64,000 nucleotides of DNA from Vitrella brassicaformis CCMP3155. Lineage: Eukaryota > Protista > Chromerida. Below the pieces are notes generated by a model. It did no database searches. It saw only the letters and a program-made list of their open reading frames with translations, and was not told the DNA's origin. The first letter of the stretch is position 1. The number at the start of each line of letters is the position of its first letter. Location of the stretch: NCBI GenBank assembly GCA_001179505.1, contig CDMY01000929.1, forward strand, positions 1-64,000. The letters run 5' to 3'. Positions 1 through 64,000 of the stretch are shown here, piece by piece. The position numbers were made by a program, and so were the translations under genes.

Positions 1-1129
1 CATCAGCAGCATTGATAGCACGCGGCTGAAGAACACTTCACGGGGTGACAGCATGACGGTCCATCCTTCATAGTTTTCGTATTCTTCCTTCCAATGCTTT
101 GTGACGAGAGAGATGCAGTTGGCTGTCGCAATCATTGGCAGCAGAAGGAAGGAAAAGACACGAGTGGCCTGACAGAGAGGGGAAATCTCTTGTGCGGGTA
201 ACTTGTGTGACGACAGAGAGGGGCTCTGCCGACTCCAGCAGCAAAAACCACTTTTTTTGTTTGCCTGCAAGTGAGTCTCGGAAGTAGACCTCTGCGGTGT
301 CGCTGCAGAAATTGGCTGTGAGCGCCTGCACCGAGTGGACAATCAATGCGACAGTGAAGCCTGCTGTGTCTTTTGGTCATTATTTACCTCCTGCCAGTTG
401 GAAATCTTGGACAGGTCACTCAAGTTATAGAAGAACAAAAGACAAGCGATGTTCGGATGCGTGTAACATCCGATATTCTCGATTTTACTCTGTGAGGAAG
501 TCCTTCGGTCGTGTCTTCATCAGCTTGCGGAAGACGGCACAGCAGCGAAGACTGTCGAGGCCCACCGACTCAGAGTGGTCCTTCAGGAATCGCTTCGTGG
601 AGGGCACCGCCTCCTTAAGGATCTCCAGAGAGACAGAAAGCACTATGTCTTGTTCCTCTCCTTTCAGAACCACCGCCCCAGTGTAGACAAGAAACCGCAC
701 TGATCCCGCAAACTTCGACATCAGCTGCTCAATATGACGACGTCAAGCGTATCAGAAGCGAGACCGTTGGCGGGGATAGGTTCATTGTGCGGACCATTCC
801 GATGTTTGCATAACTTCAACGTCGGCCGGGGGGAAGTGGAGCAATATCATTGTCGACTCGTCTTGATTCTGCTGCAGACTCGCCATTTGAGACAGACCCA
901 TCGGCACCGTGCGGTGCGGGTGGCCAGGAGACATCATCGCCGTCGGCGTGTCCCTGAGACCTGCATGATGGGCAGGAAGCGCGTGACACCGTGCAGCCTC
1001 AGTCGAGCGGCTTTTCTTCTGTTCTGTCATCGTGTGTATAGGCTGCGACAGGGTGTGCAATGCAGTTTTGTCGCGCAATGCGTCAGATGCCTGTGTTCCC
1101 TTCTGTCTGTGTTTGCTGTGCCTGTCTGA

Positions 1130-1335
1130 AAACGTGCGACGTACGTCATATATACACACTCCGAGTCCAAAGGTGCATGCGCACACCTGCGCGCAGGTGC
1201 GCGCACAGAGACAATCATCATATACACACACTCCAAGTCGACGCGTGCATGCGCCGGAGGTGGGCGCACACAGACATTCATTATATATTCACATTCCAAG
1301 TCTGAACGTGCATGCGCAGGTGTTCGCACACAGAG
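1130..1335 (+). repeat. ~60-bp minisatellite, about 3 units (ATATACACACTCCAAGTC..ACGTGCATGCGCAGGTGTGCGCACAGAGACA..)
   Basis: The tandem unit is directly visible; the same unit recurs at 2445-2652 (same orientation) and 2655-3610 (inverted). Confidence 0.9.
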
Positions 1336-1367
1336 AGACAAGTGAGAGTGAAGAAAGTGTGAGGATG

Positions 1368-1752
1368 ATGGAGCAGGGATGCTCTGAATGCCGGCATGAT
1401 CACTTCTATCTGAAAGCTCTGGTGCCTTCATGTGACTGAGTGACTGTACAGTAGAGTCGACATCTGAAGCTAGAAACTTGTCTATCGAGCTTCTGATGAC
1501 AGCTGCGATGCTCCTTCTTCTCTTGTGGATTTGCTTGTATATGGTTGCTTCTCAGTGTGCCCGATTGTTTTGCGTCTCAAGAGGGAGGATGCGGATTGCT
1601 GTGGGCTGGTGCATCCTCAGTCATTTTTCAGTTCACTTTCGTCTTCTGGCAAACGACTTATGGCAGAAAGACCGAGGGAGAAGAGGTAGTGAAGATAATG
1701 ATACATGGAGCAGGGATGCTTTGAATGCCGGCAAAATCAATCTTATCTGAAA
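1368..1752 (+). repeat. Unclassified AT-rich dispersed repeat, copy 1
   Basis: The motif ATGGAGCAGGGATGCT(C/T)TGAATGCCGGCA occurs at 1368 and 1705. The block between them (about 1478-1650) aligns by eye to about 22225-22400. Confidence 0.75.
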
Positions 1753-2444
1753 CGATTCCGTGACATCAACACATCGTTGATTTCTTAGTGGAGCTGACGA
1801 ATAGACGCTGTTTTGTCAGTCTGCTTGATAATTCTCATGCAGCTGGAGCTTCGATGCATGGAGGCGGCATTTGTGCGAAGAGTGCATATGATAAGACCGT
1901 CCAAAAAAGACGAAGTGGAAAAAATGAAGCCTGTACGGATCTCAACCAATGAAATGTTTGAAATCTTTCTTCCAAGTTCAACGGAGTTTTGCAGAGCCTG
2001 GGATAGACTGCTAAAGAGCCTGCGTCAGAGACTGTTCAAGCTTTAAACTCTGCCATCACTAACACTACAAATCGCCTTTTCTCGGCCGCATTCAAGAAAC
2101 GTAAAACAACACTTTTCTCGGAATGCATCCGAAAGGAGGTTTTTTGAAAGACTAGTCTCTCGCATGCATTCTCTCGGCTCCGAGAAAGTCTTTCACCCGT
2201 GATTGCGACAGCAAGATAAAACCTAAAGACCAGTGTCTGAAGGAGCCTGTTCGATGGTCCATTCCAGACTCTGAAAAGCTCTACTAACCTGCAAGATACA
2301 ACTAATGCTTTTAGAAGTGTTGCTACTTTCTTAATCATAGCAAAATGAAAGCCTGCAAAAAATGTATGTGGCACAGCCTATGGAGCGCTCCAGTTCTAGA
2401 TTGCTCGCGCAGTGTTCTTTCTTTCGCTATCAATTGTTTCGGTA

Positions 2445-2652
2445 TATTATATATACACACTCGAAGTCAACACGTGTATGCGCAGGTGTGCGCACAGAGA
2501 CATCCACCATATGCAGACACTTCAAGTCTAAACGTGCATGTACAGGTGCGCGCACAGAGATATTCTTAATATGCACACTCCCAACTCGACGCGTGTATGG
2601 GCAGGTGTGCGCACAGAGATATTCTTTATGTACACACACTCCAAGTCGACGC
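2445..2652 (+). repeat. ~60-bp minisatellite, about 3.5 units, forward orientation
   Basis: Same unit as 1130-1335; ends abruptly at GTCGACGCG, where the orientation flips. Confidence 0.9.
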
Positions 2653-2654
2653 GG

Positions 2655-3610
2655 GTGAATGTCTGTATGCGCATACCTGCGCATGCACGTTTGGACTCGG
2701 AGTGGTTATATCTGATGAATGCTTGTGTGCGCAGTGTGCGCACACTGCCCATACACGTTTGGACTTGAAGTGTGTGTATCTGATGAATGTCTGTATGCGC
2801 AACACTGCGCATGTACGTTTGGACTTGGGGTGTGTGTATCTGATGAATGTCTGTGTGCGCACAGTGCGCATGCACGTTTGAACTTGGAGTGTGTCTATAT
2901 GATGAATATCTTCATGCGCACACCTCCGCATGCACGTTTGGACTTGGACTGTGTACATGGCGCGTGCACGTTTGGACTTGGAGTGTGTGTATATGGTGAA
3001 TGTCCCTATGGGTAGACGATGAATGTCCCTATGTGGACACCTGCGCATGCACGTTTGGACTTGGGGTGTGTATCTGATGAATGTCTGTGTACGCACACTG
3101 CGCCTGCACGTTTGCACTTGAAGTGTGTGTATAAGGCGCATGCACGCGTCGAGGTGCAGTGCGTCTGAGATGAATGTCTGTGTGCGCACACCGCGCATGC
3201 GCGTTTGGACGTGGAGTGTGTGTATATGGTGAATGTCCCTATGGGTACACGGTGAATGTCCCTATGTAGACACCTGCGCATGCACGTTTGCACTTGAAGT
3301 GTGTATATGGCGCATGCACGCGTCGAGGTGCAGTGCGTCTGAGATGAATGTCTGTGTGCGCACACCTGCGCATACGCGTTTGGACGTGGAGTGTGTGTAT
3401 ATGGTGAATGTCCCTATGGGTAGACGGTGAATGTCCCTATGTGGACACCTGCGCATGCACGTTTGGACGTGGAGTGTGTATATGGTGAATGTTCCTATGG
3501 GTACACGGTGAATGTCCCTATGTGGACACCTGTGCATGCACGTTTGCACTTGAAGTGTGTGTATATGATGAATGTGTGAGTGCGCTATCTGCGCACGCAC
3601 GTCTGGACAC
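2655..3610 (-). repeat. ~60-bp minisatellite array in inverted orientation, with higher-order ~174-bp units
   Basis: The unit GATGAATGTCTGTGTGCGCACACCTGCGCATGCACGTTTGGACTTGGAGTGTGTGTAT is the reverse complement of the 1130/2445 unit. The variant GCGTCGAGGTGCAGTGCG recurs at 3146 and 3320. Confidence 0.9.
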
Positions 3611-3649
3611 GTCGAAAGCATCGTTACCGACATCTCACACACAATCTGT

Positions 3650-4193
3650 CTCTGACACAGTAGATCACATCGCAGAGCACAAAGAAGAGGCGCTGACTTT
3701 GAAAAAGGAGAAGAAGCCAGAAGGACGAGAGAAGTCAGGCGAAGCGGTCCTTTTTCAGGAAGGTATTCCACGATTTGAACGATTCAGGCCCTCGACTTTG
3801 ACAAGCTTCTTAACCACCCCCATCAATGGTGCACTGAGTGTTCTCGATGCAGTCAGACCATGTATCTGTCCTCCTTTAGAAAGATGAGCACGGAGAGAAA
3901 CAGAAGGTGCTTTGCTTCAAAAAGACGGCACGGATGAGAAGTGCAATGAAGATTCCAGCAACGCTCGTACGCGGCTTGAAAAAAGACAGTGGATGCAAAA
4001 TTGGAGGGCGGTGAAAAAGAGGAAAACAAAGCACTCCTCTTTCCATGCTATTAACGCAACCGTACTCTTGAGAGCAGCACTGTTGAGAGGCGCAATCGAC
4101 TTGAGACCATATGACTCTCGAAAAGCACTCAGTAGTACACATGCCCAATCATATGATGTCGAGAGCAAAAGAAAAGCGAGTACGTCTGGATGA
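3650..4193 (+). pseudogene. Possible degenerate coding remnant, unknown product
   Basis: Lys/Glu-rich reading frame; ORFs 3489..3887 and 3912..4193 are in frame across a single TGA. No recognisable domain. Confidence 0.25.
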
Positions 4194-4652
4194 CTAGGAG
4201 AAAACCGCTAAGAAAAGACAGTTCTCGTCATCCTTATCTTTCATACAGTTGTTGTACTCCTTATCGCGTAGAAGACCCGTCATGCCTACATGCCGAGCGT
4301 CTACATACGTACAAGTCGGAACGACGAAGGCACATGCAGTGAGACAAAAAAAAAGGAACATTCTGTATGAACCAAGAAATCACGAAAACAGTGTAACCCC
4401 ATACCACCATGCGCACTATGCGACAGAAGGAGGGAGGTCTCAAATTGACAGTAAGAAAGTACATAAGCGGCACTACAAGAAGGGGCTACTACGAAGCCTC
4501 CTTGCCAGACCTGCCCCCCTCTTGTGGAGATGCTGAAAGAGCACGATTTGTCCTGCACTTCGCGTCCGGACGCCTGAAGGACAACAGCAAGTAGCAACAG
4601 TCGGGAACGACTGGGCACTATGTCGGCAGACCACTGCTCTGTGTTCGTTTAC

Positions 4653-4919
4653 TTATTTTGCGGCAGTATGAGACTGCTCAATGCCGGTCACACCACCAGC
4701 AAGTTCACGGGGCACTTCTGCATTATCCTTGTGAGCCACTGCTCCTTTCGGCATGTCCTCTTGGGTCCGCAAGAGTTCACGACGCGTAGAGCGGCAGCAG
4801 GCACCCGATGGTAGGCAGTAAGGAGGAGAACATCCGGAACCAGGGCAAGGGACACACTGTTGCACCGACGGCTGAAGGACGGCCAGAAGAATGACGAGAG
4901 CCAAGACGAGCTTCATCAT
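4653..4919 (-). CDS. Small secreted cysteine-rich peptide precursor (88 aa, intronless)
   Basis: MMKLVLALVILLAVLQPSVQ (signal-peptide-like), then QCVPCPGSGCSPPYCLPSGACC (6 Cys), then RSTRRELL (dibasic site) and a polar tail ending in TAA at 4653. Confidence 0.6.
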   Translation of the reverse strand: MMKLVLALVILLAVLQPSVQQCVPCPGSGCSPPYCLPSGACCRSTRRELLRTQEDMPKGAVAHKDNAEVPRELAGGVTGIEQSHTAAK

Positions 4920-5175
4920 GCTTGCGGGGTGGATGAAGAGGTGTTCGAAAGAGGTGCTTTGTGACGAAGGAATTTGTCGATCCACAGGGAGAGGAGATGG
5001 AGAATGCTTGTGATATGAGCACGATCCAACGTGCGATATCACGGGTTCCGAGACGTGGCAAGATGGGTCATCCTTCTGTCCCAGGGATCTGTCAGTGATT
5101 CTGTGTGACACCTTCGTGGAGTGGACCTCCGCATCGTCTGTCACTGTCTTTTCTGTGGTGTCCTGACATCGTTTT

Positions 5176-7061
5176 GTGGTGCTGATGTCGGAACCGAGTG
5201 TTTCTGCTGCGGACGTCCAAGCAGCTGCTGCTGCTGCGCGTGAGTCTATCGCGGTGGAGCGAGAGCCGCCTGCCCTGCTACAAGCCGAGAGCGTATGTGA
5301 CTTGATTGGTGCTCTCGAGTCAGAGGTCGACATTCTCCGCCAGGCTGTCGAGTCGTTGGCCAAGCAGTCACCCGTCACCCACCTTCTTCCAGACTCCCCC
5401 CTCGCCAGATTCCGCTCGTCGGAGGTCACTGACGTGGTCCTCGAGGTCCTGCAGGAGCACGGCTTTGCCAGCCGCAAGCTGGAGTTCAAGGCGGAGCAGG
5501 GAGGGTAGATGACGGCGGGCAGGGCTGTGTTCGACGTGTCCAAGATCGATGAGCCGCATGCCGAGCGTCTCTTCCGCGCCATTCACGCCAGGTACGGCGA
5601 CTCCATGGACGACAAGCAGGCGGCCAGGCAGTGTCGTGACGTGTGGGACAAGACCAAGGACGTGGCCGCGGCGATGAAGCGCTCTTGGCTGGACGTCTAC
5701 GACAGGGCAGGGCGGTATGTGCTGTTTGGCGGGGTGATCAGGCGGCTGGGCCAGGATGTGTTTGCTGAGGTGGATCAGGACATCTTGCTGGCCCTCCTGC
5801 CTCGCCTCCTCATTCATCAGAACAGGTTCGACGAGAGAGGGCAAGCCAGGAAGGGAGGGAGTATCGCGGTGGTGGGGCTTTGGGGCCGATGTGTGCGTGT
5901 ATGTGTGTGTGTGTGTGTTGGGGGGTATGTGTTTGTGGCTCCTGTTGTTTTTCCTACCTCAGTGATTTGTCATTGCCTCACAAGAGGCCGCACACGGCCT
6001 CGTCTTCGTCCGCCCAATCCTCTCTCTCCTCCACCCACGCCCCCACTGCCGGCGCCACGCCTGCTCGTCCTCAGCAGCAGCAGGCGCGTCGCGACAGAGA
6101 CCGTGACTTTTGTGACAACTGCCGCTACGGCTATGATCGCGCATACCCCCACGGCCACCGCACCGGTCGCTGCCCCGACCCCTGGAAGCTCAAGTGCTTC
6201 ATCTGCAAGAGGGCTGAGCGTGCTGACTGCATTCATCGCTATGACCTGTGTCCGCTCAGGCCTCGCCCGTCGTCCCAGTCCCCGCCTCCCCCTCCTTCTG
6301 CGTCGTCAGCAGGCAAGTGAGGGAGAGGCTGCCGGCCTGGCGCATTTTTTGTGAATGCGTAGCGATGTGTGTGGGCGTGTGGGTAGCGTGTGTGTGTCCT
6401 TCCATTTTTCTTGTCGTCTCTATCGGCTCGTGCTGTCTTCCCAGGTTTGTCGCAAGCGGACAGTGTCCCGCCTCTCCCCTTGCCTGCGTCGTCAGCAGGC
6501 AAGTCGTCCAACTGGTGTGGGGATTGCGTGTTCGGGCGGGGTGTTGGTGTATGTGGGGCGTCTTCGATAGTCTGCCTGCTGGCTGTCTTGTCCGTCTTGT
6601 CCTGTTTCGTTTGCTTGCTTGCGGCTCTCCTCAGATGGGTCGCGAGCGAGTGCCGTCCTCTTGTCGCTTCCTTGCGTCCCTCCCCTCCACCCGCCATCAA
6701 CAGGCAAGTGTGGGTGGGGTGCGGCCTGTCGGTCAGCCTTCTGTCAGTCAGCCTTCTGTCGTTGTCTTTGTCGTTCATTCGTGTGTCGGACTCATGTCTT
6801 GCTTCTCAATGTATTTCTTGCCGGTCCCATCGCTGTCATTCTTGCCATCTTGCCTGCTTGCCATTCATTCCGGGTCTGAAGCAAGCAGGCGGCCTGTCAT
6901 TCGTCTCTTATGTCCAAGGCCGCTCATCTCTTCCGTCCACCCACCCTTTCTTTGCCCGCCGCCGGTCAGTTGACGATATGCAGATCGACACACATGACGT
7001 CTCCGTGGCTTCTAAGGTGCCCATTGCTGTGCCGCCCATCTCCAGCACGGACACAGGTTAG
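5176..7061 (+). pseudogene. Intron-containing gag-like ORF1 with two extended CCHC zinc knuckles
   Basis: Exons 5176-5840 (in-frame TAG at 5506-5508), 5963-6312, 6445-6498, 6635-6703 and 6970-7061 splice in frame via GC..AG introns. Knuckles are CDNC..H....CP and CFIC..H....CP. Confidence 0.7.
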
Positions 7062-7090
7062 CTGCCGCACTGGGTCAACAACCTCTTGGC

Positions 7091-8704
7091 TTGGGTTCGT
7101 CTGTCTTGTCTGCTCGTCCGTCTCTTCCCTCGTCGCCGTGGCTTCGTGGCCATCGTCTGCTTACGAAGGCAGCAAGACACTTGGGTGTTCCTCTTAGTGT
7201 GTGTCGGGCGTGGGCTGAGGGTGTTGATATGTTGCTTTTTCGCTCGCCGTCTCGGTTTTTCCATAGCAACCATTCCTCTGTCTATGAGTACGGTGATAAA
7301 GTAGCCAAGGTGCTAGACAAGGCAGAACAGAAAGGATACATTCAGCTAGTCGATCACCAGCCCTTCATCGTCAGTCCTCTCGGGGCTGTGCGCAAGTCGA
7401 CCCCCGGCGAAGTTCGTATCATTATGGACACGTCTATTTCGGATCTCAATGACTGCCTTTTTGTGCCTGACATCGTATTGCCGTCGATTTTCGATGCAAT
7501 TCGTCTTCTCAAGCCTGGTCATTACATGCGCCAGCTTGATCTTAAGGATGCTCATCAGCATATCTACATCAATCCTGCCGAGGCCGATTTGCTTGGGTTC
7601 AAGCATCCGTCTTCTGGCCGCTTTTATGTCTGGCGTTTCATGCCATTCGGCTTGAGCTCTGCTCCCTTTCTTTTTGTCAAAAGCATATCGTACTTGAGGG
7701 CAGTCCTCGTCTCTCTCGGGCTCGAGTCTCTTCTCGATGACTTTTTTGTGGAGGGCTCTTCATTCGATCGTTGCGACGGTCACATGCGTCTTGTCTCGGA
7801 TGTATGTGGGCGTGTGGGGTGCGAGATTAGTAAGGACAAGGTTTTTGGGCCTTTGCGCGACCTTGAGTCGGTCGGTTGGCTCATCGACTATCTCCTGCAC
7901 GCTGTCGATTATGGATAAGAAGCGTCAGAAGATGCTCTCTCGCTTGCAGCAGCTTTTGGATGTTCCGCCTTTTGGCCCTCCATTGTCGGTGGTCTTGAGT
8001 GTCATCGGCTCTCTCTCTCATCTGTGTGATATCTTGCCTGACGGTGCTTTCCATCTGCAGCCCTTGTTATCTCTCTCTGCTCAGTCTACTCCTTCTGCGT
8101 CCGTGCGGACGTCACACAAGCTGTCTGTCGCTTACAAAAATTAGCCTGTTCCATTGCCGGGTCAGGGCGACAGTTTTTGATCGCACTTGCATTGGTGGCG
8201 TGACCAACTTTCTGTTTGCCCGTTTCGTCGTCTGTTTGTCGGTGCTGACGGATTTCTTTTGTGGGATCCTCATTTAGACCCGGCTTTCGCTGTGCCGTCC
8301 ATTCTTTCCCTCCCTCCACCTGCACGTATTGTTGGGTCGCCGAATACCCCAGCTATCTTCGTTCTCCTCACTGATGCCAGTGAGGAGGGTTGGAGAGCGG
8401 TTTGGGGCGAGCATGTAGCCAGAGGCAGATTTTTGGTATCCCTAGATGGAACCACTCGCCCCTCTTGCCCCGCCTTCGCCTTTGTCGTCCTTCCAGCAAT
8501 TGGCGTGAGTTGGCAGCTGTTTTGTTTGCCCTTCAGCGCTGGGCTCCTTTCTGGCGGGATGGTTTAGTGGCTCTTGGGTCAGACAATAGCAATGTCGTGT
8601 CATGCATTAATAAGCGCCGCAGTTCTTTTCGCGGCATCATGCATGTCGCTCTTCTTCATTCGCATCTTCATTTCATGATGTGCATTATCTGTCGTCTTCC
8701 TTGA
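7091..8704 (+). pseudogene. DIRS-type reverse transcriptase / RNase H, frameshifted
   Basis: ORFs 7091..7918, 7737..8144, 8187..8567 and 8390..8704 carry consecutive RT, connection and RNase H motifs in different frames. The catalytic YxDD reads LLDD. Confidence 0.88.
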
Positions 8705-9156
8705 TTTCTCACATCGCGCAAAGGCTGCGCTTGCGTTTCACTTTGCATTTCGGCTGTCTTCTCCCGTCTGACTCGCCTGTTTCCGTCGCTTGCCATCCCT
8801 GCATTCTACTGTAGACCGAGTGTCCGGCCCCATTCTTCTGACTCCCTCTACTGGTTTGACCGTCCAAGCGTTCAATTTACGTTGCTCGTCTTTGCCAAGT
8901 GTCAATTCCCGGTAGTTGTGGTCATTCATAAGCCTCTCTCTCTTACTGCCACTCGCCTTGCCCACCGCTTTTCTGAGTTGCTGCAGTGGCCGAAAGGCTC
9001 TCGTGTATTGTCATTGGCAAGGATAGCTTCTGACGGCTCTGTTGTGCATTCTTCACACTGTCAGCCAGCCAAACATTCCCTTCCGGTCTGCTTTCTTATG
9101 CCCTCGCCTTCTTAACCTTCTTCTTGGTGTGTTTGTGTCTGTGTGTGTGTTGTAGG

Positions 9157-9900
9157 TCTCAGGCGATGTCGGCTATTTCTCTCTCTCACCCGCCCTACCG
9201 TCCGCTCCCGACATCTTTTTGTACATTCTGCGGTGGATCGGGCTTTATGTCTGTTGCCCCGTATCCATCTCCTCCCTTACTCGCACATGCACGCGTTGCT
9301 TGTATATGCCAATCGTCGGGCGTTTATGCGAGGATTGCGTCGTGTCTCTGACAATACTTACTGTGGTAAGCTCCCTATCCCACCCGTCGGTTGGCGTCTG
9401 GACGTGCGTATGTGGCTATGTGTGTATCTGCAGACGTCAGTCAATGTGCGGGTTATTCAGATGAGGGCAGTATGACCATTCAATTTTCCCTGGACAACAC
9501 ACATCTCATGAGGTCGGCAAAAAGCACCCTGACTCATGCCATCCATCGCGGTGCATTGCTGTCTCCTACTCAGGAGGGCCACAGGGACGCTTCCGCTGAA
9601 GGTTGCAGCAAAGTGATGGAGCGCACGTACGCAGCGTCAGCTCGTTGTGCAGAGGCCTTCGAGCTGCTTGGGGGTTACTGCAGCCTGATGGCCGTGATGC
9701 CCTTTGGTCAGGCCGCCAAGTACATCATCACGGTCGTGGAGGCGCACCTGGACAAGTAAGCACCACACACACACACACTGCATCACCAAGATGTGTATCA
9801 CTTGTAGGCCGTGTGCCTTAGGTTCCCGATGCGTTCACTTAATCCCGACGGCGCCGTCCAAGTGGGCCGCCTTCGCCAAACGCCTTCCACACTCTAGTGC
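9157..9900 (+). pseudogene. Multi-exon fragment of an uncharacterised family (paralogue of 18.8-19.1 kb)
   Basis: Exons SDEGSMTIQFSLD.. and ..FELLGG..MPFGQAAKYIITVVEAHLDK match SDEGRSTVQFPID.. and ..FQSFGG..MPIDEACKYIITVVES*LNK, with the same exon order and a similarly placed downstream donor. Confidence 0.65.
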
Positions 9901-11081
9901 AAAGACAGATGCATACACACAGTCACACATACATGCTCACTGGGGCGAGCCTTTTTTCTCGTTTTGCTGCGCATGTGTGCACCTATGCCAAGCGTGGATC
10001 ATCTGATCGTGTCAGTTTTGCGTGGATGTATGCATGAGTGTCGTCGCCGATTTTCCGCAGTCCTGTCGAGCGTGTCATTCCACTTCTAGTTCTGTCTGCA
10101 TCCATGTATACATGAAGCTGGCTTTTCTCCATTGCATGTAGGAGGGAGAGTGCACATCAGAGCGCTCGTTTCGTGTGCATGCACCCTCTCACACGTGCAT
10201 ACGTTTTTTCTTCATGCCATCTTTTTTCGATGCCGTCCGATAGATAGAGCCGTCAGTCAGTGCCATCCTGTGTCGTCCTCTTTGTATCAGCTAGGGCTGT
10301 GAGAGAGAGAGTAACTGCTTCCTTCTTTTGCATCAGTCAGTCGCTAGGTCAGTCGCCGTTCACCACACACCTCTTACATGCACGATGCCACGCTTGATGC
10401 ACATGCATGCACGCATAGATTATCTACGCACACGTGCACACACACGCACATGCTTACTGGGGCGAATCCTTCTCTCTCGCCTCGGTGCACATGTGTCATC
10501 ATGTGTGTGCGCATGTGTGCCATCTGCATCTATGTATGTATGCTTGTTGAGCGAGCCAGGCCACTCTCTGCGTGGCGGTGTTGTGTGGGATGTCCTCTGT
10601 GTGAGAGTCCACAGCGCGTGCGTGTCACATTACTTCTGTCTGCATGCATTCATAGGTGAGACTGGCTATTTTACATTCCATCGTATTGCTGAGCTGGCAT
10701 GATGCGTATGCCCAAGTGTGTGTCGATAGTCAAGACAGACAGGTGGATGAATTGTGATGCATGCATGCGTGTTTACGATGACTGGACGGGTGGGTGGGTG
10801 GCCTTGCGCATTGGCTGGCAACACATTACATGACTGCCACGCGCGTGTTTGCATTGCAATGAAGTAAATCAATGAAGTTGGTTGACTTGTTGATTGACTA
10901 GTCCGAGTTGACCATCTAAGTACACAATCGTGCAACATTCATGCATGAATTGAGGTGCTTCATCAACAGAGAAAGTTATACACGAAAGGCCACACCAGAC
11001 TCAGCCTTACTACACACACAAAAGACTCATCAGATCCGGCCACAGACGCAGCATCAGGCGCTCATCTGATCTGCCTGCCCT

Positions 11082-11740
11082 TCACATCACACTGAGCACC
11101 TCCACTTCATCAGCCATGAAATACTGACTGCCCCTAAACAGAGCACGGCCATCCCCATCCCTCACCCCCACACAGGCCAAAGGCACATCGCGGCTGGAGA
11201 TGTACTGAAAGCAGCTACGCAAATCAGCAGCAGGGCTGCCCTCGTTGCCCAAAGACAACCACTCGATCATCAGCTTCTCCCGCCCCCCAGGCACTGTCCC
11301 GTCCGCCCAGTCACAGACACTGACTGGATACCTGCCGCCATCTGCCTCCTCCCGCGCAGCTACAGACACGAACTGCCTGCCTTCCATCATCTTGGTCGGT
11401 TTGTCGAAGTAGCGGTGAGGGAGAACTGCCACACATCACAGCAGTATGTATTCACTCTTCTTGGGTCATCTGGCAGCTCGATGCCGTCACTCATGTAAGC
11501 GCCGAACACCTAGCCGCCCTTCTTGATGGCAAATACCAGGCCACGGGCATCGCCCACACACCGCAGCATATCAGCATACGATGGTCCATTACGAGATGCT
11601 CTGCAGAGAGAAGAGATTGACAGATATACCACGCATCAAAGGCAAGTGTACCTGTAGATGAGCTTCAGTCTGATATTTGCGACTGTCAGTCCAAGGAAGC
11701 GATAGAGTGCAGCGGATTTGACGGGATCCAACGTTGAATC
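11082..11740 (-). pseudogene. TLDc-domain protein remnant, copy 1
   Basis: ..LRCVGDARGLVFAIKKGG*VFGAYMSDGIELPDDP..VWQFSLPHRYFDKPTK..LFRGSQYFMADEVEVLSV: TLDc core with an internal stop. Confidence 0.75.
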
Positions 11741-11849
11741 CTCGATCACCTGCGATGACAGACAACGATAGAGAGCATAGGTAGAATACTGATGCTTCTT
11801 CGTCTTGCTGATGTGTGTGTCACCTTTAGCGACCGAAGTGAGCGGCCGT

Positions 11850-12218
11850 CGACACGAATAACCTCCACTTCATCAGCCATAAAGTCCCAACTGCCCCCAA
11901 AGAGAGCATGGCCATCCCTACGCCTCACTCCCTCATAGCCCTCAGGCAATTCATCTCTGTCGATGTACTGAACGCAGTTGCCCATGTCACCGGCAGGGCC
12001 ACCCCCATGGCCTAACCACAAGCACCCACCGATCAGCACCTTCGCCCCCCCATGCACTATCCCCTCCCGGCCAGCCACATACACTGATTCCCGGACTTTC
12101 ATCATCTTGGTCGCTTTGTCGAAGTGGCCGGCCAGCGAGAAACGCCACAGACCACACTGGTAGCTGTCGTAGCTTGTTGGATCGTCGGGCAGTTCGATGC
12201 GGTCGTTGAAGTAGGCGC
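11850..12218 (-). pseudogene. TLDc-domain protein remnant, copy 2 (3' half only)
   Basis: AYFNDRIELPDDPTSYDSYQCGLWRFSLAGHFDKATK..LFGGSWDFMADEVEV, a paralogue of copy 1. Confidence 0.75.
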
Positions 12219-12310
12219 CTCGCCCTCACCCTTTCGCCTCTCAAATTCATCCACCAATTGCAGCCGCTCGCCGATTGTCACCTCGCCTGCATTCTTGGTG
12301 GTCACCCGAC
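12218..12310 (-). mobile_element. Short pogo-like transposase N-terminal fragment
   Basis: GEVTIGERLQLVDEFERRKGEGEA is near-identical to REVTIGERLQLADEFNRRKQSGEA at about 14100-14180. Confidence 0.65.
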
Positions 12311-13363
12311 GACAGACAGACCAGAGCATTCTACCTGTCTTGAAGTGAATACATTCCCTCTACCTGTGCGGCTTGTGGTGTCGTATGTCTTGCTTCGGGC
12401 AGGGAGGGCGGGAGGGACTCCGCGCGATACCGTGCGAGTCGCCGTCGACGCAGAAAGGGGCGACTGGTTCACCCACGCTGATCGCCGGCCGACCCATAGC
12501 TATCAGTGGATGTTTCAAAAAGGCCGACTCAGGGTCATCTGAAGCCGCTACACAATCGACATACAATTGCATCTTTGTCTGCACGGCTCTCGGCATGTGT
12601 TGTTTTTCCGCTCACGGGCAGACGATGACTGTTGGCGAGCGCCGCCCTCCGAACCGACGGGCGGCTCGACTCCCGCTGTCCGTATCTGCAGGACACAACG
12701 GACACAGTGATGTTAGATTAGCGCTCATTGGATGTCGTGTACACGCCGTATCCCTGTGGTGCATGTGATGGTCTTGTTTGAGGGCCCCATCTCGTTGGGG
12801 ACGTAAGGGATGTGAAACATCGACCATCCGTCAAGATACGCCCGGACACTGCAACCTGGATTGTAATGGTGACTTCGCTTGTGTTGCTCGAGAGCTGGCG
12901 GCCGAAATGACAGTGCGTCTGGTGTCACGCCGGCGGGCCGGAAGGCCATCTGCCAGCCACGGCCGAGAGTGCGCTTCACACATGATGCTTCGATCCACGC
13001 GTTACGGTGCTCAGCTGGGGCTTGCGGCTGAAAGCGGCTGCAGTCGAGATGGAGGTCGTCCCAGTGTTCGCTGAGGATTTAGAGAAACGCCTCTCCCATG
13101 GGCACAGCGGCCTCGTGGGCTCGCTCGTGCAGCGGTTGGCTGACAAGACCCTGCATGACAGCACAGACATGCATGCAGAGGGAGCCCACTGGCCCGTCTT
13201 GGCATCTTACCGCCCGATTGGCACTCTTTGCTTCATTCGATGGAGGGCCCAGAGGTTCAGCTGCACTGAAGTAGTGTGTAGCGGCGGCAGCCTCCTCGTC
13301 GGTGCCGACCGAGGAGGATGCGTGCGCAGGCGGGGGAGGCAGGGGCCTGGGCGGGGGATAGGG

Positions 13364-13663
13364 NNNNNNNNNNNNNNNNNNNNNNNNNNNNNNNNNNNNN
13401 NNNNNNNNNNNNNNNNNNNNNNNNNNNNNNNNNNNNNNNNNNNNNNNNNNNNNNNNNNNNNNNNNNNNNNNNNNNNNNNNNNNNNNNNNNNNNNNNNNNN
13501 NNNNNNNNNNNNNNNNNNNNNNNNNNNNNNNNNNNNNNNNNNNNNNNNNNNNNNNNNNNNNNNNNNNNNNNNNNNNNNNNNNNNNNNNNNNNNNNNNNNN
13601 NNNNNNNNNNNNNNNNNNNNNNNNNNNNNNNNNNNNNNNNNNNNNNNNNNNNNNNNNNNNNNN
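13364..13663. other. Assembly gap (300 N)
   Basis: Run of N flanked by G-rich sequence. Confidence 1.
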
Positions 13664-13779
13664 GGGGGGGGGGGGGGCTCTATGGCGGGCTGCTCGTCCA
13701 CTGAAGGCTGCTGAGGGGCCAAAGCAAGACCCTGACGACCAAAGGGGACAAGAAGTCGATGAAGCACCACCCTCACTGT

Positions 13780-14200
13780 GTTCTGTCCGACCTGCTGGTA
13801 TCGTTTCTTGACCGCTTTGATCCACGTGTCGCTCGCCGAAAAGCCACTGATGCCCAGCCGTACGAAGCCTGCATCGCCTTCTCCCTGATGGCCATAGGGG
13901 GGACGCTTGTGGGGTCATCATGGCCAGCCATCAACTGGCGGATCTCATCCTCAATCTGCGGATATTGCGGCGGTCTGTTGCGCCTCTTGATGGGATCCAG
14001 CACCTGCGTGCCCGCCTCCCTCTGTTTCTTGACGGCATAGTGCCACTCCTTGAACCGATGCGGATCCTTGCCCTTCTCCTTCGCAAACTGAGCCATCGAG
14101 ATGGCCTCGCCGCTCTGCTTCCGTCGATTGAATTCGTCCGCCAGCTGCAGCCGCTCGCCGATGGTCACCTCGCGTGCCCCATGAGTGGCCACCTGAAGGG
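13780..14200 (-). mobile_element. pogo/Tigger (Tc5, CENP-B-like) transposase DNA-binding region, truncated
   Basis: A first HTH (ERLQLADEF..SMAQFAKEKG..FKEW) is followed by RNRPPQYPQIEDEI..IREKA..ASYGW..FRR, typical of the HTH_Tnp_Tc5 domain. No intact DDE domain was seen. Confidence 0.75.
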
Positions 14201-14959
14201 ACTCAAACAAGACCATGGTGGTGCAACAGACAGAAGAGTGCCCCTCGCCCTCTCGCCTCAGCGACCTTTTGTTGCCCGACAGCCCCTTGTGCGCCAGCCA
14301 GGGGATGGGGAGGCGCTGCTGCTGCTGCCGGGCCATCGGCGACCGGTACACCCCTGCTGACAGCTGGTGACAAATCACTAGCTAGCGGTGGGCGCCCTGC
14401 AGTGCCATCTGACGACCGCACACAATCGACAGTTGTGGATGCGCGTCTGTATTCTGGCAACTCACTTGCAGACCCACCAGGTGCTCCCTGCTCGTGCGGC
14501 GCCAGTCGGTCACCATGCACATCTGGAGAACAACCAGGGCCTACCTCTGACTCAGCCGTTTCACTTGCCCACGTGTATGTAGGTTGCCGCTTACTCCGGG
14601 ACCAGAGTTCTTGCGGTCCAGCACCCGCACTCGCAGCCGCACCGCCTGGCGTCTGATTGAACGATGGATGGGGCCGTCCTGTCGGCTGCGCACACACGGG
14701 GGCGGACAGGTGTCAGGCAGACACGGCGGGGGACTGCTGTGTGCATGTACCTGGTGACGTGGCTCATGGTGGAGAGTTGCATAACGAACCCCATCACCAT
14801 GACCAGCCTGAGAAAACAAGAACCCATGGCAAGGCAGGGGCTCTATTGTTGCACAGTACCTGTGTTTGGGTACCCAGCGCCCTCACCGTGTCACCCTGAA
14901 CCATCACGCCACAAACAGAAGGATCAGCCATAGGGGCGATGTGTGGCGACACGCAGCAC

Positions 14960-15658
14960 CACCTGTGAGCGACTTTTGCCCACCTCGCTCATCAGGTCCC
15001 CTCTTTCGTCGAAATAATCAGCCCCGACTCATGTGCCTGCATTCCTTCGTAATTTCATTCTTGAATCTGGTCAGGATTGGCTTCATCGTCTTATCCACCC
15101 TCTGTCCACTTTCCCGTGTTATTTTTCTCTCCCCTCTGCTGAGCGCCGTGTGTTGTTTTCATTCCGCACCGGCACCTATACTTGTGCTGTCACAGATGGT
15201 CGGCTGACTCACCGGCCTCGTCTACTACGCTTCTGCCCATTCTGCGCTGCTACTTGCCCTCCCGCCAGCTGGCCCATGCCGTGCCGTGTGCCACCTGTTG
15301 AGGATGAGTTGCATGTGCTTTTCTATTGCCCGCTCTATAGCTCTCCACGTAGGGAGGTCTTTCGTGTTGTTCGCATGTATGGTTTGACTGCACCGGATGG
15401 TGTGGTGTATTTTTGGTGGGATCTTGCTCATTGTGATGCCCTGGTGTTCGCATGGTCCTTGCTTACTTCGCGCTCTCTCCCTATGCAACGTGCGTTGGCT
15501 CAGTTTCTTTTGATGGCTGTGGCTTCTGGCAAGCGATGGCTTTCTTTGCGCTCATCAGCTTAGTTTCCTCGATATGACAAACGCTTTTATGGACACAGCA
15601 TCTGCCCTCAGGGGCCGGGACCTCGGTGTCCGTTAACAAACGAACGAACGAACGAACG
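14960..15658 (+). mobile_element. 5'-truncated non-LTR retrotransposon (LINE): ORF2 C-terminus, 3' UTR and (AACG)5 tail
   Basis: FRTG..V.DGR..R..RFCPFC..VEDELHVLFYCPLY..R is the C-terminal Cys/His motif of LINE ORF2. The element ends in TTAAC-AA(CGAA)n at 15633-15658. Confidence 0.85.
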
Positions 15659-16299
15659 CAGGCGCAGATCGAAGCTCGCAAGCGTGGCGTCGATCTTCGC
15701 GGGGCAGTCCCAAAGTGTCTTCTTAGTTATTTTTCGGCATCCTCAGCCTCGTTTCTTTTTGGCTGACGATGCCATCGGCCTCTCCTCCCTCAGAGGGTCA
15801 CGTTGGTCTTTGTCCGGTCTTCGGCCGTGCCTATCTGGCGGTGGTCAGCTTTCTGACCTCTCCCCATCGTGCTGCCCGTCTTGGCAGTCATCTCACTATT
15901 TAGCCTTATCACCTCATCCAGTGGCGTCCTTCCCCTCTCTCGGCACGCCCTCCCCTTTCCCCTTGTGCCGCTTCTTGATCTTCGTATGAAGATTCGCACG
16001 CTGACGCCTTCTCTCAACTGACCAACATGACGAGATTTGCTCCTGCATCTGCTGGATGGAGTCGCCATCAGCGCCATCAGCTTTCCTGCCTTTGGGACAC
16101 GCGCTCTCCCCTCGGTCCCCCTTCGTCAGAGTGTGCTGAACCGGTGCAACCGCCCTGGTGATGCTGCAATGGTGTTTCCGTGGGGATTTGAGGGCGTATG
16201 CTTTGGTGCATGCTTCAGTTTTTGCACTGGCACCGTGCTTCATGCTATATCTTCTATATGTGGGCTGAGGCAGATACTCATGATTTGCCATTCGGGTGG

Positions 16300-17441
16300 T
16301 GTCTTGTGTGAGGCGGTCTATCACGTGTAGTCGCTGCGCCACCATGTCTTTTCTTTTGTGTGTGCATGCCACGCGTGTGGTTATACTTTGGCGTGCCTCT
16401 GCGCATTGAGATCAGGCTGGTGTCAGTTCATGTCAATGCCTCATGCCTGTATATCGTATATGGGACCCTTCTGGCCTTCATCTGTCTGTCTACCTTGCTC
16501 CCCCAGACTTCTACCTGCCTTTCGTATGTCGATTTTAGTGGTGGGGTGAAGCAACTGGTCATGGGTGTCATTCCTGTGGTCTCTCTGCCTGGTATCCATC
16601 CCATGTGGCGTATTGCCCGCGCCAAAGGGCGCCGTTTTCTTTATAGACCGTCGCCTTGCCAGTGAGACCACAAGTGTGTCATTGCATGCCAGGGCCTCAT
16701 GTCTATCTGGCCGTCCATCGATGAGGCGGGGCTGTCTCTGTCTGCCATCTATCTTCCTACTTAAGTCCAGTCAGGCCTCCCTCTACGTGTGACTGTCAGC
16801 TGCCTATTGACCCGGGCATACATAGAAAGGAGAGCCAGCTCGTGTGGCCCGTTCAATGAGTGTCGCTAACACAAGGCACTGACCGATGGTTGAGTGATCC
16901 GTAGGAAGGTAGGAGGGTAGGAATGCACCTTAGGCATCGTCTGTCTGCATGTTGTAGGGCGTAATGGCCTGTTTGGCTTTCCTTCTTTCTGTCCCTCTGC
17001 TGTCTTCCTGCCCTCCTTGCATATGGGTCCCGTGTGTACATGGGGGTGTGTTCATCTGATTGGTTGTTTGTTGCGTTTGATGGCTCAGTGGGCTTCATTC
17101 TTTTGCTTGCTTCCTCTGGCTTCTGTACACTTGCCAGGGCTTCTTGCTGTCGGGCGATATCGCCCATTCTTGTGTATGTAGCCAGGGGAAGTGTTCGTCA
17201 ACGTTCTACAAGGCGGTTAGTGCCCTCTGTTGTCATCTGAGTGTCGGCCGGTGCCAGTGCCTTTGGTGGTGGACCATAGGGGTGGGTGGATAGACAGGCC
17301 TTGTGCATACTTCGTGTGTGTGCATGCTGCCTGTTGGGTGTGTGCTGTGGACAGAGAAGATGTCCGGTAGCGCCGAAAGGCAGGCGCCGGGCTTAGGGAC
17401 AGGCGTCTCGTCAAACTCTTAACCGACCGACCGACCGACCG
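16300..17441 (+). mobile_element. Highly decayed LINE remnant with (ACCG)5 tail
   Basis: Degenerate RT-like motifs LSYVDFS (about 16520) and SMRRGCLCLPSIFLL (about 16720; compare GVRQGCPLSPxLF). It ends in TTA(ACCG)5 at 17419-17441. Confidence 0.5.
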
Positions 17442-17879
17442 ATGTTGGTGGACGCCCAGATGTTGTGTCATGTGCAGGTCTCTTCTCTCAGCGCAAGCCG
17501 AGCTCTTGGCAGGTGTTGTGCTCTGGAAGTCTGCTTTGGTGTTCCACCACTCTTCTTCTGCTCCTGCTGTGGGTGTGCTGTCGTCCTCGAGCCGAAATAA
17601 GATGACGCAAAGGCAAGCAAAAGAAGCTTCCCCTCCCAGTTGAAACTGTGAGTTGCAATGGATCGCGTGGTCTAGTAAGGAAATGGCCCGAATGGTGTAT
17701 TCAGGGATAGCCTTGTTTGGTAACGAGATGGTGGTCCGCCTGTTTGCTTCTTATTCATCCCGGTGTGTGGTGTCTGGCGCTTCTCATTCTGCTGCCCCTC
17801 CTTGTCATCATGCGGTTCTTCACTCGATTGTTCCCGCGCGGCAGTGCATTTCCTTGCCACGTTTGCGTCCTTGCGCCAG

Positions 17880-19100
17880 TGGTGCCACTGCTTGCCAGGC
17901 ACTACAGCGACCATCACAACCCCAGTCCGGCAGCATACGGGCCCAAGGCACCGGCTATCCAGCAGGAGCACGGCAATCACGGCGCTCAGGGACGTGTCAC
18001 GCAAGGTCAGGTGAGTCTCGTTGACCAGGCGGGCCGTGTGTTCGACGCGTACCTGCACGAGAAGGGAGAGACCTCGCTCAGCCTCATAGTGGTCGCGGCC
18101 GGATACTGCATCCTCATGCCCTGGCTGATGGCGGCGGCAGAGAGCATCGAGGGGTGTGAGGTGACTGTGGACGCCCACACCATCGGCTTTTACAGGGTGG
18201 ACATTCCGGGCCGGGAGAAGCACAACCACAAAAATCGCATCCATGTGGCCATCACAGGCCAGTGCAGTCTGCACGGGTAGGCAGGATGAGCTTTTGAAGG
18301 GGGTGCATGTCATATGTGTGTCTGAAGTGTGTGAGTGTGTCTCACTCGGGTCATGCACGCCAGTTGAAGGATGAGGTTGTACGAGCATCGCGAGAGCTCG
18401 GCCTCGGTCAACATGGGCGGCGGCTACACCAAAACCGCTTCTACACGGCCAAGCTGCAAGGAGCCAACATGAGTGGGAATTCTTCCTGCCTGTGCCAGCC
18501 CACGCCGCCAAGCCCTTCCTTCGCTGCTTCAGACGCAGCTTCATCAACGACGGGAGTGGTCAGGTGAGCCATGAGAACGTGGACCTGGGCATGGCCGAGT
18601 TGAGTGTTGTGATAGAGTTCGAATACGGCCGCGGCTGGTATGACTTCTACTACATGGACAAGCATAAGCTGCACCGCCTCGATAACTACGGTGAGCGCAG
18701 TGACCGACAGTGCTGGTAAGAGGTCTGATTGTGTGTGCTGTGTTACGTCGTGTGAGGGGATGGTTGCAGATGCATTCAACACTGTGTCCAACCTCACGCG
18801 AGGCTTCTCTGACGAAGGCCGGAGCACCGTGCAATTCCCCATCGACGACAGGGCACCCAACCTGGTCAGTCAGTCAGGAACAGACACGCATTGGATGGAT
18901 GGTAGATGGATGTGTGTATGTGTGTGTGGTCATACAGGACGGCCACCATGTGCCGACTGCCGGGCAGGGCAAGGAGCGGCTGCGCCAAGTCTCGCTCAAG
19001 ACCGCCCAGATATTCCAGAGCTTTGGCGGCGATTTCAACGCGATGACGAAGATGCCCATCGATGAGGCCTGCAAGTACATCATCACGGTGGTCGAGAGCT
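17880..19100 (+). pseudogene. Uncharacterised multi-exon gene, probably disabled
   Basis: Coding-like exons with canonical splice sites (..VTVDAHTIGFYRVDIPG..GQCSLHG; ..FYYMDKHKLH..; ..KYIITVVES*LNK). There is an in-frame TAG at about 19087, and the gene is cut off at the 3' end by an opposite-strand fragment. Confidence 0.6.
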
Positions 19101-19213
19101 AGCTCAACAAGTGAGCAGCACCAACCACCGACACAGACAGACACACCCACACGAATGCATCCAGATGTCGCTTGATTTGGTGTTTTGTGTGAGAGCGTGT
19201 GTGTGTGCACTTA

Positions 19214-19290
19214 CTTGATGATCCGGCCGTATTGGTTGAAGTGCGGCTGCAGGTCAGTCTCGGTCCACTCATTCGGCACCTGCACATACC
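19214..19290 (-). pseudogene. Isolated RRM exon (CELF/Bruno-like RRM start)
   Basis: AG|VPNEWTETDLQPHFNQYGRIIK|GTAAGT, flanked by splice sites; resembles RRM helix 1 (QVPRTWxExDL..F..YG). Confidence 0.5.
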
Positions 19291-19394
19291 GACACCAATG
19301 CCACACACACGTATACGTACGTACAAATGTCTCTCTGCCAAGGCAACGAGGGGACGAACGGCCCTCGGTCGTACATGGAATATGAAGATATTGG

Positions 19395-19429
<35 letters not shown>

Positions 19430-19444
19430 GCACACACAGAGACC

Positions 19445-19800
19445 ATACGCCCGTGCTCCATTCTCGCCGTGCTTCTGATGTGCTTCTTGAATCAGTCGCT
19501 TGGCCTTGTCTGCTGTCTGCAGGGCGAGGAAGCCGAACAGCCATCGGAGGTTCTTGCCGTTGGGATGGTCCTGCTCCACTATGATTTGCTGTCCCTGCTG
19601 GTTCATCACGGGCTGATTGTTTGCATCTAGCTATGGCGCGAGTATTCTCATCGGCGGGACATCTTCATCCTTGTTAGGTAGATAGACCTTCACATCCATC
19701 TCTCTTGCTGCTAGATAGGCTCTGAGGGTAAAGTCCCATTCGCGCCACTTGATGCCATTCTCGCCACTCCTGCCGGTAAAGACGGGGAAGATGGCCATGT
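19445..19800 (-). mobile_element. Ty1/copia-like gag N-terminal fragment
   Basis: MAIFPVFTGRSG..KWREWDFTLRAYL.. continues in frame through one TAG (19631-19633) to LFGFLALQTADKAKRLI..ENGARAY, like copia gag N-termini. It is truncated against a (GT)n intron. Confidence 0.6.
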
Positions 19801-20715
19801 CGCCATCTCTGTTGTCTTCTGGTGGTGGTTGTCTTTCTTCAGATACAGCTGGTACTTGACTGCTGCTGATGCTGCAGTACCAGTCAAATGAGAGCAAGCC
19901 TGCTGACAGACCTGTTCAGATCTGGCAGTCGGTTGGCGAGGGCTTCGGCTCAGATGAATAGGAACCAAGTCGCTGCGCCCATGTGCAAAAAAAGGCCGGT
20001 GAAGAGCTCTTCTATAGTAAGCTGAAGAGAGGATCTGTTAAGCGGTGAGTCCCAGAGTCAGATTGCTTTCACTTCAGTGAGGCTAATGGACTGGCCAGTC
20101 AGTAGTCGTTTCTGTCCACATGTAGCATCATGAGGGGTGGTCAACACAGATCTGCGTTCGGTGATGGCTGAAAAGGTTGTCTGCACTGCCAGACGCATAA
20201 GTTCCCTCGCGAACGCTTGCCTTCTAGCGCGCCCTTGCGTGAAACACACAGCGACCCTAGCTAACAAGCCTAGCCCACAAGTGGGTCGTCTTACTGTTTT
20301 GACAGGCTGTGAGCGTATCATTCCGCAACAATGCCTTCCCTTCCCCCCCGTCCATTCAGCTTGCCCCTCGATTATTCAACTGATCTTTGGGATTGCGTTC
20401 GTCGTTGCTTCAGGTGTGAATCTCGCTAGAGTGAACGGCGCGCCGCATTTGAAGCAAGAACCGCTGGAGGTACAGCTTACGGGAACTGCGTCCGGTCGGG
20501 TCTCAAAGCGACCCTTCACCTCGTAGCGCCCACCTCGACCGTAATGGAACGGAAGAAAGATTCGGTCCTGGGGTTCATTTCCTTGGCAGGTGAGCTCCGT
20601 CAGACGCGCGACTGCTTTCAGACTAGCGTTTGTCAGCCTAAAGCCTAAAACCTTTGAACACTTCCGAGCCCGGGTTTGTCTTGAATGCCTCTTTCGCTTC
20701 TTTCCTGGCAGGTTG

Positions 20716-21080
20716 GATGGATTATGGCGATGATGAGAATCTGGGTGGATGACTACTTTTTGGCGGGTGATGGTGTCCAGCATGGAATTCAACAAATCCA
20801 ACGGACCTGTGGATTATGGCGATGATGAGAATCTGGGTGGATGACTACTTTTTGGCGGGTGATGGTGTCCAGCATGGAATTCAACAAATCCAACGGACCT
20901 GTGGGATTGTACGAAGTACTGGCCAACGGGTGAGTCGTTTTCTCGCGGCGGGAAGGGTGGAGACTGCTCGAATATCTCCTAAGTCCAACAACTACAAGTT
21001 CTCAAAGGTTTTTATTGGGAACTTCGTGAGGAACAATACGTGCCCCCGTAGGGAAGAGGGACCAGGAGCGAGTTAGACGA
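20716..21080 (+). mobile_element. Ty1/copia-like RT fragment containing a 92-bp tandem duplication
   Basis: MMRIWVDDYFLAG..STGQRVSRFL..SNNY resembles the copia RT YVDD region. 20718-20809 is repeated exactly from 20810. Confidence 0.6.
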
Positions 21081-21639
21081 TATGTCAGCGAGTTAGACGA
21101 TACGTTAGGGAATGGAAAGCGCGTCGACCTGCAGGTTTATTCAATGTCAATTTCTTTCCAATATACACATCTCTCTCTGTTCCATCGTATGATTCAGAAA
21201 TGCGAGAGCATCATGCGGCCAAACGAGAGGACGTCGGCGACTATGGAGCTCAGCAAGAACGACCCAGAATTCAGCGGCTCGATTTACTTCAGAGTGGGGA
21301 AAGATGAAAGCGGACCGCTGTCGGACACACGGGTGGGCTACGGGTTAAGGGTGAAGACGAAGTATAATGGCGCCACGCTTTCTGGGCAGTTCCGATAAAT
21401 CCGTTATGCCCTGGGAACCGAGGACAAGGTCAGGGGTTTTACGAGCATGAAATTTTCAACCAAGGCCGCGAAGATCAGGGGATCTTGAAGTTGAATTCGG
21501 AGGAGGAAGAGTTGAAAGTCCACATCGCCAGTCATTCCTCAAAGAAAGGCGAATATGAATTTTGGCAGCAGCTTTTGATTCTTGTTCTAAGCCTCGGCTC
21601 CGCCCTTTTTTCACTTCATGCTTTGAGATCGCGCATGAA

Positions 21640-22180
21640 GTGTGCAAGACGCGAGGGAAACAGGCGGAGGCAGAGGCACAGGCGGCACAGGCAGGGGCAT
21701 GTGCGGCGAGACAAGCGGCAGAGGGAGCGAGAGATGCGGCAGGGAGAGCGGAACGGACGGCACAGGCAGCGGCACAGGCGCCGCCGCACAGGCGGTGGCG
21801 CAGGCGGTACAGGCGGTGGCAAAAGCGGTACAGACGGCAGAGGCGGCGGCACAGGCGGCGGCACAGGCACAGGCGGGACAGGCGGCTTAGGCGCGACAGG
21901 TCGCGGCACGGGCAGTGGGACGGGCACAGGCGGCGGCACAGGAAGCGCATGTGGCGGCACAGGCGGGACAGGCGGCGGCAGAGGCGGGAGAGGTTGGCAC
22001 AGCCGCCGGGGGTACAGGCGGTATGGGTGGCACAGGCGGCAGAACAGACGGCACAGGCACCTGCGGCACAGGCGGCGATACGGGCGGCACAGCAGGCAAT
22101 ACGGAAGGCACAGGCGGCGGCACAGACAGAATGCATAGGTGGCGGCATAGGCGGCGGCACAAGCACAGGCGGCACACTGA
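21640..22180 (+). repeat. GGCACAGGCGGC-based minisatellite; frameshifted Ala/Gln-rich coding remnant
   Basis: The AQAAAQ-rich frame passes across ORFs 21562.., 21642.., 21915.. and back again, with homopolymer-free shifts. Confidence 0.8.
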
Positions 22181-22224
22181 CTTACTCGATAGTAGAGTCG
22201 TAGAGCCGATACCTGAAGTTAGAG

Positions 22225-23018
22225 ATGTATATATTCAGCTTCTGAAGACAGCTGCGAAGCTCCTTTTTTCTCTTGTGAATCTTGTAGTGTATGGTTGCTT
22301 CTCAGTCTGCTCCATTGCTATGTGTCTGAGGAGGAAGGGTACGGATTGCCTTGTTTATCGGCTGCTGCACCTTGACTAATTTTTTTGTCCAGTTCCGTCT
22401 TCTCTCAAGTGACTGATGCTTGGCTATGTAGTTCATCTGTATCCACATGTCTGTTTTCCCCATGCTCACTGTTCGGATGTCATTATGGAATTACTTGCGA
22501 TGTAATCTTCAAGGCTTCCTCCACCGATTTTTAACTTCAAGACCATCTGATCCTTGTCGCCTCGGTTGAAACTCCTTGGATAGCTTCAACCTTAGGCCAA
22601 CTTTCCTGGTGACAGTGGTAGACTGAAGTGGTAGACTGAAGTGGTGATAGCGCTACTTATCACTTTTAGTATCCCATCAAGCTCTTCGAGACAACTACTG
22701 TCTTTCAGCAGTGTTGCATAAGCAGTGTACTACAAATATTGTGTCGGATTCTTGAGATAATTCTCACGCTCGAGGCAACACAGCATTATTTATGCACAGG
22801 ATCATTCTTGGAAAACAGAAACTTCACGTACAAAGTTGAATTGTCGCAATGCTGAACTTGCTTGACATTAGGGATTTATCTAATCTAAACTGCAGGAAAA
22901 GTTGTAGCGAAACACCGCCTGTTCGTCAGCTGCACTAAGAGCTTAACCACGTCTCTTCTCAAAGATTGGAGCCTTTGGATAAGATTGACTGCAGGGATTC
23001 AAAGCCTCCCTGCTCCAT
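22225..23018. repeat. Unclassified AT-rich dispersed repeat, copy 2
   Basis: 22225-22400 matches 1478-1650 in direct orientation. 22976-23018 is a reverse-complement copy of the ATGGAGCAGGGA..TGAAT..AATCTTATC motif. Confidence 0.7.
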
Positions 23019-23129
23019 CCACCTCTTTTTCACTTCGAAGCTTCACTTTCGCTTGTTCCCTGTTTTCCATTAGTCACGAATCAAGACGGAACTCAACCGA
23101 AAAATTCGATATGCAGCAACCGATAACCC

Positions 23130-23868
23130 CTTCCTAAGCCCCCTTAGCCCTCTAAGCCCCCTAAGCCCTAAAGCCCCTGAGCCCCTAACCCCCTAACCCC
23201 TAAAACCCTAAACCCTAAACCCCCCTAAAACCCAGACCCTAGACCCCTAACCCCCTAACCCCCAACCCCCTAAACCCTAAACCCCCCCCAGCCCCCCTTA
23301 GACCCCTNNNNNNNNNNNNNNNNNNNNNNNNNNNNNNNNNNNNNNNNNNNNNNNNNNNNNNNNNNNNNNNNNNNNNNNNNNNNNNNNNNNNNNNNNNNNN
23401 NNNNNNNNNNNNNNNNNNNNNNNNNNNNNNNNNNNNNNNNNNNNNNNNNNNNNNNNNNNNNNNNNNNNNNNNNNNNNNNNNNNNNNNNNNNNNNNNNNNN
23501 NNNNNNNNNNNNNNNNNNNNNNNNNNNNNNNNNNNNNNNNNNNNNNNNNNNNNNNNNNNNNNNNNNNNNNNNNNNNNNNNNNNNNNNNNNNNNNNNNNNN
23601 NNNNNNNGCCCTAAGCCCTAAGCCCTAAGCCCTAAGCCCTAAGCCCTAAGCCCTAAGCCCTAAGCCCTAAGCCCTAAGCCCTAAGCCCTAAGCCCTAAGC
23701 CCTAAGCCCTAAGCCCTAAGCCCTAAGCCCTAAGCCCTAAGCCCTAAGCCCTAAGCCCTAAGCCCTAAGCCCTAAGCCCTAAGCCCTAGGCCCTAGGCCC
23801 TAAGCCCTAAGCTCTAAGCCCTAAGCCCTAAGCCCTAAGCCCTAAGCCCTAAACCCCTAAACCCTAAA
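23130..23868 (+). repeat. Internal telomere-like array (G-strand CTTAGGG) spanning a scaffold gap
   Basis: 23608-23852 is 35 in-register GCCCTAA units (three point variants), followed by ACCCCTAA and ACCCTAAA. 23130-23307 is degenerate CCCTAA(A/G/C) in the same orientation. Confidence 0.95.
23308..23607. other. Assembly gap (300 N) inside the telomere-like array
   Basis: Run of N. Confidence 1.
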
Positions 23869-24119
23869 GGGAAGGGAATGGGGGAGGACACACAGTTTCT
23901 TTCGAGCTGGCGAAAAGATAACACTCTCTCTGATCGTCATCCATTATGTGCTGGCACACAGACAGGCCAGAAGAGAGCCGGGCACATGCAGGAAAGCCAC
24001 GGCAGATACCAGACAGACACAAAACAGTGTCTGTCTCTTGTTTTGTGTCTGTCTCTTTCCCGCTCGCTGGCGACACAGCCAATCAGCCGAACGGACTGGT
24101 CGGTGTGTGTGGGTGTTGG

Positions 24120-24289
24120 CCTGTCTGTCTGTGAGCCGCCCGTGTGTGACGGATGCACCGACGAGAGATCAACACACTCTCGCCAGCACACGTCGACCAG
24201 GAGCTTCACAGACAGCCAGACGGCAGCCCAAACACCGCCCCACAGAGCGATTCTCTATGCGGCCAATCAGCCAATCGTCCCCTTCTTTC

Positions 24290-24320
<31 letters not shown>

Positions 24321-24537
24321 TGTCATATTTCCCCCGCCCCCCACTCACCGGCTCACACACTCACGGGAGCAGACAGACGGCCCACACGCATAACCACACA
24401 CAGTCCACACAGAGAGAAAAGGCCGACCAACACACGACAGCCGTCCCCTCACACACACACAGCAACAGACAGAGAGAGAGAGAGAGAGTCCGTCGACTCA
24501 TCGGCCGATCATCCTGCCTCCCACACACAAATGAATC

Positions 24538-24568
<31 letters not shown>

Positions 24569-24720
24569 ACAGACGAGCAGCACTCAGCAGCGGTTGGGGA
24601 GAGGGCCATCGCGCCACTCGACGGCCGCATCGTCTCCATCAGCGCGGCGAAGCCGTCGGCCACTCAGCCAGACAGCCACACCTGCACACAGACAGACAGA
24701 CAGACATCTGTGTGTGTGTC
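24120..24720 (+). repeat. Duplicated subtelomere-like module, copy 1
   Basis: GAGCCGCCCGTGTGTGACGGATGCACCGACGAGAGATCAACACACTCTCGC.., GCCAATCAGCCAATCG and CAGACGAGCAGCACTCAGC are shared, in the same order, with 25975-26700. Confidence 0.85.
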
Positions 24721-25974
24721 AGTCAGATCCATTTGTGTGTGTCGGCACACCACAGAGTGGCCAGGCCATTGTGTCTTCCGCTCCGCCGATGGGCACAGCT
24801 CATCGCCTCAACGCACAAACTGACACACACACACAGACGACAGACAGACATCAGATGTGCCTCGATTCAGTTATCAGTTCATCGACCCCTTCAGCTCACC
24901 TCGCCCTCTCTGTCTGTCTGTCTGTCTGTCTGTCTGTGTGTGCGGTGTGTACCATCGCTCGCACGAGGCCTCAAGACAGTCACAGCCACACACGCCGGCA
25001 GATCTGTTGTCAGGCGAGGCGATGTCGCCGCCGGCTGGTCCCTCAGCTCACGACAGGCAGACACACGGCGGCCATATCTCTCTCGTCAGTCAACCAGGCA
25101 AAGACCATCGGCTCCAACGGCATCGGATGTCATTGTGTGCCGCGGGGGGTCGTCGGCCAACGAGCGCTTTGCGAGTCGACAGAGATGACTTAGGAGGGGA
25201 CATAAGAGTGAGAGAGAGGGAAGGCGTCAGATCTGCAGATCTCAGCTCGCGATCGGACGGCGTGTGAGAACTGCAATTCCGCCGCTGCAGTGGATGGGCC
25301 AAATTGCGAGTGCGAGGTGAGCGCATTCTCATTGACTTAGACAGATCGTCAACACACAGTTAGTCAAATTGCGTGCTGCGTGGAAGGTGTCAGTCTGTCT
25401 GTGAGATGCTCGACGGCCACCGCACACAGAGAGTGAGGATAATCACTCACTGTGTTCGGTGACCATCCAGCACTCTACAGCCAGCACACCGACGCACGAT
25501 GAACACCAGAGGGAACCAAACAGATTTCTCTCTCTCTCCTTCCCACATTTCCCACATGGACACATGTAGCAATGCGCCACCCACCATCCGTCTGCACCAG
25601 ATGTGTCGGACACATCAGTCGACATGCGGTGGATCACTCAGGCCAAAAGCGTGTGTTCAGAAATACACACACACAACACCATTCGACCTCCATCATTTAT
25701 TTGCCACTGTGCAAGGCACCCGCCCATCGGCACACAGAGAGAGAGAGGCGCACAAAACCCGTCAAGGCACGCAGCGAACACATTGATCCACCCGTAATCG
25801 ACGTGTGTCTGTCTGTCCACTTCCCTCTGTGCGCATCTCTGTCGCCACACGGCAACCCCAAAGCACCAACACCACACGTGGGCTGATGCTCTAGCGTTGC
25901 CACTGGCGGGGAGACAGATGCCCACAAAGGGGGAGGGGGGTTGAATTGAACCGATAGATCTATCGACCCGTCTG

Positions 25975-26137
25975 TCTGTCTGTCTGTCGGTGAGCCGCCC
26001 GTGTGTGACGGATGCACCGACGAGAGATCAACACACTCTCGCGAACACACGTAACACACAAGGAAGCCATAGACAGAGGGCAGCCCAAACACCGGCCCAC
26101 ACAGCGATTCTCTGTGCAGCCAATCAGCCAATCGTCG

Positions 26138-26173
<36 letters not shown>

Positions 26174-26700
26174 GTCTGTTCTCCTGTGGTGGCTGTCTGT
26201 CGAGCATCGGCCGACCCACTGAGGAGTGTAAGCAAGAGAAGCATGACGATGCACAGACCGATTCCCTTTGTCAGTGTGCTCTCATGCGGCCGACCCACGA
26301 GAGGACAAAGCGATTCAGTTAAGTCGAGTCAGTCAGTCGTCGACACATGGGCCGACACATGACACACACACACACAGACGAGCAGCACTCAGCGGCCATC
26401 GTCAGTCGTCAAACCCGCCAGCCAGCCACACCTGCATGCCACACAAACCACACACAGACACACAGACACACAGACAGGCGGCTGATTCTCCTGTCGTGTG
26501 TCACATCCATCCCATCCCTCTCTCTCTCTCTCTCTGTCTGTGTGTGTGTGTGTGGCTGTCTGCCTGCGCACCGCTGCGGTGTTCGAGTGCAGTCGGCGGT
26601 AAGTCACCTCGGCGCCCTCAGCTGCAGCACTGTCTGTCTGTCGTCATGACGGACGGCCGCACCCATACTCACTCGACAGACAGACAGACATCTGTAGCAC
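25975..26700 (+). repeat. Duplicated subtelomere-like module, copy 2
   Basis: See copy 1: collinear blocks separated by variable microsatellites. Confidence 0.85.
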
Positions 26701-27078
26701 AGCACACAGAGCAGACCGGCCGTCTCACATCATTGCGATGCTCGAGGCGTCACTCACTGACCTGACGGACTCGCCACGTGTGTGTGCGTCTGTGTCGCCG
26801 ACCTCAGCACACAGACGTGGGCGCTTTATATATAGCGCTGCAGCACCGATAGGATGCGCCGGCGAGGGGTTGAATGAGCGGGGGCGCCGAAATAGACTCA
26901 TGCACCGCTCTATGGCTTATGCAGGTGCTACTGCTTTGAGGGCGAAATTTCGGTATTTGATCTGCGAGCTTAGCTTGGGGAGCTCGTGTTCTTTCCAGGG
27001 AGCAATGAAGGCTTAAGCCGCATGCTTCACAATACAGAAGGCCTTTGGGGAAAGATCCGCGCGATTCCATTGATATCT

Positions 27079-30000
27079 ATGCGTTCCCATCTGATCTTGG
27101 TGCTGCTCCTGTGTGTGCTGCCGTGCGTATACCGGGCAGCAGCAGCAGCAGATCAGTGCGTTTATCCATCCGATTCGGCTCTGTTTGACCTGCACCGAGA
27201 CGGGCAGCAGCAGCAGCAGCAGCAGTCGGCGAGTGATTCCGATGGAGGGGAGGCGAGACGGAGGACTGACGAGGCGGATGTGGTGACTGTCCATTTGATT
27301 CATCACACACACGATGACGTCGGGTGGCTCAAGACTGTGGACCAGGTGAACAGCATCTCTCAAGAGGCTTGCTTGTGTGTCTGTCTATTGTGTCGTGCTT
27401 GTGGTGTGTGTGTGTCAGTACCACATGGGTCTGAACAACAGCATCCAGTGGGCGTATGTGTCGATGGTTCTCGACACAGTCACCGACGCCGTCGACCCAT
27501 ATCACATCCAGTAAGGCAGCCGACACACACACACACTCTCTCTCTCTCTCTCGTACGCGATTGTCTCCCTCTCTCTGCGTGTGTGCAGGTATGGAGCCAA
27601 CCCGTATCGTAAGTTCACCTACGTCGAGATGGGCTTCTTCTGGTCAGCTCAGTCACACACACACACACACACACTCACTGGATGAGTGTGCATATCTGCG
27701 TGCGTAGGCGTTGGTGGCGCCAGCAGAGCCGCAACAAGCAACGGCAGGTGCACCGGCTGGTCATGGGAAGGCGGCTGCAGTTTGTCAATGGCGGATGGTG
27801 TATGCACGACGAAGCTGCCGCACACTACAGGTTTGTTTCCTGTGCACACATACACATGCAGAGGCGCAGATGTCTGTGTGTGTCTGTGTGTGGCAGCGAC
27901 ATGATCCAGCAGATGACCTTCGGCCACCTCTTTCTGCTCAAGACCTTCAGGCTGAGACCTACCATCGGTCAGCACACACAGTGGCACACATAACACACAT
28001 GCATCTGTGGATGGATGCAGGCTGGCAGATCGATCCCTTCGGCCACAGCGCCACCAACGCCTACCTCTCCACACTCATGGGCTTCGACGGATGGTTCTTC
28101 GCAAGAATGGACTACCAGGTACACCGCCTTTCCTCGCTCCCCCTCCCCTCCCCTCCCCTTACCGACACACCGACATATGCCCACCATGTGTGTGTGTGCA
28201 TCTCTGGTGCAGGAGAAAGCGCGTCGCGTCAATGACCGTTCGCTGGAGATGGTGATGCACCCACGGGACCCCTCTGATCGAATGGTTGGCGGCGGCATCT
28301 ACACCATGTGCATGGCCGACCACTACTGCTCGCCGCCGGGCTTCTGCGCCGACCATGTGTGCAGAGACCAACTCATACAAGTGAGTCGGGAGACAGAGAG
28401 CATATGTGTGTGGGATATGTGTGTGGGATATGTGTGTGGGCGTTTGTAGGACGATCCTCGGCTGGATGACTACAACGTCGAGCAGCGGGCGACCGAGTTC
28501 CTGAAACACGTGGAAGAGTACCACAAAGCCTTCAGGACGAGCCACTTGCTGGTGCCGATGGGCTGTGACTTCACGTAAGTCCCCTCCCACACACACAGAT
28601 ACACACACACACATATACACATGGATGCACACGTGTTGATGTGTGTTGAGTGACCCTGCAGGCATTCTGATGCGGCGCTGAACTTCGCAGAGAGCGAGAA
28701 GCTCATGAGGTACATCAACCAGCGGTCGTCATCTCTCGGCTATCGGCTGATCTACTCCACCCCGGCGCAGTACCTAGCGTCGATCCACGACACCCACACC
28801 ACCCTCCCCATCAAAGGCACCTTTAGATCTAGCCGCTCACACAGACACACACAGCGCCCCCACCGTGTTGTGTGTATGTGTGTTTCACAGAGACTAATGA
28901 CGACTTCTTCCCCTACGCAGACGGCCCCCATCGCTTCTGGACGGGCTACTTCACCACACGGCCGACATTCAAACGTACACACACACACACACACAACTCA
29001 CGCATACGAGACATATGTGTGTGTGTCTGGGTGTCTGTCTTGTCAGGGTATGTGCGGGAGTGCAGCGCATTGCTGCAGGCGTATGAGGGCCTTATCGCCA
29101 GACACATGATCGGGTCAGTGGGACGGACACACAACACAGACACACGAATATCCATACAAATGGCGTCCGTCAATGCAGTCATATCGACAGCACAACACGG
29201 TGGCCGACGCACCGCTATATGGACCATTCAGCCCTGTTCGACCTGCGGGAGAGACTCGCCATTGCGCAGCACCATGATGCAGGCAAGTGTACACCCACAC
29301 ACATACACACACACGGAAAAGACAGAGGGAGGGAGGGAGGGAGGGAGGGACCGTGTGCGTGTGTCTGTGTGTCAATACAGTATCTGGCACGGCCAAGCAG
29401 CACGTGTCTGACGACTACACCAAGAGTCTCGCAGATGCGCGGCACAGAGTGGAACAGGTGCGTGAACTGCATTCGGAAAGAGAGAGATGCATGTGTGTGT
29501 GGATGGATGGATGGATTTGCAGGCGATGGGACAAATATTTGCTCACCACGGCTATGGCTACCCTGACCAACAAGTGCCGTTCGAGCCCTGCCCCTACGCC
29601 AACATCTCTGTGTGCCACATGACCGAGCACCTCACACCAGGTCAGGCCCACACGCACACACGCATACACACACAATACACATACACACATTGTCTGTGCA
29701 TGTGCCATGTCTGTATGTGTGTGTGTGCAGGCAGTAATGCGTCGGTGGTGGTGGGTGTGTACAACCCCCTTGCATGGACCAGACACAACGTACGTACCTT
29801 CCCTCTCCCCGGCCCAGCCCCCATTCGCACACAACCACACATGGACAATTCATTTGTGTGTTCAGGTGACGGTGTCCTTCCCTGTGCCCACGGCCAACCT
29901 CTCTGTCAGCGGCGGATACACCTTCGCTGTGGAGGCAGCATGGCCCTTCCCGTCAGACCAGCAGCCCACCACCATCCCAGGACGGCAGAACTACACATTG

Positions 30001-32179
30001 AAGGTCAGGCCATCCATCTGTCACACACATGGATGGACGTGTGTGTGTGTGCGTGTGTCTGTAGGTGTCGGTGCCGGACATCCCGCCTCTTTCTTTCGTC
30101 TACTTCACCGTCAATGTGACTAAAGAGGGCAGAAATGAGCCAGCACCCACCAGAACAGCAGCAGCAGCAGGGAGGGTCATGCGCGGAGGCCAGCAGCACC
30201 AGCAGCAAGGCGGCCCTCCGACCACCATCGAAAGCGACGTCTATCGCCTCACCTTCGACGCAAGTGAGACCCCACGCCCACGCCCACCCCCCCACCACCC
30301 CAATACACACACAAATGCCCATGTATGTATGTGTGCAGGTGGGTCGCTGACATCCATCACCAACAAGCCCACCAACACCACCGTCGATGCGCGTCACACC
30401 ATGCAGTACTACCGGTCGTTCGGCCCCGACAGCGACCAGAACAGCGGCGCCTACATCTTCCGCCCAAACACCACCGACCGCGTGAAATACGACGCGCCCG
30501 TCAAGGCGTTCCAAGTTCGTGTGCATGTGTGTGTGTGTGTACGTGATGGGTTTCCCCCACTCTCTCTGTGTGTCCGTGTGTGTGTGTGTAGGTGACGAGA
30601 AGCGGTCCCTGGGAGTGTCTGGTGCAGCTGTTAGATGGGGCGGAGAGCGCCTCGTGTGACGAGGCCAACTGGCCCGCATTCTTCCGGTACTGCGTGACCG
30701 ACGGCAGCGACGCCATCGATGTCGACTGGAGTGTCGGGCCGATCTACATCGATGACAAGGCACGCACACACACAATGGATGAATGGCTGGCCGCACGGAT
30801 GACCATTTCTCCCTTCCTCCCTCCCTGTGTGTGTCGATGCAGCAAGGGAAGGAGTTCGTGTCGATGTGGTCATTGCCAGCCGTCAATTCCTCCGCTGCCA
30901 TGGCCGTCGACAGCAACGGGCTGGCCATGGTCCGCCGCACCCGCGACCAAAGACAGTCCTTCGCACTCAATGTGACCGACACAGAGGCGGGCAACTACTA
31001 CCCCATCAACTCGGCTGCTTATGTGGAAGACGCGAGTACCGGGGTACGTACGTTTGGAGGCATCTTTGTGTGTGGATGGATGGATGGATGAATGCGCGTG
31101 TGCGTGGACGTCCTTAGGTGCGGTTCACCGTGCTGGTTGACCGTGCGCAAGGTGCGGCTTCGCTGGCGGACGGGCAGATCGAAACCATGATACACCGACG
31201 GTGGGTGGGGGGGCAGGCAGACACGTACGTGTGTGTGTGTGCATCCATTCTCTCTCTCCATGTCTGTATCGGTGAATCAGGACGGTCTACGACGACAATC
31301 GTGGTGTGGCCGAGCCCATCAACGAGACCCACCCGATGTACCCAACCGACGACGGCAAAGGCCTCCGCGTCAGAGGCACACACAGGGTGGTCCTCAGCAC
31401 CGACACAGCCATCCAGCGGGCACTCGAGCAGGAGATCTACCATGACCCTATCGTCATGTTCGCATCATCACCACCACCAGCAGCGGTCGCACAGCCTCAC
31501 GTGGCAATGATTGAGCCGCTGCCGAGGAATCTCCATTTGCTGACCTTCTCGCCGGTGCCGTGGTTCGGCGGACGTGGGCGGTGCTGTGAGAGGGGGAGGG
31601 GCCGTGGAGCGGTGGTGCTGGTCAGGCTGAGGCATCTGTACGACGTGGGTGAAGACGCTAACATGAGTGTGCCCGTGCAGGTATGTGCCGACATCAACAC
31701 ACAACATGGAACGCATTCACGGCCGTCTGTGCATTCATTGTGTCCTCTGTCTCTTGTTTCTGGTGTGTGTATGGTTGTCATAGTATGACCTTGCCGGACT
31801 CTTCCCAGGCGTCTCGCCCCAGCAGCTCTCAGCCAGGGAGACCACCGTCACGGCCAACTCCCTGCTGCACCGCGCCATGGACAGGAGAATGGTCTTCCCC
31901 ACACAATCTGACACAACACTGGCCGCATTCAGCGTACATGGTGATGGTGATGAATCAACACTGCTCGTGACGATGCTGCCCGGCGAGATTCGCACTTGGA
32001 GCGTGCTGGTGCGGCCGAGATACGACGATTTGTCTTTGTTGTGTGATTGTGAGGAGGGCGTGGGCGGCGATGAGTGTGTGTCGTATTGGGATGTGCTGAC
32101 AGAGGGGGGGAGAGGGGGAGAGGGAGGGGGAGGGGGGGAGCAAGGCTCAGACAGAGACCATGTGGTGGTCGTCGAGTGA
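27079..32179 (+). CDS. Lysosomal-type alpha-mannosidase, glycoside hydrolase family 38 (more than 20 exons, signal peptide)
   Basis: GH38 motifs in order: [93 protein letters not shown]. Stop codon at 32179. Confidence 0.97.
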
Positions 32180-32465
32180 GAGATGGTGTGGTGACTTTTT
32201 TGTGTCCCGCGAGCAAGTTTGTGCTGTTCAGCGGGCAAGGTTTTTGGTGGGCGAGTAAGTTTCTGTGTCTGTCTGTGTATGTGTGCATACTTGGCGTCCG
32301 TCTGCGTATGTGCCTGTCCGTTCGTTTGTGTGTGAAGGTGTTTTCCCGTGACGCTTTATCGTACGGATCTGCATAGCGATAAGCCAAACACATGCAGTGA
32401 CTGTTGCTTGAGCGGCCCTTCGTTGTCCACCCATCCATCGGTAGGGAGATGCATCAATCCACACG

Positions 32466-32552
32466 TTTAGGGTTTGCACCCCTAAGCCCGAAACCCTGAA
32501 CCCTGAAACCAGCTTAGGGGTTTAACCCTGAAACCACAGAGCCGAAACCCTG
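32466..32552. promoter_or_regulatory. Short intergenic cluster of degenerate telomere-like motifs (telo-box-like)
   Basis: TTTAGGGTTT, CCCTAAGCCC, AAACCCTGAACCCTGAAACC and CTTAGGGG in both orientations, about 250 bp upstream of the ATG at 32809. Confidence 0.5.
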
Positions 32553-32808
32553 CGGCCTTCTCCCTCTCCCCTCTCTCCTCTCTCTCACCGCTGTACGTAC
32601 GTACGTAAAGGACTGCAAAAGGCGTCAGCGGATCTGCCCATCCGATCAATTGCATCCGAGCTCCATCGGCTCATCTCACTTAATTCGACCGCCCAGCAAC
32701 TTCCCATCTGTTTCAGCGCCTGTTAGCCACCGAGAGCATCCCATCTGCCCCTCACCCAGCCGCACTGCAACTGACTGTCCGGCATCTCAATTCAATTGCC
32801 CTTCAGCA

Positions 32809-33586
32809 ATGGCCCTCATCTCCCGCCAGATGGTCCTGCTCGCCGCCTCTCTGCTGCTGATGGCCGTGTGGATGCCATCGACGGCCGTGGCCCTGGCCGC
32901 TGACGAGGGCCTGACGACAGTGGACGACCAGCTGCTGCTGAGCGATGAGGATGTCGATGAGCCGTTGGTGTCGTCTGGCGGTCTCCGGGGTTTGCAGTCG
33001 TGCATTGCCTCTTACTCAAAGAAACAGTGCAAGAAGACCTCACACTGCTGCTCACACAAGTAAGTAGGCCAAATCGACAGACAGAGGAGGCTCATGGCGA
33101 TGCGTGTGATGGCTCTGTGTGTGTGTGTGTGTGTGTCTATATCGGTGCAGCTGTGTGAATGGTCAGTGCCGCAAGGGCGGCGATCTGAATGGCATTGGCC
33201 AGCGCTGTCGGTACGATAACGACTGCCACTCACATTACTGCTCGAATGGCAAATGTGAGCCACACACTCACACAGGGGGGCCAATGTGGGCGTCATGCAT
33301 TCTCCCTTCCGTGTGTGATGTGATGTGTGCATTAGGCAAGGAGAGGGGCCACCATGGCGACCACCATGACGACCATAACGACCATGACAACCACCATGAC
33401 GACAGGTGCAAGAAGGACCACGATTGTAAGCGTGGCTTCTACTGCTGGAAGAAACACCATGACCACAAATACGGCAAATGTAAGCGACGAATCACACAGT
33501 GGGCAGACAGACAAACAGACAGACCTATGTATGGGCCGTGTTCATCCAATGTGTCCATGTGTGTGTCTTCAGGCCGTCGGCATTAG
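32809..33586 (+). CDS. Secreted Cys-rich, His/Asp-rich small protein (4 exons)
   Basis: Exons 32809-33059, 33151-33254, 33336-33479 and 33573-33586 splice in frame. The product has a signal peptide, an acidic pro-region, three Cys modules (e.g. CRYDNDCHSHYCSNGKC) and a HHGDHHDDHNDHDNHHDD linker. Confidence 0.85.
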
Positions 33587-34575
33587 GCGTCCATCTCAGA
33601 CACTGCGGCTCGTGTATCGCTCTTTGCTCATGTGAGAGGGGACGGCGCTAGTCTCGCTGTCTCCCTGTCTATCTGTCTGTCTGTCTGTCTGTTGTGTTGT
33701 GCCTTGTTTGTACAGTCAATCACATGACGTCTGTCTGTCTTTCAGTCTGTTGTGTCTTTGATGTCGTGTGGCTTTGCAGTCAGTGTGATTATTAAGGGTG
33801 GGGGGATGTCACTGACCATTGGGGGCGGTGAGCCCTAAGATGCATTCGTATTGTTTATACGAGAGGGAGAGAGAGAGAGAGAGAGAGAGAGAATAGTCCT
33901 GGTGAGTGTTGTGGGCAGAGAAGATGGCTGCCACACACATTAATTGATTGCACACATACATGCAGTGGTTCGTGGGTGTCTGGGGGATACACACATAGTG
34001 TGGTGTGTGCGTGTTTTGGGTAGTAGCATCCTGTGCGTGACGTGATAGTAGGCTGGTCTCACTCAACTCAATGGGTGTTTTTTCATACCGTAGAGAGATC
34101 GCGACAGAGATCTGGACAGACATACGCGCGTTTTCTGAACATATGGGGGTGAGAAAGGGCTGTTTTCTTGATGCTTACGAAGGTCATCCCATGAGCCATT
34201 GTAGATTGATGGACGAAAGAAATCAACGAATGCGACTGCGACACTCCGAATGGACGAATCGTATAGACATTCGGTAACTCACTCATCGCACACGAGTCAA
34301 GGCGACCACCCAACACATGACACCCTTTCATCACTTATACGCCAACTCATCACTTCTCTATACTCCAACTCATCCGAGCCATCCGCCATGTGCGCGGTAT
34401 GCGCATCTCGCCTTGTCTCACTCTGCCCAAATACGCCTGCTGTGATGACTGATCATCAGCAGTCCATGCGATTTACAACTGATAACCAGACCAACCAAAC
34501 CAATGCGTTGTCAGTGTCACTCGACACACACTGAAGCAGCATGCATCCATCTAGTCGGCACTCGACTCGCATTCA

Positions 34576-36643
34576 TCAAAAATCGTCGTCATCATCGAAA
34601 TACACTGCCTGCGCGTGCTGGTGCTCAATGTAGGCATCAATGTCATCGTCAGCATCACCATAGTACTCCAACCCCCCCTCGATCTGCTGATCGATGTAGT
34701 CATCGATATCGTCGCTTGGCTCCATCTCGCGATGGGCGTGCTGCTGCTCGATGTAGGCATCAAGATCGTCTTCAGCATCACCGACATACTCAGCCCCCTG
34801 CCCCTCCAGCTGCTGGTCGATGTAGTCGTCAATGTCGTCGCTCTCCTCCATCTCCCGCTGTGCATACTGCTCCTCAATATATGCATCGAGATCATCGTCG
34901 GGATCGGCGACGTACTCAGCCCCCTCCAGCTGCTGATCGATGTAGTCATCGATGTCGTCGCTTGGCTCCATCTCGCGATGGGCGTACTGCTGCTCAACGT
35001 ATGCATCAAGGTCGTCATCAGCGACAGACTCGGCCCCCTCGATCTGCTGATCGATGTAGGCGTCGTCATCCTCATCCAGTTGCGCGTCGTACTGCTGCTG
35101 CTGTCGGTGCTGTGCGTACTGATCCTCGATATAGGCATCGAGATCATCCGCATCGCCACTATAGTAGTCAGCCCCCAAGCCCTCCCCCTCCCCNNNNNNN
35201 NNNNNNNNNNNNNNNNNNNNNNNNNNNNNNNNNNNNNNNNNNNNNNNNNNNNNNNNNNNNNNNNNNNNNNNNNNNNNNNNNNNNNNNNNNNNNNNNNNNN
35301 NNNNNNNNNNNNNNNNNNNNNNNNNNNNNNNNNNNNNNNNNNNNNNNNNNNNNNNNNNNNNNNNNNNNNNNNNNNNNNNNNNNNNNNNNNNNNNNNNNNN
35401 NNNNNNNNNNNNNNNNNNNNNNNNNNNNNNNNNNNNNNNNNNNNNNNNNNNNNNNNNNNNNNNNNNNNNNNNNNNNNNNNNNNNNNNNNNNNNCCCCTCC
35501 CCCTCCCCCTCCCCCTCGAGTTGCTGCTCGACGTAGGCGTCAGTATCGTCCATTTCCTCCATCTGACGCTGGTACTGCTGCTCGAGATACTCGTCTTCCG
35601 CCTGATGGTGCTCGTGCTGCTGCTCCTCGACCAGCTGATCGACGTAGTCATCGATGTCGTCTGCTCCAGGCTCAGCGTCGGCGAACGGCTGGTCGTAGGC
35701 GACGTTCTGGTGGTAATCCCAACCCTGTTGAATGCATGACAGACAGTGGATATGTATATCTTGTGTGTGGGCAGGGGGGATGTGTCTGTGTGTGGAGGTG
35801 TGTGTTACTTACCTCCTGATGGGCTTCCTCGTGTGCTGCTGGTACCGGCAGCGCATCGAAGGCCACCTGTGCCACACAAGCACATCCATGGACAGACAGA
35901 CACATATACGACTGTGCGCCTGTGCGCGCGCGTGCGTGCCTGTGTGCGTGTGCATGTGTACCTACCTGCCCATGCTCCCCAGGCTGCTCCTCATCGTCGT
36001 CATCCTCATTCGATGCCTCCTGAGAATACACACCAATCCAAACCCACACACCGGTGTCTGTAGGTGTGTGGTTTTTGTTCATGAGAATACCTCGTCGGCA
36101 TCGTTGACATCCTCCTGGCCCGTCGCCGCCCGCAGCTGCTGCACGGTGTCACGCAGGCCGTAGTTGACACTCACATGCGCCTCTGCAGTCTCTCGCCTAA
36201 TTGACAGGCATTTGATAAGGCCCTGAGGCGTGCATCCATGTGTCGTGCTGGTGGTGTACCTGCAGGTGGGGCAGACGGCTGTGCGACGCGGACCGCGGCG
36301 AATGAGCCTCCGAACACACTGCATACACACACAATGCACGCAGGCAAGCGACGACAGAACACCGATTATCGTGTGAATCCATCTGTCTCGTGTTCTCTGT
36401 CTGTCTGAACCCGCTGGCAGAAGGAGTGACCTGATAGATTGCAATGCACACATGACGCACAATCACAGCACAGATCTGTGCCCATCTGAGATCTCTCTCC
36501 GTGTGCCTGTGCCGACATGTGTGTCTGTGTCGTGCTCCTCACTCACCGCATCTGAGAACCTGAGGCTGCCTGCGGGCGTGTTGATGATGGTAGTCCTCGA
36601 AACACACATCACACTGGGGAATCTCCGCGACGTTCTCCGCCAT
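34576..36643 (-). CDS. RING-HC finger protein with long C-terminal acidic tandem repeats (spans a gap)
   Basis: The spliced N-terminus reads MAENVAEIPQCDVCFEDY..PQVLRC|GHSFCQR|CVRRL..CPTCR..VNYGLRD. The last exon has ~40-aa repeats DDLDAYIEQQYAHREMEPSDDIDDYIDQQLEGAEY and a stop at 34576. Confidence 0.88.
35194..35493. other. Assembly gap (300 N) inside the acidic-repeat exon
   Basis: Run of N between (CCCTCC)n tracts. Confidence 1.
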
Positions 36644-36848
36644 CACCACACTGCAGTCATCCACATCCATCCAATTGTCGTTAGCTTATGACAAAGAAGC
36701 ACTGAATGGTCTTACCTCGAGTGTCGTTAACGATTCAGTCGCTTCCACTTCTGAGCTCGCGTCGTTTGCGAGCTTAGAGTGCAGTGAGGAGAAAGCCCGT
36801 TTGAAACCTTGTTGGTCGTTGAGAGATGCCTGCCGTGCACAAGTCGCC

Positions 36849-37264
36849 ATGACCGTGTTGCCGCGCCCCCTGATCTGTTGGCTCGTTGCCCTGCTTCAAG
36901 TGGTGTCTGCAATCGAAGCGCTCGCGTCGGCTTTCCTCCTGCAGCCGGCGCGGCACACAGGGCCGCCATCTGCCCCGTCGCCACACCTATTCGGCGTGGC
37001 TCGGTGACCAAAATACACACAAAGACAGACACACAAGCAGAGCGCCATCTGGCTGTGTGTGTGTGTGTGCGCGTGTGTGTGTGTGTGTGTGTGTGCAGCA
37101 GTCGGGCGCGCACCCGTCGGTATGTGAAAGACGGTGACAGGTTGTTCCAGGATGCCTTTCAGAGGGAGGAGGCGAAAGAGCGGCCCGTCAAGGGATCTTC
37201 ACCCAGGCAAGCACACGCACAGACAGATAAACTGACAGAAGGAGTCAACAACCACACCTACCCC

Positions 37265-37320
<56 letters not shown>

Positions 37321-39468
37321 TGTGTGTTTGTGTGTGTGTGACATTCAGTGGCAGCGATGCGTCAGCGTCTTTGAGTGTGCCCAACCCCTCAGCGTGGCCG
37401 TCCTTCCCACAGCTGGAGGTGCCCAACAGCAACAAGTGGCAGATAAGGCGATACGAGAGCCAGGACTGGAAGATACGCAGATACTCCTCTGAAGGTGCAC
37501 CTTCCAGTCCTGGCCAAAGACGCACGAACGGGTCACACACACGTGTGTGTGTTTGTGTGTGCGTCGGTTCGGTGTGCAGATTGGCTGGAGTGTCTGCTAA
37601 CTTTGCCCCTCTCCCGGATCTTTGTGCGCATCCGGGGGCAGCTCATATTCCAGGTCTGGTGTGTCACACAGTGCGCAGCAGACACATAAAACGCGGCGCA
37701 GCTCATTCTGTGTGCTCCTCTCGTGTGTCCCTGTGTGTGTGCTTATGGGCAGGTGGTGTTGACAACGTTCATAGCGGCCCTGCACCACCTGAGCAGAAAC
37801 CCCAAGTTCCTGACGCTGCCCTCAACGCCGCACTCCCTCACGGGCGGCGCACTCGGCCTGCTGCTCGTCTTCAGGGTGCGATAAGGGATGGCTGGATGTG
37901 TCGATCTCTGTAACTCTCTCTCTCTCTCTGTGTGACTTGACTTGTGTGCAGACGAATGCGGCGTACTCGCGGTTCTGGGAGGTACTTACACAGGGGATGT
38001 GCAGACGTGTGTGAGAGGTGTGGTGAGCGGTTTTTGCTGTGTGTGGTGTGGTGTTGTGTGTGTTGTGATGTGTTGTGTGCAGGGCCGCAAGTGTTGGGGT
38101 ACGTTGGTGACGACCATCCGTGAGCTGGCCTATGAGTTCTCCTTCTACATGCCCCAGAAGTTCCACCACCACGTGTATGTAGGCCTACATACATACATAC
38201 ATGCTGAGATGGATTGATGGACGATCGATGCCGTGCGTGTATGTGTGTGCTTGTGTGCAGGCTGCGTTTGCTGAAGGCCTATCCCCGTCTTTTCAAGCAG
38301 CACCTGCAGGTACGTGTGAAGACACACAGAGATGGATGCATACCATACGGACACCCTTCGTTGACCACCAACACCACAACAAACAGGGTGAGTTGAATCT
38401 CAACGAGGTGGGCCATCTGCTGACCGAGCAGGAGCGCACACAGATACAAACCGTCAACAACCCGCCACTCTACCTACTGCGTGTAAGCAACCACAGACAC
38501 ATGAACACACACACACATGGATGGATGGATGGATGCGTGTGTGTGTCGGTCAGCGGATGTGCGGCATTCTGTATGAGGCCTACGAGGAGAGTGGAGGCAC
38601 CAAACCTACTGAGGTCGGCGGCTTGACGAAAGGCACCCACCGGTCTCATTGCACACTGATGTCATTCATGTGCACCGTGCAGCGGAAAGTGGTGGCTGTC
38701 AACGCCAAGCTCGGCAAGCTCTGTGAGATGCTGGGGGCGTGTGAGCGTATCATCAAGACTCCTGTGCCCGTCAGCTACAGGTACACACACACACACACGT
38801 GTGTGTGCACGTGTGTATCCGCCTGTGTGCTCTTTCCTGCAGTCGGCACACAAGCCGATTCCTGACGTTGTACTGCGCCACGTTGCCCTTCGCTCTGCTC
38901 GAGTCGCTGCGATGGGCGGTGGTGCCTGTGGTGGCCGTCATGACCTGGGGTGCGTCAATCACTCAGACACAGACAGACGACCATCCACACAACACACGCA
39001 TATTTGGGTGGGTTTTCCCTCCCCCTCCCTCCCTCTCCCTCTCTCCCTCCCTGTGTGTGCAGGTTTCCTGTCGATCCAGGAGATCGGTCACTTCATCGAG
39101 GACCCGTTCGACCGAATCGCGTGCCAGATCCCCATGGAGGGCCTCTGCGAGACCATCGAGGTGCGGTCGACACAGCCACATGAACCACATGAGCATGCTG
39201 ACCTTGAGCAGACCTCGCATGAGGTCCGAACAGATGGTTGATAATACACCCCTGTCTGTGTCTGTGTGTGTCACTGAACTAACTTGTGTGGCTGTGTGTG
39301 TGTGCGCGTCTCTCTGTGCACACCACACACCACATGCAGGCTGACATCACCGACCTCACGTCTATGCCGTACATCCGCCATTTCGGCACGCAGGTCAACG
39401 GCCACCCCTCGCCCACACCAACGAGCGCCAGCACAAGCGCGGCGAACGAACCCCTCGCACACACATAG
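36849..39468 (+). CDS. Bestrophin-like (UPF0187/VCCN-type) anion channel with a bipartite plastid-targeting leader
   Basis: Motifs: RRYSS.DW..L.TLP.S, GALGLLLVFRTNAAYSRFWEGRK.WG, GACERIIKTPVP.SYSRHTSRFL, IQEIGHFIEDPF. The N-terminus is a signal peptide ending ALASA-FLL. Confidence 0.93.
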
Positions 39469-40982
39469 ACAAACAGACAGACCGACAGATGGCTGGATGG
39501 TCCGAGAGGTAGATGTGGGTGTGTATTGTATGGTGTGTACTGTGCAGTACCCATCGATGTAGAAATGTACAGATACGCAGAGGGACAGCGGTGTGCGTGG
39601 GTGTGTGAGCGACTCTGTGAGCGAGTTTTTCTGTCTCCCGATGAATGAGTGGCGATTCTTTGTTTTTTGCGTGCGTCAGTGAGTCGCTCATGCATCGTGT
39701 TGTTAACCCCTTGTCCGTCATGCAGTCAGCGTGATGACAGGGAGGGAGGGAGGGAGGGAGAGAGGGGGAGGGGTCGATGGATGCACCACACCCACCCACA
39801 GTACATACAGTACACCTTTCAATTAAATGCGTACACACAGACACACACATACTTAGGGCCATCCAGAGAGAGAGACAGACGGCGAGAGAGACGTTGGATG
39901 GGCACATTGCTGTTGTGGTGGTGCATCATCGGCTGCCATGGGCTTTGTGACGTGACTGACGTACATATCATGTGGCTGACCGACACACATTGCATTGCAG
40001 TTGGTGGTAGACAAGAGATACAGACGGAGGAGCTTGCATCTACTGAATGAAATGTCCAGTCGACGTCAATGTTGCAGGGGACGACACACACAGACACTTG
40101 TAGGGACACACTCAATTGCCTCGCTCACAGTGCAAACACTCACACACGCGCAGACAGAGAGCGACACACCCACAATAGGAGGAGTGGGTGGCTTCTACCC
40201 AATGCCAACCACCCACCCACTCACCAGGAATAAACGTGTATGACGTCTGTGTTGTGTGGGTGCGTTTGCTTCCTCGTGGCTGGCTGCTGATCGATTTGGT
40301 GTTTGGGTCGGTGGACTGGTCCGTATCATGCATACTTGGATGGATGGAATCACGCAATCAATCAAATATGACGCTCTCGTTTGAAAGTGGTTTACACATA
40401 CCTACCTAAATGGAGTCATGTCTGTCAGCTCAAATGCATGTAGGTCTGTCTATCCCTCCTCTGCCGTCCCCCAAACACGATGCAATGACAGACATCCCTT
40501 AGCGACAGCAAAGGAGCCAGGCCTTACAATACATATGTACATACGATAACAGGTACAACACCACACGCAACACATACGGCGCATATTGCCATGATTGTCA
40601 GCAAGATTGCCGACACCCACCCACAGGTGGACCGACCTACCTACCTAGTACACACACTCATCCCTTGAGCCACTTATGTTGGCTCAGTCATACCACGCCG
40701 CCACACACACACACACACACAGACAGAGAGAGAGAGAGATTCTCAAGATTACAACACCATAAAAGACGGAACCACCAGAACACAGAGAAGTGTACCCTTA
40801 CACATCCCACATCCCACACCACGCCAAATCCACAGACACTTGGACACACATCCACCACGCTCATCTGTCACACTATCCTCTGCACATGGCTTATCCAAAC
40901 ATACGTGCGTACATTACGCTAACAATTAGGCCGCGCCTTCTGCCAAAGCCACTCACTGGATGGACTGTTGTTCAGCGACAGA

Positions 40983-41939
40983 TCAGGAAGACGCCGTGGT
41001 GTCAGATCCGCCATTAGTCGCGGTCTCCTGGTCGGCCGTGATCGGCTGCACCCGTACCAGCTGCCGGTCGGTGTTTCTCTTATAAGTGATATTCGCTGCG
41101 CTAGGCGGTGGGGGGCCGAAAGGTGTCGTCACAGTGACGGCGGTTGGCGGCTTGGTCTTGGGGGCGAGGGAGGCCACAGCCTCCTGGAAGCTCATAGTGA
41201 TGGTGCTGCTCACGCCGGTATTGGCCGCGTAGCTGCCATGAATCACACAAACAGGATGCCAATTTGCAAGTACATACACCGTGCAGTGCATCCCTTATGT
41301 GTGTGTGCGTGTGTACCTGCCGCTGATGGACTGCCAGCTTTCCTGGTCGAAGCGGCCAATGACGTCCACGTGAAGGTTGCCATTGATGGCCTTCTCGCCC
41401 CACGACACCTGGCCGGTGGTCGCGTTGTAGAAGCCCTCCGCCTTGAAGGCTCCGTCTGCGTCGCTTCCCTCTCCGTTGAAGCTGCCGTCGTACTCGAATG
41501 TGAGCATATAGGTGGTGATGAAACTCCGGCCGTTCTCCCAATATTGGCCCACCCACCTGCCCGACGGAGGGGGCGTGGCGGTCGGTGTGGGCTTGATACG
41601 TTCCTTCCGGCTGTGGGCGAGAGCATGTCCGAGTCTGGGCGAGTCGGTATTGGCCGTGGAGCAGGGGCGACCCACTTCCCATATACCCCAGGCGAGGCAA
41701 GACAGGATGCAGACGAAGGGCACACCAAGGCCGACGACAATGCCAATCCAAGGGTATTCACTTCCACCACCAGTAGATTCGTAGGCGGGCATTCCTCCAC
41801 CACCACCTCCACCACCACCACCACCGCCGCCACCTCCGCCGCCTCCCTTCAATCGGCGGCCCTCCGCATCGACGAGAGCCACCGCAGCGGCCAGTAGCGC
41901 CAGAGGACGGCGGCAATCAAATACGCGCAGCATCGCCAT
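40983..41939 (-). CDS. Type I membrane protein: signal peptide, poly-Gly, one TM helix, cytoplasmic beta-rich domain (2 exons)
   Basis: ALLAAAVALVDA-EGRRLK-(G)n..WIGIVVGLGVPFVCILSCLAW..SGRWVGQYWENG..LTFEYDGSFNGEGSDADGAF.AEG.YN. The intron 41233-41316 is in frame. Confidence 0.75.
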
Positions 41940-42506
41940 ATCCTCCCGTCTCAATCAAATTCCCGTCAGAGATGACGGACGCAGATGAGCTTGTCTTGTT
42001 GGATGTGACACCAACAGACCCGACAGCTGGGGTCAGTGGGGAGACGAGAAGGGAGAGGAGAGGTCTGGGAGGAAAGAGAGAAGCGCGCAATAATGCGGTG
42101 CAGACGGACGGCAGATCCCGGCTGCTGCTGCTTCTTATGTAGTTGCTTGACTTGCCTCTCCCCTGCAGCCGCGAGCTCGTCATTTGCGAGCTGAGGTTTT
42201 CTCAATATTTCCCGCGGATTTGTAGTGTAGCCCAGTGCATCAGGAAGGGCACACAGCACCGCTTCGGTCGTTTACAGCGACAACAAACGACATCTGGAGC
42301 ACCAATGCCAACAGCGTTGTAGCTGCCTTGCACCTGTGAGGCAGTTGCAGGTACGCAGATGCGTCCGGCATGAGGAGTTTGTCTGCCCTGTGTGGCCAGC
42401 AAGCACACACGTGTTTCGTTCTGTGAGTATATGTTCGGGTGAGTGAGTGGCTTGCAGCCTGGTGTGCGTTTGTCCGCGAGTGGTGTGTGGCTTTGCGTTG
42501 ACTGTG

Positions 42507-45500
42507 ATGGCACCTGGCGAGACCAAGAAGGGCAAACACAAAGACAAGAAACAATGGAAGAGATTCACAGGTACACACCCACCACAGATAGACAGACAGC
42601 TATCACACGGGGGCAGATCACAGCCCATCCATCGTCTGTGTCTGGTCTGTATGTGTCCATCAATCCATCAGCTCGTCGCGACATCCCGCTGGATGAGGAT
42701 GATGACGAGTGCGGCGAATGGCCGCCCTGCCCACCCAATAACAACCAGGGACAGCGGAACAGTGAGTAAACCAACACGCACTCCGCAGACAGACACATAT
42801 ATGTCATGTATGTGATGTGTCAGGGTATGGGGCTGACAATGACGGCATCGCAGGCGCTGCTGCTGATGGCTATGATGATGAAGAGGGCGAGGAGGACATT
42901 GATGCCTTCCGCCCAGACAGCAGCGACAACATCGATGACAACGATCAGATCAACGATGGTGACATCAGGTACGCTGTGGCCGACGGATGACCTCTCCTTT
43001 GTGTGAGTATCCATCACATAACGCATGTGTGTATGGCAGCAGTGAGGTGCCGCCAGTATCTGCTCCCCCCTCTCCCTCGATGGCCCCGTCAATCGCTCAC
43101 TCGAACAGAGACCGATTGTACAGGTGCAGACAGACAGACACAATACACACATTGAGGTGTGTGCTTCCGGTGTCTGGGTAGTGCACACGTGTGTGTGTGT
43201 GTGTGTGTGTGTATGTGCAGGCCGGCGGCAGTGACTGAGAGCGGGGAGGGCATTGGGAAGGCGGCAATCCTTTCAGCCAGCAGGTGGGTGAATGGCTTCA
43301 GATCTCACCATGGACTGGGACTGATACGTACGTACATGTGAATGCTTGTGTGTGTGTGTGTGTGTGTTCAGTTCATCGCAGGGTCGCTTTCACGCCAACG
43401 AAGACCGCTGCAGGTGGGTGCGTACACATGTCTGTCTGTGTGTACTCGTGAGTGTCTGTGCGTGCAGGGCCGATCTGGCTGTGAAGGTCATGACTACAGC
43501 TGAAGGGGTATGCCTTATACACACACACAACACACCACCTGTGTGTGTCTGATTCATCGATGTGTGTGTGTGGCCGCCAGGCTGCGTGTGCAGAGCATGG
43601 CGGCATGTGCCTGTTCACCATGTGTGACGGGTGCGGTGCGCACGGCACGCACAGACAGACAGACAGACAGACGTCCGTGTGCGCACACGTGAGTGCACCC
43701 CTTGTGTGCAGCCATGACGGCTCCAAGTGCGCCGAGTTCGTCTGCAAACACATCGGCAAGGCGCTCTTCGGTAGGTACTACTCACTAAACGCACAACGCG
43801 CAGACACACGTGTGTGCCATGTGTGTACCCTCCCCCCCCACCCCCCACACATACATGCAGGTCGTTTGCTCGACCAGTCGTCGCCGCAGGCAATCGAGCG
43901 GTCCTTCGTCGAAGCATTCCACGTGTGTACTCAGACACCTAGACGCACACGCAGAGAGAGAGAGAAGGGCCGGGCGACATTGTGTCTGTCTGTCTGTCTG
44001 CCTGTTGATGTATGTGTGTGTAGGAAATGGAAGATCGCTTCGCGGAGGAAAAGTGCCCCTCGAGCGGAGCGGTGAGACTACCATTTGCACACTCACACAC
44101 ACACACACACACATACATACATGCCACATCAACATCCATGTGTGGGTGTCTGTGTCTGTGTGTGGTGTGGTGTGGTGTGCAGTGTGTGTTGTGTGTGCTG
44201 ATTGTTGGGGATAGGCTGTATTGCGCAAATTTGGGGGGTAAGAAGAGCACAGCACACACCAGACGAGCAGAGCTCTGCTTTGTCAACTTACATACACAGA
44301 CAGACGTGCATCGATATCGACTGTCGTGTGTGTGTATGTGCAGACTGCCGCGCAGCGTGGGTCTCGCTGGCAGACAGCAATTATCGTAACACCGGTACAC
44401 ACACACACACGCAAGCGTGTGTGAATGATTGTCTGTCTGTCTGTCTGTGCATAGCTGCAGATAATGGCGGCGTAGGTGTGTTTCGGTCTGTGTATCTGAG
44501 TCGCGACTTCCGCGCGTCAGACAAAGACGAAATCAGACGCATACAAAGACTCGGCGGTCAGTCGGCCATCCACACACACACGTATCAGTCAGTGTATTTG
44601 TGTGTGTGTTCAGGTAGGGTGATGAATGGGCGTGTGGCTGGCATCCTCGAGCCGTCCAGAAGTGCGTTTTAACACCACACAGCACAGCAGACAGCACTCA
44701 CTCAGCACACACACATAACATACACACATCCATGGGCACATACATACACACATACATACATGGGCACATACATATTGTTTGATTTAGTTGTTGACATATA
44801 TCACATACATATCAGCGATCGGCGATTTCGATGTCAAGAACACGCAGCCGGCAGGTCGGTGAGAGGGTCGGTGGGTGCGGATCCAGACACACATACACAA
44901 TGAGGGAGGGAGGGAGGGAGTGGCCACGATGGCCATGGACACTGACTCACTCATGTGTGTGTTTGTGCTATCTATGCCTTGAGTGACTTAGGTGCGATAT
45001 CGACAGTCCCTGAGATCCGTGTGCACCAGATGGACACACACGGCATGCTGCTCATCGCAACAGACGGTACACACCCCTTGCTTGACGCAGACAGACACGA
45101 ATACACATATGCTATGCTACGCATGATGGCTTCACACACAGGTGTGTGGGAGTCGCTGAGCGCCGCCGATGTCTGCGATCGCGTCCTCTACAGGCACAAA
45201 CTCTTGTTAGTTAGTTGCCCGTACCTACAGTGTCTGTCTGTCACCCACACCCACACACACGGTGGCCCCATGTGAGCTGAGGATTCATTTGTGTGTGCAT
45301 AATGAATACAATACACGCAGTTCTCGGATGGTGTCATGGCTGCGGCCATCTGGCAACGATCAGAAAGGCAACAACGGCTGTGGCACTAATGGTGGCAGCG
45401 GCGGTGTGGGTGGTGGTGGTGGTGTTGATGCGGATCGGTCTTCATCGGTGCTCAATGGGCGACGGAGCGACGACAGCGGGGAGGGGGGGAAGGGGGACGG

Positions 45501-47861
45501 TAGGCATAGCACACAATCACAATCACAATCACACACACAGACATTGCACACACGTCTGTGTGTGTGTGCGCGTGTTCGTGTTGGTCTTTGTTCAGGCGGC
45601 GATGGGTCGGATTCCCAGTCGTCTCAGTCAGAAGAGAGCGACCAGGACGAGAGCGTCGCTGACACAGGTGAGTGAGTGTACGCACACTCACCTATTTCTC
45701 CACACTCATCCACTCTTCATGTCCGTCCATGTCTCTGTGTGTGTGTGCTTAGGGAGCCCCAGCATCCCTCAGCTACGCACTCTCGCCAAACACATCTGCA
45801 CTGTGGTGGGAATATCATACACAACACACGCAGCCACCCAACCGACCCACCCACATGTCTGTCTGTCTGTCTGTCTGTGTAGGCGCAAGAGCTCGGCTCG
45901 TATGACGACTGCACGTGTCTGGTGGCCTTCATTCGGCCAGGTAGGTACACACACATCCCCACATCTCTCAGAAATCCGCTCACTCACTGACCCGTTTCTT
46001 CGTTCACGCTCAGGCAAGTGCTACAACTTCCCTGCGGCCGAGGGGACCGGTACACACACACACACACACACACACATCCACAACCCTCCGTCCCTCCACC
46101 TGTCTTTTGTGTGTGTGTGTGTGCAGGTGACCCGAATTCCCCCCCATCGATGGAGGTCTGCACCGGCGGCAAACGACGACTCATGAAAAGAGAGGTCAAC
46201 ACAAACACAAACACACACATGGGATGGATGGATAGATTGGTCACATCTGTGTGTGTGTGCGTGTGTGTGTGTGTGTGTGCAGCGTCGTGCGATTCGGCGA
46301 GCAGACAGAAATATCAACACGCCTGTGGACGAACAGGTGCGTACACTTACACGCACGCACCATGCGCACACCTGGAATACGTCTGTGTATTGGTGTGTGC
46401 GTGTGTGTGCTGCAGGCGGCTGACTACGAGCAGGATATCGCTCTCCAGCACAAGACCTTCAGGTGGTGTCTTGATTAGTGACTAACTGCTATCTTTGTGA
46501 GACATTTCGCATCCATGTGTCCATCAGGGAACACACAGAGGCGGAGCAGTCCATACTCTCGAGAATGGGATACGAAGCCGACAAATGGTACAAACCATCA
46601 CACACACTTTCACACACAATCACACAATATCGCCTCTCTCCCGCTCTGTGTGTGTGCGTGGGTACATCAAAGGGACATGCCGAGTTCGTCTGACAGCGAC
46701 GAATCGTCATCCGAGGAAGGAGACAACGACAGACACGACAAGGATGACAACGAAAATATCAGTGAGTTGGTTGGCACATCACATCCACACACCCATCCGC
46801 GCCGCACACAATACGCCTCAATGAATGTCATGTGTGCAGATCTCCGCCTGTCGTCTGAGCGTGCCGTGCTGCGATCGAGGAAGACCAAGACGTCACTCGA
46901 CGATACGAATGACAACAACGTCAACGTACACACACACAGAGCACAGCCCCCCTCCACCCCACGCGCACACACACACACCTCTCACGTGTGTATGCAATGC
47001 AATCGACGTATGTGCACCATGGAAGGCATGCCATGTCTGTGCAGCTGACGATCGACTTCTCGCCGGCCTCTAACGCAGCCCTTCATGGATCGCCAGCAGG
47101 CGTATGCACACACACAGGCACACACACACACACACACGCACAGAAAGACACAAGGTACCGACGCATTTCTCCATGTTAAATGTATGCGTGTTGTGCTGTG
47201 TATGCAGAACAACAAGATGAAGATGGTGTTTGAGCGGCCGCAGACGCCCATCGCTGCCTGCCATTCGGGTGCGTGCATGTGCCACATTCACATATGATGG
47301 GAGGGTGCATCATGGGTGCGTGTGTGTGTGTGTGTGTAGATGGTGCTGAGGATGCCGAATCCACGCCAGGCGGCAATGCCAATGCCCTGCCGTCACTGAC
47401 GTCCGTCCTGCTGGTTGGATGGACTCATGCACACATGTACATGACGGACGGGACGTCTCTCCCTCCCTGGATCTGTGGGTGTGCAGAATGGCGACCATTC
47501 TCAGCAGCCCAGCACGCCTGAGCAAAAGCCGGCCACCAGGAGAGGGCGAATGAGGTACGCACGTCTTTTTGGGGTGACACGTCTCACCTTTCAATGTGCA
47601 CACACTCACAGGTCGCCCTTCTACTCCCCCCTTCCCGCCCCGTCATTGCCAATCGATGAGCCTCACGACCATGACCGCCATATTGGCCACACGGCGTGGC
47701 ACACGAGTGACTTTGAGCACGAGGCCAAGCGCATCCGCATCCATACCGACACACACACCGCTGTTGCTGCTGGGGGGGAGGGTGGGGCAGACAGCAACGG
47801 TAGAAAAGACGGGGTTGGGGGGGATGGGGGTGGGGATAGTGATAGAATGGACGAGGGCTGA
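42507..47861 (+). CDS. PP2C/PPM-family protein phosphatase with acidic N-terminal and long low-complexity C-terminal extensions (many exons; ends approximate)
   Basis: PP2C motifs in order: QGRFHANEDR, (DG)HDG..CAEF, SRDF..DE..RI..GG, GRVAGILEPSRAIGDFD.K, LLIATDGVWE, GSYDDCTC.V. Confidence 0.9.
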
Positions 47862-48216
47862 TGGATGTACGGATTGACTCATGAATGATGTATGGATTGA
47901 CTCAACCATGGAAGTTTGGCTGAGCACAGGTTAGTTCAGTAACACACAGACAGACATGTACGTACCTTGAACTGCGTCACATGTGAACGAGGCAGCCACA
48001 ACGCACCGCATTGGTGTTGCGAGATCGTTTGTTACTCGTCCTCCACCAATGCACTTCAACAACCACTGCGACTTCAACCACTGCAAAGCTCGCAAAACCC
48101 AGAGTCATTCTTACCCTTCCCCCCACATTCACCCTTAACCACCACTGCGAGTCATCTCGACTGGGATGGGGGTCGGTCAATCTCGCGCCACTCTCGTTTC
48201 TCGAGCGGAAACCGCT

Positions 48217-48423
48217 ATGAAACAACTGGAGGTCCACCCTCCTGACCTGTCCGAGCTGGGTTGGGATGATTTCCAGGCGCTTGAGACTACACTCAATGCG
48301 GACGGCTCGGTCAAGGACAAGGACATGTTCCTGCACTACGTGAGGGGATTCCATCAGCGGCAACAGGCTGCGCCTGATGGCGAGAAGAGGGGAGGTTACA
48401 AAGTGCAGGACCTACATCGCCAG
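48217..48423 (+). CDS. Hypothetical coding exon, downstream exons unresolved
   Basis: MKQLEVHPPDLSELGWDDFQALE..HRQ|GT is coding-like. The next acceptor (48506) gives an early stop in phase 0. Confidence 0.35.
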
Positions 48424-51400
48424 GTGACTGACACATGGGCGTGAGGAAGTGACACCATCCCATCGATGCGTTATGTCTTGTGCTGTGTGTGTTGCGGTGC
48501 TTTCAGTCTGGTCTCGGGCGAGGCTGATCCTGTCCCTCCCTCATCGGCTGGGTTGCCCGAGTCTGGTTCCTCCCCTGTGGTGGATGAGTCCATCGTGGCA
48601 GGTGGGGTCAAGGGGGCGATGCCGTCACCGAGGGCCTCATGGGAAAGGGAAGATGAGGGAGATGACACAGCAGCAGCAGGAGGAAGGCAAGGCAGGTGAG
48701 GGCAAGGAGGGGTGACCGTTCCGTGCGTATCGACGTGCGCACGAGTCATCAAACGTCGATACGTATGAGCCATCATCTCTGCTGTGTGTGCAGTTTCTCG
48801 TGGAATGGGAGGTATTACTCGAAGGAGCTGATCGCCGACATGAATGATCCGGTGAGCAGACGGAGAGAGAACAGGCTGCATACATGCATGGATACACCTG
48901 CATCCATCCGTGCCGTCAGAGTAAAGAGATGTGCTGGTCCGAAGCTGTCGGAGAGGGATTTGGTGCTGGTCGGTAGCTCATCGATGCTGCCTTATTATTG
49001 TGGCGCTGGTGGATGTGGCAATGTCGATTGAGCCACTGCATCAACACCACAAGTGGTACAGAGTTTGCAGCCGGATCTCACTGCCTGCCATCTTACATAC
49101 AGGGCACGTGACTGCATGGATTGCCCATGGCCATCACTGCTCTCACTGCTCTTTTATCGGCTTTCGGTGGCTAATCTATCTATCGGCTGGCGCCCGGCCA
49201 CGCCATCGCTGTGTGCCAGGTGTTGAGTAGGCGAGTTCGGTGCATGTGTGTCTGGACTGCTGATGTCAGTGAGTGAGAGTGAGGCGATGCGATTCTCGAG
49301 GCCATCCCTTGGTGCCCATTGAAGGGATCCACTCGAGGCCAATGCAGGTGAACTCAATCAACATGCACACACTCACGCAAACCATGGCGTCAAATCATCC
49401 ATTGCAAAGGTTCAATAAGAAATGCAAGCCGTTTCGGTCCACAATGCTGCCTGGTCAAGAGCGTTGACTCTCGCTGAGCACCCGCAGAGGTCAAATGAAG
49501 GCCCGCTGCACCCAAACAGGCGCAAATGATGGCATCAGAGCTCCATTCGCGGCCGGTCGGCGGCCAACAGGGGAAAGATCTCATCAAAGTGAGCGTAATT
49601 CGTGCAATCTGACTTCAGCTATGGCAGCCGCCATCCTCTCTGCCCCTGCCTGCCTTCTATGGCCCTCGCTTGTCCGCAGAAAGCAAAATGAAGGTGCGGC
49701 GAGATTTTTGCGAGCTGAGACGGAGGCAAGCCCGCATTTAGAATCCGCGGCGAGTTTTCACATTCTTCGTCCGCGTTCGGCTTTCCAGCCTTCTTTCAGC
49801 CACAGATCCTCCAGTTTCTTTTCTTTTCGGCTGGTTGTTGGCTTGTGTTGTCCGCCGCATCTCCCTCGACCCCTCCCAACTTGTCCGCATTTCATCCGCC
49901 ACTTTTTCCTCCACCGCCGTGCCCCGGGCGAGGCCTCGCCTGGTGGCGCCCTGCCTTCTGCTGAGTGGCTGGCGACTGCCTGGCGTAAGCTGAGTGGCAC
50001 GCGCCTTCTTCTCGCATATACCGACCACCAACAGGTGAGTGTGGCCTCGTGTGTCATGTCTGTTGGGTGTGGTGATGGTGGGATGTATGGTTGGTGTGTA
50101 GGGATGAATGTATGGCGCATTTTGTTGCCGTGGGTGTCCTCATAGGCCTCTCAGTGCCATGTCTGTGTCTGCAGATGAAAGGGCGATTTCTTCTTTTCAT
50201 CGCCGTCTCCTTTTCTCGACACATCTCTCTGAAGGTCCGCAAGTGCCTCACTGAGTCTGGTGTTCACGTGCACGTCAGTGTCTTTGTCTCTTGCTTTTCA
50301 GAAATGTGACCCCTTGGTCCGACCGGACTCCGACGGAAAGAAGGGGAGAGAAGAGACAGATCAGATCAAATAATCCAATTCATCGTTGTCCCTTGCAGCT
50401 GACCAGGAAGTTTTACCACGACGACTACAACCGTGTGGTCGAAAAGAAGATATGCACACGAAAGACACGAAGGTAGTCGTATACTGATGTGCACTGTGTC
50501 AGAAATTCAGAACGCTCACTGATTTTTTCAGCAGAAAACGAGCTGTGTCTTCAGACAGAAGCTCCAACAGAAGCCGAGCTTCTGAGTAGGCCAGTCGCTT
50601 CCTTCGCGCCGCCACCAAAAGCTCTTTATATCGTGAAGAACACTTGACATCCATCCATCCATCTCGGTCGGCACCTAGACCTCCTTCCTCACCTCTCATG
50701 TTTGTCATGTGTGCTACATCATGGACGCAGGCGGCCCGCAACCAGCCCCAGCCCCAGCCCCAGCCACCTGCCTCGGAGTCTTGGGGACCGCCGTCAAGTG
50801 CACCACCACCGCCCATCGCCCCTCACAAAGAATATCAAGCCGACAACAAAGGCCAACAAGCACAACATCAACATCGACCCCCCGCCGGCCGCTGCCGAGG
50901 ACACAAACGCGTCGCTCATCAAAGTGAGCGGAGAGAGAGGGCGGGGCACTGACAGGCGATAATGCACTCATGTGTGTGTCTGTGTCTGTGTCTGTCTGTC
51001 TGTGTGTGTGCACATCGTCTTCCAGCGCCTTTTCTCCTTCGTTCCAGTGCCTTTTCTCCTCTGTTCCGACGGTTGTGGTGACAGATACCATCGACAAATC
51101 GTACCCACCACCACGATAGCCGAGAGAGACGACAAAACGGTCCTCTCAGGAGTTCGAACCGCAGACGGTTGAGGGTCACGTCCCTCGGCCTGCTCACGGG
51201 CTGCACAGCCATGTTCGCGCTCGTGGCTGCCGTGTACTGGAGCTGCGAGCTGTCCGTGGAGGTGCTGGGCCCGCTGCTGTGTGTTCTGACGGTCTTCTGC
51301 CTCGGCTCCATTGCTGGGTAAGAAATGTGCACCGCAGAAGCATGATCTTGACCCATGATTCATACGTAACTCGTCGTGTGTGTATTCGATGTGTGTGTTT

Positions 51401-54039
51401 CCCTTCAGGGCTGTTGGCATGATATGTGACATCATCTGCCCGCCGGGACTCACACCCACACAACTGCTCACCGTGTTCGCGTTGGCGCAGGCCGTCATGG
51501 GCGTGGTGTCTCTCTCCCTGTCTCAACACATCGCTGCTGGCGGGGTGGTCGGTGCTGGTGGCGGTATGGGGCGTCCTCACCGGGCCCAAGCGGAGGGTAT
51601 TGTTCGGCAGTGGGAAAAGATGGTTGGGCAGACACACAGCGAGAATCTCGTCCTGGTACGCACTACTGTCTGTCTGCAGACACACACCAAACCACTCCAC
51701 AGCCATTCTCTTGATTGGTATTCCTTGTTCATCTACACACATATATAGGACACTCGATTCTCCAGGAGACGGCAGGCCACCATCGCCGAGCTGTACGCTG
51801 ACATCCGCCGCACCGCAGACACGTACGTATGGATCTGTGTGTGTGGGGAGAGGGAAACCCAGATATATCGATGCGTCTGTCTGCCTGTCCGTCTCAATCA
51901 GGTATCTGCGGAAGGACCCCGACCACCACAAAGGGAGACCCATTGCCTGTCCGCCCACCATCAGCCCTGCCAACCTGCTGCGGCGTGTGAGCCTGTGGCC
52001 CAGCCCCCTCCTCGCCCTTCCCCCCCCCACACACATCGGCAACCGTATGCCCACGCACACCGAGATGCACAAGCACGGTGTGAGAACATGACGAGATCGA
52101 CATGTGGGAGTCATCCTTTCGTGTCTCTGTACTCGCAGATCGAATCGTTGTCTACATTTTATATTCGTCGGCATATCTTCGGTTCTTCGCAGTCATGTCG
52201 TTTCCGACAGGACCAGAACAAGACCTCAATGGCAAAGACATACATTGAATACATAAGGAGTACTTTGTCTTCTTTGCTCTTCTCTCTGTCGATGGGTGGT
52301 TTGCAGATCGCTGGCTACATTTTATATTCGATCGGGCCGATGACTTCGAATCGCACGTACTGTCTTGCTTGCCGTTTGCACATCAGAAGTGAGCTGTCAA
52401 AATATACTATGTATACTGATCAAGTCAGTCGTGTGTACGTGTCTTGTGCCTCTTCGTGTACAGATGGATGTCGCTGTCTCCATCTCATATCTCCGATGGG
52501 CCTGCCTACTAAATCATCCACGTCTGCCCCCGGCGGCCCCACAGGTACGTACCTAAGTGAGGGAGACACAAAAGAGGTGATAATCAAGATTTGCTCATGT
52601 CTCTTCTCTTTTCTCTGTTTGTCTCCGCATCTTTGGCCGCTTCGGCGGCCCCCTGAGACGCCTCCTCTATCTGGCGCGCTACCCCACGGGCCAGCCTACG
52701 CCCTCCACTTGCAGCGTTGATGACGCTTGCCTGATGCGATGTGGGTACTCACCTGTGTGTTCCCATCTGTTCTGCGATCCCCAGGAGGTCAGTCGTCTCT
52801 TGAAGGAGAAGTTGCGCGCCGAGCGGGAGGAGAGGGTTAAGAAGGAGGCCCTACTCGAGCAGTTGGACCGAGAGGGAACGCGGGCCAATGGCTGCCAACG
52901 ACCTCTGCTGCCCTGTCTTTCAGGAGCTGTTGCGTATGTGCCGGGACAAGTCGGAGATCAACAAGGTAAGATCAGCGACTTGAACACATGCCAATCTGAA
53001 TGCCCGTGTGGTGTGTGTACATTTTATATCGCGGCGGGAGGGAGGCAAGGGTGGGACGGCACTGCCTCGGTGCCATTGCTGGGTGAGAAATAAGCACCGC
53101 AGAAGCATGGATCTCGACCCATGATTCATAGCTCGTCATGTATCCGGTCTGCGTGTGCGTTTCAGGGCTGCGGGGATGATGTGGGACATCATATGCCCAC
53201 AGAGCCGCGTCTGTGCCACCACGCCAGCCCATGGCGCCGCCAGCAACAAAACCCTCGGCATGCTCCCCCACGCCCTCTCGGTGGTCATGGCCATCGAACA
53301 GCTGGCCCTCGCGGCATCCTGGCTCATCTACGGCTCGTGCGTGGGAGTCTTCGGGCCCGCTGTCAAGTGGTGCACCGTCACCGCACCACGACACTTCAAC
53401 GGATCCCTCACGGTGAGCCAGGGCAGCCAGGGAGGGAGGGGAGGGAGGGAGGGAGGGAAGCGAACAATGCACCACACACGTGCACTTGTGTGCCTTTCTT
53501 TGTGTGCCTTTCTTTGTGTGCCTTTCTTTGTGTGCCTTTCTTTGTGTGTGTGTGTGTGGTGTGTGTGTGTGCAGTGGTTCGGTCTGTCTGCGGCTGAGAA
53601 GCCCATCGTCAACGCCAAGGGCGACACCCGCTGCGCCACCCACGACAGCCTCCCACCACACGACACGGCCTCCACCTCCTCCCCCAGCAGCCACACGCCC
53701 ACACTGGGCCTCAAGAAGAAGAAGAGCAAGAAGCGGGCCAAGTTCGTGCCCGATCCAAGGCTTTACGCCAACCCAGAGGCAGCAGACAGCACCGCCGCCA
53801 CCATCATGGCTGTCGTCGAGGGTGTGGTCGAGGGGCTTTGTGGGCTGCCGTCTGCTGTTTTCGGCTGCCTGGCCTTCGTGTACAGCTTCGCCGAGAGCTG
53901 CCTCAACGACCTGTGTTGCTTCGCCAAGGCCGTCTGGCTACTGATGAGCCGCCCATCGCCCAAAACCAAGATGGTCAAGGCCGACAAGGAAGGCGAGTAC
54001 GTCATCGAGATCCCTCTGTTGCTCGAGGTGAGCCAGAGG

Positions 54040-54339
54040 NNNNNNNNNNNNNNNNNNNNNNNNNNNNNNNNNNNNNNNNNNNNNNNNNNNNNNNNNNNNN
54101 NNNNNNNNNNNNNNNNNNNNNNNNNNNNNNNNNNNNNNNNNNNNNNNNNNNNNNNNNNNNNNNNNNNNNNNNNNNNNNNNNNNNNNNNNNNNNNNNNNNN
54201 NNNNNNNNNNNNNNNNNNNNNNNNNNNNNNNNNNNNNNNNNNNNNNNNNNNNNNNNNNNNNNNNNNNNNNNNNNNNNNNNNNNNNNNNNNNNNNNNNNNN
54301 NNNNNNNNNNNNNNNNNNNNNNNNNNNNNNNNNNNNNNN
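54040..54339. other. Assembly gap (300 N)
   Basis: Run of N. Confidence 1.
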
Positions 54340-55688
54340 GGAGACATGGACGAGAGTTTTCTCACTGTGTGTGTGTGTGTGCAGGGCACTGAGGCGGTGT
54401 TGGTGCTGGTGATAGTTGTGATGACGTTTGTGTCTGCGGCCTGCGTACTGATCCCCCCGTCACTGCCACTGCTGCTGCTGCTAGTGGGGGTGATCTGGCT
54501 GCTCCCCTCCAACAAGACCTCCATGTCACCACAGCAGGACGACAGTAACGCCGTCTACCATGATGCAGACGACGCCGTCTACCATGATGCACAGGAGGGA
54601 AACAGGTGTGTACTGCATGCATATGGGCACCCACACACCCACACCACACGAAGAACGAACACGATGGGCACCAATACGTCAGTCAGTCAGTCCGGTTTCT
54701 GTGTCTGCTCTGCCTGTCCTGTATGCTATGCGCACAGCGACGAGGGGTCCGACTGGTGGAAGCTGGCTCATCGGGGTGTTGACGTTCGGACCCGCCGTCA
54801 AGTGGTGCATCGTCACCGCACCACAGCACTTCAAGAGGCCCGTCGCGGTGAGCCAGAGAGGGACAGAGGGAGGGGGACAGTGCCGACGCGCACCACACAC
54901 GTGCACTTGTGTGCCTTTCTTTCTTGATGTGTGTGTGTGTGCAGTTGTTCGGTCTGTCTGCGGGCGAGCAGCAGAAGCCCATCGTCAACGCAAAGGGCGA
55001 CGCCCCCGCCCCACCACCGACACGCCCACACTGCCCCCCAGGATGAAGAAGGGCAGAAAGCGGCCCAAGTTTGAACCTGACAAGAAACTTCATAGCATCT
55101 CCGAGGAGGCACCAGAGACCATCACCCCCATCGTCAGCGCGAAGGCGACACCCGCGGCGCCGCCAACGACATGGCATCCTCCACGGAAGTTCCTCCGCAC
55201 CAAACAGTACCCTTCCGATGTAAGTCGATGGATGGCAGCCCCCACACACACGCAGAATGCATTCAAGGACATAATTGGATTGGATGTGTGTGGCGTGTGG
55301 TGGTCAGGTGGTTTTCTACGCCACCGACTGGCGGAACCCCTTTGAGTACTGTGTGGGCATTGGTTTGTACGGGAGGGTGTTCAAAGGCATTGTTGACGGT
55401 CAGTGAGAGAGCGTCCATTCGCAAGAAAGAAAGATTCCCACGTGCCATGTGTGTTGTGTGTGCCCCTTGGTTGTGCAGGGCGTGAGAGCATCTTAGTCGA
55501 GCAGTTGTGGGAGGACGGCTTCGAGAACGAGCTCAAGACATACCCTAAGGTTGCGAGCTGTTACAGCGCTTTTTTCAACAAATACCAGCACAACTTCTAC
55601 CAGCTGCACAGAGCTGATAGCTGCACAGAGCTGATAGCTGCACAGAGCTGTTACCGCGCTTTTTGCAAAAAATACCAGCACAAGTACC

Positions 55689-55930
55689 GATGCTCATCTC
55701 CGCTGCAGCGCCGTCGAAGGCCCGCAGCTGCGATGGGTAGCTACTGATGTTTTGTCGTTCGGTCGCTCCAACAGGCTTCTTTGGACCGCAGCTTGATCCA
55801 TTCGGCTTTCCAGACACGGTAGACCGCTGAATTCGCATTGCAGATGGCCTTCTTCTCCACTGCAGTGGCGTTGATGGCCCGCTGCCCGCGTGAGCTGTGG
55901 CTGATACTCCTTGTGATGTACCTGGAGTCG
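55689..55930 (+). pseudogene. Two tandem 5' fragments of the MFS transporter gene at 60652
   Basis: CACAAGTACCGATGCTC..GCTGCAGCG (55689) and FFSTAVALMARCPRELWLILLVMYLES (55844-55930) match the start of the 60652 gene, including its upstream sequence. Confidence 0.85.
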
Positions 55931-58649
55931 TCGTGTGGTGCTTGCGGCAGAGGGGGGAGGGCCCTCCTCGGATGGCTGTCTACATTTTATATCTGCAAGG
56001 CTTTGTCCACATCATCCCTCGAACAACGAATCGCCCGGTACGGAGAGCTCTAAGCGTCGCGTTCACGTGCGCAGATACATCACACTGAATGTCCGTTCAT
56101 GTGTCTGTTTGTTTGTTTGTTTGGCAGAGACATCGCTGCCTACATTTTATATCGAGGTCGGCCCTGTACTTCATCACAATACCGCTGCCATGGCCAACAA
56201 TTGTCGAGGTGACCTTGTGTCGCTGGAGCGCCTGCCTGTCGACTACAGAGCTCAACCAAGTCGTCTGCACAGGGTAGGGGTCAACGTTTCACACGCACGC
56301 ACCTCAACACACTCCTACAACCAGACCTCACGCTTCGCCTTGTCTGTCGGTTGGTTTGTTGGTTGGTTTGTTGGTTGACGACGAGCAGCCGCACCCCAAT
56401 GCCCGATGGGGTTCTGACATCGGCCTCCTTACGTTCCTGTGCGTCGCTGGGTGAGAAATATGCACCGCAGAAGCATGGATCTTGGCCCATGATTCATATC
56501 TTGCTGTGTGGATTCGGGTGTGTCTGTTTCAGTGTTGTGGTGATGATATGTAACATCATACGCCAACGGAGCCTTGTCTCTGCCCACACGCCAGCCCATG
56601 GCGCCGCCAGCAACATGACCCTCGGCACAGCGGTCAAGGTGAGCCAGGGAGGGAGGGAGGGAGGGAGGGGGGCAGTGCCCACGCGCACCACACGCACCAC
56701 ACACATGCACTTGTGTGCCTTTCTTTGCGTGTGTGTGACCATGTGTGTGTGAAGTCGTTTGGTCTGTCTGCGGGTGGGCAGCTGCCATCCATCATCGGCA
56801 AGAAGAGAAGGCTGCCTCTACAGACAAGGCTTCTGTCCAACCCCCCCTGTACCCACTGATACTATCCAAGCGACACAGCCACAAAACGAGCCGCAAAAGG
56901 CTGCTCTGCACAGACGCCTTGACCGACACAGACGCCCTGGCTCTACACAGGCTGTGCGCGCTCTACACAGGCTGCGCGCGCTGAGGTTCGAACCCCTCGG
57001 CGGCAATTTGCTCGGTGGCTTTTCCCATCCCCTTCTGCATCGCCTTTCCCTGCTTTTTAACCAACCGCTGCTGCTTGCCACCTGTCATCTGCAGCATGAC
57101 CGATCTCTGCTGCGTCTGCTGCTACCACTGGCCGTGTTGGTCTTCATCTTGCTTTCTCTGATGTGCGTCGTCTCGAAAGCTCCGCCACACGGTGGCTGAT
57201 GCAACGGAGGAAAGCTTGGAGTCCGACGAGGAAGAGCTTGGAGTCCCCCCTCCTAATTCATTACTCTCTGTGTGGATTTGCGTGTGTGTGTGTGTGTGTC
57301 GACGCCAGGTACGCAGGAGATGTCTCAATGAAAACAAATACAGATACATCATAGCTATAGGTATGCGCCCATCCGTTTGTTTGTCTGTCTGTTTGGCAGA
57401 GACATCGCTGTCTTCATTTCATATCGCGGTCGGCCCTATATTTCAGCAATATCGGCATCCTTTGGCGCCAGCACAGCTCGAGAAGCTCCCTTCTATACTG
57501 GCGGTATGCAGTAAGCTCGATTTTGTGAGACACAGATGCATTTATCGTCGATGCAATGCCGTGTGGATGGATGGCTGAAGGGCTGTTGAGGTATGTGTGC
57601 GCATTAATTAATTCGCTGATTGGTTGGTCGGTTGCTTGTGTGTCAATCAATCAATCAATCAATTAGCGGTTCTGAGGGTGAACGACAACCGCGTGCTGGC
57701 CAAGGCCTCATCGTCGACTATGGACACACCTACAGCAAGGCTACCAACGGGTGAGCATACACACATACATAACACACTCCCGCCTTACTTACGCACACTA
57801 CGGTGTCTTGTCGGTCGGTCGTTTTCTGCCTTTACCTACTTAGCTGCCGCGCGAGCAGCAGCGGTCTGCGGATTCACTCACTAGGCGTCTCATCGTTGCT
57901 GTGATTTACAGATTCGTCTGTTTGCTCGAGCTGCATCCGCAGGCAGTGAATGAAGAGCAAAAGCGGAGGCGGTGGCATGAGCTGGGGGGGAAAGGGGACG
58001 GATTGAGGGATGTAGGGATGGCTGACAGAGAGACACGTGTACGTGTGAACCGTGATGGATGGACGCATGGATTTGCTTGCTGCGGGGTTTGGCGGAGAGC
58101 CGGTGTGATGTGAGTTAATGGATATCGGTCAAGGTCAAGAGATATACGGATGGCTGGAATGGATCAAGTGACCATTTGCATCAAGTGACCAGCGATCGAT
58201 AGTCGGAGACACTACCTGCACCCATCACAACACACACGTGGACATGCTTCCCTCTCTGCATCACACAAAACGTCAAATCCTGCCGATGCTTCTGACGGTG
58301 TGCCGGGGTCCACACACGTTGGCCTATCAGCAGAAATAATAGGCCGATGCTCAAGCACACGAGGACGCACAGGCAGGCAGCCAATCGACGCAACACACAA
58401 TATCCACACGCGTATCCACAGGGACGGCACCCTCAGAAAACGAGTGGCTCCCAATGAACATTCCAGCCCCAGCGCCCCCTCTGATACAGCCAGTGCTACT
58501 GGCCCTTCCTCCTGCGCCGCCGCAGACACGCAGACACCGAACGAGCCAGGCACACCGACAGCCGCGCACGAATCCACTGTTCGACCCGGCGAAGCGGCGA
58601 ATGAAGCGGTTGGGGTCAGAGAGGCCGGCCCGTGACCGCTGGATGGCCT

Positions 58650-60230
58650 CTGCAGTGACCCTGCTCGCACGTCCTCCTTGATGCTGATCCGTTCCATCTC
58701 CAGCTGCACTATCTGGCGGTCTATCGCGTCAAGATCCTCTGGGCGGCTGGTCACCTGAACGTTCAGCACAACATGACTCCAGCACATGTGTGTGAGCGGG
58801 TACTGTGTGCGTACCTGCACTTTGAGCTTTGCGGCGGGCTCGTCACCAGGTCGATGGCCTCGTCGGGCAAGAACCGATCGCTGATGTATCGATTAGCGAG
58901 ATTGCTGGCGGCAACCAGGGCAGAGTCGCGGATTCGCACACCATGATGCATCTCATACCGCTCATGCGTCCACGGCCGGTTCGTCCACATAGACCGACTG
59001 AAAGCGTCGGCCCGATGTACCGCAGCTACCAACACACATACAGGCATAGAGACAGACACACAGACAGACAGTCGTGCTGGAATATGTGAGAGTGAGCAAA
59101 TGGTTTTGTTGCACTGACCTTGAGTATGTTGCGCATCCATGCCGCCCGACTCGCCGCCCCCGCCCGCCCCCTCGTCGATGAACATGACGACCTGCCCCTG
59201 GGCGTCACTCACCTCCTTCAACACGCCCTTGAGCCGTTTGTCAAACTCGCCACGGTACTTGGCACCTAGAAGTATATATGCATCGGTCAGAGAGTTTGTG
59301 TGTGTAAGTGTGTGTGTGTACCTGCGATCGCGGATGCCATGTTGGGGGCGATGAGTCGTCGGCCTTTTAGTGAGTCAGGGACGTCACCGAGGAGGATCCG
59401 CTGCGCCAGGCCCTCAGCGATGGCCGTCTTGCCCTCACCGGGGTCACCCAGCAGAATCGGGTTGTTCTTGCTACATGGACCCCACACGCACGTACAGATT
59501 CTCTCGTGTCGCCCGCGGGATCTCCTCGTCACGCCCGATGACGGGGTCCAGCTTGCCCTCGCTCGCCAGCTCATTCAAATCCCTGCACCAACAGAGCTCA
59601 TTCATGCAAGAGCAACAACTGCGTGCCTTGATTCGTACCTGCCGTACTTCTCCAGTGCCTGGTATGATCCCTCGGCCGTCTTGGTCGTCACGCGACGAGA
59701 GCCGCGCAGATATCTGACCGCCTGAAGGAGTGCCTCAGGCGTGATGCCTTGGTGCTGCAGAGCCTCTTTTGAAGCGAGTGTCGGCCTCGGCTAGGGCCAG
59801 CAGCAGGTGCTCAACAGATCCGACTCGTCTGTGAAGCGGCCCTTGATCGACTTGGCCGTATTCAAGACCTGCCTACACTCACACACTTCCACATCCTCCT
59901 TTAGTGGCAGACCTCCCTCAACAACTCACGTTGATGAGAGACCTTCCAGCCGGCCTGTCCAACGCGCCCCGTGCTCGAGGTACTCCTTCAGCTGATGGCA
60001 GGAAGACAAATGTGCATCAACGCTTTCCTTGCCCACCCGTGCGCCACCTCACCCTTGAAGAGAATGCGATGCGCAAGCCCATCTGGTCCCTGGTTGAGCA
60101 GATCCGCCTCAGCACGGCGGCTGATTCCTCTCTTTCAGCGGAGTCACCTCTGTGATCGCCTCCCAGGCCTTCTCAGTATAGTCATTGGCATTCACCGGCC
60201 TGGACGCTCGATGAATAGCCCCGACAGCCG
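58650..60230 (-). pseudogene. clpB: ClpB/Hsp101 chaperone pseudogene (N-domain, NBD1, start of M-domain; intron-containing, truncated)
   Basis: [97 protein letters not shown]. It has frameshifts, stops, a deletion after Walker B, and no NBD2. Confidence 0.92.
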
Positions 60231-60651
60231 CTTGGTGGACCAGGTGCATTGCGTGCTGTTGTCGACCGCCATGCCGACTCATGGAACGGCCGCGCATTTC
60301 CGTTGGTAAAGCCGCTGCGTTGAGATGGATGGGATGTGGCGAGGCATCTGGATGCGGACAGCATCCCATCCATCCCAACTTCTGCCGATGGGATACGTGT
60401 CTTGTGCAGAGATCTTCAGTCTTGACAGCATGACCACCCCATACAGTGATTCTCTCCTCAAGATCCCCATCTGGTGTTTTGTGAAGAGAGCATTTTCGTC
60501 TGTACAGGGAATTGTTTTGTGGGGCACCCTAAGGTTTTGCGAGCTCCCAAGCTACGATGCATGCAAGCTACCCTTTAGCACAACAGCATAACAGCTAGCT
60601 GTTAGAGCGCTTTCTGGCCAGCAGAAGTTTATCACACACGCACAAGTACCG

Positions 60652-63600
60652 ATGTTCTTTCCCACTGCAGTGGCGTCGATCGCCCGGTGCCCGCGAGAGC
60701 TGTGGCTGATATTCCTCCTCCAGTACCTCGAATCGTACGCCTACTTCGTCTTCTCCCACACGCTCATTCCCTTCCTCACCGAGGAGATCGGCTTCGAGGA
60801 GGCCGGCCTGGCGTACGGCATCTTCGGCATGCTCGTGTCAGTGTACGGCTTTGTCATCGGCATCATCATAGATAACCTGGGGGTCAAGTGGAGCCTCGTA
60901 GGCGGGACAGCCATACTCTTCTGCTCCCGCCTGATGCTGACCTTCATCACCGACGTACACCTCCTGACGCTCATTCTGTTCACGGCGCTGCCCGTGGGCT
61001 CGGCGATGGGCATTCCCGTCATGCAGGTCAGGTGGGGGAGGGAGAGAACCGAGGCCCGCCAGTGATGGATGCCGACGATACGATGTGTGTGGGTTGTGTT
61101 TTGTGCGGTGTGTTCAGATTGGCATTCGAAGGTACACTGACGAGGGCAACAGGAGCCTGGGCTACTCCATCCTCTACGTCATGATGAGCCTCGCAGCCAT
61201 ATGCGCTGCACCGACAGTTGGTAACCCCCCCTCCCACGAACACACACAGAGAGAGCCATGCACACAGATGCACACGAAGCCCATCTCTATGTGTCGGCGT
61301 GTGTGCAGATGCCATCCACGAGGCCTTTCCGACGGGCGTGGCCATCGCCTTCGGCGCCCACACGTACAGGATATCCTCATCCAGGCTGCTCATATTCGCC
61401 GGGGCCGTCATGACCCTCGTCAGGTCAGCCAGGCACACCCAGCACACACAGCCATCTCACACAAGAGAGAGGCCATTGTGTGCTGGGTGTGTGTGTTGCA
61501 TGCAGTTTGGGGGTATCGCTGGTGTGCATGCGGGAGGTGTCGACGTCGCCACAGGGGCTGGTCTGCAGAGATACGGGCCGGGAGAAGGCCACACGCGACA
61601 CAAACACCGAGCAGAAGGGGCTCTTCGGCGCATTCAAGTGAGCCATCTAGAGGGGAGGATGTTTGCTGGCCTGCTCGCATCGTATGTCTGTGTCTGTATG
61701 TGTGTGTGTGTGTCTGTGTGTGTGTATCAGGGATGTGTTGAACCAGCCGAGCTTCTGGCGGTTCTTTTTGCTGGTGGTATTGCTGTTGGGCGTGCGCATG
61801 ATATACGGACACCTCGACGCAACCTTCCCAAAATACATGGTGGGCAGGGCACCTCACACACACACAGGAGCATACCCCTGTGTGTGCACTGTGTGTGTAT
61901 GTGTGTGTATGTGTGTGTGTATAGGTGCGTGAGTTCGGCAAGGATGTCATGTCCGGGTCGATCATCGCCATCAAGCCGCTGTGTGTGGCCATAGTGGTGC
62001 CCCTCCTCGCATTGGTCAACATGCGCCTCCACCCACTAAAGATGATAATCGTCGGCGTGTCGCTCTCGGCGCTGTCGCCGTTCCTCCTCGCCATGGGACA
62101 CACCTACACCACTGCCATCGGGTCAGCCAGCCAGGGAGGGAGGGAGGGGCCGCTGTTGTCAATCTGTCCTGTATTTCCCCGTGTGTGTAGGTTTGTGACC
62201 CTCCTGTCACTGGGCGAGGCGATTTGGTATCCGCGATTCTACGAGTACACCGTCGCCGTTGCCGCAAAGGTTAGACGGGGATGTGGTGGTGGCGGGAGCA
62301 CAGACACATCACATGAGTGTCCCCGTCTGTCTGTGTGTGGTTTGCGGTGTGTGTTTGATTGATCAGGGTCGTGAGGGCACTTACATGGCGTTGGCGTCGA
62401 CGCCCATGTTCATGGGCACACTAGTGACGGGCGCCATGTCGGGCTGGCTGCTCGACACATTCTGCCCAGAGACCGGTTCGCGTCACTCCGAGATGGTGTG
62501 GTTCATCGTGGGCTGCGTGAGCATCACATTGCCGCTCGGCATGATGCTCCTCTACGGGATTATTAAAGACAAGGTCACACTCACACACACGCTCGCACCT
62601 TCTCGCACACCCAAGGCGCCGTGTGTGTGTGTCTGCAGGCCCACCGTGTGCGCTCTGCCTCGTCAGTGCAAATAACGCTGACGGCCGACGAGCGTGAGAA
62701 GGAGCTCCAGCGTCTGGAGGGGGTGCTTAAGAGCTCCAACTCGGTCCCTCGCCTGTCTGCCTACGCCACTCTGCCGTCGACCGTCACGGCCACTGACCTG
62801 AGCACCAGCATCACCATAGTGCCGGCGGTGATGCTGGCAATTGCGTGCGGTGGTGCTGCCGCCGTGGCGTGTGTGTTGGTGCCCCTGCCCCCGGCTGTTT
62901 TGCTAGTGCTGATGGGTCTATGTGTGTGGCTGCCCAGCACCACCCACAGCACCCCCCGCACTCGCTCTCAGCACCACCACGACAGCACCGCCACAGTCAC
63001 CACCCCCACCCCCACCCCCAGGACCACCACCACCGCCACAGGGCCCATCAAGCCACCCCCCTCCCGCATCCCGCGGGCGCGCCGAGACAGAGGACCCCCT
63101 TCGTATCTCGCCCTCGCGCACCGCGCGATCAGGAGCTGCACTGCCCCCCTCACACGCCTTCCCTACCGCCGCCTAGAGTTCGCGGTAGGCGAGCTGCAGC
63201 TCATCGCGGCCTTCAAGCAGCACAAGGAGCGGGTCGAGCGGGAGGCCGAGCGGGAGGCCGAGAAGGCCAGGCAGGAGGCCAAGAAGGCCAGCATGGCGGC
63301 GCTCGAGGAGTCGCTGCGCAGCATGCTGGTCTTCGAGCAGCAGCAGCAGCAGGACGAGATGGCGAGGAGGGCCAGTGAGGCGGCGTTCGAGGAGTCCATC
63401 CCCAGCATGGTCACGGTCGGCCAGCAGCAGGGGTTGCTCCCCACGTACGTATATAACATACACAAACCCAGACAGACAGACAGACAGAGGAGGCGCCATG
63501 CATTCGCTCATTTCGATGTGCCACATTCATTGTCAGGCCGCCCCCCAGCCATCCACACGAACGTGCTGCTCGCCGCCGTGAGACCCGCCGCAGGATCGAG

Positions 63601-63800
63601 ACCATCATCCCTCGTCACGAAGAAGAGAAGGCGCTCGAGGAAAGGCGGCTCGAGGATATCCGCCGGCGGGAGGAGGAGAGGTTGAAGCGCGAGGCAGCCC
63701 TCAGCGAGCGCGAGTCGGCCATTCGCGAGCGCCTGCGCGTCGTGGAGGCCCGCCTTTGGTGGGTCGTCCCCCGCGAGCAGTGGCACAGACAGGTACACAA
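60652..63800 (+). CDS. MFS transporter (POT/PTR-like), multi-exon, with an apparent read-through C-terminal extension; 3' end unresolved
   Basis: Twelve-TM-type pattern: ELWLIFLLQYLESYAYF, G..ID.LG.K, IGIRRYT, GEAIWYPRFYEY, GREGTYMAL, SGWLL.TFCP. The phase-0 intron 62574-62638 joins an open frame of about 270 further codons. Confidence 0.9.
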
Positions 63801-64000
63801 ACACAATCCACACAGCACAGATGGCCACTCAGGCACACACACACACACACACGCAATCAATGTCTGTTGTGTTGTGTTGTGTTGTGTTGCACCTCGCAGA
63901 CTAATCTGCCGCCCGTGGCGCCCGTCTCAGACACGACGGAGGACTATGACCACCACCGCCTCCGCAACCTGCCCAGGGAGGTGCCCATCGCGTCGCCAAT

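What the first reader, a model, noticed from the sequence alone, without database searches (positions are those of the whole stretch)
5176..7061. Retrotransposon gag-like ORF interrupted by four consecutive GC-AG spliceosomal introns
Seen: introns 5841-5962 (phase 2, GCAAGC..CTCAG), 6313-6444, 6499-6634 and 6704-6969 (all phase 1, CAG|GCAAGT..CAG). Removing them gives one continuous frame from the helical N-terminal region through two zinc knuckles to the TAG at 7061, just before the RT ORF. Known: retroelements normally lose introns on reverse transcription; intron-bearing tyrosine-recombinase retroelements are exceptional, and GC donors are usually a small minority. Inference: this family keeps an unspliced genomic RNA and uses weak GC donors to ration spliced gag mRNA, a splicing-based gag/pol and packaging switch.
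Basis: partly seen in the sequence, partly recalled or inferred. Interest (0 to 1): 0.85.

Follow-up and report, generated by a model that had tools for sequence, protein, structure and literature searches.

The report
Spliced introns in an algal retrotransposon
A decayed tyrosine-recombinase (DIRS-like) jumping gene of the alga Vitrella is transcribed and really spliced: one ordinary intron lies inside its gag gene, and two GC-AG introns begin right at gag's stop codon, in the spacer before pol. Three relatives share this layout, which suggests, without proof, that splicing joins gag to pol.

Summary

**What the RNA shows.** RNA-derived contigs from three studies show three real introns:
- 6313-6444, GC-AG;
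- 6499-6634, GC-AG.

The fourth intron (6704-6969) has no support; unspliced contigs cross both of its ends.

- There is an in-frame TAG at 5506.
- Unspliced gag ends at TGA 6318-6320, inside the first GC intron.
- "Exon 5" is the start of pol. In the sister copy on contig C508 its frame runs straight into the conserved pol start. The TAG at 7061 is in frame only because of a 2-nt length difference in the window copy.

So introns 2-4 lie in the gag-pol spacer, not inside gag.

**State of the element.** It is a relic: gag has a premature stop, the RT/RNase H region has two frame breaks, and the recombinase has faded. It has one damaged sister copy and no intact or intronless copy.

**The GC donors.**
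- The two confirmed ones share a duplicated exon-tail module.
- They match the donor consensus perfectly outside +2.
- They are GT in relatives.
- Host genes gave 17 of 17 GT-AG.

**Best reading (about 0.5).** The spacer is an ancestral stop-containing intron. Unspliced RNA gives Gag; spliced RNA would give Gag-Pol. Three relatives show the same phase-matched layout by sequence only.

The parts
5016..5184 (+). 5' leader; left edge of the unit shared with the sister copy on contig C508
   Evidence: blastn window 5016-5924 = C508 59480-58555(-), 94%; alignment. RNA contigs begin further upstream (4918/4930), so the transcription start is not known.
5185..5825 (+). gag exon 1: N-terminal coil and helical domain
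   Evidence: Translation; matches annotated protein P0001 of Vitrella brassicaformis CCMP3155; paralogue on C24, 45% identity.
5506..5508 (+). Premature in-frame TAG in gag, followed directly by ATG 5509
   Evidence: The C508 copy has a sense codon here. No RNA variant at this place in four runs. The public gene model steps over it with an 87-nt GT-AG 'intron' (5505-5591) that no contig supports.
5826..5962 (+). Intron 1, GT-AG, 137 nt, phase 2, G+T-rich with a (TG)n run
   Evidence: Joint 5822>5960 'GT..AG cut +3' in X1, X2, X3, X5. An intron-like gap at the same place in the C24 paralogue. A phase-2 intron before the linker in the C33 element, by sequence only.
5963..6312 (+). gag exon 2: Ser/Pro/Gln-rich linker and two Cys/His clusters
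   Evidence: Similar to the C33 gag exon, E = 3e-5. Weak colinear similarity to the C1057 gag. No Pfam family.
6313..6444 (+). GC-AG intron, 132 nt, phase 1, donor CAG|GCAAGT
   Evidence: Joint 6309>6442, ambiguous over 4 nt, only GC..AG fits; seen in X1, X3, X5. An unspliced contig 6284-6471 is also present.
6318..6320 (+). TGA that ends gag in unspliced RNA, at intron positions +6 to +8
   Evidence: Sequence. P0001 ends here. C1057 has the same geometry: G|GTACGTAA, with TAA at +6 to +8.
6445..6498 (+). Micro-exon of 54 nt between the two confirmed GC-AG introns; its tail copies the tail of exon 2
   Evidence: Both edges fixed by RNA joints. 6467-6504 versus 6281-6318, 84% identity; z = 8.4 against shuffles.
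6499..6634 (+). GC-AG intron, 136 nt, phase 1, donor CAG|GCAAGT
   Evidence: Joint 6495>6632, only GC..AG fits; seen in X1, X3, X5. An unspliced contig 6469-6661 is also present.
6635..6703 (+). Second micro-exon of 69 nt; only its 5' edge is shown by RNA
   Evidence: for the 5' edge. The 3' edge rests only on the CAG|GCAAGT motif at 6704.
6704..6969 (+).
   Evidence: No joint; unspliced contigs cross both ends. More C-rich than the three confirmed introns. The donor reads GCAAAT in the C508 copy.
6978..7061 (+). Start of pol (ATG 6978), not the end of gag; the frame is broken here in this copy
   Evidence: In the C508 copy this frame continues without a stop into the conserved pol start. The window differs in length by 2 nt at 7051-7052, which brings TAG 7059-7061 into frame. 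Relatives have their first pol Met 8 to 39 codons before the same motif.
7088..8647 (+). Reverse transcriptase and RNase H, with two frame changes (about 7890 and 8393-8441)
   Evidence: Pfam RVT_1, E = 4.6e-10. 42% identity to ORF2 of the intact element on C499, in three frame pieces. An RNA contig 7099-9364 is identical to the genome.
9214..10597 (+). Faint traces of the tyrosine recombinase (CxxCGGSG-type motif 9214-9264; HSLR.GG motif 10562-10597)
   Evidence: Weak hits, but two recombinase queries give concordant hits at each of the two places. None is significant alone.
9366..9433 (+). Short GT-AG intron spliced in the recombinase remnant; a second one lies at 9513-9573
   Evidence: Joints 9364>9433 (cut +1) and 9510>9572 (cut +2) in X3 and X5.

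Best explanation
This is a transcribed relic of a DIRS-like (tyrosine-recombinase) retrotransposon of Vitrella brassicaformis. Its gene order is gag, RT/RNase H, recombinase.

Shown:
- Its RNA is spliced at one GT-AG intron inside gag (5826-5962) and at two GC-AG introns (6313-6444 and 6499-6634).
- Unspliced forms coexist with the spliced ones.
- gag carries a premature TAG.
- pol is frame-broken.
- The one sister copy keeps the same introns.

Shown by comparing sequences:
- Unspliced gag ends at TGA 6318-6320, three bases past the donor hexamer.

Inferred, and the mechanism I commit to:
- The whole stretch 6313-6969 (657 nt, a multiple of 3, phase 1 at both ends) descends from one ancestral intron that holds gag's stop codon and the gag-pol spacer.
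- Unspliced RNA is translated into Gag alone. It is also the template that gets copied, which is why copies keep their introns.
- Spliced RNA joins gag to pol in frame and gives a Gag-Pol fusion.
- In this lineage the donor became GC, compensated by a perfect match at the other donor positions. The exon-tail-plus-donor module was duplicated, at least for the two confirmed donors, so the spacer is now removed piecemeal through two micro-exons.
- In this dead copy the last piece is not removed, so no fusion is made today.
For: RNA joints and unspliced contigs.

Position of the stop: TGA at +6 to +8 of the donor, and the public model P0001 ends there.

Identity of 'exon 5': in the C508 copy its frame reads on into the conserved pol start.

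The same layout appears in three diverged relatives whose RTs are 35-44% identical to the window's:
- C1057: gag ends ..AAG G|GTACGTAA (stop at +6 to +8, phase 1). The acceptor lies 8 nt before the pol ATG. The 340-nt gap joins two different frames into one.
- C33: three GT-AG candidates, which I picked by eye from their donor and acceptor signals while reading the sequence with its three-frame translation. Removing them leaves one open frame from gag through both Cys/His clusters into pol. The third candidate holds gag's TAG and is phase 1.
- C499: the best donor (phase 2) and the best acceptors are in frame.

The window's gag and the C33 gag are homologous.

C1057 lacks the internal gag intron but keeps the spacer layout. 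This is what one would expect if only the spacer intron is needed.

Both micro-exons are multiples of 3 in length (54 and 69 nt).

The exon-tail module of the two confirmed donors is duplicated.

No intronless copy exists in the assembly.
Against: - No RNA joint removes 6704-6969 or the whole 6313-6969 in four runs. After the two observed splices the frame runs to TGA 6877, not into pol.
- The introns of C33, C1057 and C499 are sequence predictions without RNA evidence.
The phase matches (chance about 1/3 each) are therefore only suggestive.
- In C499, gag and ORF2 are in one frame separated by a single TGA, so read-through would also work.
- pol has its own Met near the acceptor in two elements, so separate initiation is possible.
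- The two window-family copies have evolved without visible constraint since they split.
- Only two close copies and one distant paralogue exist. All are damaged.
Confidence: 0.5

Rival explanations
1. Incidental splicing of a dead element. The spacer happens to contain strong splice signals that the host spliceosome uses on a read-through transcript. The splicing has never had a role for the element.
For: - The copy is dead.
- Two more short GT-AG introns are spliced inside the decayed recombinase region, one apparently cutting former coding sequence.
- The observed splices do not produce a fusion.
- The micro-exons diverge faster than the introns between the copies.
Against: - The donor sits exactly at gag's stop, with the same geometry as in C1057.
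- The layout is phase-matched in four elements.
- Both micro-exons are multiples of 3 in length.
- The signals are conserved in the sister copy.
Confidence: 0.25
2. A gag-derived host gene. ORF1 has been kept as an ordinary spliced nuclear gene with host-type introns, while the pol beside it decays.
For: - It is expressed and spliced in runs from three studies, apparently at higher depth than pol (depth is not reliable).
- It is annotated as a gene.
- Its introns look like host introns, G+T-rich with (TG)n.
- Earlier notes of this scan report retroelement genes turned into host genes in this genome (untested here).
Against: - A premature TAG is fixed in all four runs.
- Both paralogues are broken.
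- dN/dS overall is about 0.7.
- There is no homologue outside this genome among 1.84 billion representatives.
- The RT/RNase H region is only lightly damaged, so the death of the element looks recent.
Confidence: 0.1
3. One reading: four GC-AG introns interrupt gag, and weak GC donors ration the spliced gag mRNA against an unspliced genomic RNA.
For: - Two GC-AG introns are real, and unspliced RNA is abundant.
- The sister copy retains the introns.
Against: - Intron 1 is GT-AG and intron 4 is unseen.
- gag's stop lies inside the first GC intron, and 'exon 5' is pol. Gag therefore comes from the unspliced RNA, not the spliced one.
- The GC donors match the consensus better than typical host GT donors.
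- Relatives use GT at the corresponding donors.
Confidence: 0.05

Closest known systems
DIRS-order tyrosine-recombinase retrotransposons (DIRS1, PAT, Ngaro, VIPER groups)
   Same: - A gag-like ORF1 followed by RT/RNase H.
- Relatives in the same genome carry a Phage_integrase-type recombinase.
- No protease or DDE integrase is detected.
- The element sits amid satellite repeats. From my own knowledge, DIRS-1 sits in Dictyostelium centromeres in the same way.
   Different: - The gene order gag, RT/RH, YR resembles PAT/Ngaro rather than DIRS1/VIPER (the order in those groups is from my own knowledge).
- No terminal repeats could be found.
- No formal RT tree was made.
- RNA shows spliceosomal introns here. 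From memory, which I could not confirm in the paper library, introns have been suggested for a few members of the order.
Intact or nearly intact DIRS-like elements of the same genome (contigs C499, C1057, C33)
   Same: - RT 35-44% identical to the window's.
- Same gene order.
- The C33 gag is homologous in the Cys/His region.
- Same donor-at-gag-stop and acceptor-before-pol layout.
   Different: - Their spacer donors are GT, not GC.
- The spacer is one piece, without micro-exons.
- The C1057 and C499 gag ORFs are continuous.
- None has RNA evidence.
Ogre elements of legumes (Ty3/gypsy LTR retrotransposons). From my own knowledge: Neumann et al. 2003; Steinbauerova et al. 2008.
   Same: An intron with stop codons separates the structural part from the RT part. 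It is only partly spliced. This has been proposed to set the ratio of structural to enzymatic proteins while unspliced RNA is copied.
   Different: - Ogre is an LTR element with a DDE integrase, found in plants.
- Here the element is of the tyrosine-recombinase type, in a chromerid alga.
- Complete removal of the spacer has not been shown here.
Drosophila copia and barley BARE spliced gag mRNAs; the spliced pol mRNA of foamy viruses (from my own knowledge)
   Same: Splicing, rather than frameshifting or read-through, sets the relation between Gag and Pol.
   Different: - In copia and BARE the splice removes pol to give a gag-only mRNA.
- In foamy viruses Pol is made on its own.
- Here splicing would remove the stop and fuse the two.
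GC-AG U2-type introns
   Same: GC at +1/+2, AG at the 3' end, and a full consensus at the other donor positions (CAG|GCAAGT). This is the general rule for GC donors (Thanaraj and Clark 2001, listed in the references of PMC4083563).
   Different: - Three such donors lie within 400 nt; the exon tails of the first two are copies of one module.
- A host sample gave 17 of 17 GT-AG.

Membership tests
DIRS-order (tyrosine-recombinase) retrotransposon | Reverse transcriptase with an adjoining RNase H, related to those of recombinase-bearing elements | tested here: met
   Pfam RVT_1, E = 4.6e-10. Window 7088-8641 aligns to ORF2 (RT and RT_RNaseH) of the C499 element, which carries a Phage_integrase ORF.
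DIRS-order (tyrosine-recombinase) retrotransposon | Tyrosine recombinase ORF in place of a DDE integrase | tested here: inconclusive
   In the window there are only weak, concordant motif hits at 9214-9264 and 10562-10597. The feature is clearly present in relatives C499, C1057 and C33.
DIRS-order (tyrosine-recombinase) retrotransposon | Characteristic termini: inverted repeats with an internal complementary region, or split direct repeats | tested here: not met
   No repeat of the left end 5016-5042 anywhere in the window. No terminal direct or inverted repeats in 4900-14000. The copy is truncated or decayed, so this weakens the claim of an intact member, not the claim of descent.
DIRS-order (tyrosine-recombinase) retrotransposon | gag-like ORF1 upstream of pol, on the same strand | tested here: met
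   ORF1 runs 5185-6320 and the pol ATG is at 6978. The C508 copy carries gag plus the first 160 nt of pol. The Cys/His region is homologous to the gag of the C33 element.
U2-type GC-AG spliceosomal intron | Exon-exon junction in RNA with GC..AG ends | tested here: met
   Met for 6313-6444 and 6499-6634 in X1, X3 and X5. Not met for 6704-6969. 5841 is not used as a donor.
U2-type GC-AG spliceosomal intron | Strong consensus at the other donor positions | tested here: met
   CAG|GCAAGT at all three sites. 8 of 9 positions match, against a mean of 6.2 for 14 host GT donors.
Retroelement with a partly spliced stop-containing intron between gag and pol (works like Ogre) | The intron holds the stop of the upstream ORF, and its removal joins the two ORFs in frame | tested here: met
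   Met by sequence in the window (6313-6969, 657 nt), C1057, C33 and C499.
Retroelement with a partly spliced stop-containing intron between gag and pol (works like Ogre) | RNA that shows complete removal and the joined ORF | tested here: not met
   Only two internal pieces are removed in the window copy.
Penelope-like intron-retaining retroelements | Penelope-type RT with a GIY-YIG endonuclease | tested here: not met
   The RT aligns with DIRS-like RTs of recombinase-bearing elements. Pfam found no GIY-YIG domain.

The most novel reading that the evidence does not exclude
A group of DIRS-like retrotransposons in the chromerid alga Vitrella makes Gag-Pol by splicing. An intron conserved across lineages with only 35-44% RT identity starts within a few codons of gag's stop and ends just before pol. 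Unspliced RNA gives Gag and is the copied template, so the intron is inherited through reverse transcription. Spliced RNA gives the fusion. The window holds a GC-donor, triplicated variant of that intron.
Probability: 0.4. Interest if true: 0.7.

Novelty: new variant of a known kind. Interest (0 to 1): 0.55.

Why it matters
Retroelements are expected to lose introns, because spliced RNA is what usually gets copied. The DIRS-1 retrotransposition assays rely on exactly this loss (PMC7192593).

Here RNA shows that a tyrosine-recombinase element carries real introns. Sequence comparison suggests that one of them is kept across diverged lineages because it holds gag's stop codon.

If junction reads in the intact relatives confirm this, it would be a splicing-based way of setting the Gag to Gag-Pol ratio, in place of frameshifting or read-through. 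To my knowledge this would be the first such case in the DIRS order, and it would be an independent parallel to plant Ogre elements. It would also show how an intron can survive in a lineage that replicates through RNA.

If not confirmed, the locus is an ordinary transcribed transposon relic whose spacer is spliced incidentally.

Tried and rejected
rejected. RNA uses the GT at 5826.
- **Intron 4:** no support. This is not a proof of absence, because contigs drop rare forms.
- **The 87-nt GT-AG 'intron' 5505-5591 of the public gene model**, which hides the TAG: no contig supports it.
- **Homologues of the gag helical domain.**
  - The word-indexed search found only the locus's own annotated protein.
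  - HMMER over 1.84 billion representatives found only the C24 fragment.
  - The Atlas search was uninformative; the model is poor, pLDDT 0.43.
- **Search for annotated or transcript-derived fused Gag-Pol proteins** using the C499 pol region: no hit at 1e-5.
- **The look-up of encoding contigs for P0001:** not on record.
- **Pfam on the ORF1 pieces:** nothing.
- **Terminal repeats:** none found.
- **Homology among the intron bodies:** not significant, apart from a weak signal between introns 3 and 4.
- **C1057 frame change inside the RT,** tested as a possible 46-nt intron: rejected. It is a 22-nt tandem duplication.
- **Literature on GC-AG introns in Vitrella, or on introns in DIRS elements:** nothing relevant in the library.
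- **RT phylogeny against DIRS, PAT, Ngaro and VIPER:** not done, because no named reference sequences were at hand.
- **'GGCAAGT' motifs in host chaperonin genes,** checked as possible GC donors: two are plainly coding Gly-Lys or Gly-Gln, with GT donors nearby; the rest are unclear.
Full report
**Organism and setting.**
The window is the first 64 kb of a contig (C929) in a 72.7-Mb, 1064-contig assembly. The protein library holds an annotated protein of this very locus. It is named by its source as a product of Vitrella brassicaformis CCMP3155, so the host is a chromerid alga.

Upstream of the finding lie two repeats. One is a satellite of roughly 150-bp units with hundreds of copies in the genome. 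The other is a multi-copy repeat at 3608-5000.

**Checking the observation.**

I laid Logan contigs of four public runs from three studies on 4300-9800. Run X1 covers only about 4918-6790 and nothing further, so it behaves as RNA. X3 and X5 cover everything, but they carry exon-exon joints at depths close to those of the flanking exons, so they also contain RNA.

The joints show:
- **Intron 1** is 5826-5962 with a GT donor, in all four runs. The GC at 5841 is not used. The two candidate donors are 15 nt apart, so the phase is the same.
- **6313-6444** is spliced in X1, X3 and X5. The junction is ambiguous over 4 nt, and only GC..AG gives recognisable ends.
- **6499-6634** is spliced in the same three runs, again with GC..AG as the only fit.
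- **6704-6969** gives no joint. Contigs run unspliced across its donor and its acceptor.

Unspliced contigs identical to the genome also cover introns 2 and 3.

**What the element is.**
Downstream, 7088-8641 aligns to the RT/RNase H ORF of an element on contig C499 at 42% identity. The alignment falls into three frame pieces, so there are two frame breaks. Pfam finds RVT_1.

The C499 element has three long ORFs: ORF1, RT/RNase H, and a Phage_integrase-type recombinase. Elements on C1057 and C33 have the same order.

In the window the recombinase survives only as weak but concordant motif hits at 9214-9264 and 10562-10597. No terminal repeats were found.

The locus is thus a decayed DIRS-like element of about 5.6 kb. 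An RNA contig identical to the genome spans 7099-9364. It is joined over two short GT-AG introns in the recombinase remnant.

**Copies.**
The RT has no other copy at nucleotide level. The unit 5016-7137 has one sister copy on C508, 92-95% identical. That copy is split within the (TG)n run of intron 1 by about 25 kb, and it ends against an inverted recombinase fragment of another family.

The sister copy keeps all the introns and the first two GC donors; the third donor reads GCAAAT. It has its own two stop codons and a 5-bp deletion, and it carries a sense codon where the window has TAG 5506.

Exons and introns have diverged alike, at 4-10%. dN/dS is about 0.3 in exon 1 and about 2 in exon 2. 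I see no clear constraint since the copies split.

A distant paralogue on C24 (45% identity in the helical domain, with the Cys/His pattern conserved) has an intron-like gap at the place of intron 1. It is also broken.

No intronless copy exists in the assembly. No homologue was found outside this genome.

**Where gag really ends.**
The public model P0001 uses the RNA-supported junction 5825|5963. It then reads through the GC donor and stops at TGA 6318-6320. This stop lies at intron positions +6 to +8 (CAG|GCAAGTGA).

In the C508 copy this frame continues without a stop into the conserved pol start (GLGSS..., window 7088). That stretch aligns with residue 193 onward of C499 ORF2 and with residue 52 onward of the C33 RT ORF.

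The window differs in length by 2 nt at 7051-7052, and this brings TAG 7059-7061 into frame. 'Exon 5' is therefore the start of pol, and TAG 7061 is not gag's stop.

Introns 2-4 and the two micro-exons lie in the gag-pol spacer. The intact C499 element has an A-poor spacer of similar size at the same place.

**The GC donors.**
The exon tails before the two confirmed GC donors are copies of one module: 6281-6318 versus 6467-6504 at 84% identity, z = 8.4 against shuffles. All three GC donors share only a shorter 28-nt motif around the junction (71-79%). The micro-exons are 54 and 69 nt.

The two confirmed GC donors therefore trace to one origin, and the third may too.

They are not obviously weak. 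CAG|GCAAGT matches 8 of 9 consensus positions, whereas 14 host GT donors match 6.2 on average.

As a host control I solved 14 exon junctions of chaperonin (Cpn60/TCP1) genes from profile coordinates and frames. All have a GT-AG solution with zero length offset, and none needs GC. Three more introns in the same loci are also GT-AG. GC-AG is thus a minority in host genes; this small sample bounds its share below about 16%.

Earlier first-stage notes of this scan mention GC-AG introns in host genes elsewhere in the genome. I did not verify them.

**The same layout in relatives (sequence only).**
- **C1057.** gag ends ..AAG G|GTACGTAA. This gives a phase-1 donor with the stop TAA at +6 to +8, exactly the window's geometry. 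A good acceptor lies 8 nt before the pol ATG, as in the window. gag and pol are in different frames, and the 340-nt gap joins them in frame.
- **C33.** I picked three GT-AG candidates by eye, from their donor and acceptor signals, while reading the sequence with its three-frame translation (124, 82 and 182 nt). Removing them leaves one open frame from gag through both Cys/His clusters into pol. The third holds gag's TAG and is phase 1. The first is phase 2 and precedes the linker, like the window's intron 1. The C33 Cys/His exon is homologous to the window's (E = 3e-5).
- **C499.** The best donor (phase 2, 60 nt before gag's TGA) and the best acceptors are also in frame. However, gag and ORF2 share a frame there, so read-through would serve as well.
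- **C1057 again.** It lacks the internal gag intron but keeps the spacer layout.

**Mechanism.**
I take the stretch 6313-6969 (657 nt, a multiple of 3, phase 1 at both ends) to descend from one intron that holds gag's stop and the spacer.
- Unspliced RNA gives Gag and is the copied template. This would explain why the introns persist in a lineage that replicates through RNA.
- Spliced RNA would give Gag-Pol.

This works like the plant Ogre elements (from my own knowledge).

What has and has not been shown:
- Shown: the donor at gag's stop is used.
- Not shown: complete removal of the spacer. After the two observed splices the frame runs to TGA 6877, not into pol.
- The relatives have no RNA evidence.

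**Limits.**
- Contig depths cannot be compared, and holes in coverage prove nothing.
- Joined (spliced) models were only translated in local scripts. They were not sent to any search or folding tool.

Noticed in passing
window 2500-3608: Array of a satellite of roughly 150-bp units. 559 matches across dozens of contigs, many at contig ends. The same satellite flanks the sister copy on C508.
   Followed up: partly
window 3608-5000: Multi-copy repeat, 85-90% identical on C740, C611, C778, C1032, C1001 and C622. Its right end lies about 15 nt before the element. RNA contigs over it are very deep (100-3000) and variant-rich. The gag transcript seems to start inside it.
   Followed up: partly
window 9366-9433 and 9513-9573: Two short GT-AG introns (68 and 61 nt) are spliced in runs X3 and X5, inside the decayed recombinase region. 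The first may cut former coding sequence.
   Followed up: partly
window 6385-6600: In X2, X3 and X5 a contig matches only 6385-6600 (end of intron 2, micro-exon, intron 3) and runs on into unrelated sequence on both sides. The assembly holds no third copy. Unexplained.
   Followed up: partly
window 5505-5591: The public gene model for this locus skips the premature TAG with an 87-nt GT-AG 'intron' that no RNA contig supports. It looks like a gene-prediction artefact.
   Followed up: yes
window 19990-20073 (-): A 28-codon stretch 71% identical to the first part of the C499 ORF1 frame. The same stretch sits at the end of contig C24 (4033-4071). It is probably a shared terminal part of the C499-type elements.
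   Followed up: no
L050 (C499) 1469-1471 and 5404-5859: In the intact C499 element, ORF1 and ORF2 are in one frame separated by a single TGA. Downstream of the recombinase ORF there are two perfect 100-nt direct repeats, 356 nt apart.
   Followed up: no
L052 (C1057) 6521-6559: A 22-nt tandem duplication inside the RT shifts the frame of this otherwise intact-looking element.
   Followed up: yes
C508 33106-58555: The sister copy is split inside the (TG)n run of intron 1 by about 25 kb of satellite and other sequence. This could be a rearrangement or an assembly join.
   Followed up: no
L055-L062 (host chaperonin genes): Host introns are short (67-139 nt). Their donor consensus is loose (GTACGT, GTCAGT, GTACAC). 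In one intron read in full the 5' part is AC-rich, and (TG)n runs commonly lie just before the acceptor.
   Followed up: partly

Follow-up and report, generated by a model that had tools for sequence, protein, structure and literature searches.

Telomere-type heptamers at positions 23608–23868 of the window (the whole stretch of 64,000 nucleotides analysed here, from one scaffold of Vitrella brassicaformis CCMP3155) probably form a variant-repeat block of a telomere whose subtelomere starts at 23869 and extends rightwards, a reading to which we assign a probability of about 0.8. The observations behind it are the canonical unit of Vitrella telomeres, the bias of variant units towards the proximal part of those telomeres, comparable blocks at other ends and chromosome-end architecture in the right flank. 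Against it, the distal side of the block meets a gap and no canonical array is seen beyond it, and the degenerate repeats are distal rather than next to the subtelomere, the reverse of the usual gradient. The array is ordinary telomere biology, a fresh example of a known variant-block structure in a new organism, and it leaves knowledge of how telomeres work unchanged. With it comes a first description of Vitrella telomeres, which have TTTAGGG as canonical unit, a variant-rich inner region and at least ~45 recognisable chromosome ends. Telomeres are not mentioned in the Vitrella genome paper (0 occurrences; PMC4501334), none of the literature naming both Vitrella and telomeres appears, by title and abstract, to treat Vitrella telomeres, and a literature search for CTTAGGG returned primer and aptamer matches only.

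The features, with their positions in the window, are:

1188–3608, no strand assigned: satellite of ~60 bp that runs in both orientations, at the end of the left piece remote from the array (TRF)
23130–23307, minus strand: degenerate telomere-like tract, C-rich on the plus strand (sequence reading; Fisher test against terminal arrays)
23308–23607, no strand: 300-N assembly gap whose length is a fixed placeholder rather than a measurement
23608–23868, minus strand (the G-rich strand): telomere-type heptamer array (in-register reading and TRF)
23608–23782, minus strand: perfect run of 25 CTTAGGG units (175 bp), adjoining the gap, its length a lower bound
23847–23868, minus strand: three canonical-type units, CCCTAAA, CCCCTAAA and CCCTAAA, with a sharp junction with subtelomere/unique DNA at 23869
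24074–26808, plus strand: copies of repeat families found 0.2–3 kb inside other telomere-bearing ends, in matching orientation (genome similarity search)

Assembly and repeat structure of the array

The assembly (72,700,666 bases) is Illumina-only, was made with velvet (k = 75), SSPACE, GapFiller, IMAGE, ICORN and REAPR and then one extra scaffolding round, and consists of 4177 contigs in 1064 scaffolds with 931,689 N (PMC4501334). These figures give 4177 − 1064 = 3113 gaps, or ~299 N per gap, and every complete gap inspected (four in the window and those on C571, C315 and C1017) is exactly 300 N long. Because nearly all gaps in the assembly are such fixed 300-N placeholders, the size of the gap at 23308–23607 is uninformative. 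Two other gaps in the window, at 13364–13663 and 35194–35493, fall within poly-G and CCCCT-type tracts, from which it appears that breaks in the Vitrella assembly favour G/C homopolymer-rich DNA.

TRF reports a period-7 array at 23608–23867 with 37.0 copies, 96% matches and a score of 476. Read in register, 23608–23868 comprises 32 perfect GCCCTAA units and three units with one-base changes, followed by three CCCTAAA-type units; on the plus strand, the order from 23608 is 25 GCCCTAA, 2 GCCCTAG, 2 GCCCTAA, 1 GCTCTAA and 5 GCCCTAA. An earlier, sequence-only reading of this DNA had counted 35 in-register GCCCTAA units, a number that holds for the register, but only 32 of them are perfect. On the minus strand, going outward from the right flank, the series becomes 3 TTTAGGG-type, 5 CTTAGGG, 1 CTTAGAG, 2 CTTAGGG, 2 CCTAGGG and 25 CTTAGGG units, and then the gap. 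The block units CTTAGGG, CCTAGGG and CTTAGAG derive from canonical TTTAGGG by single-base changes, and the G-strand of the array (minus) is directed away from the right flank, which is the orientation of a telomere.

The array is far above chance expectation. Genome-wide, (CTTAGGG)4 has 26 matches, 24 of them inside the array, against 0 for a reversed-pattern control, and four or more consecutive CTTAGGG units were found, in an assembly-wide search, only here and in the terminal array of C1000. As the perfect run of 175 bp exceeds the assembler k-mer of 75, the copy number in the assembly is a lower bound. A perfect repeat longer than the k-mer, the use of iterative gap fillers (GapFiller, IMAGE) and the position of the assembly's two longest arrays, which both adjoin gaps, also suit the idea that gap fillers stretched a few real CTTAGGG units, making block and join both artefacts. 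However, such extension requires pure CTTAGGG reads, which only a real array of about one read length or more could supply, and the specific interruptions (CCTAGGG twice and CTTAGAG) lie within 90 bases of unique DNA; an assembly product of this kind is very improbable.

Both edges of the gap at 23308–23607 are C-rich on the plus strand, as the sequence-only reading had stated. Its conclusion that the array is not a head-to-head fusion of ends is borne out, the two sides having the same polarity where such a fusion would have opposite orientations. TTTAGGG-type units do lie where that reading had confined them, at the right edge and in the left flank; the left flank is more mixed than it had allowed, with TTTAGGG-like units in the middle and CTTAGGG-like units in its leftmost ~55 bases, beside the left unique DNA.

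Telomere repeats at contig ends

The canonical telomere unit of Vitrella is TTTAGGG. Runs of (CCCTAAA)4 number 282 in the genome, and the canonical arrays inspected are terminal and of natural polarity, C-rich where a contig begins and G-rich where it ends, with exceptions on C571 and C1017. A census of terminal arrays covered 29 contig-end arrays for end composition and 30 arrays (687 units) for unit counts. At least five canonical units are outermost at 26 of the 29 ends, the remaining three contigs stop within variant repeats, and no contig-end array finishes in a CTTAGGG run longer than three (n = 29). Among the 687 units, TTTAGGG accounts for 446, CTTAGGG for 45 (6.6%) and TCTAGGG for 42. 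The CTTAGGG share falls with distance from the junction, from 17/150 in units 0–4 to 1/108 in units 15–19, and the unit is enriched within the first 15 units from the junction. It is present at 17 of the 29 ends. Common natural variants in the 30 arrays alter the T-tract only and keep GGG, and the 31-unit canonical run on C571 includes no variant unit.

CTTAGGG is thus neither the telomerase product nor limited to the 23608–23868 locus. The sequence-only reading had proposed, as one option, that telomerase now makes CTTAGGG and that TTTAGGG units are relics; this fails on the outermost units and the terminal run lengths, and a lineage-wide change of the telomerase repeat fails with it, since 26 of 29 ends finish in TTTAGGG. 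The same reading had held that ends with TTTAGGG only, and CTTAGGG confined to this locus, would speak against it; TTTAGGG is indeed found at contig ends, but CTTAGGG extends beyond this locus, being a minority unit at the 17 ends noted above. Searches for a telomerase RNA with the ciliate model RF00025 gave no match in the genome, the model being equally silent in control genomes, and an Rfam scan of the 64-kb window gave no match.

A weaker form of this proposal has CTTAGGG as a present or recent telomerase product, from a changed template or a second telomerase RNA allele, and the blocks as template variants rather than replication errors. Its presence at 17 of 29 ends, alternating with canonical units at C310 and C649, agrees with this, as does the restriction of common variants to the T-tract, which resembles Plasmodium GGGTT(T/C)A. 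We nevertheless consider it highly unlikely, given that variants are concentrated near the junction, that 26 of 29 ends have canonical units outermost, that the C571 run is variant-free and that no contig terminus bears a long CTTAGGG run. The Plasmodium repeat is degenerate, with both units intermixed along the whole telomere and the third T varying. These related alveolates both tolerate T/C variation in the T-tract of a TTTAGGG-type unit, whereas in Vitrella it is the first T that varies, in a block, with canonical distal units.

Other Vitrella ends carry blocks of variant units. The C1000 terminal array passes from canonical units through CTTAGGG ×4 and CCTAGGG ×3 and then back to canonical units up to the contig end. 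TCTAGGG forms blocks of eight at the C697 end and seven at the C658 end, CTCAGGG forms a block of 11 at the C374 end, and the C260 end has a higher-order variant repeat of CTTCAGGG/TATAGGG/TGTAGGG. The rare CTTAGAG unit of the window array is also found in the C649 telomere, and CTTAGGG sometimes alternates with canonical units (C310, C649). A recent duplication involving the C1000 end was considered for its CTTAGGG/CCTAGGG pattern, which it has in common with the window array, and rejected: the subtelomeres are only 71–79% identical.

Several smaller features were seen at contig ends. At the start of C894, three telomere units near the junction are flanked by an inverted repeat of ~25 bases. 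C658 (35.6 kb) terminates on the right in a full telomere; near its left end lie a 3-unit C-rich telomere-like tract (163–183) and then the subtelomeric element in left-end orientation, and the contig may have chromosome-end features at both ends. Eight contigs (C117, C206, C396, C240, C425, C470, C614 and C623) stop 80–330 bases past one common dispersed element. A short TTTAGGG-CCTAGGG motif is part of this element, which explains most isolated CCTAGGG matches.

Right flank and origin of the block

The right flank resembles the DNA inside other Vitrella telomeres. The repeat family at 24074–25000 has 71 genome matches, and its nearest copy lies 0.7–3 kb inside nine telomere-bearing ends (C104, C595, C802, C720, C571, C634, C574, C591 and C1000), in an orientation matching the window in 9 of 9. 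A second family, at 25387–25522, lies ~270–560 bp inside the C802 and C591 telomeres, again in matching orientation. The right-flank repeat family is also present away from ends, and hence is enriched at ends rather than exclusive to them. A sharp canonical junction like that at 23847–23868 is likewise found at other telomere ends. From its polarity, its sharp canonical junction and the subtelomeric repeat architecture beside it, the array appears to have begun as the telomere of the right-flank end, and we interpret it as a homogenised variant block belonging to what is, or once was, a chromosome end. The 'buried or mis-scaffolded chromosome end' of the sequence-only reading gains support from the same polarity and right-flank repeat family.

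An interstitial satellite that grew in situ out of a short telomere-like seed, without ever having been part of a chromosome end, would fit the non-telomeric DNA on both sides in the scaffold, the left-flank polarity, which is wrong for a chromosome end, and the true interstitial tract within satellite on C1017. It is nonetheless very unlikely: the polarity, sharp canonical junction and subtelomeric repeat family all fit real ends, and the CTTAGGG/CCTAGGG/CTTAGAG mix also occurs in the C1000 and C649 terminal arrays. A variant amplified as an interstitial satellite had been the other option offered earlier, and its element of local homogenisation is retained here, but at a chromosome-end telomere rather than in an unrelated interstitial satellite.

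For the variant block of a telomere, the following course of events is plausible. Vitrella telomerase makes TTTAGGG, while the inner telomere is passed on through ordinary replication, with no renewal by telomerase. There the first T of a unit may have mutated to C, and CTTAGGG may then have spread to neighbouring units via replication slippage or unequal exchange to give a homogeneous block. We infer this mutational mechanism (T-to-C change, then homogenisation) as Arabidopsis-like. In Arabidopsis thaliana, the telomeric region begins with degenerate repeats, followed by variant and then canonical ones, variant arrays span 6 to 3,384 bp, one end has 15 consecutive TATAGGG units ('monomer homogenisation'), higher-order repeats occur and variant patterns are specific to each end (PMC11406999). 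Both species have canonical TTTAGGG and one homogenised variant. The Vitrella block, at least 35 units, is longer than the homogenised TATAGGG run of 15; its variant, CTTAGGG, has 0 occurrences in the Arabidopsis atlas (PMC11406999); its degenerate units lie on the far side of the block, unlike those of Arabidopsis; and it is known from a scaffold-internal position.

Human (CTAGGG)n blocks are described in one report as a single-base variant of the proximal telomere that is not made by telomerase and undergoes replication-dependent gain and loss (PMC2764434). Proximal blocks of a single-base variant are thus common to human and Vitrella, although the human unit is a hexamer, and human instability was measured in people, whereas the Vitrella block is known from assembled sequence alone. 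In the manner of ITS (internalised ends or break repair), the Vitrella scaffold has telomere-type repeats between non-telomeric DNA, the contiguous Vitrella case being that on C1017. In the window, a gap separates the array from the left DNA; the arrangement is not head-to-head, hence no end-to-end fusion, and the array greatly exceeds in length the insertions of a few units left by break repair.

Left flank and position of the array

G-runs of at least four bases occur in 14 of 24 units in 23130–23307 and in 9 of 687 units in the terminal arrays (Fisher p = 2e-17), and these long runs are unlike the natural variants, in which the T-tract is changed and GGG kept. Unique DNA followed by C-rich repeats fits no natural end in either orientation, and 23130–23307 is therefore probably one margin of an interstitial repeat. 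The 110 bases immediately preceding it have no other copy in the genome. Pure sequencing noise, considered on account of the G-runs, is disfavoured: at k = 75 the tract contains no repeats, and it adjoins unique DNA directly, so that ordinary reads anchored there should have fixed it, and other gaps in the window also lie in real-looking poly-G/C tracts. Across the 300-N gap, the left flank has the polarity of the array and, in common with it, the rare CTTAGGG unit.

The left piece, at the scaffold start, is formed by two contigs (1–13363 and 13664–23307) composed of dispersed repeats that recur on many small contigs. No Pfam domain was found in 12 of its ORFs (13.1–22.2 kb), and the piece has no similarity to any of ~90 mostly chromosome-end loci compared. 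A retroelement added to the telomere was rejected as its source, with no Pfam domain in the 12 ORFs and no poly(A) at the junction.

Two chromosome-end-like arrays elsewhere bear on the join. On C571 (265300–266800), a (TTTAGGG)31 array at local 496–789 has natural polarity and is followed by a gap at local 790–1089; the usual subtelomeric element lies 2 kb inside, and beyond the gap are unrelated unique DNA and 65 kb more of scaffold. This array is a second buried chromosome end or a misjoin. On C1017 (1–2619), a contiguous (CCCTAAA)16 interstitial tract at 1004–1116 is inserted inside one unit of the ~60 bp satellite, and a second, longer tract at 1922–2104 comes just after a 300-N gap; a CCCTAGA variant and the downstream satellite are common to both tracts, which are either a higher-order repeat or an assembly duplicate.

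On one reading, the left degenerate tract and the array are the two edges of one real tract, a former end now internal, in which unique left DNA, degenerate units, a part hidden by the gap, the CTTAGGG block, the three canonical units and the subtelomere follow one another. We give this an even chance. Both gap edges have the same polarity and carry CTTAGGG, which accounts for only 6.6% of telomeric units; the assembly has no other long CTTAGGG array as an alternative partner for the left contig; the degeneracy of the left tract would have allowed its assembly from ordinary reads with an anchor in unique DNA; and the contiguous 16-unit tract on C1017, in the ~60 bp satellite family, shows that such tracts exist here. 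Yet the scaffold was built from short reads and the join spans a placeholder gap, the 23 kb on the left are two repeat-rich contigs at a scaffold end, unlike the chromosome-end loci compared, and the C571 telomere likewise adjoins a 300-N gap and then unrelated DNA.

The last point equally serves the second reading, in which scaffolding wrongly joined a repeat-rich 23-kb piece onto a live telomere. Because true ends have no real neighbour, spurious scaffold links there go unopposed; the left piece amounts to a small tip of the scaffold, rich in repeats, and two buried ends of ~47 are of the order expected from scaffolder error. A wrong join is a serious contender, at somewhat less than an even chance, and we lean slightly towards the single real tract.

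If the tract is single, the array could be a recently internalised end: a critically short telomere, eroded down to its variant block, would have joined satellite- and transposon-rich DNA and would now be a private CTTAGGG minisatellite, a scenario that we hold tentatively, at just under even odds. In that case C571 could be a second case, and both would record recent karyotype change in a chromerid. C929, which holds the array, and C571 have chromosome-end structures inside scaffolds and should be treated as possible misjoins in synteny or karyotype work.

The ~60 bp satellite at 1188–3608 belongs to the family that also carries the interstitial telomere tract on C1017. It flips near 2650, from the plus strand before to the minus strand after, in a large inverted arrangement. 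On C743 (23582–25232), a telomere directly abuts unique, gene-like DNA, and the ~60 bp satellite lies 0.9–1.5 kb inward of that telomere.
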